Shown: one piece after another, positions 1 to 64,000 of the stretch
Numbering within the stretch: the first letter of the stretch is position 1
How the letters are laid out: every line of letters begins with the position of its first letter
Source: Caecitellus pseudoparvulus
Taxonomy: Eukaryota > Protista > Bigyra: Bicosoecida
Reading direction: 5' to 3'
Length of the DNA: 64,000 nucleotides
Assembly: GCA_965644315.1 (NCBI GenBank)
Contig: CBFFRQ010000050.1
Span: 1 to 64,000 of the forward strand
Made by a program: the position numbers and the translations under genes
Notes under the pieces: generated by a model
The model's input: the letters and a program-made list of their open reading frames with translations, nothing else
Databases searched by the model: none
What the model was told of the DNA's origin: nothing

Positions 1-20
1 CCGTCATCAAAATTTTTCCA
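1..20 (+). repeat. Left terminal inverted repeat (terminal CA probably just outside the window)
   Basis: CCGTCATCAAAATTTTTCCA versus the reverse complement of the right end, CACCGTCATGAGATTTTCCA. Confidence 0.75.
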
Positions 21-573
21 CTGGATTTTCCTGGCAACCACGTCGTTGGCGGGTCAGGCTCTCTGGCAAGATTCGCCCCCAGGGCGTTTCAGAGGTCGGG
101 AATGGCGGGGAATGGCATTATTTTGTGTTAACATTGTGTCAAACGCGTTTCGTGCCGGGGGCGCCGCGGCGGGCCGCGCAATGGGAAGGGGCTGGTATGG
201 CGTGGTAGTGGAGGCAGCCTGGGGCACGCCCTCACCCCCCAACGAGGGTCGAAAATCTGGCCATTTTCGCATAAATCGCAGAGGGTACTAAGTTCGATGT
301 GCACATGCCGATGGTTGCATTGGCGCGCGCTGCTTCGCTCTTGATGGCGCGTGAGGCACCTCTAAAGTGGGCCTTTTTGGGCTCCAAGTTCCGCTGAGAC
401 AGCCGACCCGCCAACCGCCTTTGCCAAGTCCCTGACGCCGGCGCACACGCGCGCGTGAAGGCGATTTCCTGCCTCTGTCGTGCATTTTGAGCGCCCTGTG
501 AGAAAGATTTGGCCGATGCGGCACCCCCTGACCGGCCGTCTCAGGCTGTCTTTGGCAAAATCGAGGTGCCGCC

Positions 574-1317
574 TCACGCGTCCGCGGTGGCGCTGCGCTG
601 CTTGCCAACGGGGCCCTGCAGCGCCCAGTGGAAGCGGTAGGAAGCTTTCTCCTCCTCAGTCTTCACAAACCAGGGCGCTTCGTGCACGACTGCCGGGCCA
701 GCCACCCCTCCCCCCGTCACCAGCACCCACGGCTCCGCCTCCGCCTCTGGCCCGTGGTCCACCCTTCCCCACCCCTGCACCTCCGGGGCGCCCACTTTCA
801 GTTGACGACACAAGAGGAGGGTCTCATCAGGCAGATAGCTGCGTGCGTTGACCCGCACTGGCGCCAGGGCCACGGCCACCTCCATCAGTGTCCGCTCCAT
901 GTACCGCTTGCCCTCCCACACAACCATGCACATGACGTCAGCCAGCCCCGGCAACGACAGCCAGTTGGTGTTACCAGAGGGATACTGTAGCCTCACTTTT
1001 GTACACAACGTGAGGGGGGGGCGGTGGCCCGCGTCGTTCCCATCCACAACGTCGTCGGGCTTTAGCTGCACCTCGTGCAAGCCCCCGGGCAACATTGTCG
1101 ACACCTGCCGCTCTCTAAGCCACGCCAAGGCGCTTGCGCCCGCGAGAAAGGACTCTGGGAAGGTCAGCGGCTTGGTAGCGCTGGTGAATCGCGTCACGAT
1201 CGGCCGCATGGCCGTGCCCACCAAGTTCAGTGGGACCTCAGCGCCTGGGTCAGCAGCAGCCCCGGCACAGGCGCCGGCGTCCAGGGAGCGAGAATGCAAT
1301 AGGTTGTGCCAACTCCT
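574..1317 (-). CDS. Probable 3' exon (C-terminal extension) of the transposase, in a second frame
   Basis: Protein-like frame (SWHNLLHSR...YRFHWALQGPVGKQRSATADA) following a pyrimidine-rich CCCTCCCCCAG acceptor near 1317. The donor site is uncertain. Confidence 0.45.
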   Translation of the reverse strand, partial: RSWHNLLHSRSLDAGACAGAAADPGAEVPLNLVGTAMRPIVTRFTSATKPLTFPESFLAGASALAWLRERQVSTMLPGGLHEVQLKPDDVVDGNDAGHRPPLTLCTKVRLQYPSGNTNWLSLPGLADVMCMVVWEGKRYMERTLMEVAVALAPVRVNARSYLPDETLLLCRQLKVGAPEVQGWGRVDHGPEAEAEPWVLVTGGGVAGPAVVHEAPWFVKTEEEKASYRFHWALQGPVGKQRSATADA

Positions 1318-3953
1318 GGGGGAGGGGTGTACCCCGGAGGTAGCGAGTACGGTATACAGCTCATGGCCTGCACGAGGCACACCCTCACTGCAAGCTTGCG
1401 CAAGATGCCGACCTTGCCGCGGTGCACTGTACGTAGCACACGGTTGATTCGAGTGTGCATGGTCTCGCCGTTGTCCGTGTCCACGGTCTCCAGGCTTCCG
1501 TACCAATGCATGTCCAGCGCTATCTGCTGCGCGATGTGAAGCTTGGGGTAGGTAAGGGGCAGAGCCTCCCGGCCGTGGGTCTGCAGCTCGTTGCTGAACA
1601 GCTGGAACACGGTGGCCACACGGGCCATCCACTGGGCCAGACGGCACGCGTCGCCCCGCCCAGCCACTGCCCTGCCGTACGTGAAGCGCAGGACCACGCC
1701 CACGGCCCCATGCAGTGCGTTCAGCAGTTGGCGGACCTTGGGCGGCCCCACGACGGCGTCGTCCGTGCCCACCATAAGGGTCTGCCACCGAGTGAGCCCC
1801 AGCTTGTCCTCGGCAGTGACGGCGTTGCCGGCCGATAGCTTCACCGCCGTGTCCTTCCCCGCCCCGACCACTTGCACACCGTCGATGCGGCGCGGGTATG
1901 GCTGCTGCATGCGTTTCATGAAAGTTGTCTTTCGGGTGTCCTGGGTGAGGGTGCCGGGCACCAGTATGGCCTGCTCCAGCGCGGCCCATGTCCGGTCCCC
2001 CACCACCCCTGACCCCAGCACGTGCAGCCTGTCTGCAGGGCAGGCGTCGTAGCCATTGCCCCCCACGAACAGGGACGCGTGGCGCTCAATGGCGCAAATG
2101 TCTTCTTCGCTCTTCCACCGGATCGTGGCCAGGTCTGCCTGGGCCTGCGCCCTCACAGCTTGGTCGGCTGACTCCACGTTGCGCAGCGCGTCGGCATGGA
2201 AGGTTGCCGAGTGCCGCCTGCAGGTCTTGAGAGCTTCTACGGTCTCGGCGGTGGGACGGAGTTCGGGGTTTGCCCGTGCTTGCTGGCCCCCACTCCGCCA
2301 TGCCAGCGCGCAAGAGCACCGCGGAGGCCTCCCATGGACAGAGTTCAGCAGCTGCCACCTCTCGGCGGTGTCTGCGCAGATGGCGCCGATGAGCGGCCAC
2401 ACGCGGGCAGTGAATGACAGTGTAGAGTCCCCAAGCCGCGCCTCTATCACGTCAACGCCCAGGGTTTGAAGCCCGGCCACTTGGTCAGCATTCACAGGGA
2501 TCCAGAGCCCCCCCTGGGCGTGGATATCTGCAAGAGGCTCCAGCAGCACAGCGGAGAGCTGTGCCTGGTGAACTCTGTACTTGGCACGCTTCACCGCTTC
2601 CGCAGTCCCCTTAAAGTCCATGTCCTTTAGAGGCATGAAGGCGAGAACTCCCGCGGCACCCAGGCTTCGAGCTTCACGGGGACTTAGTTGCATGGGCCGG
2701 ACGCTCAGGGGTGTGATGGCCGTCTTCGGTTGGCGGAAGGGGTGAGCCTCGTCCATGAAGACGTTGATGACAAACGGCAGCGCGTGGTGCTCGAGGGCTG
2801 TTCGAGAGGCTGCTTGGGCACAGGGGCTCTCACTGAAACAGGATACGGTTCCATCCTGGGGCTCCTGTGCGCCCGCCATCGTGTGCGCCTGCAAGCGGCC
2901 ACCTCTCCAGAACGGCCCAGCCAAGGGGGGGGTATCCGTGTCGCACAAAGATCGCCGGTGCCTTCGGAATGCTTCGAGTGCAATGGCGTCACTTTCGCGG
3001 AAGGCAGCGCAGACACTCTCGGCCAGCGTGCGAGTCATGGGGGTGTCAATCCCCGACGTGTGCATGGGGTCTGGGACACCTCTCGTGGCCGGCCGGGCTG
3101 GCAAGCACTCGACGGGCACCCGAGCCAGCGCGTGGACAAGCCAATCTCGTAGTTTGACACCGTGGATCGGCCAGCTGTGGCGGGCGTTGCCTCGCCGGTC
3201 GTGCGCCTCGGGGGGCAGCTTGGCGTGCACCACGCCCGGCATGCAGACGCTGGGGTCTCCTTGGAACTTGTGAGCCAAACGCTCCATGGCCTCGTGCGGC
3301 TGAACCGGCTTCCTTCCACGGATCCGTGCCTGGCATGTGCATCCTTCCGTGTCCGACATGCACTGCTTCCACAGGCCAGTCAAAAGATTCAACACGGATG
3401 CCGAACTAGCGTCAGTCGTCAAGATCGCTTTCAGCATGTAGTTTTCCCTCCGCAGGTGTTCCATCGCCTTCGCGTCAAGCCGCATGCGAGCCTGGATCGC
3501 CTGGCACGCGGCTTCGGCGTCAACCTCCCGGGATTCGGGTGCCGTGCTGCCAGTTGGCTGGAGCTGAATGCCTTCGGCCCCTGGTCCAGGAAAGGCCCTC
3601 TCCCACAAGGCTGTCTCGAACCCCGTCTCTGCATCGCTGTCGCTGTCAGAGTCTGGCACAAAGGCCTCATCGTCAGGCGTGGATGGGGGCGAATGCTCCG
3701 CCGGGGCCACCCCTGCTGTGGACTGTTCGAGGGAGGCATGGGCGCCAACGAAAGTCTTTTCAAGCTCTTCCGGGAGGGTGGGTTCGGAATCTTCGGCAAG
3801 TCGCGCAAGCTTCGCCCGCCGTTGACTGGCCGCTGCCAGCCGTCGCTCACGTGCCACATCCTTGCACCTAGTCCTGTAGTGCCGAGTAAGGCCCCGCTGA
3901 GTTGTGAAAGGGCGTTTACAAACGGGACATTCAAAACTTGCTGGATTGGACAT
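1227..3953 (-). CDS. Plavaka/CACTA-like DDE transposase with N-terminal C2H2-like zinc finger
   Basis: FECPVCKRPFTTQRGLTRHYRTRC zinc finger. Motifs PFVINVFMDE, PLIGAICADTAE, PADRLHVLGSGV and YPKLH...YGSLETVDTDNGETMH match the D..D..DxxH..KxH..E pattern of CMC/Plavaka transposases. The ORF is open from 4187; the likely Met is at 3953. Confidence 0.8.
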   Translation of the reverse strand: MSNPASFECPVCKRPFTTQRGLTRHYRTRCKDVARERRLAAASQRRAKLARLAEDSEPTLPEELEKTFVGAHASLEQSTAGVAPAEHSPPSTPDDEAFVPDSDSDSDAETGFETALWERAFPGPGAEGIQLQPTGSTAPESREVDAEAACQAIQARMRLDAKAMEHLRRENYMLKAILTTDASSASVLNLLTGLWKQCMSDTEGCTCQARIRGRKPVQPHEAMERLAHKFQGDPSVCMPGVVHAKLPPEAHDRRGNARHSWPIHGVKLRDWLVHALARVPVECLPARPATRGVPDPMHTSGIDTPMTRTLAESVCAAFRESDAIALEAFRRHRRSLCDTDTPPLAGPFWRGGRLQAHTMAGAQEPQDGTVSCFSESPCAQAASRTALEHHALPFVINVFMDEAHPFRQPKTAITPLSVRPMQLSPREARSLGAAGVLAFMPLKDMDFKGTAEAVKRAKYRVHQAQLSAVLLEPLADIHAQGGLWIPVNADQVAGLQTLGVDVIEARLGDSTLSFTARVWPLIGAICADTAERWQLLNSVHGRPPRCSCALAWRSGGQQARANPELRPTAETVEALKTCRRHSATFHADALRNVESADQAVRAQAQADLATIRWKSEEDICAIERHASLFVGGNGYDACPADRLHVLGSGVVGDRTWAALEQAILVPGTLTQDTRKTTFMKRMQQPYPRRIDGVQVVGAGKDTAVKLSAGNAVTAEDKLGLTRWQTLMVGTDDAVVGPPKVRQLLNALHGAVGVVLRFTYGRAVAGRGDACRLAQWMARVATVFQLFSNELQTHGREALPLTYPKLHIAQQIALDMHWYGSLETVDTDNGETMHTRINRVLRTVHRGKVGILRKLAVRVCLVQAMSCIPYSLPPGYTPPPGVGTTYCILAPWTPAPVPGLLLTQALRSH

Positions 3954-4498
3954 GCTTGACTGCGTCTGTGACCAATGAGTGGAGCTGAGTGATTCAAATG
4001 CCCAGCGCCACAGTGCGTGCTTACCGCATGCCCACAGCGAATGCATTAAGTTCGCAACCGAGAGCAGGGACACAGGAAGAATGCACACAATGCGGCCCCC
4101 AGACGCACCTGTCGCTGGAACTGCAGGATGGGGGGAGTGCAGGTGCTGAGGCGTGGTGGTGCAGTTTCCGTACTGGTGTGTGAACAAGAACCTTCCGGGG
4201 CTGCACCAGCATCGCGGACAGCAGGCAGGGTGATCTTCGTGGGAGGGGATATGGTCGAACTATAGCAGGTTGAGGTGACTGATCAGGCTCTGCGCGCAGT
4301 GTCGGCCGTCATGGTACAGGCTGCGCGGCGCCGTGATGCTGACGGAGGAGGGGGGGGGGTGGCCGTCGAGCACGAAGCACGACGCACACGCCACTTGGCG
4401 CGCCAGGTCATCTCCCAGACGCCATCGAACTTCTCACAACCATCTTCAGCGCCTTGTATGCCACCATACCGCTCGAGCCCTTCTCCCTCCCTGCAAAG

Positions 4499-6445
4499 AT
4501 GGCCCAACAAACCACATTTGAGGATTGCGGTCTTTCACCCCCCGAAGCCAAACTGGCAATCAGGAAGGAGGTACAGTCCCTGGATCGGATACTGAGGGCA
4601 ACTCACGCGACACAGGTCACCTGTGCCAAAATGGCTGACAAAACCTTGCCACACCCCTCGTTCGAAACCTGGCAGGAGGACCTGACTGGCGCCAGCGGCA
4701 CGTCACGCCTGTGCACTGTACAGCACCGCATCATATCACGCTTTCACTACAACGCATTGTCACTATGAGGCACAGGGATAGCACTTCAAGAGCACCTCGC
4801 CAAGATGCACGGTGAGATGACGAGCAGTTCAAGGCAATCGAGTGCGGAGGGTGCGTACGGAACTCGCTGCAGCCGGTGACAGTGGCGAGGCCGCTCACAC
4901 AGCACGAGCTGGGTTCCATAGCCCTTTGTCCTAAGTCGGATTTCGTCCTCGTTCGCAGTGTCCCACGGAAACGCGTTGGCTATGCATGTTGCCCAGACCA
5001 GCGAGGTGCCACGGATGCTGGACGTGGAGGCCTTCCACGTGCGGGATCCGGGCCTTCGTGAGAGGGCGACCCAAGCATCCGTGGTGGTCAATCGAGGACT
5101 TCTCCAGCTGTTGTTTGCTCGGACGGTCTCCCTGGAGTACCAGGTGGTATACTTGGCAGGTAGACTTGACAAGGTGCAGGGGGTGGTCGCCGACCAAGTG
5201 ACCCCTGCGAAGCGAAAGGACCACAGCGCCAACAGCAGCGAGTTGTTCATGGCCAACCACATGGACGCCATTGGGAAGCCTCGTTTGACAACCAAGCTGA
5301 AAAAATTCCCCACCCAGCGGAAAGGGAAGGAAGACAAATATGGGAGCCTTCTCACACTCATGTGCACAGACGCCGCGCTGGCCGTCTCCGGAGGGCTGCT
5401 GGGCTCTGCCCTGGCAGTACACGATGAACTTCGTCGTGTCGCTGGACTCACAACTCCAGCTCTATCTTTCCCCCTCGCACGACTTGAGGGCTTTTGTGAG
5501 CTTCTCAAGGAGAGAGTGTCTGCTGGAGGAGCTGGCGCCCCCCATCCTTGGGTAGACACCAAACGTCTGCTGGGTGGGGTGACCTTGGGGGTTGTCCGGG
5601 ACGCATGCAAGAAGCTGCGAAGTGCGGTACAGCGGATCCTGCAGCCAGGTCAGGCTGCACAAAAGGAGCGTGTTGCCAAGGCGCTGAAGACTCTGTGTCC
5701 CAAGGCAGAAGCTGAGCCCCTTCGCTGCAAGAGGTACGCTGTCTGTCCTCCCCACGTCGACTCCATCAACATCTCAGACCGCCAGTTCGTCGACGAACCG
5801 CCCACCAGGAGGAACATGGACTTCCTCTCATGGGAAGGCGCGAACGGCGCCGCCCTTGCCATGGAAGAGGTGAGTCGCCGCCAACGAGCACGTTTTGAAG
5901 CAGTCAGCGCATTTGTGACGGCCGACACCCCCTTCGACTATGTGAGCCTGCTGGCAGCATCCGAGGTTCAGGCCCTCTGCAGCCGAGGTGCCGAGCAACC
6001 TGGAGGCGGAGGTCTGGAGGGCGATGGGCAGACATCTCACCCCCTTGCAGCAATGCTGTATCTCACCAGGGTGATGCTTGGCGTCATCCGAGACCAAGCG
6101 TATAGCCTCGCTCGCGACGTCCCGCAACTTCCGATCGACGCCCAGTGGCACACACTCAGTCACTCGCAACTGTACATTGCTGCCACCGTGTTCGGGCCTA
6201 TTTGGACGTTCTTACGAGGTGAGGATGGATGCGCCATAACCTGGGGGTATATCACCAAGGCCTTTCAAGATTCGATGATGGAAGACCCAAAGGTCTTGGC
6301 GCAAAAGGTACAAGCACGGGTCGCTGAAACACTGAAAGGCCAGGGAAAGGGCACAAAGCGCCAACTCAGCGACCCCACGAAAGACTTGGAACCGGACACC
6401 AAGCGCCGACTCAACGCATATAAGGCGCTTTTGTTGAATACATAG
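4499..6445 (+). CDS. Transposon ORF2, unknown function; spliced, with one in-frame TGA at 4766
   Basis: Exon 1 (4499-4811, MAQQTTFED...) and exon 2 (4959-6445, the 495-aa ORF) join in frame across a GTGAG...TTCGCAG intron at 4812-4958. There is an in-frame TGA at 4766-4768. Confidence 0.6.
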
Positions 6446-7491
6446 GTTGCCATTGGCAGCCTGGGGCATACCTGCAGGCTCCCCCTTGATCGGGGAGGGG
6501 CGGGCGTCCCTGTGGGCCAAAATGCACCCGAGCCCTTCGCTAGGTCTTTGCTCAAGGCAGTGTCAGGTTGCATAGGCCCTAGAGCGCCTCCAAAAGCCCA
6601 CAGGACCTGATGGGAAGACCCTCGATCTTGGCAGCAGAGCCACACACCCCCCCCTCCCCCAGGTGGGGGGTGCACTTGCGCAGTGTGGGCACAACTGGCA
6701 TTCACTCCACTTGCCACCGCCGAGATACTTGTAAGCGTTTTGCATTCACGAGTCCCACAGTTGACGTGAGGCTGCCGGGAGGCCAGCTGCGCACACCTGT
6801 CAGCACTGGCGTTTCCGGCGCGCTTGACCTGAACCACAAGCTTTGCTCCACTCTATACGCCGCCCTCCCCTGTGCAGAAACTCATGTAGTTGAACAATAT
6901 CCTGGCACAATATTTGCTTCGGCCCCCAGACTCGACCCTCGACACATGCAGGGGGCCCCACTGCGGAATGTGAGTGTTGGCGTTGGAAGGCTGCGTTAAC
7001 GCCCAGCCTCACCGTAGTGACACGCTCCCCGCCACGCCCCCTGCCGCCAGATCTTGCTTTTTGGAACTATGAAGTCATCATGAATGCCGATCTCTCTCAC
7101 GTGGTAGTCTGAGCGGTGCGTTGCTGCATTGGAGGTTCCCGCGTTGCCGTGGCGTCTCCTGCACCCGCCGTGTCACTCCCCCGAACGCCGCTGGCAGCTG
7201 CTGCCCCGTAAAGAGCAAAGATAAACCCAAGACTAATACGATGCCTTGATCGAGATCAGACACTGCGGGTGTGTTGGTGAAGAGCACCCCCTTCCGTGAT
7301 GCATGGGTGGGTAAGGAGAGCCTCCCTCACATGCACCCCCGCTCCGCTCCCGTGCAGGCGACAGCGACGACCGAAACCTGAGACGTCTCACACACAGGAG
7401 GAGAGGCAGGGGTGGCACAGGGGTGGCACAAGCCAGTACCAGGTGCAGTGCCGGGGTGGAAACACCAGGCGCGCAAACAATTCATTCCACG

Positions 7492-7530
7492 ACGTCGTTG
7501 GCGGGTAAACCCGCCAAACACCCGCCAACC
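7492..7530. repeat. Subterminal repeat cluster (TTGGCGGG/CCCGCCAA) including a 9-bp inverted pair
   Basis: TTGGCGGGT-AA-ACCCGCCAA (7498-7517) plus CCCGCCAACC (7521-7530). The same motif occurs at 46-53 and near 407-416. Confidence 0.7.
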
Positions 7531-7586
7531 TCTCAGGCCTTATTTGGGAACCCGGCAACAAGCCCGCCGCCGGGTTCGGAGGGGCC

Positions 7587-7606
7587 TGGAAAATCTCATG
7601 ACGGTG
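7587..7606 (-). repeat. Right terminal inverted repeat, ending ...ATGACGGTG (5'-CAC end on the minus strand)
   Basis: TGGAAAATCTCATGACGGTG. Confidence 0.75.
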
Positions 7607-8365
7607 CACCGCCTCACCCCCGCTCTCAGCACTCCCCACCGCACTCGGACACACGCTCACCAGCACCACGCGCACTGATGACCCGCCAGCCCCTCCCCAT
7701 CGGCACGCCCCAGCCCTCACAGCTGCGCTGCACTGCCCCTCCACGCCACCATCCCAACCCGCTGTCAACAGCACCAACACGTCCACGCCAGCCACACCCT
7801 CAACCAACGACCGACGGCACTGCACGCCTGTGCTCCCCACCTCACACTGCGGACCAGACCCCACATACGCCTCTGGCACGACCACAGACCCCACACCCTC
7901 CACGCTGCACTGCGCACGGAGCGCCATGTACCAAGTGCCGCACTGCGACACGCACCGCTCTGCACCGCACCACTCGCTACGCACCATGTCACCCTCCCCC
8001 GCCTCCATGCACAGCCCCAGATGCTCGTCATACACACTGCACCCTGAATGCACCATGAAACCTGCCTCGCCCGCATCCGCCTGCGCACACACACGCACCA
8101 CAGTCAACAACGCCACCTCACCCACTCCCAAGCATCACCCCCTCGCCACGCCCAGCACACTCACTTGCACACCCTGGAATGCCCCCACCAGCATGCCCCC
8201 CACAGAGGACTGCAGGGACTCCCGCATCACGCTGTCCACGCCCCCCACCACCTCCACCGCTAGCCGGGGCGGGGCGCTGGCAGCATGGGGAAAGCTGGCC
8301 TGGCTGCCTGCCAGGAGCAGGGCTGTGCAGGCCAGCACGAGGCTGGCCGTGTAAGCTGAAGCCAT
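7607..8365 (-). pseudogene. 5' part of a signal-peptide-bearing protein gene, interrupted by the transposon and containing an in-frame TGA
   Basis: MASAYTASLVLACTALLLAGSQA looks like a signal peptide. ORFs 8135-8365 and 7388-8131 share one frame separated only by TGA (8135-8137). The frame runs straight into the right TIR. Confidence 0.55.
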
Positions 8366-8602
8366 AGTGGAAACAAGGAGGAGTTCTCGAACCAGTTCAC
8401 GTGGCTCGGGCTTTGTTTGTTATTTTAATTGGATTTGGAGCACGCTTTGGTTTATATCTTGGCTTGCTGGCAGCTCCTGGTCCATTGCAACTCGACGGGA
8501 AGGTTGAAGCATCGCTGCCTCGCGCCGTGCGCCTTGCATTGGCGCGTAAAACCTGCTAGTGACGTCCACATGTAGGATTCGGGCCTATAGCGTCGCACGG
8601 AA

Positions 8603-9586
8603 TCAGGCTGGGGCCAGGCCGGCCAAGTGATCTTGTTTCACGTACACAGTGGCAGGCGCCGCCCCTTCGCCCTGAATGTGGAGGCTCAGCTGGCCTGGTG
8701 GTGCACGCAACCAGCTGCCTTCATCAAGGCACTGAGTATCAAGAGGCTTCCTGGGAGTGTCAAGAGTGCTGCAGCATGAGCTGACCAGCCCCACGACCGC
8801 ACTGGCACGTGCGCTGGGACTTACCCAACTTGCAAGCAGCCTTTCACGACAAAGAGCTCTGCACCTTGGGAAGAACTCAACACGTATGAATGGCCAGGAT
8901 CAAGCTGAACCAGGCGTATGCTTTCTGGGTAGTCTTTCTCGTCGTACAGAGTGAGCTGGCGCACGCCGTCTGAGACTGAGCGCCAGCCGGGGTTAGTCCT
9001 CCAGTCCTGCACCAGAACTTTTGGTCTGCGAGGCCCCGGGAACTGACGAAGTTTAACGAACAGCTCACATCCGTCCTTGGATCGAGGTGCGTGGCGGAAA
9101 GAGCTGGGATTCATCAAAAACGTCCCTTCTGCGGCAGGAGCAAAGGGGGCAGAGCGTGGGATGCGCTCAGACGCAAGGCATCCACGAAGCAAGCTGACCT
9201 GGGTAGTCCCCCGAATCATCGGAAAACGTCCCTCGGAGCACAAGTATCTCCTCCCCATCTGGGTGGCCGTGCTCGTGAAACGTGGATGCCGCCGCGTACT
9301 GGACGACTGAGGTCACTCGACCTGCCTCAGCAGGGCCACTGAGCTCTAGGCGCTTGCGCCAAACAGATGCGGAGGGTGATGGCGCCCAGCGCATGCGCCT
9401 AGTGCTGGCCACTTCAAATTTGGAGAAGTCCGCGCGCAGCTGGCTGCTTGGAGCGCCACCCTCCGGGAGTTTTGTCGCTGGAGAGCAGCTCACACCTGTG
9501 GTGCGGGTAAGCCAGCTGCTTGCCACTGGGCCGACGAATGCAGCAGCAAGAGCCAGGCCAGGACGCGTGAAAGTCGTAGCAGCCAT
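8603..9586 (-). CDS. ChrR-like double-cupin protein (Cupin_7), 2 introns
   Basis: WAPSPSASVWRKRLE...RVTSVVQY...FHEHGHPDGEEILVLRGTFSDDSGDYP|EGTFLMNPSSFRHAPRSKDGCELFVKLRQF is a typical ChrR-like cupin signature. The frames are joined by GT-AG introns. Confidence 0.85.
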
Positions 9587-9846
9587 TTTAAAGAAGAGTC
9601 TCCGCACCGTGGACAGTAGCTAGGTGGCTTGTGAGGCTGGTGAGGAGCGAGGAAGAGAAGCGATGCGGCGTGGTGGGGAGCAGATTCCGCAGAATGCACA
9701 ACTGCCTGGCTCCTAGCTCTCCCGAGCGACCGGCGTGAAGTGCCAAGAGCTGAGGAAAGATTGGTTTGGCTGAATTCTCCTTGTGGATTGCCTGAAGGCC
9801 TGCCTCAGCCATACCCCCGGCTCAGGCGTGGAGGTTGTGGCGTGCC

Positions 9847-11541
9847 CTACAATGAGCCTGAGCCAAAGAGCTTGGTGGAGACGACAGCCACGCCACCCTC
9901 CTGGAATTCCGCGCGGCTCACAGACAGATCCCCGAGATTGGGCAAGGCGGATATGGTCGCCGCGCCGCTCCAGACACAATGGCTCGGATCGTCTGCGAGG
10001 ACAACTGTCGCAGTGTGTGACTTGACCGCCCGGGCTCGCATGGTCGCAAGGGAAGGCTTAGGGGAATCCGCCGCCCCAGAGGATTGCAGATCGTGCAAGG
10101 TGGCACGAATGGAAGATTGGAGGCGGTGCTGAAGTCCCGGCAACAGCGCTGTGGGGCCCACCAAGTGCATGCTGCTCAGAACTGAGACACGCTCAGAGGA
10201 ATTGGGCACCGCGGACGTGGCCTGCAGCACCATGTGGTGCAGACCGTGGCAAAGGTCCTTGCCAACCATGGCAGGTGCGAAGAGGACCTCAGCTGCCGCC
10301 GCCTGGTCCAGCCGAGTCACCACCAGTGGCGGCGCCGTCACGCTCGCAGGCAGAGGCAGTGTTTGAGCTCCTTCCGCAGCTGGGTCGCAGTCGCGAATGG
10401 GGTCAATGTCAAATATTTCTTCGCAAGCCAACTCCATCTCGCCGCTTGCCCCAGCTGCCTCATCGGCCGCTGCCGTGCCCAATGTGGCGGCACGGATGGC
10501 GGCGGGCAAGGTCGTGCGTACCAGCTCGTCTGGCGACACCTGCACGAGGCCTTTTGTATGAGCTCGGCAGAACTCTAGGCCCGCAGCACTTTCCAGGAAG
10601 TCTCGCGTCGCTGCAGCAGATGCTGCAGTGTGCTGCGAGCCGGGAGGGGGCTCTTGGCCTCCCGCCAAGTCATCTGCAAGTGCGGAGTACCGTTCCACAA
10701 GTCTGGTCCACAGCGCAGTCGTGACGTCGTGCATGCCCATGTGCTGTACGACAGCGGCACTCTCCAGCATGAAGCCGTGTACGAAAGGCACTGCGTAGCA
10801 CGTTGTGTCTCCCACACCAACCACCAACCCCTCGCTTTGCCCAGCACCGTACAGGGCAAGTTGGGCAGCAGCTCCCACGAACAGCGCCTGCGCTGCGAAT
10901 TCTTCAAACAATACTGTTGCTAGCAACTCACGAGTTGGGCGCACTGGCCACGTGCACTCTGCCACCACCCACGTCGCAGCCTCGGGCAGAGGACTGCCAG
11001 TGGCAGCCTCGAACTTGCGGGCAGCAGCGGTCAGCACCTGCAACAGGGCGGCCTTGTGGGCCCCCTCACCAGAGGCACCCAGCTGTTTTTCAAGCGATGG
11101 CGGAAGTGGCTGCATCGCACCGTGTGCGATGAGGAACGCTGTCTCAGTCGCGCAGTCAGCGCCAGGCCCGGGCAAGCCAGGTGTCCACTCGGAAGGTGCA
11201 CCTTCATGAAGATCCCGGGAGAAGGCGAGAGGGAAAGAAGCCTGAGGAGCCAGGCTATCTGCCGTTCCTAGGAGCAGATTGTCAGAGGTGATGTCCAGCA
11301 CGATTGGCTTGCTTGGCCCAGGAGCTGTGTCTGGGCTTCCCTCTCCCTCGCTGGGGCGCCTGCAGCCTGTGAGGGCCGTGGTGGCAGCTTTGCCCAAGCC
11401 CATCATGGTCTCGGCAAGGATGGTCTGGCTGTGCTCGATGGCCTCGCCGACACTGCCAAGCGCAGCCAGGGTGGTCGTGCCGAAGTAACCAGTGGATGAC
11501 ACGCGCCCCACCAGCTTCTTGTGGTGCATCCGGCTCTGCAC
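9847..11541 (-). CDS. Divergent actin-related protein
   Basis: RELLATVLFEEFAAQALFV...LALYGAGQSEGLVVGVGDTTCYAVPFVHGF, EVLFAP, LVGPTALLPGLQHRLQ, VWSGA and VSRAEFQEGG all follow the actin-fold motif order. The start is uncertain. Confidence 0.8.
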   Translation of the reverse strand: MQSRMHHKKLVGRVSSTGYFGTTTLAALGSVGEAIEHSQTILAETMMGLGKAATTALTGCRRPSEGEGSPDTAPGPSKPIVLDITSDNLLLGTADSLAPQASFPLAFSRDLHEGAPSEWTPGLPGPGADCATETAFLIAHGAMQPLPPSLEKQLGASGEGAHKAALLQVLTAAARKFEAATGSPLPEAATWVVAECTWPVRPTRELLATVLFEEFAAQALFVGAAAQLALYGAGQSEGLVVGVGDTTCYAVPFVHGFMLESAAVVQHMGMHDVTTALWTRLVERYSALADDLAGGQEPPPGSQHTAASAAATRDFLESAAGLEFCRAHTKGLVQVSPDELVRTTLPAAIRAATLGTAAADEAAGASGEMELACEEIFDIDPIRDCDPAAEGAQTLPLPASVTAPPLVVTRLDQAAAAEVLFAPAMVGKDLCHGLHHMVLQATSAVPNSSERVSVLSSMHLVGPTALLPGLQHRLQSSIRATLHDLQSSGAADSPKPSLATMRARAVKSHTATVVLADDPSHCVWSGAATISALPNLGDLSVSRAEFQEGGVAVVSTKLFGSGSL

Positions 11542-11795
11542 TGAGGCTGCCTGCGCACGGCAAAATGAATGCCCGAAGTGAAATCCGGTATCTCATGTGC
11601 AGCACTCTGGGCTCCTCGCAATCGTTCCGCACCATCGCTCAAACACGGTCACTGCAAACCAACTGATCTCCCAAGCCGTCGCTGCGACGGGCACCTTGTT
11701 GGCGAGCAGGGAGATGATGAGACTGGCGTCCAAAACAAGGCCATGCAAGCATTGCGTAGGAAATCAAAATTTGATTAGTGGTGTGTGAATTTGTG

Positions 11796-13691
11796 TCAAT
11801 GCTTGCTGCTCAGCAAAGCCTCCAGCTCAGGTTGGGAGATGTCCCCCAAATCCCCAAGGTTGACTGGTGCGCTGGCGCTGTGCCGCATGCCTGCTGGAGC
11901 TGCTGACTGCGTGTCCCGCTCCACAGCGTCCGAGGACGGCAGGCCGTAGAGTGTGTGCTCCAGACCAGCCACAGGAACTGGGCCAGGCAGTTCGGAGAAC
12001 ACGCCGCGTCCTGACGCAGCAGGCGTCGGCCGAACGATGCTGGGAAGGATGAAGTCATCCTCGTCTGCGTTACTGAGGCCGGGCGCTCGCCCGGGAGTGC
12101 CCCCTCCAGTGGACATTTCAGCACCCCAGGCAACGGAGCTGAAGCCGCGCCCAGAGTCGTACATGGACAGGCCTTCTCCGCCGTGCAGCAGTCCTGACAC
12201 GTCCAGGCCGCCAGCGAGGGACGGCACATCCAGGCCGGGGGTTGGGGACATGGAGATGCCCCGCCGGGTGTGATCATCCAGCGAGCCTGTCTCCGTTGCC
12301 GCTATGCCAGTCGCACTGGGCAGCGCCACGGAGCCTGCCGGCACTCCCTCTGCCGAGGGGAAGTGTGCCGCACTGCCGCTGGCGTCAGAAGCGCCTGTAG
12401 GCTGCGGCGAGGCCTGCGCGCCCTGCAAGCCTGCCTCTGACGCACTGTCCCCAACTCGGTGGAAGCCTCCCACTGGGTGTAAGTGGCCGGGGCTGGAGCC
12501 CAGCAGAGCACTGTCCCCGCCACCTCCGCTTCCATCTGACCCAGATGTGGCATCGTTCCAGTCAATGACAGGCCTGGCCAAGGCAGATGCGACCTGTGGC
12601 TGGCCCATGGGCAAGTCTGTGGAGTGGGAGCGCTGCATGGAGGGAGGGGCTGATGCCAGGGCCGATGCCGGCGGCGGCAGCACTTCCCCCACGGACTGAG
12701 AGCGCCCTACGCCGGGCGGGACAAGGCCGACGCCTCCGCCACGGCCCAGACCCAAGGCTCCCACGGCGAAGCGTGGGTTGAGGCCAGGCAGGTCCACCCC
12801 CACGGGGGACAGGGCCACGCCTGGACCCCTGGGTGTCGTGGCAGGTCCAGGGGGCAGCATGGCCGAGCCGTGCAGAACGGATAGGGCTGAGCGGGGGGGG
12901 TGGGCTTGGGACGCCCCTGAGGTGCCTGAGCCGTCCGAGACAGCCCAGGTAGACGCTGTGCCGAAAGCAAAGTGTCCGCCCGCCTTGCCGGATGCTGGGC
13001 CAGGGTGGGCATCCTGTGACGCCAGGGGTGAGCCGTGCGGGGCGAGGGGATCTGGCGCAGCCCACGGCTGGTGGGCACGGAGCTGTGCAGCCCGGCGGTG
13101 TGCCAGGCTGAACATCATCTTGTTCACCATGGTCAGCGGGAGGTCTGAAATGTCTGGCGTGCCCACGGAGGCGTCAGGGATGACGGACCAGTCCCCCCGG
13201 TCTGGCAGCACGACAGAGTGCGGGTCATGCCAAGTGGCACTATCGCTGAAGTCAGGCGTGGCTCGCAGGTTAATGGCCAGGTACACCAAGGAGGACAGAG
13301 TGTACACCATGATAAACATGGCAGGAGCTCCCAGGGCCCAGTACCTGTCAGGGTAGTACGTGATGCCCATAGCCTGCAGCGTCATTTCGGGCGTGAATGC
13401 CCAGACCAGGTACATCACGTACGCTACGGCTGCGCCCATCCACAACGCGAAGCCGTACACTTCAGTGGAATTAATCTCGTTGTGCAAGGCTGCCTCTGCT
13501 TCAAGTGCAGGCCCCTCCGTTGCTGGCCGCGCCAGCGAAGGCTGGGAGCCCTGTGAGTGGCCTGTGCCTTGATGCGGAAATCGAGCCTCGCCCACGTCCG
13601 TGCCAGTCTGGCCAACCGCATCAACGTCGGACGCAGAGGGTGACCCCTGCGGCCCCCTTTGTCGCAGACTTGAGTCGGATTCGCCAGCCAT
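11796..13691 (-). CDS. PIGP: PIG-P (GPI-GlcNAc transferase subunit P) domain protein with long low-complexity C-terminus
   Basis: EVYGFALW...YLVWAFTPEMTLQAMGITYYPDRYWALGAP and PDISDLPLTMVNKMMF are PIG-P motifs. Confidence 0.85.
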   Translation of the reverse strand: MAGESDSSLRQRGPQGSPSASDVDAVGQTGTDVGEARFPHQGTGHSQGSQPSLARPATEGPALEAEAALHNEINSTEVYGFALWMGAAVAYVMYLVWAFTPEMTLQAMGITYYPDRYWALGAPAMFIMVYTLSSLVYLAINLRATPDFSDSATWHDPHSVVLPDRGDWSVIPDASVGTPDISDLPLTMVNKMMFSLAHRRAAQLRAHQPWAAPDPLAPHGSPLASQDAHPGPASGKAGGHFAFGTASTWAVSDGSGTSGASQAHPPRSALSVLHGSAMLPPGPATTPRGPGVALSPVGVDLPGLNPRFAVGALGLGRGGGVGLVPPGVGRSQSVGEVLPPPASALASAPPSMQRSHSTDLPMGQPQVASALARPVIDWNDATSGSDGSGGGGDSALLGSSPGHLHPVGGFHRVGDSASEAGLQGAQASPQPTGASDASGSAAHFPSAEGVPAGSVALPSATGIAATETGSLDDHTRRGISMSPTPGLDVPSLAGGLDVSGLLHGGEGLSMYDSGRGFSSVAWGAEMSTGGGTPGRAPGLSNADEDDFILPSIVRPTPAASGRGVFSELPGPVPVAGLEHTLYGLPSSDAVERDTQSAAPAGMRHSASAPVNLGDLGDISQPELEALLSSKH

Positions 13692-13926
13692 GGCAGACTT
13701 ATCGTGCGCTGCCCTGGCTCTTCAAGGCGCCACGCTGCCGGTGTACGTGAACCACAAACCAGCACCACGCAACGGCAACGCCGGACAGGAGGAAAGCAAG
13801 CAAGCTTGGCACAGGAGCAGCCTCCCACCTTCCCTCGAACGGCAAGATGCGTGTCTTCGGATTGTGGCAGCTCGGGTGTGAAGCTTGCATTTCGCGGCGA
13901 GGAGGGCAAGCGGTCGACGACACAGT

Positions 13927-16900
13927 TCACGAATCGCTGTCATGCCCGGATCCGTCGTACACCATGCCGGGCAGGTGTGCGCCGGGCTGCTGCACAGCGG
14001 GTGACGCAGCGCCGGAGGTCGGCGTCCGCGACATGCGCCGAGCCAGGTGTCGCAACGTGGGCATGCGGTCTCCTGTGTCGGCCAGGTACGCCCGGCGTGC
14101 CGCGACAGAGGTGTAATCGGCGGAGGTGGCCTTTAGAAGGGTGCGGCGGGGACCCCCCTGGACCCATGAACCACGGCCTCCGTGAGACACGATGCCGAAC
14201 CCCCCTCCGACAGAATGTCCATCGCTGAACACGGAGCGCCCAGCCTGGCTGCCGCGGCGGGCACCTCCCAGTGTGTCGCTGTGCAGCGGCGGCAGGCCGG
14301 TGCTGCTGCCTTCGCCGCCGCTGCTCTGGCTGGACTCGCGCACGGCACCGGCGCTGTTGATCACGTCGCCGCCGTATTGGGACACGATCTCCGCCACACG
14401 ATCACCCCGGTGGGAGGAGGAGGTGGCAAGTGGTGGCTCCATGGCAGGCGCCTCGGCAGGCAGTGCTCCCGCCTCATCTTTGCCGTCCACTGAGTGGGAG
14501 GAGGAAATGCCAGCTGCATCCCCCATGCCATGTTCCACGCTGCCTGGGCGCTCCGCCACGACGTCACCTGCCACCTGCACCGTGATTCGTCGCCGACGCT
14601 CAGAGGATGCCAAGGGAGTTCCCACAGCACTCCCAGCAAGGGGCAAGGCGGGGGTGGACTCGCTGGGCCGCAGCGATCTGGAACGGCTGGAAGAGAGGGA
14701 CGTGGGGAACAACAAGTCAGCCAGGGACGCGTCCTCCTGAGCACTCGCTGCACGGCTATGGTCCCGCACGATGATGCTGGGGCGGCGCACACGAGCCCCG
14801 CCCTCCGCCTCCACGCCGACACTCGCCTGCGAGGCCACGGGAGTCAGCACGTGCCACGCGGGGCCAGTACCAGAGGTCGGCACGGTGCTGGTGAGGCGGC
14901 GCCAGCGGCCCCTCGCCGTGGCTGTGCCGCCTGGTGAAAACCCTGAGCCCCGTCGACGCAGGGTGCTGCTCCTGCCGGCGGCTGATGCTGGAGTCTTCCT
15001 CCACATGGGCTGCGCAGGCTGTGCTCCAGGCATGGGGAACACCACCGAGTCGGCAAGCTCGTCGTCGCTGCTGTCGTACAGCATGGAAGCGTCAGACGCG
15101 TAGCCATTGTCGCTGTCAAAGGCCTCCTCAGCTGGGGTGAGGGCCTGCGGTGTGCTCATGCGCCACATCACTTCCTCAGCTGCGCCAGCCTGTGCCACCA
15201 TTGCAGCCAGGCGCTTCGTCGCGGAGGGTGGCAGCGGCACAGGTTGCGGCTGAGGGCCACTGTCTTCTGGCGGGTCGCTGGCTTGCAAACCCGTGCTCTG
15301 CACGCCTTCGGGTGGGGGGCGCTTGGGCAGGAAGGGGCGAGGGTCGGTGGAGATGTCATGGGCTGTCAGCCACCGCTCGTCGTCTGCAAATACTGCAGAT
15401 GGGTTCCTGCAGCAGCCCACCAGCTTGCCAGTGCGGGCGTGGCGGCGGTAGCAGGGCCTGCACGCCGAGCGGCCAAGCCGCCTCTCAATCCACCGAATGA
15501 TGATTTGCAGGCGGAACGCCAAGCTGCCTAGCACCCGGAAGCCAGCCGCGCCGAAAATGGCTCCAGCAATGCCCAGCGCAAACACGCCTCGCAGCTCATA
15601 CACGAGCACGACGGTAACCAGCAGTACGTTGCACAGCAGCCACACAGCAAGGTACTGCATGCGGAAGTTGTTGAACCGCACTTCGATGCTTTTCTTGTCC
15701 AAGGCGTACTCCGCGGCGCGGGCTGTGGCAGCTGCAGCAGCAGCCTCGTGAGCCCGGTAGGCCTTGAGTGCTTCGACGACCATGAGCCTGTCTTCCTCGT
15801 GCAGGGCAGAGAGGCGTTGCAAGAGCGCATCTGTGCGAGTGGCCCCTATGCTGCTCAGCGCCTCCGCCGCCTTTCCTTGCCCTCGGACTGCGGGTGAGCC
15901 CAGCAGCGGGGTGGCCGGATGTTCAGGTGACGAGTCTTGCTCAGAGGACGCAGCTTCCTGCGCCCGCTCCTCCTCATCTGAAGTGGGCAGGGCAGCCTGC
16001 AGGTGTGGTAGAGTCTTCGCAAGAAGGGCAGCTGCGGCGTGCAAGGCGGCATCCACGTGCACCGTGGATGCCGCTCGCTCATGCTCGGTACTGTCTGGAC
16101 TGGGCGTGAGGACGGAGCTGGCGCGAGAGACGTCCACTTCATCCGCCACGAGGGAAGGTGAGACAGAAGCGGGAGAGGGCTGCGGAGGTGGGGCCGCCTC
16201 GGCGGCGAACTCAAGCAGCTGCGAAATCGCAGACATGAGCTTGTTGGCGCGAGACTGCAGGCGGTCTGCCTGTGAGTTCAACAGGCGCCGCGTGGCTGCG
16301 ACAATTTGCCCCTCCTTCGTGCCCCAGGTGCAATCGTGCACGTTGCACACCGCGTAGATGCCGAGAAGGTTCGTGAATGTGGGCAACAGGGCGAGGTACT
16401 GTGCGAAGGAAGACACGACGCGCAGCCCATTTCCGTGCACAATGCCCACTGCCACGAAAGCGCCAAAGGCCCCGAACACGCCAGCCATAATGAGCAGGCC
16501 CACTTCATTCAGCACGAAGAGCCAGACGCCGTACACGACGCCGAACAGCATCAAGATGCCGAAGAGCGCGGCGACGACCTGCAGGAGCTGGGTTTGCTCC
16601 TTCAAGTTGCCAACCAGGGACACCAGCAGCAAAGTGAGGAGCATGGCAAAGTACAATCCAGAAAACAGGAACCGAGCCGTGTCAATGGCAGCTGGCAGGT
16701 ACAGAAGAGCGGAGTCGTAGATAATAATGAAAGAGATGTAGTGCAAGGCGACGGCAAGGTACGCGAGGGCGCCGAAACCGACATTGTACGTGGCCAGGAG
16801 GAAGAACAGCACCTTGCGCAGGATGGAGTGCGCAGAGGTAAAGTGCCGCCCCACGTGCAGCAGGTAGTGCCCAAGGTTGAACACCGCGCCATTCTGCCAA

Positions 16901-18429
16901 CGCCGGCGCTGGCGCACGAGCTCTGGCATGTGGTTTGGCACATCCGTCGTGGCCGTGGAAGAGGGCACGAACCAGAGGGAGTACGCACGCTTCTTGTGTG
17001 CAAGGATGTTGAAGGCCATGATGCGGTCTTCGGCGAGGTAAATGTTGGCCTCGAAGGGCGACAGCGTGGACAGCGGCTGCCGCTCGAGCCGGAAGTACTC
17101 GTCACTCACCCGCCCCTGCACCGCCTCCCAGCGGTACAGGGAAAACGCCCCAGGCAACACGCTGATGTACCCAAAAAACGCCTCGGAGGCCTTGTCCAGG
17201 TAGTGCGAGGACCAGTACTCGAAGCGCTGGGCATCCACGAGGCAGTCCATGGGGGCGCAGCACTTGTTGGCTTCCCCAGGCACACGCACAAGGATTTCCC
17301 CTGCAGCACCTCCCACGCTCGGGTGCTCCTCCATCGCATCCAGGAGCAGGAAGATGGAGTCTGGCGCGGGGATGGTGCCGACGTCCAGAAGCATGAAGTA
17401 GGTGGGGTTCAGCAGGCGGCAGAAACCCCGCAGGCCCCACATATGTGAGTTGATCTTGCCGCCATTGCGGCTCTTCAAGCACGTGGACACCTGCAAGCAC
17501 TGGCGGCGCGCCTTGAGGTGTCCCGCGCTGCTCCTCACCGGCACTTCCGCCGTGGTCTCGAAGATGTGCATGGCGATGGGGCGGCCGCCGGCTGTCTTCT
17601 CCTGCACGAGTTCGGGGGTGAAGAAGCCCAGGTCTTCCGACGCCACTTGCAGCAAGCTGGGGCTGGCCTTCTCCAGGCCGTCCACGATGGGCACCACCAG
17701 CACGTCTTGCCAGGACCATCCCGACTCCTTGCCGAGATACTCCACCGCAGCCGCCAGGCCAGACATGGTGTCCATGAACAACTGCCCGCTCTCGCTGTAG
17801 CACGTCACCAAGATGACCAGGCGAATGGGTCGGCGCAGCGTCTGTGCTCGGAGCTTGCAGCGCATGTCTTCCGGCACGGGGTTCGTCAGGGGGGTGTAGT
17901 CCACCACCTCAGTCTCCAGTGGGGCGCCGGGGGTGGTGCCATTCGGCCCCCCTCCCTGCCCACGAGTTTCAGCTTGCAAGATCTCCCTTGCGCTGAGTGA
18001 CGTCTGCAAACGGGGCAGGTCAGGCCGGGCCATCCCCCCGTCATCACTTTCGTGATGTGTCTCAGATGCTGCATCGAGTGATCCTCTCGTCCGCCCCGCT
18101 GCTGGCAGACTCGCCGTTGGAGTGACCATGCTCAAAGACGTGGCCCTCTCTACATCGCCATCATGGCCTTCTTTTCCGCCTTGGCTGCCCACGCTGTCTG
18201 GTGACGCGAGCGGCATGGAGCTCGAGCGAGCATGGGCAGCGACTGTCGCATGCGACTCAGCCGTGCGCCCGAGCTCCACATCTCCCTCAACGCTGGAGGA
18301 GCTCCCAGCGTCGTCCTCCGTGCTCATGGCTGAGAAAACTAAGCTCATCGCGGTGTTGGGGGTGTTGGGCGGTGTCCCCTCCCCCTCCATCCAGCAGTGC
18401 CTCCAGGAACAGCTCCGCCAATCACCCAC
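13927..18429 (-). CDS. CHS: Chitin synthase (GT2, division-1-like)
   Basis: TCYSE, NGGKINSH, LLDVGT, YISVLPGAFSLYRW, LAEDRI, QRRRWQNG and TWGTK motifs, followed by multiple TM helices. The exact start Met is uncertain. Confidence 0.95.
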   Translation of the reverse strand: MGDWRSCSWRHCWMEGEGTPPNTPNTAMSLVFSAMSTEDDAGSSSSVEGDVELGRTAESHATVAAHARSSSMPLASPDSVGSQGGKEGHDGDVERATSLSMVTPTASLPAAGRTRGSLDAASETHHESDDGGMARPDLPRLQTSLSAREILQAETRGQGGGPNGTTPGAPLETEVVDYTPLTNPVPEDMRCKLRAQTLRRPIRLVILVTCYSESGQLFMDTMSGLAAAVEYLGKESGWSWQDVLVVPIVDGLEKASPSLLQVASEDLGFFTPELVQEKTAGGRPIAMHIFETTAEVPVRSSAGHLKARRQCLQVSTCLKSRNGGKINSHMWGLRGFCRLLNPTYFMLLDVGTIPAPDSIFLLLDAMEEHPSVGGAAGEILVRVPGEANKCCAPMDCLVDAQRFEYWSSHYLDKASEAFFGYISVLPGAFSLYRWEAVQGRVSDEYFRLERQPLSTLSPFEANIYLAEDRIMAFNILAHKKRAYSLWFVPSSTATTDVPNHMPELVRQRRRWQNGAVFNLGHYLLHVGRHFTSAHSILRKVLFFLLATYNVGFGALAYLAVALHYISFIIIYDSALLYLPAAIDTARFLFSGLYFAMLLTLLLVSLVGNLKEQTQLLQVVAALFGILMLFGVVYGVWLFVLNEVGLLIMAGVFGAFGAFVAVGIVHGNGLRVVSSFAQYLALLPTFTNLLGIYAVCNVHDCTWGTKEGQIVAATRRLLNSQADRLQSRANKLMSAISQLLEFAAEAAPPPQPSPASVSPSLVADEVDVSRASSVLTPSPDSTEHERAASTVHVDAALHAAAALLAKTLPHLQAALPTSDEEERAQEAASSEQDSSPEHPATPLLGSPAVRGQGKAAEALSSIGATRTDALLQRLSALHEEDRLMVVEALKAYRAHEAAAAAATARAAEYALDKKSIEVRFNNFRMQYLAVWLLCNVLLVTVVLVYELRGVFALGIAGAIFGAAGFRVLGSLAFRLQIIIRWIERRLGRSACRPCYRRHARTGKLVGCCRNPSAVFADDERWLTAHDISTDPRPFLPKRPPPEGVQSTGLQASDPPEDSGPQPQPVPLPPSATKRLAAMVAQAGAAEEVMWRMSTPQALTPAEEAFDSDNGYASDASMLYDSSDDELADSVVFPMPGAQPAQPMWRKTPASAAGRSSTLRRRGSGFSPGGTATARGRWRRLTSTVPTSGTGPAWHVLTPVASQASVGVEAEGGARVRRPSIIVRDHSRAASAQEDASLADLLFPTSLSSSRSRSLRPSESTPALPLAGSAVGTPLASSERRRRITVQVAGDVVAERPGSVEHGMGDAAGISSSHSVDGKDEAGALPAEAPAMEPPLATSSSHRGDRVAEIVSQYGGDVINSAGAVRESSQSSGGEGSSTGLPPLHSDTLGGARRGSQAGRSVFSDGHSVGGGFGIVSHGGRGSWVQGGPRRTLLKATSADYTSVAARRAYLADTGDRMPTLRHLARRMSRTPTSGAASPAVQQPGAHLPGMVYDGSGHDSDS

Positions 18430-18800
18430 TCAAGCCTCTCGCACGCTGCGCAACGCAGGCTTGAAGGCAGAGAGAACCAGGGAACAGACTTGGGGTGCAG
18501 AAATGTAGTGGGCTGGGATTGAGAACGAGCGTGTTGTTGCGTCTGTTAGTAAATGTGTAACTTATGACCCCGAAGCATCTTCTGCCAGCTGAAGGGCAGA
18601 CAAGTCAACCTTGCGACGAAAGTTTCTTGCCCCCTGTTGCTTGGTTTGCGCGAGGTTTCGGACAAGAAGTCGTCTCTTTCAAAAGCAAAGAGTTCCCCCC
18701 ACCCTCTCACACTGTCCAACCCGCGGATTCGGGTTTGACTTGCAGACACGCTGGCCTGCACCACCCGGCAAGCGCAGACACCTTGCGCCAGTGAGCCAGG

Positions 18801-21077
18801 ATGCCTGCCGGCGGCATTGACACGGAGGGCTTGCCGCTGGCAACCTTGCAGCACCTGGTGGAGCATAACCTGTCCCTGAACTTGCTGGACAATGCGGTCT
18901 TTTACGCAGAGCTGCTGGTCTCCATGCAGCCCTCTGAAGTGCACCGGCACCTCTTGGCAGTGGCGCTGTGGATTGCTAACCGTCGCTCTGGCGCAGTGGA
19001 AGCGCTCAGGGGCTGCACTGCTCCCAGCAACAGGTACCAGCGCGCGTCCTACCTCAAGGCGCTGGACAGAAGAGAAGAAGCACTGGACGAGCTGCTGCAT
19101 GGAACGGGGCTGACGGGGCTGCCCCCTGCGAAGCTGCAGCAGCGGCTGCGCGCAGGCGCTTTGGTGCCCGGGGGGGCCGCTGGTTTGTACTTGGCAGGGG
19201 CGCTGATGCAGGCTGCTCAGAGAGCAGAGCATGCAATTGCTTTCTATGAAGCGTCTCTTGCCCTGGACCCCTCCATGTGGTGCTCATTCACGGCGCTTTC
19301 GCGGCTGGGGAAGGAAGTGGATGCAGCTGCGGTTTTTGCCCCTGACGCAGCCTCCTCTCTTCCCCAAGCTCACCCGTTGAAAGCTAGCGCGCCGGTTGTG
19401 GAAGTGAAGGAGTCCACAACGGACCGCTCAAGTGCAGCTCCACTTGCAGCAAGTGCTTTGGGTAGAGAAAGGGCCCCCAGTGCTGTGGCAGCTGCGCTGT
19501 CTTTCTCCTCAGGCGCTGGCGGTGCCATGGTGGCCACCCCTGTAGCAGCAGCAGCGCCTCAGCGCCTGGCTTTTGAGAGTGCTGGGACCATGGCCACCCA
19601 AAGCATGACTACGGGCTCCCAACTGCATGGCGGCACTTCCATGCTGCGCTCCGCCCTGCACTTCGCCTCGCCTGCATCACCGCTGCCCTCGCCGCTCACT
19701 CCTGCGGTGCGCATGGCCATGGCTGCGCCACAGTCTGCTGGCCGGGCGGCGCAGGGGACCCCGAGCCAGGCCGACACAGGGCACAGCGAGTCAACTGCCC
19801 CCTTCACCCGCCCCCGTGGGGCTGCGCGGCTGTCCCTGGAGAGCGTGCCCTCCGCTGCCCGGACCCCAGATGCGGGAGGCTTGGTGTCCCCTGGCGACGC
19901 CAGGGAAGGGCCGTCTCTGGCGCCCCCGGCAGTGCCGTTGGGCCGCCGAGCTCGCAGGGTGCTGACAGACCGTAGGCAGTCCTTGGAGTCTGTGCCAGAG
20001 GAGGCGGCGGGTCGGGCAGGGGGCGAGGCAGGCGCAGGTGACCACACAGCTGCACAGGTGGGCCATCGCTCCACAGCGCTGCACATGCTGACCCAACTGG
20101 CAAGCGTGAAGCAAGCCCTCCTGCTGCACCGGCCAGATCAAGCGGCCTCCGCAGCACAGGCCTTGCCAGCGCACCTGACCACAGCCGTGCCTGTCCTGCG
20201 GTGGCGTGGGCTGGCCCTGGCGGAGGCGGCTCAGCATGGGCAGGCGGTGTCCGTGCTGCAGCTCATGCGCCGGGAGGCGCCGTGGACCCTGGATGGTGTG
20301 GACACTCTGAGCACTGCCCTGTGGCACACGGGCGCCACTGCCACGCTGTCGGCGCTGGCGTCCGAACTGCGCGGCATGGACCGCCTGAGCCCAGTGACGT
20401 GGATCGCCAGCGGCAACGCGCTGTCCGCGGCTGGCGACCACGCCGGCGCAGCCAGCATGTTCAAGCGGGCCCTGCAGCTGGACCCCACCTGCGCCGGCGC
20501 AGCGTGCTTGCTGGGCCACGAGGCGGGGGCGCAGGGTGACACTGCTGGGGCGACGGCAGCCTTCCGCAAGGCCCTTGCGCTGGACGCGTGCAGCTATGTG
20601 GCGTGGTTTGGCCTGGGGGGCGTGTACTACCGGGCAGAGGAGTGGGCCTCTGCAGCCGTGCACTTCGCGCGGGCGGTGGAGCTCTTCCCCGCCTCGTCTG
20701 TGCTGCAGTGCTACCTCGGCATGGCCCATGCGAAGCTGGGTCGGCAGCACGAGGCCCTGGCCTGCCTCACCAGAGCCGTCGAAGTGGACGATCGCAATGC
20801 TCAAGCTTGGTTTCAGCGTGCTCAGCTGCTGGAGGCAGCAGGGCAGATGGAGAAGGCCTTGCAAGCTCTGCAGCGCACAGAGGCGCTGGCTCCCAGGGAG
20901 GCGGCTGTGCACATGCTCATGGGAAAGGTGGCGAAAGCCTTGGGGCTGCTGCCCAGGGCGGTGAGAGCGTACAACCGGGCGCTGGAGCTGGCGCCCAAGG
21001 ACGCCAACACCATCAAGCGAGCGCTGGACGACGTGTACTTGGAGTCAGAAGGGGTGGCAGTGGAAGACGTTGTGTGA
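18801..21077 (+). CDS. CDC27: Anaphase-promoting complex subunit CDC27/APC3 (TPR protein)
   Basis: NAVFYAELL N-terminal APC3 motif, ALDPSMWCSFTALSRLG, PWTLDGVDTLSTALWH, DRLSPVTWIASGN, FKRALQLDP and C-terminal TPRs. Confidence 0.85.
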   Translation: MPAGGIDTEGLPLATLQHLVEHNLSLNLLDNAVFYAELLVSMQPSEVHRHLLAVALWIANRRSGAVEALRGCTAPSNRYQRASYLKALDRREEALDELLHGTGLTGLPPAKLQQRLRAGALVPGGAAGLYLAGALMQAAQRAEHAIAFYEASLALDPSMWCSFTALSRLGKEVDAAAVFAPDAASSLPQAHPLKASAPVVEVKESTTDRSSAAPLAASALGRERAPSAVAAALSFSSGAGGAMVATPVAAAAPQRLAFESAGTMATQSMTTGSQLHGGTSMLRSALHFASPASPLPSPLTPAVRMAMAAPQSAGRAAQGTPSQADTGHSESTAPFTRPRGAARLSLESVPSAARTPDAGGLVSPGDAREGPSLAPPAVPLGRRARRVLTDRRQSLESVPEEAAGRAGGEAGAGDHTAAQVGHRSTALHMLTQLASVKQALLLHRPDQAASAAQALPAHLTTAVPVLRWRGLALAEAAQHGQAVSVLQLMRREAPWTLDGVDTLSTALWHTGATATLSALASELRGMDRLSPVTWIASGNALSAAGDHAGAASMFKRALQLDPTCAGAACLLGHEAGAQGDTAGATAAFRKALALDACSYVAWFGLGGVYYRAEEWASAAVHFARAVELFPASSVLQCYLGMAHAKLGRQHEALACLTRAVEVDDRNAQAWFQRAQLLEAAGQMEKALQALQRTEALAPREAAVHMLMGKVAKALGLLPRAVRAYNRALELAPKDANTIKRALDDVYLESEGVAVEDVV

Positions 21078-21239
21078 GCTGGAGCAGCGGGGAGGGCTTT
21101 TCAAATTCAATGTAGAGTATCAGGCTCCCGTGACATGTGCTCGCCACACGCGGCTTGCTTGCTCTGCACTTGGCTGCGTTGTCGCACATGCTGGCGCTTT
21201 TGCGCTCTGCGGTTTTTGCGCTGCGCTTTTTGAGCAGGC

Positions 21240-23179
21240 ATGGACGATGAAGTTGACTTTAGGGAGGCCATCGACGCGAGATTTTACGAGGAAGATGAAC
21301 ATGACGGCGATGAAGACGACTTAAGTGCCCTTGCGGCCGCTTTTGAGGCGCCCTGCGTGGACTGTGCGTGGGCCTGCGTTTCTCAACGAAACGCGCGCTG
21401 CGCTGCATGGCTGCCTGGCGCCTCCTCTCAGTGCAGAGGGATGCCCCCCCCGCATGTGAAAACGAAGACCAAGATGCCCAACTCGCAGTTCGACCGCCAC
21501 TGCCTCCCGTGCAACAACCGTCTCCTAGGGTGGAGGGGGAGACACCTGCGCCTGGTGCAGTCGAGCCAGCACTTGCTTCGCCTGCGCCCGGACCCACCCC
21601 GGCACCCATGCCTGCTCGTAAGCGCCAGCGAGGCGGCGCATTGGGGACAGCGCCCGCACAGCAACGTGTGCCGCGCCTGGCATCATTCCCTTCATCGTTG
21701 CAGCTGGGCGCAGGACGCCTGGTGTCGCAACGACGTGCAGTCGTGGGCACACTGCAACCCTTGTCCTCCTTCGTGGCTGCCTTCCACCCGCCGGACAGGG
21801 GCGCGCCAGCAGGCGACCAGGAGGCCCTCTACGACGAAGAGGCCCCCGGACCCTCCTTGCCCCCCACAGGTCCGGGTGCGGGGGCTTGCCCCGCGCAGGC
21901 ACCGCGAGCCAGCCAGGCTGACCCGATGCCGCTCAGTGCCATATTCGGGACGCTGGCCAGCGGCAACTCGCCCCCACGTGCCCCTGTAGTGTTCAAGCCC
22001 CACCGCAGTCCAGGGCCCCCTGCAGGGCGCCGTCAGGCCGTGGGCAGCCACGCTGCCTTGTCAGCTCAGCTGCACTCGCAGCGGGGAAGGGCCAAGCCCC
22101 TGGCCGCGACCCCCCCCGACCACCCCGGTCCAGCCCTGCGGTTGAGTCAAATATTCGGCTCGACGGGGGACGTCGCTAGGGAGCTCGGCAGCGGCGCTGC
22201 CACCCCCGACAGCATCGACGAGAACGTGACATTCGTCTCGCCAGAGCCAGCGGTGCTGTCTCCACGAAGCAGGCAGCACATGCAGAGTCTCCCGCTACAC
22301 CTGGCAGCTCAGTTCCTGCGCTCCAGAGGGATCGAGCCAGGGGAGCAGCATGTGGCAGACACGCGTTCTCAACCCGCCACTCACGGCGACGCCCTCGCAA
22401 TCAGCGCCATCTTCTCACCTGGGGCAGGCATGGGGGGTGCCACTGACTGCAGCGGCTTGGCGTCTCAGCACCCTTACCGAGCCTCGTCAGCGCGCAGCGC
22501 GGGGCTTGCCGCGCGCCTGCTCCGCCAGAGGCGGCACCTCACCCGCGACAGCTCCCTCTTGCAGCACTATGGCTCCAACGGGTCCCTGCCTCACGTGGCG
22601 GGGGCGGGAGACGCCTCCAGCTCCGCGTGCTCAGGCTCCATCGAGCCAGGTGCACTGCAGGCAGCCCACACAGATGTGCGCCAGCGGCCTTGCATCGACA
22701 TTGCTCTGGTGCGGTGGCTGGGGCCCTCCACTCGGGCAGCTGTCTCGGAAGGCTTTCAACTGCCGGGAGAGTGTTCTGAGCAGACGCCAGCAGCCCCTGC
22801 CGCGTGGCAAGAGGGGCTGCACCCGACCCTGGCCAAGCAGCTGCAGAAGCAGGGGCCCGTGCACCTGTGCAGACACCACGTTCGCTCCGTGGTCGTTGTG
22901 GTGGGTGTGTTTGGCGGGTTCCCCTCAGGCACTGTCGTCCCGTTGGTCGGCAGCTGCTTGTTGCTGCTCACACGCAGCGACAGCCGCGCCCCGGTGCAGA
23001 TCCAGCGCCTGCACCAGGCCATGCACGAGGCAGGGGGAGTGCTGTCCAGCGAAGTGCCTATCCCGCTCGGTGGGCGTTTCAGGCTGTTCTTCCCGTTCAA
23101 AGCCACGGCACTGCCGGGAGGCGAAGGGCACCCTCAGCTGCCAGCACTGCTGTGCACTGACTTGCTGACCCCACTTTAA
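21240..23179 (+). CDS. Hypothetical protein, possibly SPIDR-like (DUF4502 region); 1 intron
   Basis: An acidic exon 1 from 21240 can be spliced into the 603-aa ORF. AGLAARL...LLQH and GGRFRLFFPF...LLCT resemble SPIDR N-terminal motifs as I recall them (unverified). Confidence 0.5.
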
Positions 23180-23297
23180 ATCCTGCCGCTTAATCCCCAC
23201 ATGAATGTACGAGGACACATTTAATATGTTCCGCCCCGCTTCCACCCCGGTAGTGGGCAGTGGCGCTTCGTAGCGCTCTCTCCGCTGAGGGCCACTT

Positions 23298-26200
23298 GTG
23301 CTGGGGCTCAAATTCCGCAGGCGAAGCGCCATGCGGACTACGACGCCTTGCGCCATGCCCTGCGACTCCAGAATGCTGAGCGGCTTCCTGCGCACAGCGC
23401 TAGCTGGAGCAGGGAGCTTGGTGTGGCTTTTGGTGGCAGGTGAAGGCTTGGTGAGGGTCGTTGCCCCTGGAACGTCGTATTCCTCGCCTGCGGCACCGAG
23501 AATCTCGTCGCCTGCGCAGGAACTGTCCATTCTCGTGGGCGTGATTGCTGTGGTGGTGGCGTTCCAAGAAAGCATTGGAGCAGGGGTGTATGCCTGCGCC
23601 CAGTCACTGTCTGGCTCCCTCATTGGCGCGCTTTGCGCAGCTCCCGGCCTGGCCATCGGGAGCAGATCCCCTCTGGTGCTGGGAAGTGCATTGCTTCTGC
23701 TGACACCACTGTCTGTCGTCCTGTCTTGGCACAATCCCCTTCGGCAGAAACTGGCCGTTGGCCTGACAGCTCTCCTCCTTCTGCTCCCCGTGCTGCAGGA
23801 GCGGCAGGGTGTCGTGCACGAGTCCTTGTTCACCGTCACTTGGCATGTGTTGCTTGTGGTGTGCCTGGGCTGCGCCATGGGCCTTGTGGCGTGGGGGATA
23901 TTGCCCTGGGTTCCCTCTGCAGATGTTCAGGGCAAAGTCAGCCTGCAAGCAGCAGCGCGGGCTGCCGGCTTGGCTCTGAGGGTGACGGTGGCAGAGTTTG
24001 AGGTGGCGGCCCCGCCCCCCACCCAGTCCGCTCCGCCTTCCCCGACCCACAGCACATTTGGCTCACGTCCAGAGCACAGCAGTGGTGGACAGTCTGGCTC
24101 TGCTCCCACTGTGCTGTCCGGCCCGCCGGTGACTCTGCCAGAACCCAGCGGGCAGTCGGTGGGCGCCGCAACGCTGGACTCCAGCTCCACGGCGGCACTG
24201 ACCACTGCAGGGCTGGACCTTGAATGGGAAGCGCCCCTGGCGCAGAGCAGCGCATCGCCAGCCCAGGGACCAGACAAGGCTGGGGCCCTGCCCATCCTGC
24301 GCAAGTACCGTGAGCGGCACCTTGCGGAGGCCAAGGCTGCCCTCGCCGAGGCGGCAACAGCACGGGTCTTCTCGCAGTGGGAGTTGGCCGCTTGGCTGCA
24401 CTCCGTACGGTGCTGGGCGCAGTGGGCGTGCAACCGCTGTTGCAGGTGTGGCTGTGCTTGCAGCGACTGCTGTGGGGGGCTAGGTGTAGCCCCGCCCGCT
24501 CACCCTCGAGAGGCGGATTCAAAGTGGTACCTGGTGGTCCAGAAGCTGTACATGATCACGCTCCTGATGGGAAGGGCCAGCGAACAATGTCATGGGAGCC
24601 AGGTGCACGCACTGATTACCCAAGGGCTGTCCCCCGACCTCCTCAAATTGGCCAAGGCTACGGCAGGCCTCGTGCGAGTGGCTGTGGACATTGAGCTGGC
24701 ACACAGCCCCACAGCTGTCGCTTGCTTCCCTTGCTGCATTCAGCCGCATGTGTTGGAGCGGGGTGGCTTCCCAGCGGCGATCCAGGCGCGGGACAATGTC
24801 ATTCGTTGCATGGCAGAGGTGCTGCGCAAGTTCGCGCTTGTGCGCAAGGCAGTGTTCTACGGCAGGGAGGACGCCTTGCTCACGCAGTGGGACACACGAG
24901 CTGTGACATCCACCAACACCGTCATGTTCGGTGCGATTCGCACAGCCCAGCTGGTCGTCAGGGCTGCGTTCAGCCCCAGCAGCGTCACTGGGGGCCGTGC
25001 ACCTTCGGACGCTAGCCTGCGCGAGTTCCATGACAAAGCTACCGGTGACTTGATGGGTCACACCGCCATTTCCATGCCAGGCTCTCAAGGCACTCAGGCT
25101 GTCCCCGCGAGTCGGGGCGGCGTGCAAGCTTGGCTGTGCGGCGTGGCCCACACGACTGTGCTGAGCTACCCTGCCTGGAGGCGCGCGATGAAGCTCACGC
25201 TCGCTGTGTTTCTCGTGGCGTTGCAGTCCTTGCTGCCAACGAACATGCGCAACACGCACCTGGCACCCCTGGCTGTCGCCTTCGCTGCGGGGTCCAATTC
25301 GGGCAACACTTTCATCTCTGGGCTGGCGCGCATTCAAGGCACAATGACGGGGGGCATTTTGGGCTTTTTCATTGTGGAGTTTGCCTTCAACTCCCCCGTC
25401 GCAGCGTCCGTCCTGCTGGGCTGTGCGGTGGGGCTCGTGTATCTGGCAACCTGCAACGCAGGCGCCGAAACTCGGAGAGTTGCCCTCATCACCGCCTTTA
25501 CAACTGTCATTATCGTGACGGGCGTCGATGTGCGGGCAGGTGCGGCAGCTGCCGAGAGCCTGGCCGTGTCCCGCATCCAGCAGAATGTGTTCGGCGTGCT
25601 TGCCTTGATGCTGGTGTCCATGGTGGTCTTGCCAGATCGCGCAAGTGACGCGCTGCCGTCCCAAGCCTCCCAAGCCATGCGGGGGCTCCACACCGCAGTA
25701 AAGCAGACGGCGAAGATGCTCTCCCTCACTCTTTTAGACGACGACGAAGATGGCAGCAGTGACGGGGAGGGCGAGCCGGCGGCTGGCTGCTCTGCTGCGC
25801 CGACTCCAAAGCCAGCGCTCCCATCCATCCGGACTCCCAGCAGTGTTGAGGCTGGTCGACGGCGGCGTATGCACGCAGCTGCCACAGCCAGGGACCGTTT
25901 CTTGGCCATGTACAACTTCACTGCACCCTCAGAGCTGGACGAGGTCACCGGGTTCACTTCCACACTGCCACAAGCCATCGAAGATGCGAAGCATGACCCG
26001 CGCATAGGGCGCACCCCATTCCCCGCAGAGCGGTGGGCGCAAGTGCACAGCAGCTTGAAGGCCATGGTCAGCGCTCTGCGCCTGGTGAACCAGTGCCGCA
26101 TCACCCTGGCGCTGCAGCGAGCCCAAGAGCACCACGACGAAGCGGAGCGGCTGAAGGCGAAGCTTGATGCTGCATCTCTGCCAACGACGCCGGCAGGGCT

Positions 26201-27119
26201 GGGCCTGAGCACCGTTCACTTGGCTTGCGAAGAGCTGATGCAGGTTTTTCAGGCGCATGACGTCATCGCTCTCCGGGAGGGGCTCGAGTTGACCGGGCAC
26301 GAAGCGCTGCGCAGCGTGGAGGCAGCCACAGAGCGGCAGCAGGGCAGCTTGTCGGAGGCGTCTCCGGCAACAGAGGGCGCGGCAGACTTGCGCCGGGACT
26401 TTGTCTTCGGGTCTGTCATGCCGAACATGCTGCAGCTGTTGGAGGCGGTGGCGTGTGTTTGCGAGCACGGGGCGGCTGTGCTCCGGGGGGACAGTGTGTC
26501 GGGGCCAGCGACTCTCTCCCGGGCGCTTCGACAGCTGACCATGGCCCAAGCACTTGTCTCTGAACGCTGCGACGCACTGCTCGAAGAGTACGGCAGTGTT
26601 GGGCAGCAGACCATCGCTATCGTCAGCCGTTGGGTGGCATCAGCGGGCCACTCCGGCTCGACGGATGATCTGGCAGGGCTGGTGCAGGAGGAGGCGAGTG
26701 CACCGCCAACGCTTGATGCAGCCCACAGCGCCCCATCTCTGGACGCTGTTTCAGGCGTGTCCTCTGTGGCGACGGGCGGGACTCACCTCAAGCGCGGAGT
26801 GGCTGGTCTGGCTGGTCGGGCTGAAGTGGGCATTCGCCAGCAGCTCATCTCCAGGCTGCTCATCTCCAACGCCGAGGCAGTGCACTTCGCCTCTGCCGTG
26901 TATGCCATGCAGCTGCTCAGCTCTGGTGCAGGGTCCCTGTGTGAGGCTCTTGGACACATTTGCGTGCACGCGTCAGATCGAGCCGCCCTAGATTGGCTGG
27001 AAGCGCAGCAGGCACCAAGTTCCACCTCGCTGGCAGCACCTGAGCAAGCCGCACTCCACGAGGGACAAAGGGCTGGCAGCTCCACGGAGCTGCATGTGCT
27101 GGCCTTCCTTGAGCACTAG
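23298..27119 (+). CDS. Multi-pass membrane protein, FUSC/aromatic acid exporter (ArAE/ALMT-like) family
   Basis: Two hydrophobic TM clusters. The second has WRRAMKLTLAV, GNTFISGLARIQGTMTGGILG, AVSRIQQNVFGV and VVLPDRA, typical of FUSC_2-type domains. Confidence 0.75.
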   Translation: MLGLKFRRRSAMRTTTPCAMPCDSRMLSGFLRTALAGAGSLVWLLVAGEGLVRVVAPGTSYSSPAAPRISSPAQELSILVGVIAVVVAFQESIGAGVYACAQSLSGSLIGALCAAPGLAIGSRSPLVLGSALLLLTPLSVVLSWHNPLRQKLAVGLTALLLLLPVLQERQGVVHESLFTVTWHVLLVVCLGCAMGLVAWGILPWVPSADVQGKVSLQAAARAAGLALRVTVAEFEVAAPPPTQSAPPSPTHSTFGSRPEHSSGGQSGSAPTVLSGPPVTLPEPSGQSVGAATLDSSSTAALTTAGLDLEWEAPLAQSSASPAQGPDKAGALPILRKYRERHLAEAKAALAEAATARVFSQWELAAWLHSVRCWAQWACNRCCRCGCACSDCCGGLGVAPPAHPREADSKWYLVVQKLYMITLLMGRASEQCHGSQVHALITQGLSPDLLKLAKATAGLVRVAVDIELAHSPTAVACFPCCIQPHVLERGGFPAAIQARDNVIRCMAEVLRKFALVRKAVFYGREDALLTQWDTRAVTSTNTVMFGAIRTAQLVVRAAFSPSSVTGGRAPSDASLREFHDKATGDLMGHTAISMPGSQGTQAVPASRGGVQAWLCGVAHTTVLSYPAWRRAMKLTLAVFLVALQSLLPTNMRNTHLAPLAVAFAAGSNSGNTFISGLARIQGTMTGGILGFFIVEFAFNSPVAASVLLGCAVGLVYLATCNAGAETRRVALITAFTTVIIVTGVDVRAGAAAAESLAVSRIQQNVFGVLALMLVSMVVLPDRASDALPSQASQAMRGLHTAVKQTAKMLSLTLLDDDEDGSSDGEGEPAAGCSAAPTPKPALPSIRTPSSVEAGRRRRMHAAATARDRFLAMYNFTAPSELDEVTGFTSTLPQAIEDAKHDPRIGRTPFPAERWAQVHSSLKAMVSALRLVNQCRITLALQRAQEHHDEAERLKAKLDAASLPTTPAGLGLSTVHLACEELMQVFQAHDVIALREGLELTGHEALRSVEAATERQQGSLSEASPATEGAADLRRDFVFGSVMPNMLQLLEAVACVCEHGAAVLRGDSVSGPATLSRALRQLTMAQALVSERCDALLEEYGSVGQQTIAIVSRWVASAGHSGSTDDLAGLVQEEASAPPTLDAAHSAPSLDAVSGVSSVATGGTHLKRGVAGLAGRAEVGIRQQLISRLLISNAEAVHFASAVYAMQLLSSGAGSLCEALGHICVHASDRAALDWLEAQQAPSSTSLAAPEQAALHEGQRAGSSTELHVLAFLEH

Positions 27120-27452
27120 GCTCGTCGTTTGCCTGCCAAGGCAGCGAGCTGCTGCGGGGGGAACCAAGGAATGCATGCATTGGGGCGAGGAATGAGAAAG
27201 GTTTGCACAGCACCAATCTAGTCACAATATCTCCGGGCGCTGGCGGGCTCACTTGCTATGTGGAAGGGCCCTCATCTTGCCTGCGCTTCGGGGCCCCCTC
27301 GCCACCGCCGCATTTTCCTCAATGGACCAAGGAAAGCACACTGCTCAACCTTGCAATTACTCAAATTCATTTGCCGAAGCATGCAGAAGTCCCGGGGCAT
27401 GTGGTTGGGTGAAGTTGATTCGACCATCCGTGAAAGGCGTGTTGAGGCAGCC

Positions 27453-29001
27453 ATGGCTGCGGCACGTGGCAGCGCCAGGCAGAGCAGGAGGGCGCGCCAG
27501 GTCCCAGAGGCACCTGCACAGCGAGATGACGTGCCAGTGTGCCGTTGTCTGAGGTGTAGGTCTGATGACGGCACATACAATGAACCGTGGGTTTGCGCGT
27601 TGCGCCGCGTTGCTTGCCAACAAGACAGCTGTGACTCCACCTACCACAGCGCTGCACAACACGGGAAGAAGTGCAACTGCGAGTGTAGGGCGAAGAGCAA
27701 GCTCAAAACACTTACCAGAGACACAGTGGAAGAGCTCTGGGGGCTGCACTCTGCGCAGGGGCCGCGATTTGAGAGCAGGTGCTGGATAGCGTGCCGCAGC
27801 TGCTTGCAAGCGCGGCGAAGAATTCTTGCAGCAGTACGTGATGCATCGCAAATGGTGTGACACGCCAAGCATCCCAGCTACCCTTTGATAGCACGTACCT
27901 AGATCCTGTTTGTGATCTTCGGCACACTCGAATGCTACGGTGTCATGCTCGGACCAAGAAAGTTGTGTGCGTTCACAGCAAGCCCGCAAGCCTCCTGCAC
28001 AGCGTCGTGCAACCGAAGCCGCCAAGGAAAAGAGCCCAACACTTGCTTTACACCTTTGCCCAGTCTGTCCCATCCTCGCCCCAGCCTCAACGCACCGGCG
28101 GGCTCACCCCTCGGTAATCGGCGATGCCGGGCAAGGCGTGAAGTCGAAGAAGTCGCAAGCGGTGCCGCTGAAGGAGCTGAGCACCGAGTTCAAGGAAATG
28201 ATTCAGGTGAGACTCGAGAAAGTCAACTTGGAGGACTATGTCAAACTCAAGATGTGCGCAGCGTGTCGGACTGCTCTGGATAGACAGGCGCAGCGCGTAC
28301 TGAAAGAGGGCGAGGGAGAAGAGCCCTACCGGATCAGACCAGTCACCGAGAAACGAAAGGCCGACGTTCCCAGTCTCACCAATCTAACCAATGGTACTGA
28401 GAGATACACGAGCAGGGTTCCCTTCGACTCTGCCTTCCTGCCGAGTGCTGAATTGCCCCCTGAAGGCGCTGGTACGACGGCCGCATCCAGCAAGTTGCTG
28501 CACCCGAACGTGACCCTGCCCGGGAGCGGTGACAAGTGCTTCACCCCGTATGACATGGTCGCCTTGATCAACTTCGTGGCTGGTAATGCTGGTGCATGCC
28601 GTCGGTGCGCCAAGTGCGGCACTGAGGGCCCGCTAAAGGTGGTGATGGTGCACGCAGCGCAGCACGACCATACAGCCACACCCAACATGGCACTGGTGCT
28701 CCCCTGTGGGCATGCCGTGAAGGACGTACAATTTCGCAGCAAAATGAAAGATGGGGGGCTGTCTTCGGCATTGGCAGATGCGCTGCACCTCGCCGCAGGG
28801 CCCTCCTCCGCAGTGCGGAGCCGCCGTGCTGCTGCTACTACAGCCGGCTTGCGGCAGGTGGTAGACAGGCAGGCAGCCACCCGCAGCGTTGGTACGGAAG
28901 CAGCCGAGACAGCGCTGAGCACAGGAGGGACGCATGCTTCACAGTCTTTATCGCAATCGCAAGATGCTGCCGCGGAAGGGTCTTCCACAGTGCTGCCGTA
29001 G
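27453..29001 (+). CDS. Cys-rich multi-zinc-finger protein, probable decayed TE-derived ORF (intron 27834-27978)
   Basis: ORFs 27258-27860 and 27940-29001 join in frame via GTACGT...TCACAG. The product has several CxxC pairs, and coding-like sequence continues past the stop with disruptions. Confidence 0.45.
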
Positions 29002-29562
29002 CGTAGGCTCCAAAGCGATGGGGGGGGAGACGGCACAGGGTCCGGCAACCCACCCAGTGACAGAGCCAAGTGAAACAGGCCACCAAACGGACGGTGATGA
29101 GGGTGATGGTTTAGACTTCAGCGCCCGGCAGCTTTGGGAATTCACGTGCTTTCCTGACCAGGAGGTTGGTGAAGCCCATGGGCGGTAGGACAAGGAGAGT
29201 CTCACCCCAAGTCCCGTCTTCATTGCATCATGCTTGCAGGCCCTCCGCGGCTAGAGCTTGGCCTGAGACTACTGGAAGTGCAACTGCTGCCAGATCCTCT
29301 GCTTGTGTGACTTGGCGGCGGCTGCATTCTCAGAGCTGATTCGGCTTGCTACCCTGACGACAGAGCAAGCCCACGCAAGCAAAGAAAAAAAGTTATACTG
29401 CGCAGCGCCAGTGGGATGCTGAAAAAATGAATATCTGCATGAACATTGCCGTGGCGCCCTGCTCACCGCGCAAGTTGCCTTTTTGTGCCGCTGGGAAGGC
29501 CACCCTCGAATCGCGGGCCAAGCCATCCTGCGTCGATACACTCTGAGCACAAAGCGGGGTGA

Positions 29563-32500
29563 CTATTCCCCCTCTTCTGAGTCATCCTCAGAAACGTGCA
29601 GCGGCGGCAGCAGGGGAACTTGTGATAGGGCGCGCTGCGGGGCAAACTGCGCAAAACAGCGCCGGGCGCAGTTGAGCAGGCGCTGGGCGTACTTCTTTGG
29701 TGGTTGCACGGTGGGCTCCACGTTCGTGACGATGGCAGCAGCTGCCTTGATGGTGAGCTCCCCTTGCTTCACCCAGTCCCACTGCCGCAAGTAGTCGATA
29801 ATGCCCACCACCAGCAAGTGGCGCTGCGGGTCCACGCCCACCAGGAGTGAGTAATCCATGATGTGGCTGTCAGCCAGGAACTGCGTGTCATACTCCAGCG
29901 CGCCGATGAGGGTGTCGTATGCGCCCTCTGTCAGGGGCAGGGGGGTGCCCCCCGTGAAAGCAAAGAAGTCGTCGTCCAACATGACCCTTGCCGCCGCAGC
30001 GCCCTGGCTTGGTTTGGAGGGCGCGTCGCCGCCCTTCTTCTCCCCGCCTTCCTTCTCCACGTCCTTGCCCTGACGCATCTTGCCCTTCAAGTCGAAGCGC
30101 ATGTGTCTGTGGATGCGCACGCCGTGCCAGAGGTTCTCCATCACCAACACAAACCGCTTGCTCTGCAGGCCGCTCGCAGGGTCCTTCACGTCCAGACGGT
30201 ACACGCCGAACACCTTCACGAGCAGACTGGCAGGCGCGCCTGTGCCCACGCCTCCGACCAGCCTCCAGGTGGTGGGCACCCCGGCGGCCCCACCAGTGGG
30301 CGTGTCCACTCCGGTGGACTCCGAGCGGCGCTGCTTCGCCAGGGCGGCGACGCTCTCCTCAGACATGACCCATGGCCAGAACACCGTCCCTCGCCCTGCT
30401 GCAGCTGCCGCCACGACCTGGCCCTGAGAGACGTCTCGAAGTGCTGCCTGCTTATCTCCAGGCAACAAGTACGTGTCGAAGACGTTTCCACGGCCAAACA
30501 GCGCCGCGGCAGCCTGTGGCCCTGCAGGAGCTGCTGCCTTGCTCGGGCGGGCGGGCTTCCCCGCTGTGTGCGCGTGCAGCGCCTGCAGGGACGCACCCAT
30601 GTGCTGGAAGTACCCAGCAGCCCCCTCAAGAAACATGGCGAATTCAGTCTCCGACACCGCCTTCAGCACAAAGCGCTGGTCGTGTGTGCGCCAGAACTCG
30701 GCATCGGACTTGCCGCCCGTCGTGTCCCAGTGGCTCGAGTGAGCGAGGGACTCCACGAAGCCTCGCTGGGAGCCCAGGTAAATCTCTCGCAGCGCATGGA
30801 ACTGGCACGCCCAGTACGTATTGATGGTGTAGGTGGTCTTACCCGCCCGCTTGCCTGAGCCGGAGGATGCGGCGCGCTGGTCCACGAAGCGCGTCATAAT
30901 GCTGACGTGCGCGTCCGAGTTCATGATGTCAAAGGCAGTGGGGGGGCGCTCCCCCTCAATGATGGCGTCTCCCACAGCAGGCTCGGTGGACAGCGGCACA
31001 CCGAAGGCCTGCAGGTCTCGCGCCTCCAGCCACGCCACCGCGTCCAGGGTGGGCCCGTCCACGCCCTCGTCGTCCCCCAGGGCCAAGTTGTCCAGGAGGT
31101 CCGAGGCAGTGCGTGCAGCTGTTCCACTGGGGGTAGGGCCGGACGCACCGCCGCCTTCACGGTCGTGACGCTGCTTGTGCGCTGCGGAGGCAGCCGCTGC
31201 CAGCATGCTGTCCAGCTGGGCGCCCGCTGAGCCTGTGGCGACGGTGGCCGCCTCCATGACATCCCGCATGTCCATGCGGGAGGAGCTGAAGCTGCTGTCA
31301 CGCTTCGGGGAGGCAGGTCTACGGCGCGGCGACGCGAGCTCTGCGGCTGTCTCGTCCGACATGGCAGCGGCAACGCCAGCAGCGACGGCTGGGCTGGGGG
31401 GCTTCCCTCCCGCATCCCGCGCCTTGGGCGTGTTGGCATGCACCATGATGGACACGGCTGACACGGACGAGTGCGTCATGGCCGTGACGACGACGTCTCC
31501 TACAGTGTGCTGGCGTGGCCGGGCGGTGTGCCGGGGGCCACTGGTGAGCGACGGGCGGTGGCGGAAGGCACCCCCTGGAGGCGTGTGGAACGAAGCCACC
31601 TTATGTAGACCCCCTGGGCCAAGCGTGCTGGACGCATACGACGTGCGGGAGCGCTTGAGCTGGCGCCGACCGACTAGGGAAGTCAGGCTGCTGCGGTGGT
31701 GGGGGCGCAGTTGGCTGGCTGGGCCGCTGGTGTCCTCCCCTTGCCACCCTTCCTCGCCGGCCGAGCTGCCAGTCGTGAGGTCCCGAGGGGACGTCAGCTG
31801 GGCAGGGGCGCCTTGCATGCTGGCAGCAGCGGCAGCCTGGGCGGCGGCCTCGGCCTGCCCCATGAGTGGGCCCATCATGGCCTCCACGTCCACTGTGTGC
31901 TGGTACAGGTCCGAGGTGTGGTGTCCTGCCCCGGCGTCGCCCCTGCTACCCTCAGACTCACTGTGGGTTGGTGAACGACCTGTGGATGCAGCGGAGCTCG
32001 GACCCTTGGGCTGTGCCAGAGGCCCCCGCAGCCAAGCGTGGGGGTGCTGCGTGGTGTGGTGCTCAGCGGGAGCCACATCCACCCTGAGAGCGTCCCGCGG
32101 CACCAGACCCACGCCCTCCTGAGTCCATCCACGTGTACGCGCATTCAGGGCCGGGTGCGGCGCCGTGCGCCCTGTGTGGCCTGCACCTGCAGAGTCTCGG
32201 CTGCTGTTGGCTGCGTCCTGGGAGGAGGTGGTGCTGAGCGGCAGCTCCTTGCCGCGCAGGGACGTGGATGGGGACATGCCCCGCGGTGACTCAGCTCCTG
32301 AGCGCACCATGGTCGCTTCCCAATCCTCCGGCAGCTGCAGGGTCATGGTGAGCGTGCCGCCACGGTGGCGGTGGGTGGGCACCGGCTTACCGACCTGGGG
32401 CAGCGGGGCTGCCTGGCTGCTGGCGGAGTAGCGCTCCTCAGCTCGGAGGAGGTCCGCAAACGAGGAGAAGGTTTGCGTGTACCCCGGGTGGGTGTCCATG

Positions 32501-35500
32501 GGGCCAGGCTCTCCGGACACAGGCTGGGGCGGTGCGTCAGCTGGGGTGTCCAGGGTGACGAGGGGGGAGGCTGACCCACCCGTGCCCACGGTGGTGCGGT
32601 GCAGCACCGCAACGTCAGCGAGGCGCCCCCGAGGAGGGGTGCAGGGCAAGGCACCCAAGTCCTCTGTTGTCGTGGACCGGCCACGACGCAGGGGGGGTGG
32701 TGCACCCCCCCCGGCACCGACAGAGGGCGCATCGATGGGGATAGCAGGGGACTTGCCCCGCCCGCTGTGCTCGGAGAGACGGGAGGGTGCTCGGGAGGGC
32801 ACATGCTCCCCCGCCGCCCGTGCTCTGAGCTCGGCACCATCAGCCTGCAGCGCCACCAGGTCCCCGATGGCTGACGAGAGCTTCTCCAGGTAGGGGTGGG
32901 AGGCCAGGGTGTAGGCGATGATGCTGCCGGGCAGGTTGGGGGACACGTTCACCACCGTGTCGAAGCGGCCCAGGGGGAAGTCTAGGTGCCGCATCCAGAC
33001 CTTGGGGTCCTCCGGTTCGCCCAGATCCACGTCGATGCGGCGAGAGAAGGATGTGTCTGCCTCCCCAGCCTGTGTGCGAGGTGAGGCGGCTGCGGCCTCG
33101 CTGGCACCACTGCTGCTGCCGGCGCCCCCCCCCGGTGCCGTGCTGGCGGACGTGAAGAAGCGACGGCTGCCCTTCTGGGAGAGGACGGGCTCCACCACCA
33201 CCCCTGAGGGGCGTGCGCAGATGCGGACATGATGGCTGAGGTGCTCTCCGCTTTGCTGTCGCACACGCTGGCGGGCCACAGGCACGGTTGGGCGGAGAGA
33301 GGACGATGTCCGTTTGCTGGCGCCACTATCCTGGGTCGCCGTTGACTCACCTCCATCCCCAGCACCTGCAGGGTTGGTTACTGCCGCCTGTGTCGTGGGT
33401 TTTGGGGAGTCGGACGGGGCGGACTTGGGGGAGGCGTCTTCGGCAGCGGAGGGCGCCCCCGCCGCGGGCAGCCAGGCAGCTGGGATGCCCCCGCGTTTGT
33501 GCGATCCCGCCAGGCCTCGTCGATCGGTCGCAGTGTTGCCCAGGGGGATGCGCTGGGTGCTGGAGAAGCCCTTCTCAGACATGGAGCTGTGCTGGGAGCC
33601 GACCTTGCTGCCGTGTGTCTCCGAGGAGCTCGTGGACACGGCACTGCTGGGCAACCGAGGAGACGCCTCCGCCTCCGCTGGTCCCGTGGCCCCGGTGGAC
33701 GATGCAGAGTCTGAGACCTTTGTGGCTAGGACAGGACCGGCGCCGGCAGTGCCGGGCACGACGTCCGGCACGACAAGGATGCGGCCACAGGCGGTGAGGT
33801 GCTGCTCCAGCTCTTGCACCGCCCAGTTCCAGCTGTACACCAGGTCCATTGCCTGCAGCGTGTCGTGGGAGCCGCCACCGGATGGGGGAGGGGGCACCGC
33901 GGAGCTGGGCAGGGGCCCAGCTCGGCTGCGTGTTGGGGAGGGCGGCTTAGTGGAAGGCGGCACGATGGAGGTCGTGGAGGTGCCCTGGCGCAGGGGTGGG
34001 CCCATGGGTGCCTGCAAATGCTCGGACACCGCCTCCAACGCTGCATCCCGTGCAGCCTCCGCCGCAACAAGGAGGGATGCCAACACTGCCGCGGTGTCGG
34101 TCACGGACAGGACAGGGGGCACATCCGCCAGAGGGCCCTTGGAGTCAGCGCCTCGTGTGGCGGCCTCCGCAGCACGCAGTGCGCCCGTGGCCGCCGCAGA
34201 GGATGTGACCACAGCAGTGGACGCGACAGACGCCACGTCAGCTGCGCCGGACACGGCCCTGCCGTCGTTCGCACTGGTGGGGTGCAAGGCGTGCGTCAAG
34301 TCCAGCAAGTGCACGGCCTCCCACAGGCGGGCATAGCTGTCCAGCGTTGCAGAGTCCGTGTCAGGCGGAAGGCCCAGGCTGTCCAGCAATTCATCCCGAC
34401 CAGGTAGAGACACGACCCCGACGGCATGTGCCGTTCCGTCCTCGTCTGCCTCCTGCTGCCGCACTTTGCGGGCGACCTCCACCGCCTTGGCGTACACAGC
34501 AGGGACGTCCAGTGCGCGGGCGAGCGCGGCAAGCACTTCTTCGTGCATCTTGAACCGCCGCACGGCCGCCGTGGCCATGCCCTGCAGCAGCTCTGCGAAG
34601 CAGGCGTCGCGCCAGTCACTGTTCGCGAGGGCGGCTGCGCGGAAGACCAGGGCGTGCGGCTCCAGCGGCGTCTGCTTGATGCTGATGATGCGCTGGCCGT
34701 GGCTGAACATGAGTTCCGTGTGGGTGGTGGGGGCGGGCAGCCCAGGGTGGGGAGTCGCGGGGTCGTACCCCCCCGCCAGGGGCAGGTCAACCATGGTGGG
34801 GCGGGGCTGGCAGGCCCAGGGGGAGGGGCGCGTCACTGCCTCTTGCAGCAGGGGCGCCACGACGCTGTCTTGGTAGGCGCCGTACCCCGCCATGGCTGCC
34901 ACGAAGCGGCCGAAGCTCATGTTGGCTGCCATTGCCGGGAGCTGGGCTGGCTCCACCAGCACGGGCGTGGCCTGGGCCGCCTCTACCATGCTTTCGCTGG
35001 CTGCGCTGTACGAGACGCCGCCGCTCTCTAACTGCAGCGTGTGTGGCGGCGCGTCTGGGAGGGACTCGGCCGTGCTCAAGTGGCTTCCCTGGCGCTGCAG
35101 CGCCTCGCCGTCCAGGACGATGGAGACACGGGGCGTGGAGCGGCTGGGCGGCGACGCCGTCGCGATGCTGAGCGTTCCCGTGCCTCCCTCGGCAGGCGTC
35201 GTGTCCTCTTCCAGCCCCGCGTCGTGCAGTTGCAGGCCTGCAATGAGTGGCTGCCGTGCTCGGGCACACATGGTGTCGTCCAGGCTGGCGCCCTTGTGGG
35301 AGGCGACCCGGCGCTTGGAGCTGCTGGCGTCGGATGGCGCCCGCGCCTTGAGCCGGGAGCGCAGGGCAGGGGACAACAGCGGGTGCACCCACCGGAGCCA
35401 GCGTGGCCGACCCCACAGTAAGACCTCCCCCGGCTCCCCCGTGCTGCCGGCAGTGCTGCCACGCAGGCCCGCCATCATGGTGGAGCTGCGCGAGGAGGCG

Positions 35501-38416
35501 GTGATGTCCAGGCGCATGTGGCCGTGGAACAGCGCCAGGCGCAGTGCGGAGGGGTCTCGCTTGTCGGCGCCCCGCACCTGGTCCCCCTCCCACCCAGTCC
35601 ACAGCGACGCGAGGAACTGGCCCAGGGAGATGTCGTGCGGCCCCGCCATGGGCAGGGTGCGGTGTGTCAGCGGGCACAGCTGTGCGAACGTTGTGCGGTG
35701 TGTGACCATGCGGGACACTTGGAGCCCCTCTGGGAGGAGGGAGCTGCGAATGATGCTGGCCAGCGCCACATGCACCGCAGGGCCGAGAGTGGCCCAATGC
35801 CGCAGGGAGGTGAAGGGGGGCACGAGGAGGGGGGTGCTGCCCGTAGCCCCTGCAGGCAGGCGGGTGCCTGGCGGGGACAGGGGTGTTGCCGCGTCCGCCG
35901 CCCCCGCGCCGGGAGCAGCACTGCCACCCGCCTCATCCCCAGCCCCGCCCGACCAGCGCGGCACCTTGCCTGCTGACAGCGACGCCACTGCAGACAGAGA
36001 CAGCACCTGCGCGCCATCCGACACGCGAGGAGAGTGGCTCCACGCTCGCAGTAGCTTCAGTGCTGCATGGGGGGATAGGCTCCGCTCCGCCCGCGCCCCG
36101 CCTCCGTACAGTTTCGGCAGCCCCGGCGCCTTGCCGGTGCCGGGCGCGCCTTGCGTCAGGATGCGGCTGGCAGGGGTGAAGGCGGGAGCCAGCCACCAGC
36201 AGGCGGCAGGAGACAGCTGCATGAGGGCAGTGAGGTTGCGCAGGAGGCGCCCCTCGAAGGCCACTCGCTGGGCTGGCGTGGGGATCGCCCCAGGCACGGG
36301 CAGGGGAATGAGGCTGCCGCCCAGAACACCCTGCAGCTCCCGGAAGGCTTTGGCTGAGAGGGAGGGCGGAGTCGAGTCTGGCGGCTCCTGGGCGGGGGGC
36401 GGGAGGGGCACCACAAGTGGGCGCTCGTGCAGTGCCGCGTCGATGCGGGGGCCGGGCAAGGGGCACCACGCAGGCGGTATGGCGCCCAGGTGGTACAGCA
36501 AGGCAGTGTCGGAGCGCATGGCAGCTGCTGCCTGCACGGCCAGACGCAGCAACACCTTGCACACCAGCACGGCGGAGCTGCCACCACGCAGGAGGGTGGT
36601 GGCAGCCAGGTCTGGCCGGCACCCCTCCAGCGCCACGTAGGGCACCAGCTCCACGCCAGAGAGGCGCTTGCGGTGCAGGCCGCCCACGCGACGGGCAGGC
36701 TGGCGTGTCGCCGAGGTGGGGCGGTCCGCAGGGGGGGCCGTGTCCCCCCTCTCCAGCGCCGCAGCCTCCGTGTTGGTGACGGCCATCTGCACGATGCGGA
36801 AGGCGGAGCAGGAGCCGACGATGACGGCGGAGGACAGGACGGGCGCCGAGTGCACGGAGCGCAGAGGCGTAGCGCCTGTCGCCCGCGCCACCCGGTTCAG
36901 CACAGTCCCCTTCACGTTGTGTACCACCGTCACGTTCTTCTCGCGCAGTGCCGCCATGGCCTCGTGGGAGACCTCCCCAGAGCACAGCAGCACGTCTGGC
37001 TGCAGGGCCACCAGCTTCGCCACGCACAGGCGGATGTAGGCGTCTGCCTGTGTGTACAGGGAGTCAGTGGACACGTGCCCCTGGCCGGAGGTGACGTTGG
37101 ACAGGCCCACCCCACCCATGAGCAGCACGAGGCGGGGGGAGGAGATGTCGGACGCCATGCTCTTGTGCGCGATGTTGCCGCGAAAGACTACCCCCGACGT
37201 GATGGAACATGGGCCCACCCACCAGGGGTCGCCTTCCTGCGCCGGTGAGGTCGGCTGGGCCGTGGCGGGGCGGGGCGCGGGAGCACCAGCCGCTTCCCAG
37301 CCCCGCTCCAGCGCCGCCATGAGTTGAGGCAGGTGCGTCAGACGCACAGGCTGGCTGTGGCGGTCCGTAGGCAGAGTAGCAGTCGTGCTGGCCCACAGGG
37401 CCGCGACGCCTGCCTCGGAGCCCGGACCCTGAACACCCACCGGCGCCACCAGTGTGCCAGAGCGGGCAAGGGCATCCCCCAGCCCCGAAGCCACGGCAGC
37501 GGCCAGGGACCGCGACACCTCGACGGCAGTGCCGCCAGGAATGGCCTTCACGCGGTGGTACCTGTCCACGTCCAAGGAGTCCCCCGCCACGACGTTGGGC
37601 GTGACTGTGCTCGCGACCCGTGTGGCGAGGGTGGCCAGTGTGACCACCCAGTGCATGGCGTGGCGGGAGGTGGCCAGGCCAGGAATGAAGGCCACCCAGC
37701 GCTGCAGGAGCAGGAGGAGATGGGCGTGCGCCACCTGCTGCAGCGATCGCAGGCGTCGCCGTGCGGGGTCTGTGCTGGGGCGGGGGTCACCCGCCAACGC
37801 CGCGATGTGGGCTGGTGCGTAGGCCCGCACCATGGACCCCGTGGGGTGCATCTGGGAGGCGATGTGCCGCCTGGCGGCGGCGTCCCCCCCTCCAGGGGGG
37901 GCAAGGGGCTTGGCAGGGGCATCTGAGGGCGCCGCGTGGGGGGCCTGCCGCCCGGCCAGCCACCGGCCCACTGCCACGGCACGCGCAGCTTGGGGCGGGA
38001 CCTGCAGGTGCAGCCCATGCACAGTGCCTTCGATGCCGTACTGGGTGCCGAGAGGGGACATGATTCCAAGCGGCGCCCGCTCAGCTTCCGCCCGCTCACG
38101 CAGCCATCGCTGCTCTGCCTCCACAGTCTCCACACACCCTGCACACAAGCGAGCGCTGGCTTCTCCACCCATCATGCGGAGGTCTTTCCGCGTGGAGGAG
38201 CATGACGAGCAGAAGATCTGGGGCGGCGCGGGCTCGCATGCAGTGTGCGAAAGGCTGCAGAGCGAGTGGGGCTGCGCTGGTGCGCATGACGCGTACCTTC
38301 CCACACCACCGACAGTGGTGTCGTCGAGTGAACAGGGAGAAGGCCTTGGAACAGTGCATGCAATGCTTGGACAGGTGGTCCGGGAGCCAGAAGTCCACGG
38401 ACTCCTCAGACGCCAT
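29563..38416 (-). CDS. FAB1: FAB1/PIKfyve PI3P 5-kinase (FYVE, CCT-like, PIP5K domains), about 2900 aa
   Basis: FYVE WLPDHLSKHCMHCSKAFSLFTRRHHCRWCGK|IFCSSC (split by an intron). CCT-like GVVFRGNIAHKSM...SPRLVLL. Kinase WDTTGGKSDAEFWRTHDQRFVLK, FDLKG, MDYSLLVGVD and VGIIDYLRQW. Confidence 0.95.
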
Positions 38417-38634
38417 GGTCAGCGAGGAAGCTGCAGAGTCCGCACAGGCGAAACGCAGGCGAAACAGCTGGCTTCCCACACCACGCCGGCATGGCCTGGG
38501 ACAGAGAACAGCCCTCGCAGCTGGGCCAGAAGCTCCGCGCCAGAGCGACAGCGCAGCACAATCAGTTGCATTTGTCGAGAGTCCTGCTGTGCACACCACG
38601 AGCAAGCGGCACTTGCATTCCTTCCGCGAACCCC

Positions 38635-39982
38635 TCACAGCCCCAACACTTCCAGAGGCACCGTCAGCTTGGCTGAGGCCATGTCCCACTCCACCACACG
38701 CCCGTCAACAGAGCACGTGGAGAGCTTGCGCGTGGTCGCCGCGCCTGGCTCGAAGCGGGGCCTGACCTGCGAGATGGCAGCAGTGTGCTTGGTGCGCAGC
38801 TTGTCCTTTGCCGCTGCGTCGGCGTCCTGGCCCTTGCTGACCTTGGCTGCGAACATGGCCCGGGCACTGCCGAAGGAGCCCTTCACCTTGGCAGCTGTGG
38901 AGACCTCGGGGTCCACCTGCCCCACCAGCTCGAAGGTGCCAGTCTCCGGCGACAGCGCGTACACCTCAGGGTTCATACTGTGCCCTGCAGCGACGAAGCA
39001 GGTGTTGCTGAGCCACGCCACGCAGGTGCTGGGCAGGCCCTGGCTGATGATCTCGTCCATGGCCGCGCCAGCCTCGCCCCAGCTCACCACGTACACGGTG
39101 GCGTTGTGACAGGTCACAGCCAGGCTGGTCCCCGCCGGGTTCCACGCCACGCCATGCACCCAGGACTTGGACTGCCCCAGCTCCATCAACACCTCCCCGA
39201 ACTTGGGCAGGGTGCCGAACTGCGCGCCATCGATGTTGTCTCCGTCGGCCTCTTGCCAAGCCACAGCGAAGATGCGGCAGACCATGTCCGTGGAGGCTGC
39301 CGCCAGGACCCGCCCAGAGGGGTGCCACGCGATGTCTGTGACACTGCTCTTGAACGCTTTCAACTGCTTGCCGACCCACCAGTCCTGTGTCGCGTCGTAC
39401 GCGAGCACAGGCATGACTTTGGCCGTGGATGCGACGGCCAGCTTTCGGCCGTCGTCGCTCCACTTGACCCCAGTGCACGACAGGGGCAGGCGGAGGACGG
39501 TAGTGGTGGGCAGCCACGCATCCTTCTCCGCATCGTAGTTCCACACGAAGGCGCTCCGGTCGTGGGAGCAGGTGACGATGGCGTTGGTGGCGTGGCACCA
39601 GTCAACGCCGCTCACCAGCAGGTCGTGCTGCGAGGCGGAAAAGGCGCCCACGTGCGCGGGGAAGCCAGCCAGGGTGCAATGGTTACAACACAGGGGGCAC
39701 ATTGCGAGCAGCAGGGCTGCCAAGGCGGCGTGCGGTGGCTCCCGCAGGGTGCCGTGCTGGCTTGTGCAGCTGCACTGCACCAGCGGACTTTGTGCTCACC
39801 TTGGCCAAGACATACTTCTTCTCCCACTTGCTGGTCGCTCGCTCCGTGCAGTTGACGTAGATCCACACCTCAGGGAGGTTCGGGGAGATGGCCAGCATGG
39901 TGCCGTCCGCATTCCATGCGTGGGCTGTGATGGAGGTTGCCAGGCGGCGCGACACTGGCGTGGTGGACTCCCCGGCGGCCAT
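38635..39982 (-). CDS. ARPC1: Arp2/3 complex subunit 1 (ARPC1, WD40), 1 intron
   Basis: ITAHAWNADGTMLAISPN, HDLLVSGVDW, IVTCSHDRSAFVW, VKWSDDGRKLAVAS, WHPSGRVLAAASTD, STCSVDGRVVEW. Confidence 0.95.
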
Positions 39983-40125
39983 GGCGCTGGGGCGTGCAGA
40001 GCGACTTCCTGACGGCGCGAAAACCCGCAACACTGCAATGCCAGTGGATCTCGTGCATTCTTGCGCAGGCAGGGAGCGGAGGAGGTTTGCCGGCCCTTGT
40101 CACCTGCCACAGAAGTCCCCGCCGT

Positions 40126-42580
40126 CTACGCCGTCGCCGGCAGCCTGGGCGCGTTGCCCATGTAGTCCACCGCCGACATGGTGGCGGGGTGTGGCAGGCG
40201 CAAGTCCGCAGAGTCATGGAACATCAAGCTCAGCAAGGGGCCAGGCTGCCTGCCCTCGCTGCGCACACTGCCGCCACTGCCCGCTGCGGCAGAGGACGGG
40301 TGCTGCAGGGCGCTGCCGACGCTAGGCCCGGCCACGCTCCCCCCCTTGCCCAGGGCAGCAGTCGGCAGAGGCGGCCTGCCATTGGAGCCCACTGCACTGG
40401 TGCTTGCCCTGGTGCCGGCTGCGTGCGCTCCGAAACCGATGCCGCCCGCGGCACCCCCCCCCGCCAGGTGCATGTGCAGCGCTGCGACTGATGCCGCGTT
40501 CAGACCCGACGGCACGAACCCGCCCCGCCCTCGTGAAGCTGAGTCCAGAGCCTCCACCGCATGCGCCGAGGCGGCGAGGCGGTCCAAGCCGCTGTCAGGA
40601 GCTGTGTGTGCGGAGCCCGAGTCATCCCCGCCGCCTGCATGGGGCCCTCGGGGCGTGGCTTCCAAGCTAGCCAGCGCCGCGGCGGCCTCCTCAGCTGCAG
40701 CCATACTGTCCGAGTGCGCCCGCGAACCACGCCGCCGCGTGGAGGAGGCGACACTCCCAGCGTCCACATCTGCAGAGCCCACTGAGGCAGGGCCTGAGGC
40801 CTGGCCAGCGGCGGCACCCGCAGCGGCGGTGCCTCGGGGACTGGTGGCCACAGTCAGGTCACGGGGGCGTTTGACGCCTCGCCTGCGTGATTCGGCGCCC
40901 GCCCCTGCAGTGTGTGCCGGCGGCGCGGGCGGCGCAGAGGCGGCCGAGGCCAGTCCCACTGAGTGCCCTGGGTGCGCCACGAAGGCGCCCGCGGACACGC
41001 CGTACGTCGTGTGGGGCAGACCGATGCCGCCGCTGCCTGCTGCCAGGCGTGAGCGCATGCCAGGCACAGACACGGAGCCTGGCGAGCCAGCCGTCATGTC
41101 GGCGCCCATGCCGACGTGGGGATGCATGGTGGCCATGCCCATGCCGTGCATGCCGCCAGCGCCGGCGTGGCCGTGGGGGCCCCCCAGAGAGAGCGGCAGC
41201 CCCCCCCCGCCACCCCCGTGGGCCATACCTGGGTAGGGCATGAGGCCGCCCATGAGGCCGTTTGTGTGGCCAGCCATGTATGCCATGTTCATGGGGGTGC
41301 CCATGCCGTTGGTGAGGGGCAGGGAGGCACCCATGGCCCCCATCGCGTGGCTGTGGGGGGGGGCTCGGAAGGCGTCGCGGGGGGGGCCCGTGGAGGAAGC
41401 GGGCGACGCCCCGCCACCCCCGCTGGACGGCGCCCGGCGCTTGCGCTGACCGCCCTTGGCAGCCGCCGTGCCCAGGCCCCTCAGACGAGTGGGTGTGCCC
41501 CGGCGCTCGGCGGGCTTGCCACGGGAGCCACGGGAGCCCCCCGCTGATGCCGCGCGCTCCCGGCGTGCCGACGTGCCGAACTTGGAGTACCACCGGTTCT
41601 TCACAGCGTTGTCGGAGCGCCCAGGCAGCTTGCGAGCGATGACGGCCCACTTGTTGCCCAGCTCATCGTGCAGCTTGCACAGCTGAGCGTCCTCCTCCGC
41701 CGTGAAGGGCGTGTGCTTCAGCGTTGGGTCCAAGTGGTTGACCCACCGCTCCCGGCACTGCTTGCCGATGCGCCCAGGCAACTGCTTCGCAATGGCAGCC
41801 CACGAAGGGGGCCCCTTGCTTTCTGACACTAACTTGAGGATGAGGGCATCCTCCTCAGGGGTCCATGACCCCTTGATGGTGGCTGTGCAGGGCAGCGCCA
41901 AGTGAATGTAACGCCAGCGACACACGTAACGGAAGCTGCATGGCGGCTGAGATTCCGTGAGCACCACGGATTGTGACGAGTAGACGAAGCATATCGACAG
42001 CATGCACAAAGGCAGCTCAAAGAGCCGGTACCGCAGGCCCCTTCGCTGTCCGCCAGCGCAGCGGCTCAGCGGGAACGCAGGCGTTTCACGCAGAGCTGTT
42101 GCGCCGGACGCGCTCATGCTGGCGGCGCACGCCTCACGCACCTGTGCCCTGCATCATGTTTGCATGCCTGTGCAGGCACTCCACATCACTGCGGCGCCCA
42201 TCCAGATATTCTTCCGAAATCCGCTTCCACCTGTTTTCACTGCCCAGCGCAGCCACGCCACGACGTAAGCACTCATCCTCTTCGCTGCTCCAGGCCTGCA
42301 ACGAGAAAAAGGGCAGGTATGGTGAACCATACATGGCTCGCTGTGCAAGCTCGCCACATTCAAGGCCCTGCTTGCTCAGCAAGTGCTGCCCACTGGGTGG
42401 CTGACGTTACGGCACATGCACTGGCGAAGTGCTCACCTTCTTGCGCTTGCCTCGAGAGGTGGCAGCCGTGCCACTTGACCTCGGGCGGCGAGTGGGCGCT
42501 CTTCGCCTCTTGTCCGGGCTCTGTGCTGAAGCGGGCGCGCTGAAGGCCAGCAGGGCCGAGACGGCGTCCTTGTTGTCCAT
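40126..42580 (-). CDS. Three-repeat MYB transcription factor (3R-MYB), 2 introns
   Basis: R1 WSSEEDECLRRGV...WKRISEE...RSDVECLHR; R2 KGSWTPEED...PGRIGKQCRERWVNHLDP; R3 FTAEED...GNKWAVIARKLPGRSDNAVKNRWYS. Confidence 0.9.
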
Positions 42581-43194
42581 GGCGCTGGTGCTAAGCGCAC
42601 TCCAACCGTCGTGACACAGGACGCGGCGTGCTCAGTCAGCAGGACACGAACCCCTGTTCCCACGACCGGAGGTGCACTAAAACTGGTGCAATGTGCATGC
42701 CCGGTGCGCGGATATTGTGGTGCGGTGGCTTGTTGACGTGGTGGAGCGCTGGCTGGCGTTGGCGCTGTGGCCAAGTGCGGATTTTGCACCCCTCCCCGCA
42801 ACCCGCCCCGCATCCTTGCACACACAGAGACAGGCTGACTGCAAGAGGAGGGGGAAGTACTTATACAGCTTTCAATTCCCTACGATCCGCCTCTGCCTCG
42901 GACAAGAAGTTCAGAAAGAACTCGAGCAACTGCCCAGCATGCGCGGAGCTGAGCTGCGTGGTCTGCGAGCTGGGGCAGACGGCATGCCTTGCTGTGGCTT
43001 CCAGGCTCTTCACCGCCGCCCCCGCGGAGCAACGTGGGTATTGTATATCTACAGAGTGCCGTTGCGGGGACGACACTGGCGGCAAATGAATTCGACCCTA
43101 CTTGCGCGGAACTTGCTGTGACTCCCCTCCCAACTCCGGCACGTTGCCCGTGGCGCTGCACGACATACATACACCCACCACAGAACCGCCCGGC

Positions 43195-43491
43195 ATGTCG
43201 GGCAGTCTGACAGGGCGGGTGGCAGTGGACGTGGATGGGGACAGCCCGGCAGGCACCACGTCGCCCCAAGCTCCCTTCATGCTGGCGGTGGACTTGCAGC
43301 GCATGGACGCCGAGGCACGCTGGAGCCTGAGCAGCCTCAAGCGCCTCACGCTCAAACACACCATTCCCGGCATGGTGGTGGTGCACAGTGCGGGGGATGA
43401 CGGCGCCCCCCGCCGCCTCGCCTTTGTTGTGGACCGCTTGTCCGCCCTCGTGCACAGCGTGCAGGAAGCCATCAAGCGCAGGCGCAGGTGA
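43195..43491 (+). CDS. Small hypothetical protein (possibly the last exon of a longer gene)
   Basis: The frame has host-like codon usage and ends LAFVVDRLSALVHSVQEAIKRRRR. Upstream exons could not be resolved. Confidence 0.4.
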   Translation: MSGSLTGRVAVDVDGDSPAGTTSPQAPFMLAVDLQRMDAEARWSLSSLKRLTLKHTIPGMVVVHSAGDDGAPRRLAFVVDRLSALVHSVQEAIKRRRR

Positions 43492-43537
43492 AGGCGGCAG
43501 GCATGCATTGAAAGGGAGGAATGTGTGCGTGTGTTTG

Positions 43538-45475
<1,938 letters not shown>

Positions 45476-48400
45476 TCAAATCATATCCTTCAAGTCATCA
45501 AACTGGGCCGCTTGCTGCCTGACACTGTCTGGGATCTTGCGATCACCCGTCAGCGCCAGCAGCTCACGCACCACATCCACGTGGCCGTTCTGGCAGGCAT
45601 GTCGGAAGCCGTACTCAGGGTTGCCATTGAAGCCAGCATGCACATCCACAGCTCGATCGCCCGTCAGCGCCAGCAGCTCACGCACCACATCCACGTGGCC
45701 ATTCGCACAGGCGGTCCGGAAGCCGTACTCAGGGTTGTCTCCGACCCCTGCATGCACATCCACAGCTCGATCACCCGTCAGCGCCAGCAGCTCACGCACC
45801 ACATCCACGTGGCCATCCGCACAGGCGATCCGGAAGCCATACTCAGGATCGCCATTGAAGCCAGCATGCACATCCACAGCACGGTCACCCGTCAGCGCTA
45901 GCAGCTCCCGCACCACATCCAAGTGCCCTTCCGCACAGGCAAGCCGGAAACCATACTCAGGCACACCCTTGAAGCCTGCGTGAACATCCACGGCTCGATC
46001 ACCCGTCAGCGCCAGCAGCTCACGCACCACATCCACGTGCCCATACTGACAGGCAGCTCGGAAGCCATACTCAGGGTTGTCTCCGACCCCTGCATGCACA
46101 TCCACGGCTCGGTCGCCCGTCAGCGCCAGCAGCTCACGCACCACATCCACGTGGCCATTCGCACAGGCGGTCCGGAAGCCGTACTCTGGATCGCCCCCGA
46201 CCCCTGCATGCACATCCACAGCTCGATCACCCGTCAGCGCCAGCAGCTCACGCACCACATCCACGTGGCCGTTCGCACAGGCAAACCGGAAGCCGTACTC
46301 TGGATCGCCCCCGACCCCTGCATGCACATCCACAGCTCGATCACCCGTCAGCGCCAGCAGCTCACGCACCACATCCACGTGGCCATCCGCACAGGCGATC
46401 CGGAAGCCATACTCAGGATCGCCATTGAAGCCAGCATGCACATCCACGGCTCGATCACCAGTCAGCGCCAGCAGCTCACGCACCACATCCACGTGGCCGT
46501 TCTGGCAGGCAAACCGGAAGCCGTACTCAGGATCGCCATTGAAGCCAGCATGCACATCCACAGCTCGATCACCAGTCAGCGCCAGCAGCTCACGCACCAC
46601 ATCCACGTGGCCGTTCTGGCAGGCAAACCGGAAGCCGTACTCAGGATCGCCATTGAAGCCAGCATGCACATCCACAGCTCGATCACCAGTCAGCGCCAGC
46701 AGCTCACGCACCACATCCACGTGGCCATCCTGGCAGGCAAACCGGAAGCCGTACTCAGGGTTGTCTCCGACCCCTGCATGCACATCCACGGCTCGATCAC
46801 CCGTCAGCGCCAGCAGCTCACGCACCACATCCACGTTGCCGCTCGCACAGGCAGCTCGGAAGCCAGCCTCAGGATCGCCCCCGACCCCAGCGTGCACATC
46901 CACGGCTCGATCACCCGTCAGCGCCAGCAGCTCACGCACCACATCCACGTGGCCGTTCGCACAGGCAGCTCGGAAGCCGTACTCAGGATCGCCCCCGACC
47001 CCAGCGTGCACATCCACGGCTCGCTCACCCGTCAGCGCCAGCAGCTCACGCACCACATCTACATGTCCTTTCGCACAGGCGAGCTGGAAGCCACCCTCAG
47101 GGTCGCCTCCAAGCCCAGCATGCACGTCCACCTCACGATGCCCAGTCAGAGCCAGCAGCTCCCGCACCACATCCACGTGGCCGTTCGCACAGGCAAACCG
47201 GAAGCCGTACTCTGGATCGCCCCCGACCCCTGCATGCACATCCACAGCTCGATCGCCAGTCAGCGCCAGCAGCTCACGCACCACATCCACGTGGCCATTC
47301 GCACAGGCGATCCGGAAGCCGTACTCAGGATCGCCATTGAAGCCTGCATGCACATCCACGGCTCGATCACCCGTCAGCGCCAGCAGCTCACGCACCACAT
47401 CCAGGTTGCCGTTCTGGCAGGCAGCTCGGAAGCCAGCCTCCCTATCGGCATGCACATCCACGGCTCGATCACCCGTCAGCGCCAGCAGCTCACGCACCAC
47501 ATCCACGTGGCCATCCGCACAGGCAAACCGGAAGCCGTACTCAGGGTTGTCTCCGACCCCTGCATGCACATCCACGGCTCGATCACCAGTCAGCGCCAGC
47601 AGCTCACGCACCACATCCACGTGGCCATCCGCACAGGCGGTCCGGAAGCCGTACTCAGGATCGCCATTGAAGCCAGCATGCACATCCACAGCTCGATCAC
47701 CCGTCAGCGCCAGCAGCTCACGCACCACATCCACGTGGCCGTTCGCACAGGCAAACCGGAAGCCGTACTCTGGATCGCCCCCGACCCCTGCATGCACATC
47801 CACAGCTCGATCACCCGTCAGCGCCAGCAGCTCACGCACCACATCCACGTGGCCATTCGCACAGGCGATCCGGAAGCCATACTCAGGATCGCCATTGAAG
47901 CCAGCATGCACATCCACGGCTCGATCGCCAGTCAGCGCCAGCAGCTCACGCACCACATCCACGTGGCCGTTCTGGCAGGCAAACCGGAAGCCGTACTCTG
48001 GATCGCCCCCGACCCCTGCATGCACATCCACAGCTCGATCACCAGTCAGCGCCAGCAGCTCACGCACCACATCCACGTGGCCATTCGCACAGGCGGTCCG
48101 GAAGCCGTACTCAGGATCGCCATTGAAGCCAGCATGCACATCCACAGCTCGATCGCCAGTCAGCGCCAGCAGCTCACGCACCACATCCACGTGGCCGTTC
48201 TGGCAGGCAAACCGGAAGCCGTACTCTGGATCGCCCCCGACCCCTGCATGCACATCCACAGCTCGATCACCAGTCAGCGCCAGCAGCTCACGCACCACAT
48301 CCACGTGGCCATTCGCACAGGCGGTCCGGAAGCCATACTCAGGATCGCCATTGAAGCGAGCATGCACATCCACAGCTCGATCGCCAGTCAGCGCCAGCAG

Positions 48401-50224
48401 CTCACGCACCACATCCACGTGGCCATCCGCACAGGCGGTCCGGAAGCCGTACTCAGGGTTGTCTCCGACCCCTGCATGCACATCCACAGCTCGATCGCCA
48501 GTCAGCGCCAGCAGCTCACGCACCACATCCACGTTGCCACTCCTGCACGCGTCCTGGAAGGCAGCTGTCGAGTCCATTCCAGAACTCACTGCTTTGTCAG
48601 GAGGAGGTCGCCTTGCGACAGGCTCCTCTTGCCCCCTTTCGCCGGACTGCACCCGCTTCGACAAAGCCTCAAAGGCGCGTGCTGCACGCTGCAGCCCCTC
48701 CACGCCCTCACCCAGCGCAAGGCATGCCATCACATAAGCACCCATGCACCGACTTCCACCGCCTTCCACGGCCTCCAGCGCACGGGCTACCGCCTGACCA
48801 CCGACCTCACCGCTGCCCACGAACACCTGCCCTGCGCCCCCTGCACCTGCCCCTGCGCCCCCCCCGACGCCCAGCACACTCCGCACCACGCCTGACACAC
48901 CCGCACTCCCACCTCCAACACCCGCACCCTCCTGCCCACCACCTCGCCACACACCAGCACATGCACTCAGCAACACCTCACACCCACCCCCATCCAGTGC
49001 CCCCACCAGATCACCCACACTGTCACTCTCCACTCCCACCACCACAAAGCTCCCAACACCCACACCACCCACCTCCACTCCACACGCCTCCGCCACAGCA
49101 CACGCCCCCAACACCCGCACAGCCACGCGCTGCTTCACATCCAGCCCAACATCGCACCACGCCTCGTCGTCCAAGAACGTGCTCAGCGGCCACCCCAACT
49201 CGCACTGCACCTGCACTGCAATCGTGCTTCGCTCCCCCACCGGCTCGTCAGCCCTGCCATCGATGCAAGCATGCTTCAACGCCACTCGGTGTGGCCGCTG
49301 CGCCATCCGAGGCAGCCCCAGACCGACCCGGACGCCTTCAGCACGCTTCAGCCTCGCCACACTCCCCTTCAACACACCCACACCAACACTCAACACCGAC
49401 GCCCACTCTTCAACGTCCGCAGCGACAGTGCCAGGGTCAGGGACGATGTGACTCTCCACAATGCTCACACTTGCCGTGGCGCTGTTCTTGCACACCACAC
49501 CCTCCGCCACATCAGCACCTGACACAGACACCAGCCTCCGACTCGCGATCCCATTACCACACCCCAACAGCCCCCGCAGCTCTTCCACCGCAGTCGCCGC
49601 TGACTCCAAGTGCGCCGCTGCACCCTCGCTCATCAGCTCACCTGCTGCGCCGCCACGTAGCCACTCCGCCTGCTGATGCATGAATGCCAATGCATCTACC
49701 ATGGCATCATCGCCACCGCCGCCACTACCCTCCACACCGGCACCAGCCACCGCTGCATCCGCAACCGGCACCTCCCGCTCGCCCCACCATCGTGTCAAGT
49801 CCGCCAGTGCACCCTCTGCACTCACCCCACGCCGCACACTGCCCCACGCACCCACCACATCACCCCACACCGCATCCCCGTTCGGCACGGCATCCACGCC
49901 CACACCAGACACCGCCTGACGCAGCACACCCATCGCAGCGAAGCACCGGAACGACAAGTACTCCAGCGCGTCACGCACCTCCCCGCGATCAATCTGCCCC
50001 GCCAACACTCCAGCCCGCTCCAACAGAGCACCTCCTGCATCACGCAGCAGCCCATCCAGCTCCGCCAGGCTCATGTCCGGGGCGTCTCCATCTGCACCAG
50101 GTGCTTCTCCTCGACCAATGGTCGCCAGCCCTCGCAGTGCTGCGCCATGCTTCCACTCGCTCCCGGCCATGCACTTCAACTTCTCCAAACACCTCACCAC
50201 CATCTCCGGATTGAAATCCTCCAT
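45476..50224 (-). CDS. Large intronless ankyrin-repeat protein: helical N-terminus, possible degenerate kinase-like domain, 27 ANK repeats
   Basis: 1633-codon ORF (open to 50377; likely Met at 50224). Repeats xxxxPEYGFRxACxxGHVDVVRELLALTGDRAVDVH match the ankyrin consensus. Confidence 0.9.
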   Translation of the reverse strand: MEDFNPEMVVRCLEKLKCMAGSEWKHGAALRGLATIGRGEAPGADGDAPDMSLAELDGLLRDAGGALLERAGVLAGQIDRGEVRDALEYLSFRCFAAMGVLRQAVSGVGVDAVPNGDAVWGDVVGAWGSVRRGVSAEGALADLTRWWGEREVPVADAAVAGAGVEGSGGGGDDAMVDALAFMHQQAEWLRGGAAGELMSEGAAAHLESAATAVEELRGLLGCGNGIASRRLVSVSGADVAEGVVCKNSATASVSIVESHIVPDPGTVAADVEEWASVLSVGVGVLKGSVARLKRAEGVRVGLGLPRMAQRPHRVALKHACIDGRADEPVGERSTIAVQVQCELGWPLSTFLDDEAWCDVGLDVKQRVAVRVLGACAVAEACGVEVGGVGVGSFVVVGVESDSVGDLVGALDGGGCEVLLSACAGVWRGGGQEGAGVGGGSAGVSGVVRSVLGVGGGAGAGAGGAGQVFVGSGEVGGQAVARALEAVEGGGSRCMGAYVMACLALGEGVEGLQRAARAFEALSKRVQSGERGQEEPVARRPPPDKAVSSGMDSTAAFQDACRSGNVDVVRELLALTGDRAVDVHAGVGDNPEYGFRTACADGHVDVVRELLALTGDRAVDVHARFNGDPEYGFRTACANGHVDVVRELLALTGDRAVDVHAGVGGDPEYGFRFACQNGHVDVVRELLALTGDRAVDVHAGFNGDPEYGFRTACANGHVDVVRELLALTGDRAVDVHAGVGGDPEYGFRFACQNGHVDVVRELLALTGDRAVDVHAGFNGDPEYGFRIACANGHVDVVRELLALTGDRAVDVHAGVGGDPEYGFRFACANGHVDVVRELLALTGDRAVDVHAGFNGDPEYGFRTACADGHVDVVRELLALTGDRAVDVHAGVGDNPEYGFRFACADGHVDVVRELLALTGDRAVDVHADREAGFRAACQNGNLDVVRELLALTGDRAVDVHAGFNGDPEYGFRIACANGHVDVVRELLALTGDRAVDVHAGVGGDPEYGFRFACANGHVDVVRELLALTGHREVDVHAGLGGDPEGGFQLACAKGHVDVVRELLALTGERAVDVHAGVGGDPEYGFRAACANGHVDVVRELLALTGDRAVDVHAGVGGDPEAGFRAACASGNVDVVRELLALTGDRAVDVHAGVGDNPEYGFRFACQDGHVDVVRELLALTGDRAVDVHAGFNGDPEYGFRFACQNGHVDVVRELLALTGDRAVDVHAGFNGDPEYGFRFACQNGHVDVVRELLALTGDRAVDVHAGFNGDPEYGFRIACADGHVDVVRELLALTGDRAVDVHAGVGGDPEYGFRFACANGHVDVVRELLALTGDRAVDVHAGVGGDPEYGFRTACANGHVDVVRELLALTGDRAVDVHAGVGDNPEYGFRAACQYGHVDVVRELLALTGDRAVDVHAGFKGVPEYGFRLACAEGHLDVVRELLALTGDRAVDVHAGFNGDPEYGFRIACADGHVDVVRELLALTGDRAVDVHAGVGDNPEYGFRTACANGHVDVVRELLALTGDRAVDVHAGFNGNPEYGFRHACQNGHVDVVRELLALTGDRKIPDSVRQQAAQFDDLKDMI
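45542..48562 (-). repeat. Tandem array of 27 units of 114 bp (38 aa), one shortened to 34 aa
   Basis: CCGTCAGCGCCAGCAGCTCACGCACCACATCCACGT recurs with a 114-bp period (e.g. 45547, 45661). Confidence 0.97.
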
Positions 50225-50737
50225 GCCGGCATTTACTCCTCCAGATCCACCTATCCTCTGTCCTGATGCAGCTGCCTGCGCAATGGAGTGTGCCAAGAGG
50301 GCCGTGCCGCGAGCTCTCCATTGCGATGTGCCTTTCGGCAAGTACTGGCCATTGCGACACGCCGCACTCGACTGCACGCACCATGGGAGGTGCCCAGCTG
50401 GGTTGTGTCAAGTTCGGCTGAGGCCGTTATGATGCTTTGAGCAAGGCCAAACAGAGCCTACAGCTGTTGACTGTGTCTGCACGATCGCGAAGTAGCACAG
50501 TGGGCAACTTCCGCACCGTGCCAAGATTGCCTTCACGCGCACAGTGCAGGCCGTAAATCCAGTGACTGGGGCGACAAGACACGCCCCATGCATGCTGTGG
50601 ACTGTTACGTGTCAAAGGGCGTTGAAATTTTGGCAGCATCCAGTGTATTGCACCCGAAGGATGTCACCTTGCGTTGGAACGTGAAAGATCCTAGTTGCGG
50701 TCATCTTTACCTTCAGTCAGTGCACGTTGCAGTGCAT

Positions 50738-52218
50738 TCAAGCGCGCTCCTCGCTCGTGCCAGTCTCAGAGGCGCCCTCTCCAGCCCCAGCGGCAGCCTC
50801 GTACAGCGCAGCCACCTTGGTGGTGGTGCACTGCGTCATGGCCAGGAACGCTTCCTCCTCTGCACCCCCAGCCTTGCCCACCTCCTCCTCCGCCTCTGAC
50901 TCCAGCACAGCCATGAAGGCAGCCCCCTCGTCAGGGCACACCACCCGCGCCATGCAGTAGTTCAGCGCCACAGAGGCATTACGTCGGATGTCCTCTGTCG
51001 CCGCCATCTGCAGCGCTGCCAAGTGGGGTGCACACCGCTCATCGATAGTGGCGAGTGTGGCGGCAGCCTCTGCAGCGGGTCCGGGGGGGGCTGAGTCTGC
51101 CGGAGCGCTGGCGCCTGCTTGGGCAGAGCCGCCGTTCAGGGCCTTGTCCACAGCCTTGGGCCGGGCGTTGGGGTTCAGGCCGTCTGAGTAGAAGTACCCG
51201 CGTCGCAGTGCGGCCAAGGCGCGAGAGGGGAACATGGCCAGGCGGTCCAGGACAGCCTGGGGCGAGTCCAGGGCGGGGCGCACGTCCACGTGGATGGGCC
51301 CCGTCATGCCGTCTGCCGCCGCCTCTGGCGAGGGCGCGTCGTTTCGGGCGTTGTCGTAGTAGTAGTCGATGATGTATCGCACTTCCTTGTCCCCACGCGT
51401 GACGAACCAGTCGTGGCGGTCGAAGGGGTACCCGAACCCGAAGAAGCTCTTCACCTTGGCCTTCAGGGACAGGTCGTGCGGCTTGCCGGTGAAGCGGCGC
51501 AGGCGGGGGCCGCCTTCGTCGTGCTCGCTGCGGTGAGGATGGGGGGATGCAGTGCAGTGCGTGCGGGGTGCGCCTGGCCACGGCCGGTGGGGGCACGCAC
51601 TCGAGGTGTCGGTTTTCCCACTCCAGCAGGCGCTTCCACGTCGTCTCGTTCATATTGTTGTGGATGGCGATGACGACGCTCATGTCGTCCTCAGTGACGC
51701 CGTCGGCCTTGCCCTTGCGCGAGAGGGCATTGAAGAACATCTGCTCAGACGGATACGTCCACGTGCCGTCAGTTCCGCCCTTGGGGATGCTACTGACTTG
51801 GCGCTTGGTGCTCAGTTCCTTCGTCTGGCCAGGAGCAGGCAGCTGCAAGGCAATGGGGGGGCGGACGGGCGCGCTCGTGATACGCGGGGGGCGGTTCAAT
51901 TTCCGCATCCTCACCACGTACCTGGTTGGGGTTCTTCGGCATGTTGTTAGTCGGGTCCACTTCCTGCATGTACACGTTGTACACCTTTCCATCTTTGGAT
52001 CCCGGCTTCTGGTTGTCCGAGTGCATGGGGCAGGCACTGATGTCGCCGCCCACTGGGTGTCCAGCTGGCTTGCCTGTCGCTGCGCCGTGGTCCACCGGGC
52101 ACTTGCCGCTTGATGCAGGCGCTGGCGCGGGTGCTGGAGTAGCAGCTGCCCCTCCAGTGTGCATCGGGCATCCTGGGGGTGGCTCCTGCGCTGCCTGAGC
52201 ACTGACGGTGTTCCCCAT
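50738..52218 (-). CDS. HCCS: Holocytochrome c synthase (cytochrome c heme lyase), 2 introns
   Basis: N-terminal CPM/CPV heme motifs, WTYPSEQMFFNALSRKG, IHNNMNETTW, PFDRHDWFVTR, VRYIIDYY and DVRPALDS. Confidence 0.95.
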
Positions 52219-52629
52219 GGTAGTGACGTGATTCTTCGCAGGCACCTTGGAGCCAAAGAGACAGGCTAAAATGTGGAGTCGGGCACCGACGCGAAAGCGC
52301 CGATCTGCACTGTACAGCTTGATGCGATGTACCGCGAAAGCGTCAGTGGGAGTTTGGTTTTGGAACGCCTCTCTGACTGGTGCTGCCAGTGCAAGGGTGC
52401 GTGCTGCGGGGTGCTCTGGCTTGCAGCAACTGTGTGCTGTGAGCGTTGACAGCCAAATCCCGTGCCCCAGCCGCTCCTTCTCAAAGCGGTTCCCTTGCAT
52501 GCAGCGCATGGGAATTCAAGCTTTCTAAGAAAACCGTGCGCCTTCCTCCTCCGCCCTACCTCCACCCTACACTCCAGGAGGCGGCACTGTGGACCGTCGC
52601 CCGTGCGGTTTTTGGCCTGCTCTGGCGCC

Positions 52630-55600
52630 ATGGCGAGCAGCTCCACATGGACTGCTGAAGACAGCCTGACAGGCCAGCAGTTCCGCCGCACGCGGCAATC
52701 TTCCTCCTTAACGCAGCCTGCAAGCGGCATTGACGCCATGCTGCAGGCAGTGCAGCATGGCGGACCTGTGCTGGCCATGCGTGACCGGGGCATCACGGCA
52801 GCTGCGGTGGAGGTGTTGGTGGCCTCCAGCGCCTTCTCCGGCCTGCACACGATCGTGCTGAACGGCAACCGCATCGGCAACGTCGGCGCACGCATCTTGC
52901 TGGAAGGCGTCATGGCCTGTGGCGGCGCCCTGCCCCTCGCCACCCTGCACCTGCGCGACTGCTACATCTCAGCAGAGGGCGCAGCGGCCATGGCATCGGC
53001 CCTTCCCAGCGCACAGCACCTGCAGGAGCTGGATGTCTCCGACAACATGCTGCAGTCTCGGGGCGTGTCGGCGCTGGCAGGCGCCTTGCCCCTGCTGCCC
53101 AGCTTGCGCCGCCTCGCGTGTGACAACACCTACGCTCTGTCCGAGGGGGTGTCTGCACTGGCCGCCTCGGGGGCCAGCTGTGGCAGCCTCTCCCACATCT
53201 CCTGTGCCGGCAACCACCCGGGAGATGTGGGTGTGACGGCCATGGCGAGCCTGGTGCAGGCCTCGCGTAGCCTGCGCTACCTGGACCTCAGCTCCACGCC
53301 ACACCCCGCTGGGCCCTGGTCGGGGGCACCCCCCTCCATCGCAGCGCATGCTGCTGGGGGGCTGCCGCCAGATCCCTCCTTCGCCGCCCACAGACCCGGT
53401 GGGGAGAGCTGTGTCCAGCTGTCCTGGGGCGCGGCCACCCACAGCACCCCTCCTAGTGTCCTGGGCAGCTCCAGCGCCAGCATCTCCAAGGCGCTGTCCC
53501 GCACTGTGTTCGCCCACCGCAGGGGGGGGGTGGAGCCCGGCACGGTTACTGCCCTGGCCCACGCAGCTGCGCAAGCACAGGGCCTGCAGCACCTCGCCCT
53601 CCGCGGCCTGCGCCTGCCCCTGCCCACCCTGCAGGCGCTGCTGGAGGCAGTGGCAGGCGTGGGGGACGAGGGGCCCCCGTCGCTGTGCTCGCTGGACCTG
53701 GCACACAACCCCCAGCCGTTGGCGGAGGGGGCGGAGCTGGGCCAGGCGGCCCTGCAGTGTGCCCAGCGCCACACACACTTGGTGCACCTGGACCTGGTGG
53801 GGGACGGCGTGCCGGGAGAGGACATGGATGCCCTGGCCAGGCAGCTGGCGCAGAATGCCGTGGCGTACGCTCGAGGGCGCGCCGACGCCGACCTGCGCAA
53901 GCAGGTCGCAGCTGCCGAGGAGGAGGTCGCATCCCTGCGCTCCCAGCGCGAGGTCGCCGCGCAAGCTCAAAGCACGGCTCAGAGCAGCCAGCAGGAGCTG
54001 CAGGTGACATCTCTCACTCTGAGCGAGGAGGTGGAGGAGGGGGGGGGGTCGCTAGCCGCCCCCGACCCCGCCCTCACGGCCCGCCTGGCCGCCTTGGCAA
54101 AGGAGGCCTCAGCCCTGCGCCACTCCCTGCCCGAGCTGCAGAGTGCGGCGGCGGCAGCGGAAGCCGCCCAGGCAGCAGAGGAGGCGCGAGTGGCCACCCT
54201 GACGCAGCGTGTGGCCGCCGCCCGGGCCGCCCGGCAGTCCATGGCCCAGGCTGTCGCCACGGCCGAGACAGAGGCACAGGCGCTGCGGCGGCAAGTGCAG
54301 GGCCTGGAGGAGGCCACGGCACGCCACAGGGCACGGGAGGCGGCTGCCGAGGCGGCGGCCGTGTCCTTGGAGGCAGAGCTGCTGGCCCTGCAGGATGCCG
54401 TGGCGGCGGGGAACGCGGAGTTGCACGCCATGCGAGTCACTCGCGACGCCCTCCGACGTAGCACCGTCCCGGCAGCGGCGGCGGCAGAGGCGTCGGCGCG
54501 GGTGGCCGCCACTGCGGCAGCCACGCGCGAGGCCGACTTGCGGGGGCGTGTGGCAGCCTCCGCGGCCTTGGCTGAGAGTGTGCGCCACGCTGTGGCCAAC
54601 GAGCGCCATGCACTGGCCACCGCCCCCCTGCGTCTGCCCGAGACGCCCGCCGTGCCCCTCACGCCCCTCGCGCCGCGCACAGTGCTGGTGTCCCCAGCAG
54701 CCTCCTCGCCGCCCCAGCCCCCCACGCCAGAGGACGAGTCGCCCCCCCCAGGCACGCCCCCGGCGTCGCCGCCGCCGCCACTCCCCATGCCCTCCCCCTC
54801 ACCCGAGGCGTTCCCCCTGGAGCCGGAGGTGACGCCGGGCGGCAAGGAGGGGGGTCGCCCCAGCACCCTGGCTGAGGCCCTGGAGGACCTCGTGGACCCC
54901 GCCGCCTCCGCTCTACATGTGCACGCAGCTGTGGCGCTGCGGGCTGGGACGGAGCCTGCCAAGGGGCGGGTGTTGCTGCAGCCAGTGGCGTGGCCTCCCC
55001 TGGCGGGGGAGACGCGTGATGGCGCCGCAGTGGACCCCGCCGCCCAGCACTGCCAGCTGACCTTGCGGGGGCTGTACGACGTGGGTGTCGCCCGGCAGGA
55101 CGCGGTGCTGGAGGTTCGCTTCGGGCGGGGCGCAGGCGCCACCTCCCCGGGCCCCGGCTCCCCTGCTGGCGTGGTGTCCCCCTTCAGCCCCGGCAGCCAG
55201 CGCAGGTGTGCTGTGCTGGCGTCCTGGGTGACGTCCGTCCGCATCCTGCGGGGGTCCATCACCTCCATCACGCTTGGGCTGCAAGGTGCCCCCCACGGCG
55301 CACCGCCCTGCCTGCGCATCGTCGTGTCAGTGCCGGCTGTGGCGCGGGCCTTCCTAGAAGCACTTGCCAGGCATTTGCCTGCGGCCCAAGCGGCCTCCCT
55401 GACCCCCGCCGCAGCCGACCTGTACCTGTCGTCAGCGGAGGAGGGGGAGCGGACACCGCCGCCCTCACAGCAGGGTTCGCCTGTGGGGCAGGCCGACGCT
55501 GGGGAGGAGACGGAGGAGGAGCAGGTGCAGTGCGTGCCCAGCAGCCCGCCGGTGCTGGTCATGTCCCCCGCTGGTTCGGAGAGTGACTCGGAGGGTGGGC

Positions 55601-56109
55601 CCACCAGTGACTTGGGGTTCGTGTCCCCGCACTCCGGGGGAGGGGGGGGGGACCTGCACGCGCCAGCGCCAGAGGGCGTGGACCCCATGACACTCGTCGC
55701 TGCGGAAGTGAAGGAGGAGGAAGAGTACGCTGCCGCACGGGCCGCTGCAGCCGCCGCGTCACCGCCCACCTCTCCCGCAGCGCCCGCTGCCCAGTCGCCC
55801 CCAGTGTCGTCTCCAGCGCTGTCCCGTCCCGCGACGCCCGCGCCCCTGTCGGAGAGTGACATACCGCCCATGCCAGAGGGCGCGACGCCGGCACTGGTGC
55901 AGCGCATCCGGTCCATGACGTGGACGGTGCTGCTGTCTATCAGAGAAGATGAGATCATGCCGACCTTCTCGGAGATCCGGCATGCTGTGCGTGCCGCTTT
56001 GAAGGTGAAGCCTGGTGTCCTGCAGGGGCACGACTGGCGGCATTGGTTTCGCGGCGTGGTGAACGATTTCACCGAGCAGCTGGATGCTGCCGCGCAGGAG
56101 CAATTCTGA
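52630..56109 (+). CDS. RI-like leucine-rich-repeat protein with coiled coil and C-terminal DEK-C-like helical domain
   Basis: LHTIVLNGNRIGNVGA, LATLHLRDCYISAEGA and LQELDVSDNMLQSRGV repeats; an Ala/Glu-rich coiled coil; a Pro-rich linker. Confidence 0.8.
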   Translation: MASSSTWTAEDSLTGQQFRRTRQSSSLTQPASGIDAMLQAVQHGGPVLAMRDRGITAAAVEVLVASSAFSGLHTIVLNGNRIGNVGARILLEGVMACGGALPLATLHLRDCYISAEGAAAMASALPSAQHLQELDVSDNMLQSRGVSALAGALPLLPSLRRLACDNTYALSEGVSALAASGASCGSLSHISCAGNHPGDVGVTAMASLVQASRSLRYLDLSSTPHPAGPWSGAPPSIAAHAAGGLPPDPSFAAHRPGGESCVQLSWGAATHSTPPSVLGSSSASISKALSRTVFAHRRGGVEPGTVTALAHAAAQAQGLQHLALRGLRLPLPTLQALLEAVAGVGDEGPPSLCSLDLAHNPQPLAEGAELGQAALQCAQRHTHLVHLDLVGDGVPGEDMDALARQLAQNAVAYARGRADADLRKQVAAAEEEVASLRSQREVAAQAQSTAQSSQQELQVTSLTLSEEVEEGGGSLAAPDPALTARLAALAKEASALRHSLPELQSAAAAAEAAQAAEEARVATLTQRVAAARAARQSMAQAVATAETEAQALRRQVQGLEEATARHRAREAAAEAAAVSLEAELLALQDAVAAGNAELHAMRVTRDALRRSTVPAAAAAEASARVAATAAATREADLRGRVAASAALAESVRHAVANERHALATAPLRLPETPAVPLTPLAPRTVLVSPAASSPPQPPTPEDESPPPGTPPASPPPPLPMPSPSPEAFPLEPEVTPGGKEGGRPSTLAEALEDLVDPAASALHVHAAVALRAGTEPAKGRVLLQPVAWPPLAGETRDGAAVDPAAQHCQLTLRGLYDVGVARQDAVLEVRFGRGAGATSPGPGSPAGVVSPFSPGSQRRCAVLASWVTSVRILRGSITSITLGLQGAPHGAPPCLRIVVSVPAVARAFLEALARHLPAAQAASLTPAAADLYLSSAEEGERTPPPSQQGSPVGQADAGEETEEEQVQCVPSSPPVLVMSPAGSESDSEGGPTSDLGFVSPHSGGGGGDLHAPAPEGVDPMTLVAAEVKEEEEYAAARAAAAAASPPTSPAAPAAQSPPVSSPALSRPATPAPLSESDIPPMPEGATPALVQRIRSMTWTVLLSIREDEIMPTFSEIRHAVRAALKVKPGVLQGHDWRHWFRGVVNDFTEQLDAAAQEQF

Positions 56110-56274
56110 GGGTGGCACCAAATCGCAATGCACCGCCGTCCTGCAGCGACTCAAGGGTGTGTACATGCTGCTTTTTCCCGTTCTAGTCCGACATCCCACC
56201 TGCCTGGCGTGCTGCCGCGCCCACGGAGTGGACACGCAACGCAAGTGAAACGCCACGACTGCGCCAGCGAAGCC

Positions 56275-57151
56275 ATGGCGTCAGCGGAGGCAACACCGTC
56301 GGGACCCACGGCAGACGTCGCTGCCCCTAGAAGTGGCAAGTCCCAGAGCGTACACGCTGTAGCCTTCGTCGGTCACTCGGTGAGCGCCAGGCCCGTGCAA
56401 GCGCCAAGCCGGCCAAGTGTGGCACCTCTCCCGGCTCGCTGCACAGGACGAATGCCTGCACTTCCAGGCCTTCTCGGACGCCGACCCAGTGGCGTGCCAG
56501 GAAGCCATAAACGCGGCAGGGGACGAAGTGCTGAAGAAGCGTGTGTGACTCGCCCCGCCCCATCGCGCATCATGGTGTGTGCACCGGCACCCCCCCGCTT
56601 GCGGCGCCCCCACCGCAGTGGGCGGCTTTGCCACCGGGACGAAAGCAAGCGCCACTGAGGGTGACTGTTTCCTGGGCGAGGTCAGCAGGCCCAGTGGCCT
56701 GGCCGTCTTCGCCTACGTCACAGCTACAGGCATCCGCATTCTGGCTGCCACGAGACAGGTGGCCGTGTCCACGCCAGGCATCACACAAGTGAGAAGCCCC
56801 CGCACGCCACACACCACAGGCCGCAGTGCGGCAGTCTACAGCCACCTACCGCACGTCGCCGCGCCCCCCCGCTCCGTGCAGTTCTTCCGCTCACTGCACT
56901 CGCTGTTCGTAGAGGCGGTGTGCAACCCCCTCGCCACCGACGGGCCCGACGACTCAGCCGGCGTCCACCTAGGCAGCCCCTGGTTCAAGGCGGCGCTGGC
57001 AGAGCGAGTGAACCAGGCCAACGTCGCACTGCAGTACAAGCCGCTGCCCACGCCGTCTGTGCCGCCCCCCCTGCCGGGCACGGGCCGCGCGCAGGGAACT
57101 CGAGTGGCACAGGCATTTGAAGCCTACGCCTCGGGGAGGTCGCAGGCGTGA
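56275..57151 (+). CDS. TRAPPC2L: TRAPP complex subunit 2-like (sedlin/longin family), multi-exon
   Basis: VHAVAFVG, DCFLGEV...VFAYVTATGIRIL and FFRSLHSLFVEAVCNPL match the sedlin-like consensus. The exons are joined by GT-AG introns. Confidence 0.75.
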
Positions 57152-57443
57152 GGGTAGTGAGCTCAGCGAGCGGCCCCTGCCCTGTGGCAAAGGTGCACTG
57201 CAGCGTGCTGCTCAGGTGTGGGCAAGCTTGCAGCCGACCCACCCACGCACAATCCACGAACACTGTACCGAAGCAGGTTCGCACCAGTAGTCAATAGCTG
57301 CAGGTTTGCCAGCATCGCTGCCGTTGGGGACCCGGAAGCCTGCCTTTGTGCCCTTCTGCACCCAGCTGCCGCTCGAGCTTCACGCGCCAGCGCAGAACCC
57401 GTCGTTGTTTGGACCTTCCCACTCCGCCCCGTTTCCATTCACC

Positions 57444-58995
57444 ATGAAGACATGGTTCCACTACATGTTGGCATTGATGATGCTTGTGACTGGTTCTGTC
57501 AACACCCTCAGTGCGTGCGGGGCCAAGCGGGGGACGCCAGCGCCGCTGCATGGGGTGTGCGGAAATTGCAACCCAGCACACGGCTGCTCCTCCCCCCACC
57601 CGTGCAGCTTTGAAGGCAGCTGATCGCGAGGAGTCCGTGGGGTCTGTGGGTGACGGGTATTCATCCAAGCCTCGTGCCTTTGCCCACCCGTTGTGAGTCC
57701 TGCCTGCCCCAAAACGCGGAGCTGCGCAGGAAACCTACTGCACTGCCCTTGCACGCTCGCTGCGCAGTGTCCAGGCCTGGTTCATGTTCATGGGGGAGGT
57801 GCTGTGTTTGATTTTCTTCAACTTTCTCATCCTGCGTGCCCGTGGGACGCCGGAGGAGAAGAAGATCAACTCGGCCAAGCCCTTCAACCGCCTCCTTCTC
57901 GCTCTCCCGGCAATGGTGAGATTCCAGGCGCGGCGGGTACCATGAGCGCCTGTTCGCACCACCAAACTGCGCGAACTCCCACCTTTGCCTTCCTCGCAGT
58001 GTGACATGACAGCCACGTCGCTGATGTATGTCGGCCTGAACTTGACCTACGCGTCAGTCTTCCAGATGCTGCGCGGTTCGGTGGTCATTTTCACTGGCAT
58101 CTTCTCCGTGCTCTTCCTGAAGCGCAAGCTGTCAGCCTTCCACTGGGTAGGTATGGCATTTGTCCTGGCTGGCACCGCTGTCGTGGGCAGCGCCTCGGTC
58201 ATCCCCGGGTGCAAGGGCAGCAACGACGCGTCGGCGCCCAACCCCACCGTGGGCAACATCATCATCGTGCTGTCCCAGATCGTCGTGGCGGTGCAGATGG
58301 TGGTGGAGGAGAAGTTCATCTCCGGCTACGACATCCCCGCCCTGCAGGTGGTGGGGTGGGAGGGCACCTGGGGCTTCCTCGTCCTGGGCCTGCTGCTCAT
58401 CCCCATGTACTACATCCCCAAGCCCGCCGTGCTGAACACCACCCACTCCAACGCCAACCACTTCGAAGACGCCATCGACGCCTTCAAACAGATCGGCAAC
58501 TCCGTCCCCCTGGCGCTGTTCCTCTTCGGAAACGTCCTCTCCATCGCCTTCTTCAACTTCTCTGGCGTGTCCGTCACCAAGCACCTCTCCGCGGCGACGC
58601 GCATGGTCCTGGACTCCCTGCGCACCGTCGTCATCTGGGCCTTCTCCCTCGCCATCGGCTGGCAGTCCTTCTGCTGGGTGGAGGTGCTGGGTTTCTTGCT
58701 CCTGCTCTTCGGGTCTGTCGTCTACAACGACATCGTCCGCCTGCCCTACCTGCCCTACCCCGAGCTAGAGGCGCCCAAGGATGGCAACAAGCCCCTCCTG
58801 GACAAGACCAGTGACTCTGACGAGGAGGCTGGCCTTGGCTTGAGCGTGAACCACCCGGGGCAGGCGACAGGGGGCAGCCTGCGCATGCCCACTGACCCAG
58901 GCATGGCTGGCGCCAGCCCCTCGCCGCTCATCCCGCGCCAGGAGGCCCTCATGACGCCCAGCATGGGCAGGCAGACAGCTGTGAAGATGCGCTGA
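57444..58995 (+). CDS. SLC35F6: SLC35F6-like nucleotide-sugar transporter family protein, multi-exon
   Basis: MLVTGSVNTL, FMFMGEVLCL, CDMTATSLMYVGLNLTYASVFQMLRGSVVIFTG, QMVVEEKF and SIAFFNFSGVSVTKHLSAATRMVLDSLRT. Confidence 0.9.
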
Positions 58996-59185
58996 GGTGG
59001 CTCGGTCGTTAGTGCTCTTTGCTCACAGTCTGCCAGACCGGCAAGGCAGTCCCTGCAACCTCTACGAAGGGAGGCACCAGGCAATGCAAGTGCGAACAGA
59101 AATTGCAGCAAACGGATGAAAACTCGAGCACTCCAACGCTACACCTGAGGCTTCTCCTGCCCTGCTCCCGCACGCCTGCTGCGCC

Positions 59186-59827
59186 ATGGCTTTGGAGCAT
59201 GCAGCGCTGGTGCTGGGAGGCGGAGCATTGCTGGGCGCCTTGGCCGTGGGGGCGGTCCAGAAGTTCTCCAAGTCGGAGTGGGTTCGGTGGTGGGACTTTG
59301 AAGACATTGGCCTGGACAAGCACGAGGACGGCCCTGCGAAGGAGGCTCCTGCAGACAGTGCCCATGCAACGCTTATGAAACGCAAGGCTCCCCGCCAGGA
59401 GCTGGCATCCCAGGAGGACCACGCAAAGGCCGCAGCGAAGCACCAGTACGACATCATGACACAAGAACAACGGGAGAGGTCAGATGAGCTGTCCAGGCTG
59501 CTGCTTGGAACAGACAACCAAGCTGAAGTGGCAGAGAAGCTTGCTGCCTTGCGGGCGAAAGCCGAGGAGCAGGCCAAGCGGGGCCAGAGCGCGGAAGGCA
59601 TGCGCTTGAAGCATATCTTGGACATCGCCGTGTATGTGACTGCATTTGCGGTAATCCTGTATCTGCTCAGTGTGGAGTACAACGTGGACTTGGGCCGTGC
59701 CACGCGCAGTTTCCTGCCCGAGGAGACTGAGGTGCTCGAGCGCATGGGCGCTCGCTTGGCAATCCTGCGAGCGAGTCTGCGGCAGCTGTTCCAGGGTCTT
59801 GGCATGGCGGGCGCCGACCCCTCCTGA
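59186..59827 (+). CDS. Hypothetical membrane protein (two hydrophobic segments)
   Basis: 213-aa ORF in GCCATGG context with host-like codon usage. Confidence 0.65.
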   Translation: MALEHAALVLGGGALLGALAVGAVQKFSKSEWVRWWDFEDIGLDKHEDGPAKEAPADSAHATLMKRKAPRQELASQEDHAKAAAKHQYDIMTQEQRERSDELSRLLLGTDNQAEVAEKLAALRAKAEEQAKRGQSAEGMRLKHILDIAVYVTAFAVILYLLSVEYNVDLGRATRSFLPEETEVLERMGARLAILRASLRQLFQGLGMAGADPS

Positions 59828-60014
59828 GTGAGGGTTCGTCCGTGCATTGCAATGAAGTCTGTTCACATTGGCAAGCTGGAGCGGGTCAATCCGTATCCAT
59901 GCCTAATCATGGCGGCCAGCTCCCTGGAAGCCCCCAAAGCAGCGGGCCATGTAGCTGCGCCCCTCAAGGCTCACTGCCGCACCCCGCCTCGGCTTCAACT
60001 TGCGCTGTGTGCCC

Positions 60015-60357
60015 TTACTTGTCCTTCTTGCTTTCGCCGCCTTCGTCCATGCCTGCTTCTCCAGCTCGCTGCGCTAGAACGCCTTGTCTCCACCTCAAGT
60101 ACAGCGACCAAACCAGGAAAGGAATGCAGGGACTCAGAACGATCCAGTAGCTGCGCGGCACGAGGCGCTGGGCCGTGGTTGCCGCGGGTAGTGGCAGGGG
60201 CCACCGATTTCCGCACTCACCCATCCACAGTGCCTGGGAACTGCTTCTCAGCGATGAAGAGCCCACCGCAAATCAGCGAGAAAAGCAAATGAGCCACACA
60301 GATAACTGTGTAGTTGATCTCTTCGCTCGGTTCGAACCAAGCCACGACTGCCTGCAT
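60015..60357 (-). CDS. Small two-TM protein (about 90 aa) ending in the dilysine motif KKDK; intron 60151-60220
   Basis: MQAVVAWFEPSEEINYTVICVAHLLFSLICGGLFIAEKQFPGTVDG|YWIVLSPCIPFLVWSLYLRWRQ...SKKDK is joined by an in-frame GTGAGT...GCAG 70-bp intron. Confidence 0.65.
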
Positions 60358-60478
60358 GGTTGCGCGCTGTCCAGCAAGCTGGTCCTCCTGCCACCTGGTC
60401 CAGCACGCGAATCGTTTCGAAGGGGTGCGTGCAAGGCCCATAAGCACATCAAGCGGCGGCGCGGTGGGCGAAAATTGA

Positions 60479-63378
60479 CTACATTGCCGCAGTGCTGCTG
60501 CCCTGGAAAGGCGCACCGTGGTAGCCACTGGCTGCCGGCGGCACCTGCTGTGCCTGCTGCTGTGCCCGCAGCTGCATGATGGCGACGAGAGACTCCTCGC
60601 CGAACTGCCGCGCCTGCGCCAGCGTGTAGTTCGCGACGTGGCTGACAGTGCCGCTTGCAGTCTGCTGGAAGATGGCCACGGTGTTGGGGTGGGAGGGGTA
60701 AATCAGGGGTGTGAAGCCACGAGCGTGGAAGCCTTGCGCGGCGTTCGGGCCCAGGGCCTGCAGCGCCGCAGCCATGGCCGCCCGCTGGATAGCCTGTGAC
60801 GAGCCCTGCGCCGAGACAGACGCGCCAGCACCAGAAGCAGAGGCACGGGCGGCTTGAGCTGAGCGCTGCGCTGCAGCCGCCCTGATCTCTGCGGCCTTCT
60901 TCTCCCGGGCAGCGCAGTCCTCAGCCGCCCGCTTGCTGGCCTGAGCGAAGTCTGGAGCGTCCAGTGCAGGCAAGCCGGGTGCAGCCTTAGGAGAGGAAGC
61001 GCTGCTGGCTTCTTGCCGAGGCAGTTCCGGCAAGAAGCCTGGGGCGGCAGTGGCCATGTGCATGGCCTTGGTGCGTGCGTCAGGTGTGGGCACGCTGGAC
61101 ACCAGCGTCTTTGCACCTGAAAAGACCTGCAGAGGGGGCAGGTCAGGCAGCCACACGGTGCCGTCCCTGGTGCCGTGGTCCATGGAAGTGTACAGGTCCC
61201 ACAGCTGTTGCACGACTGCTGCCGGGACAGCGGCGGCTTCCTTGCCGGCGCTCTCTGCTAGGCGAGGCACGATGAAGTGCTGGAACTCGGGCTGGGTCAT
61301 GCCCCGCGGAATCCAGTGCGATGCAATACACACGGCAGAAGCAGACACCTGTGGTCGGGCAGCTTGCACCAGCTCAGGCGGGAAGGTGACCTGTTGGGGA
61401 GCCTCCGACCCTTGTGGCCGGCAAGCGATGGCGAACGCCGGAACGCCTCCTGTGGCCCCCGCGCCTTCGCCTGCAGCTGCTGGTGGCTCTGCTGCATCCG
61501 TGGGGCCCACCCATGGTACTTCTGCCTCAGGCATCCCAGCCAACGCCATGAGCTGGCGCTGGAAGTGGTTGAAGCTGAACTCTGTCGGAGGCGGTGTAGG
61601 CTGGTCCTCGCCGGCGCCGCCCTCGCCCTGGTCACCCTCAGAAGCCGCATCAGGCGCTTCCTGCGCCTCATCACCAGTTTCGCCCTCTTCAGGGGCAGGG
61701 GGGCCTGCAGCCTCACTTGCCTTCTCCTCCGTGCTGCTGTCTGAAGCCTCCTTCGGGGGCGCTGGCTGGCTCTGGGGGGGGACTGGTCGGCTGGCTTCCG
61801 GCAAGGCGCTCATGCCTTCCATGAGCGCAGCCAGCGTCGCATGGTCCACCACGGCATACTGCTCCAAGTGCCCGAGGCCCCCAGGACCGCCATCTGCGGG
61901 GGACATGTCCAGCGCCTCCAGTGGGGCGGCGTACACCTGCCCGCCAGCCTGTACATGTGCCTCCCAAACGGCAGGGTCGGGGGCCTCTGGGCCAACCATC
62001 TCCGGCGTGGAGATAGGCCCTGCCTTGGTGGTGATGCCGACGTGCTTGGCTCCCAGGGAACGACGCAGGGCCAGGCGCTTTCGCGTGTAGCGGTCACGCA
62101 GGTTCGCCACGCAGTCCATGACGTCGGGCAGGCGCTGCGACCAGGCGGGTCCAGCGTTGTGTGCCAGCCAGTGCTTGAGCTCCACCTCTGCATGGTCGTC
62201 AATGCGCCCTCGTCCAGTGAGCCAAGAGGACAGCTGCGGGTGCGCCACCCCCACTACAGCAGCCAGGTCCAGCAACTGCACCTTCTTCTCAGCCACAGTC
62301 TGCGCGACGGCCAGCTTGAAGAGGTTGTCGTCAGAGATGGCCCCGCTACCTTGCGCACCGGGAAGGTCTTGGGGCAAGGGGAGCAAGCTGTCGCTGGCGC
62401 CAATGCCGCCGCTGCCGTCTGTGCCCATGTCAGCCTCCAACGCCTCCTCCAGATCCACGTCATCCTCTTCCTCCTCTTCCTCCTCGTCAGCGTCCGACTC
62501 GCCAGCCAAGCCCCTTACGGCACCCTGAGCGTGTGGCACTGGTGCACCTGCAGCGCGCTGCATCTGCAACTGCAGCATTTGCTGCTGCTGCTTCGCTGCG
62601 AGGTCGCTCTCGTATTGCTTGATGGCGGCTGCGTTCTCGGCATCTTGGCTGAGAGCATCCACTGTTTCCCAGCTCAGCCCCGTTGCATCCTTGGGCAAGT
62701 TGCGCCAGTGAATGAAATACTGCACAGAGTTGCCAGTACTCGTCACGGTGGTGCGCTTGGACAGCACTTCGGCAACCTTCGTGTAGGCAATGTCAAAGTA
62801 GGCCTGGTTCCCGCTTCCTGGAGGCGGCTCACCATGGGGGAAGCGAGATGGGAGGCTCGCATGGAAGGCCGCCACCGCTTGTGCGTTCCTGCACGTGAAT
62901 GAGTGGGGGAGGGAGGGGTGAGTCCACGGGTGTGTGCCCAATGATGGACGGCTCAGAGCCAGCACAGGTGCCGCCGTCAGCACTGGCCAAGAGCAGTGCA
63001 AAGCCATGCACCTCCAGTGAAACACGAAAACGAGCCACTGGATCTGGCACTCTATGTCAGGTGCCATTCATGCGCAGGGGCGAGCGCACCAACGCGCCTC
63101 AGACTTGCCGGCGCCAGGCGGAGGCCGTGCAGGGTGCGGAATTGGCACAAGGCCAAGCATTCAAACAGTACGCACGAGGGGTCCTTCTCCACCAGCGCCT
63201 GGTACGACAACCACAGGACGCGCAAGTAGCTCGTGTTAACAAACTTCACCAAGTACTCGAACATCATTTCGCTGCCCGGAGGCCCAGCTAAGTGCTGGGG
63301 CAAAGAGCGCCGGCCCAGCACCACCTCAACCCGAGACAAGTTGGGCTCCATGCCAGGGAACTGAGACATGTCTTGCAA
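60479..63378 (-). CDS. Tandem (CHD-type) chromodomain protein with possible HTH, no helicase; intron 62889-63175
   Basis: Chromo 1 RVEVVLGRR...FEYLVKFVNTSYLRVLWLS. Chromo 2 YTKVAEVLSKR...QYFIHWRNLP...SWET. The two join by an in-frame GTGCGT...GCAG splice. Confidence 0.75.
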
Positions 63379-64000
63379 TCGAGGCGAATGCGTCCTTTAA
63401 CACCTTAAGTGGGCCTCGTCAACGAGGTGCAGCAACTCGCGCTGCGCAATGGAATCACGTATGTTGCTGCCTGCGGAACCTCGCTGTGGCGCTGCTGCAG
63501 ACTGCACTGCCGAGGACACAAGCGTCCTGGACAGCAGCCGACAAGACGACTGGCGTGGTGACCAGCCTGAATTATGAGAGGGTTATATATTTTTTAGTTT
63601 TTGGCCTGCGTGTGTGCAGGAAGGGCATGATTGCCGCAAGCGAGCTCAGCCCACATGAGCAGCATGCATCACGTGCACCAGCCAGTGCTCGGCTGCCCGC
63701 GGATAGCAGGGACAAAACATCAGCAGCAGAGGGGATGGGAGGCAATCTACAGCACTATTGGCAAGATCTCTGTCTTTAGCGTGCAGCTGACTGGCCTCTG
63801 CGGGTCCCCGGACTCAAGTCAGGTCAAGCTCCAAAACCTGAAGGCTCACGAGCACGCATGGCAGCCGCTAAGTAAAGAACACGAAAGGATCAGCGTAGGG
63901 CAGAAAACTACCCTTCAATGACATGGGGCACTGCAACTTTTGGCCCATGCTGGTCTTGAGCCTGCATGCGTTGCTCCACCTTGCCAATGGGCAGTTCAAA

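What the first reader, a model, noticed from the sequence alone, without database searches (positions are those of the whole stretch)
45542..48562. Combinatorially shuffled ankyrin array: a natural DARPin-like diversifying receptor?
Seen: 27 units of 114 bp have a nearly invariant scaffold (GHVDVVRELLALTGDRAVDVH). Variation is concentrated at the beta-loop tetrad (VGDN/FNGD/VGGD/FKGV/LGGD/FNGN), the residue in FRxAC (T/F/I/A/L/H) and the two residues before GH (A/Q then D/N/K/S/Y/E). The alleles recur in different combinations (FNGD with T-AN, I-AN, T-AD, F-QN, I-AD; VGDN with T-AD, F-AD, F-QD, A-QY, T-AN), which implies sub-repeat recombination or gene conversion rather than plain duplication. 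Established: the loop and the two pre-GH positions form the ankyrin binding surface randomised in DARPins, and fungal NLR-like proteins diversify near-identical WD/ANK/TPR repeats in a similar way. Inference: this could be a reprogrammable recognition module (anti-viral, prey or allorecognition) in a protist.
Basis: partly seen in the sequence, partly recalled or inferred. Interest (0 to 1): 0.85.

Follow-up and report, generated by a model that had tools for sequence, protein, structure and literature searches.

The report
Pseudokinase gene with shuffled ankyrin array
A marine single-celled eukaryote has about 80 genes that join an unknown helical domain and a catalytically dead kinase to rows of near-identical ankyrin repeats whose binding face is reshuffled by recombination; this resembles fungal immune receptors without their usual nucleotide-binding switch, but what the proteins bind and do is untested.

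Summary
Observation confirmed: 27 ankyrin units of 38 aa (one of 34) end an intact 1582-aa ORF (50224-45476, minus strand). The scaffold is under strong purifying selection (N/S 0.05-0.10). Variation sits at six of the seven positions randomised in designed ankyrin libraries. Short cassettes recombine between units: 63% of site pairs are incompatible, rising with distance, and none of 150 clonal simulations matched this. Positive selection is not shown for this gene (ratio 0.8-1.5, not significant) and is modest family-wide, at three helix sites only. At least 72 near-complete paralogues exist. An inverted copy of this gene, 92-98% identical over most of its non-array DNA, carries a different array (75%). 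Best reading: a NOD-free sensor-switch receptor diversified by ordinary unequal crossover and conversion, as in fungal HIC-NLRs. Function is untested. The scan already reported this family, with the same pseudokinase reading, on other contigs of this genome.

The parts
45476..50224 (-). Whole intronless ORF, 1582 aa from the first ATG; no signal peptide or clear membrane helix
   Evidence: hydropathy maximum 1.79 lies inside the kinase fold, N-terminal 40 windows at most 0.26
49775..50209 (-). All-helical bundle, aa 6-150 (six helices); no structural match, not matched to the MLKL four-helix bundle
   Evidence: AF2 pLDDT 83; best VIA Z 6.5, none at 8 or more; Foldseek and ESM blank; dN/dS 0.2-0.3
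49562..49711 (-). Helical hairpin, aa 172-221, between bundle and kinase fold (in the position of MLKL's brace; analogy only)
48704..49573 (-). Protein-kinase fold, aa 218-507, without beta-3 Lys, HRD or DFG: predicted pseudokinase
   Evidence: AF2 pLDDT 78, pTM 0.79; VIA Z 13.9 IRAK4 (rmsd 3.5, 224 aligned), Z 13.2 MLKL pseudokinase, all 50 rows kinases; ESM features; motif columns
48479..48592 (-). Ankyrin unit 1 (N-cap-like, no loop cassette)
45539..48478 (-). Ankyrin units 2-27, 114 bp each, with recombining loop, position-14 and position-17/18 cassettes
47351..47452 (-). Unit 11: 34-aa unit with a shortened loop
45476..45538 (-). C-cap of 20 aa and stop, of the type used by the main clade of paralogues
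43153..50593 (.). Block (this gene plus the whole DHFR-TS gene) with an inverted copy at G000:C50:152005-158422; the copy's array is about 9 units shorter and different
43538..45253 (-). Downstream neighbour: fused DHFR-thymidylate synthase, four copies in the assembly

Best explanation
A cytosolic sensor-switch receptor of a lineage-specific family. The C-terminal ankyrin array is a protein-binding surface (inferred from fold and site pattern). Its specificity is renewed by ordinary unequal crossover and short-tract gene conversion between 114-bp units: this keeps the scaffold homogeneous, re-deals a small pool of loop and helix cassettes and changes unit number (shown from sequence). Occasional exchange with other family genes probably feeds the pool (suggested). 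The dead kinase acts as a conformational switch or dimerisation scaffold in place of the NOD of an NLR, and the helical bundle is the output domain (both inferred by analogy with MLKL and fungal NLRs). The likeliest ligands are foreign proteins, for example of giant viruses, virophages or ingested bacteria (guess).
For: Recombination: 254 of 406 informative site pairs incompatible, 30% at 1-3 nt and about 70% beyond 20 nt, PHI-type p 0.0002-0.002, Rm 11; 0 of 150 clonal simulations reach either statistic; silent markers travel with the cassettes. Six of the seven most variable positions are library-randomised positions, hypergeometric p 1.7e-5, and the same positions peak in 219 units of the family, with 19 amino acids at position 14. 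Framework N/S 0.05-0.10. Helix sites 14/17/18 exceed the silent rate family-wide: 1.6-1.7 (bootstrap 1.2-2.4) or 1.26 (p 0.006). Kinase fold without catalytic residues, under purifying selection 0.2-0.5. 81 matches on 43 contigs, open frames 516-1917 aa among the near-complete ones. The sister copy has a replaced array. Fungal HIC-NLRs show the same regime (PMC4986451, PMC13449251).
Against: No ligand, expression, localisation or phenotype. dN/dS is not significant for this gene; the loop and the a-priori seven-site set are about neutral (0.8-1.0), and silent-site saturation may inflate the family figure. The helical bundle matches no known death or effector domain. Relatives exist with no ankyrins (P0015, P0012), and arrays exist without the pseudokinase (C54/C157). 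Giardia Nek pseudokinase-ankyrin proteins have a similar layout and are discussed as targeting scaffolds (PMC3218828).
Confidence: 0.45

Rival explanations
1. Housekeeping or developmental adaptors like the Giardia Nek/Protein 21.1 family: the array targets the dead kinase to host structures, and surface sites vary because they are only loosely constrained.
For: Same kinase-dead plus variable-ankyrin layout and similar scale of expansion (133 of 198 Neks, 1-26 repeats; PMC3218828); loop N/S about neutral.
Against: Giardia repeats are divergent and most Neks are stable between strains; here the units are near-identical, actively recombined, and the array differs between copies that are 92-98% identical over most non-array DNA.
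Confidence: 0.2
2. Binders that neutralise or tag foreign proteins directly (intracellular antibody or decoy). The pseudokinase and bundle only scaffold or recruit degradation, with no switch or death output.
For: Long 27-unit surface; arrays of the same repeat occur without the pseudokinase (C54:253-256k, C157); the bundle resembles no executioner domain.
Against: Both N-terminal domains are conserved together in at least 72 genes under purifying selection; no F-box, RING or similar module found.
Confidence: 0.15
3. A by-product: any tandem array in a duplication-prone region recombines; purifying selection keeps the fold, the exposed sites drift, and the combinations have no adaptive value.
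For: Unequal crossover produces chimaeric units by default; variable-site N/S 0.8-1.5 in this gene; neighbouring units are no more different than chance; the locus sits in a duplicated block with DHFR-TS.
Against: Silent divergence is higher inside the cassettes (pS 0.41) than in helix 2 and linker (0.14), as if old alleles are retained against homogenisation; helix sites exceed the silent rate family-wide; about 80 mostly intact genes.
Confidence: 0.13
4. Programmed somatic diversification (VLR-, VSG- or DGR-like) from silent donor cassettes.
For: Cassette-like alleles; loop alleles one or two bases from those of other genes.
Against: No donor cassettes in the window; none of the seven loop cassettes is found exactly in the 33 other loci held; no adenine-specific spectrum (C/T 46, G/T 23, A/G 17); breakpoints fall throughout the unit.
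Confidence: 0.04
5. Assembly or polishing artefact that scrambled or inflated the array.
For: No long reads were available; Logan contigs do not span the array.
Against: One unbroken frame; 22 of 24 units distinct, longest exact repeat 188 nt; tight linkage of silent sites within cassettes; independent metagenome proteins vary at the same positions.
Confidence: 0.03

Closest known systems
Fungal NLRs with high-internal-conservation repeats (het-d/het-e HNWD; PNP_UDP/NACHT/ANK Pa_3_8560; PMC4986451, PMC13449251)
   Same: Three-part layout with a C-terminal array of near-identical repeats, hypervariable concave-face sites, repeat-number variation, shuffling and probable inter-gene exchange
   Different: No NACHT or NB-ARC: a pseudokinase holds the middle position; the N-terminal bundle is not a known effector domain; 38-aa ankyrin unit; unicellular marine host
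MLKL (four-helix bundle, brace, pseudokinase; PMC13519141)
   Same: Order helical bundle, two-helix connector, pseudokinase; the kinase fold superposes on rat MLKL at Z 13.2, rmsd 3.2
   Different: The bundle has six helices and did not match MLKL; many active kinases score as well or better; activation segment degenerate; MLKL has no repeat sensor
Giardia Nek pseudokinases and Protein 21.1 (PMC3218828)
   Same: Large lineage-specific family of dead kinases followed by 1-26 ankyrin repeats
   Different: Different repeat class (no TALM motif), extra N-terminal bundle, near-identical recombining units; no sequence link found
Designed ankyrin libraries (DARPin, ANK-N5C; PMC4308713)
   Same: Fixed scaffold with variation at the beta-turn and first helix; best PDB sequence hits
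   Different: Natural; five residues longer per unit; 27 units; only 3-6 alleles per site in this gene, reshuffled as cassettes rather than freely randomised
RNase L and integrin-linked kinase (ankyrin plus pseudokinase; RNase L in PMC13519141, ILK from memory)
   Same: Ankyrin sensor coupled to a pseudokinase switch
   Different: Reverse domain order, divergent repeats, single genes, no hypervariability

Membership tests
Ankyrin repeat protein | Repeats matching ankyrin profiles and solved ankyrin structures | tested here: met
   Ank_2 E 1.4e-93, 24 stretches; 55 PDB hits
HIC-repeat sensor array | Repeats 80-100% identical within the gene | tested here: met
   mean 88%, range 77-100%
HIC-repeat sensor array | Hypervariable sites on the binding face | tested here: met
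   6 of 7 overlap, p 1.7e-5, mapped by sequence alignment, not on a 3D model of the array; loop register uncertain by one residue
HIC-repeat sensor array | Repeat shuffling by recombination | tested here: met
HIC-repeat sensor array | Positive selection at the variable sites | tested here: inconclusive
   this gene 1.47, p 0.25; family helix sites 1.26-1.7; loop 0.8-0.9
HIC-repeat sensor array | Repeat-number polymorphism between strains at one locus | not testable with these tools
   only short contigs available; paralogous copies differ
NLR / STAND | Central NACHT or NB-ARC ATPase | tested here: not met
   no Pfam hit; the fold is a kinase
Pseudokinase | Protein-kinase fold | tested here: met
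   VIA Z 13.9, 224 residues; Foldseek and ESM agree
Pseudokinase | Loss of beta-3 Lys, HRD Asp or DFG Asp | tested here: met
   no HRD-type motif in 19 relatives; catalytic loop Gly/Val-rich, DFG position Ser/Gly-Ala-Cys, Lys position Ser/Tyr; motif register inferred from secondary structure
Pseudokinase | No catalytic activity | not testable with these tools
   needs an assay
MLKL / HeLo-like executioner | N-terminal four-helix bundle homologous to MLKL_N or HeLo | tested here: not met
   no match at Z 8 or more; no Pfam hit; a missed match does not prove a different fold
MLKL / HeLo-like executioner | Membrane permeabilisation on activation | not testable with these tools
   needs expression tests
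Giardia Nek/Protein 21.1 | Nek-type kinase domain and TALM ankyrin repeats | tested here: not met
   no TALM motif; the profile finds only 19 proteins, all environmental members of this family
Diversity-generating retroelement or cassette switching | Template or donor cassettes and a biased mutation spectrum | tested here: not met
   only 33 other loci could be examined

The most novel reading that the evidence does not exclude
A one-chain, NOD-free immune receptor class in a marine flagellate: a recombination-diversified ankyrin sensor controls a pseudokinase switch that releases a new kind of helical executioner domain, giving a unicellular host a repertoire of about 80 evolving receptors against viruses or other invaders.
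Probability: 0.27. Interest if true: 0.87.

Novelty: new variant of a known kind. Interest (0 to 1): 0.64.

Why it matters
How single-celled marine grazers detect giant viruses or other invaders inside the cell is largely open, and this family gives concrete candidates: about 80 genes, a mapped variable face and separable domains to test. It would show that the fungal regime of homogenised-but-hypervariable repeats has been coupled to a pseudokinase instead of a NOD. The array mechanism itself is known; the domain combination and the unmatched helical bundle are what I could not find described in the papers searched.

Tried and rejected
Pfam and PDB sequence searches of the N-terminal 541 aa found nothing; only fold prediction showed the kinase. 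Structural searches of the bundle gave only generic helical hits, so I did not call it MLKL-like by homology. The viral library gave only weak generic kinases, so there is no sign of viral origin. NLR membership rejected (no NOD). DGR or programmed switching rejected for lack of donors and spectrum. Avoidance of identical neighbours was tested and not found. Exact sharing of loop cassettes with other genes was not found in the loci held; the framework tree is poorly resolved. The organism could not be named: the thymidylate synthase homologue search timed out, the heme lyase search was uninformative, and family relatives are unnamed environmental sequences.

Full report
Observation. The array is real and as described. 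TRF reports period 114, 26.4 copies at 45540-48539. It is the 3' part of an intronless minus-strand ORF of 1582 aa, ATG at 50224 and stop at 45476. There are 27 ankyrin units (Pfam Ank_2 E 1e-93): unit 1 is cap-like, unit 11 lacks four loop codons and unit 27 runs into a 20-aa C-cap. The 24 full internal units give 22 DNA and 19 protein sequences at 88% mean identity.

Recombination (shown). The alleles are DNA cassettes with linked silent bases. Of 406 pairs of informative sites, 254 are incompatible with one tree. Incompatibility rises from 30% at 1-3 nt to about 70% beyond 20 nt (permutation p 0.0002-0.002), with at least 11 breakpoints spread over the 114 bp. In 150 simulations on the best clonal tree with rate variation, incompatibility never reached the observed 0.63 (maximum 0.52) and never showed the distance effect. 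Whole blocks were also copied (188, 181 and 164 nt exact repeats in register), and identity does not fall with distance along the array. Loop, position-14 and position-17/18 alleles assort almost freely. This is what unequal crossover and short-tract conversion produce; no special machinery is needed.

Where the variation lies (shown by alignment). The best PDB hits are designed ANK-N5C proteins, whose randomised positions 2, 3, 5, 10 and 13 form the concave binding surface (PMC4308713). Adding the DARPin position before Gly-His and the residue before the first helix (own knowledge), six of seven such positions are among the seven most variable here (p 1.7e-5); the loop register is uncertain by one residue. 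The same positions peak in 219 units of the family, with 19 amino acids at position 14, and in independent metagenome proteins.

Selection (partly shown). The framework is strongly purified: N/S 0.05 on a spanning tree, 0.10 by allele counting, p 4e-10. The variable sites evolve at about the silent rate in this gene (loop 0.82, helix sites 1.47, p 0.25). Across other genes the three helix sites exceed it modestly (1.6-1.7, bootstrap 1.2-2.4; 1.26, p 0.006 by allele counting, possibly inflated by silent saturation), and the loop does not. Silent divergence is higher in the cassettes (0.41) than in the distal scaffold (0.14), which suggests old alleles are retained. Diversifying selection is therefore plausible but not established.

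The missing half (new to this finding). The first 545 aa have no Pfam or PDB sequence match, but ESM features pointed to kinases. AlphaFold gave a confident model (pLDDT 78, pTM 0.79). Residues 218-507 align with protein kinases: IRAK4 Z 13.9, a rice receptor-like kinase Z 13.9, MLKL pseudokinase Z 13.2; all 50 rows are kinases. The catalytic loop holds no HRD, the DFG position reads Ser/Gly-Ala-Cys and the beta-3 Lys position is Ser or Tyr, while a Glu near the end of helix C is kept (register inferred from secondary structure). It is a predicted pseudokinase. Residues 6-150 form a six-helix bundle and 172-221 a helical hairpin; nothing matched them above background, including MLKL's bundle. 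All parts are under purifying selection, dN/dS mostly 0.2-0.5. No signal peptide or membrane helix is evident, so the protein is probably cytosolic.

Family. The N-terminal profile finds 81 matches on 43 contigs, 72 of them near-complete, with open frames of 516-1917 aa; some may be haplotype duplicates. The loci held carry from one to over a dozen units of the same 38-aa type. Outside this genome only 19 relatives exist among 1.84 billion representatives, and those looked up are unnamed ENA or Logan sequences; one adds Sel1 repeats and two lack ankyrins. Related DNA lies in runs of about ten studies, several of them marine metagenomes, but the contigs are too short to order the units, and no RNA evidence was obtained.

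Turnover. The gene and its DHFR-TS neighbour (43153-50593) have an inverted copy at C50:152005-158422. Flanks are 92-95% identical and the first 1400 coding bases 92-98%, yet the copy is about nine units shorter and its units are only 75% identical to ours (best 85%). Arrays of a gene without the pseudokinase (C54:253-256k, C157) are closer, 83% (best 91%), and one window loop cassette is one silent base from theirs while another shares 27 bases with the sister copy. So at least one of the two arrays was rebuilt after the duplication. Inter-gene exchange is suggested, but no loop cassette was shared exactly, so a shared ancestral pool is not excluded.

Mechanism and comparison. The regime of near-identical repeats, hypervariable concave sites, shuffling and inter-gene exchange is described for fungal NLRs, including ankyrin ones (PMC4986451, PMC13449251). 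This protein works like them at the sensor end but is not an NLR. Its front end follows the MLKL order of bundle, connector and pseudokinase switch (PMC13519141) without demonstrated homology of the bundle. Giardia Neks show that dead kinase plus ankyrin expansions can arise with no known immune role (PMC3218828). I put a sensor-switch receptor at 0.45, a housekeeping adaptor at 0.2, a plain neutralising binder at 0.15, drift at 0.13, programmed switching at 0.04 and artefact at 0.03. Repeat anatomy, recombination, fold and family size are shown or predicted here; ligand, switch action and output are inferred.

Earlier scan notes. The family was noted on other contigs of this genome, and two follow-ups reached the same pseudokinase reading. 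I saw those after my own fold result, and they are not independent support. Unchecked notes describe the host as a marine stramenopile with endogenous virophages; I could not verify this. Limits: no further genome letters, no long reads, no 3D model of the array, no spliced model joined.

Verdict. A real, well-supported recombining ankyrin array on an apparently undescribed bundle-pseudokinase-ankyrin family: a new variant of a known kind, function untested, interest 0.64.

Noticed in passing
window 43153-45430; G000 C50:156031-158422, C23:21898-24175, C212:111361-113646: The whole DHFR-thymidylate synthase gene is present in four copies (about 95% identical in the TS part, 88-92% in the DHFR part); two of them sit next to a family gene.
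   Followed up: partly
G000 C54:253600-256500 (L013-L019) and C157:1-2500 (L012, L025): Two arrays of the same 38-aa repeat without the pseudokinase, 94% identical over 1.4 kb upstream but with different unit number and order; both also look shuffled (tested for C54). They may be alleles or recent duplicates, and end in a basic tail.
   Followed up: partly
L034 (C23:48088-52620) and L035 (C69:490305-494918): The two genes end in the same DNA read in different frames, so one has a frameshifted C-terminus.
   Followed up: no
P0002, P0011, P0015 (L063), L061:5474-9625: Environmental relatives swap the tail: Sel1 repeats or coiled coil after the ankyrins, or the bundle-pseudokinase at the C-terminus of a 1608-aa protein with no ankyrins; a large Sel1 gene neighbours one relative.
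   Followed up: partly
window 48000-50000: Strong strand skew (GC skew -0.4) from Gly/Val/Ala-rich coding in the pseudokinase.
   Followed up: no
window 13927-18429 (-): 1500-aa chitin synthase ORF.
   Followed up: no
window 52462-56109 (+), 60479-63067 (-), 21368-23179 (+): Long ORFs with only a few LRRs or no Pfam match.
   Followed up: no
window 29563-38304 (-), 18801-21077 (+), 51039-52256 (-), 40126-42141 (-): Ordinary neighbours: FAB1/PIKfyve-like kinase, APC3-like TPR protein, cytochrome c heme lyase, Myb protein.
   Followed up: no
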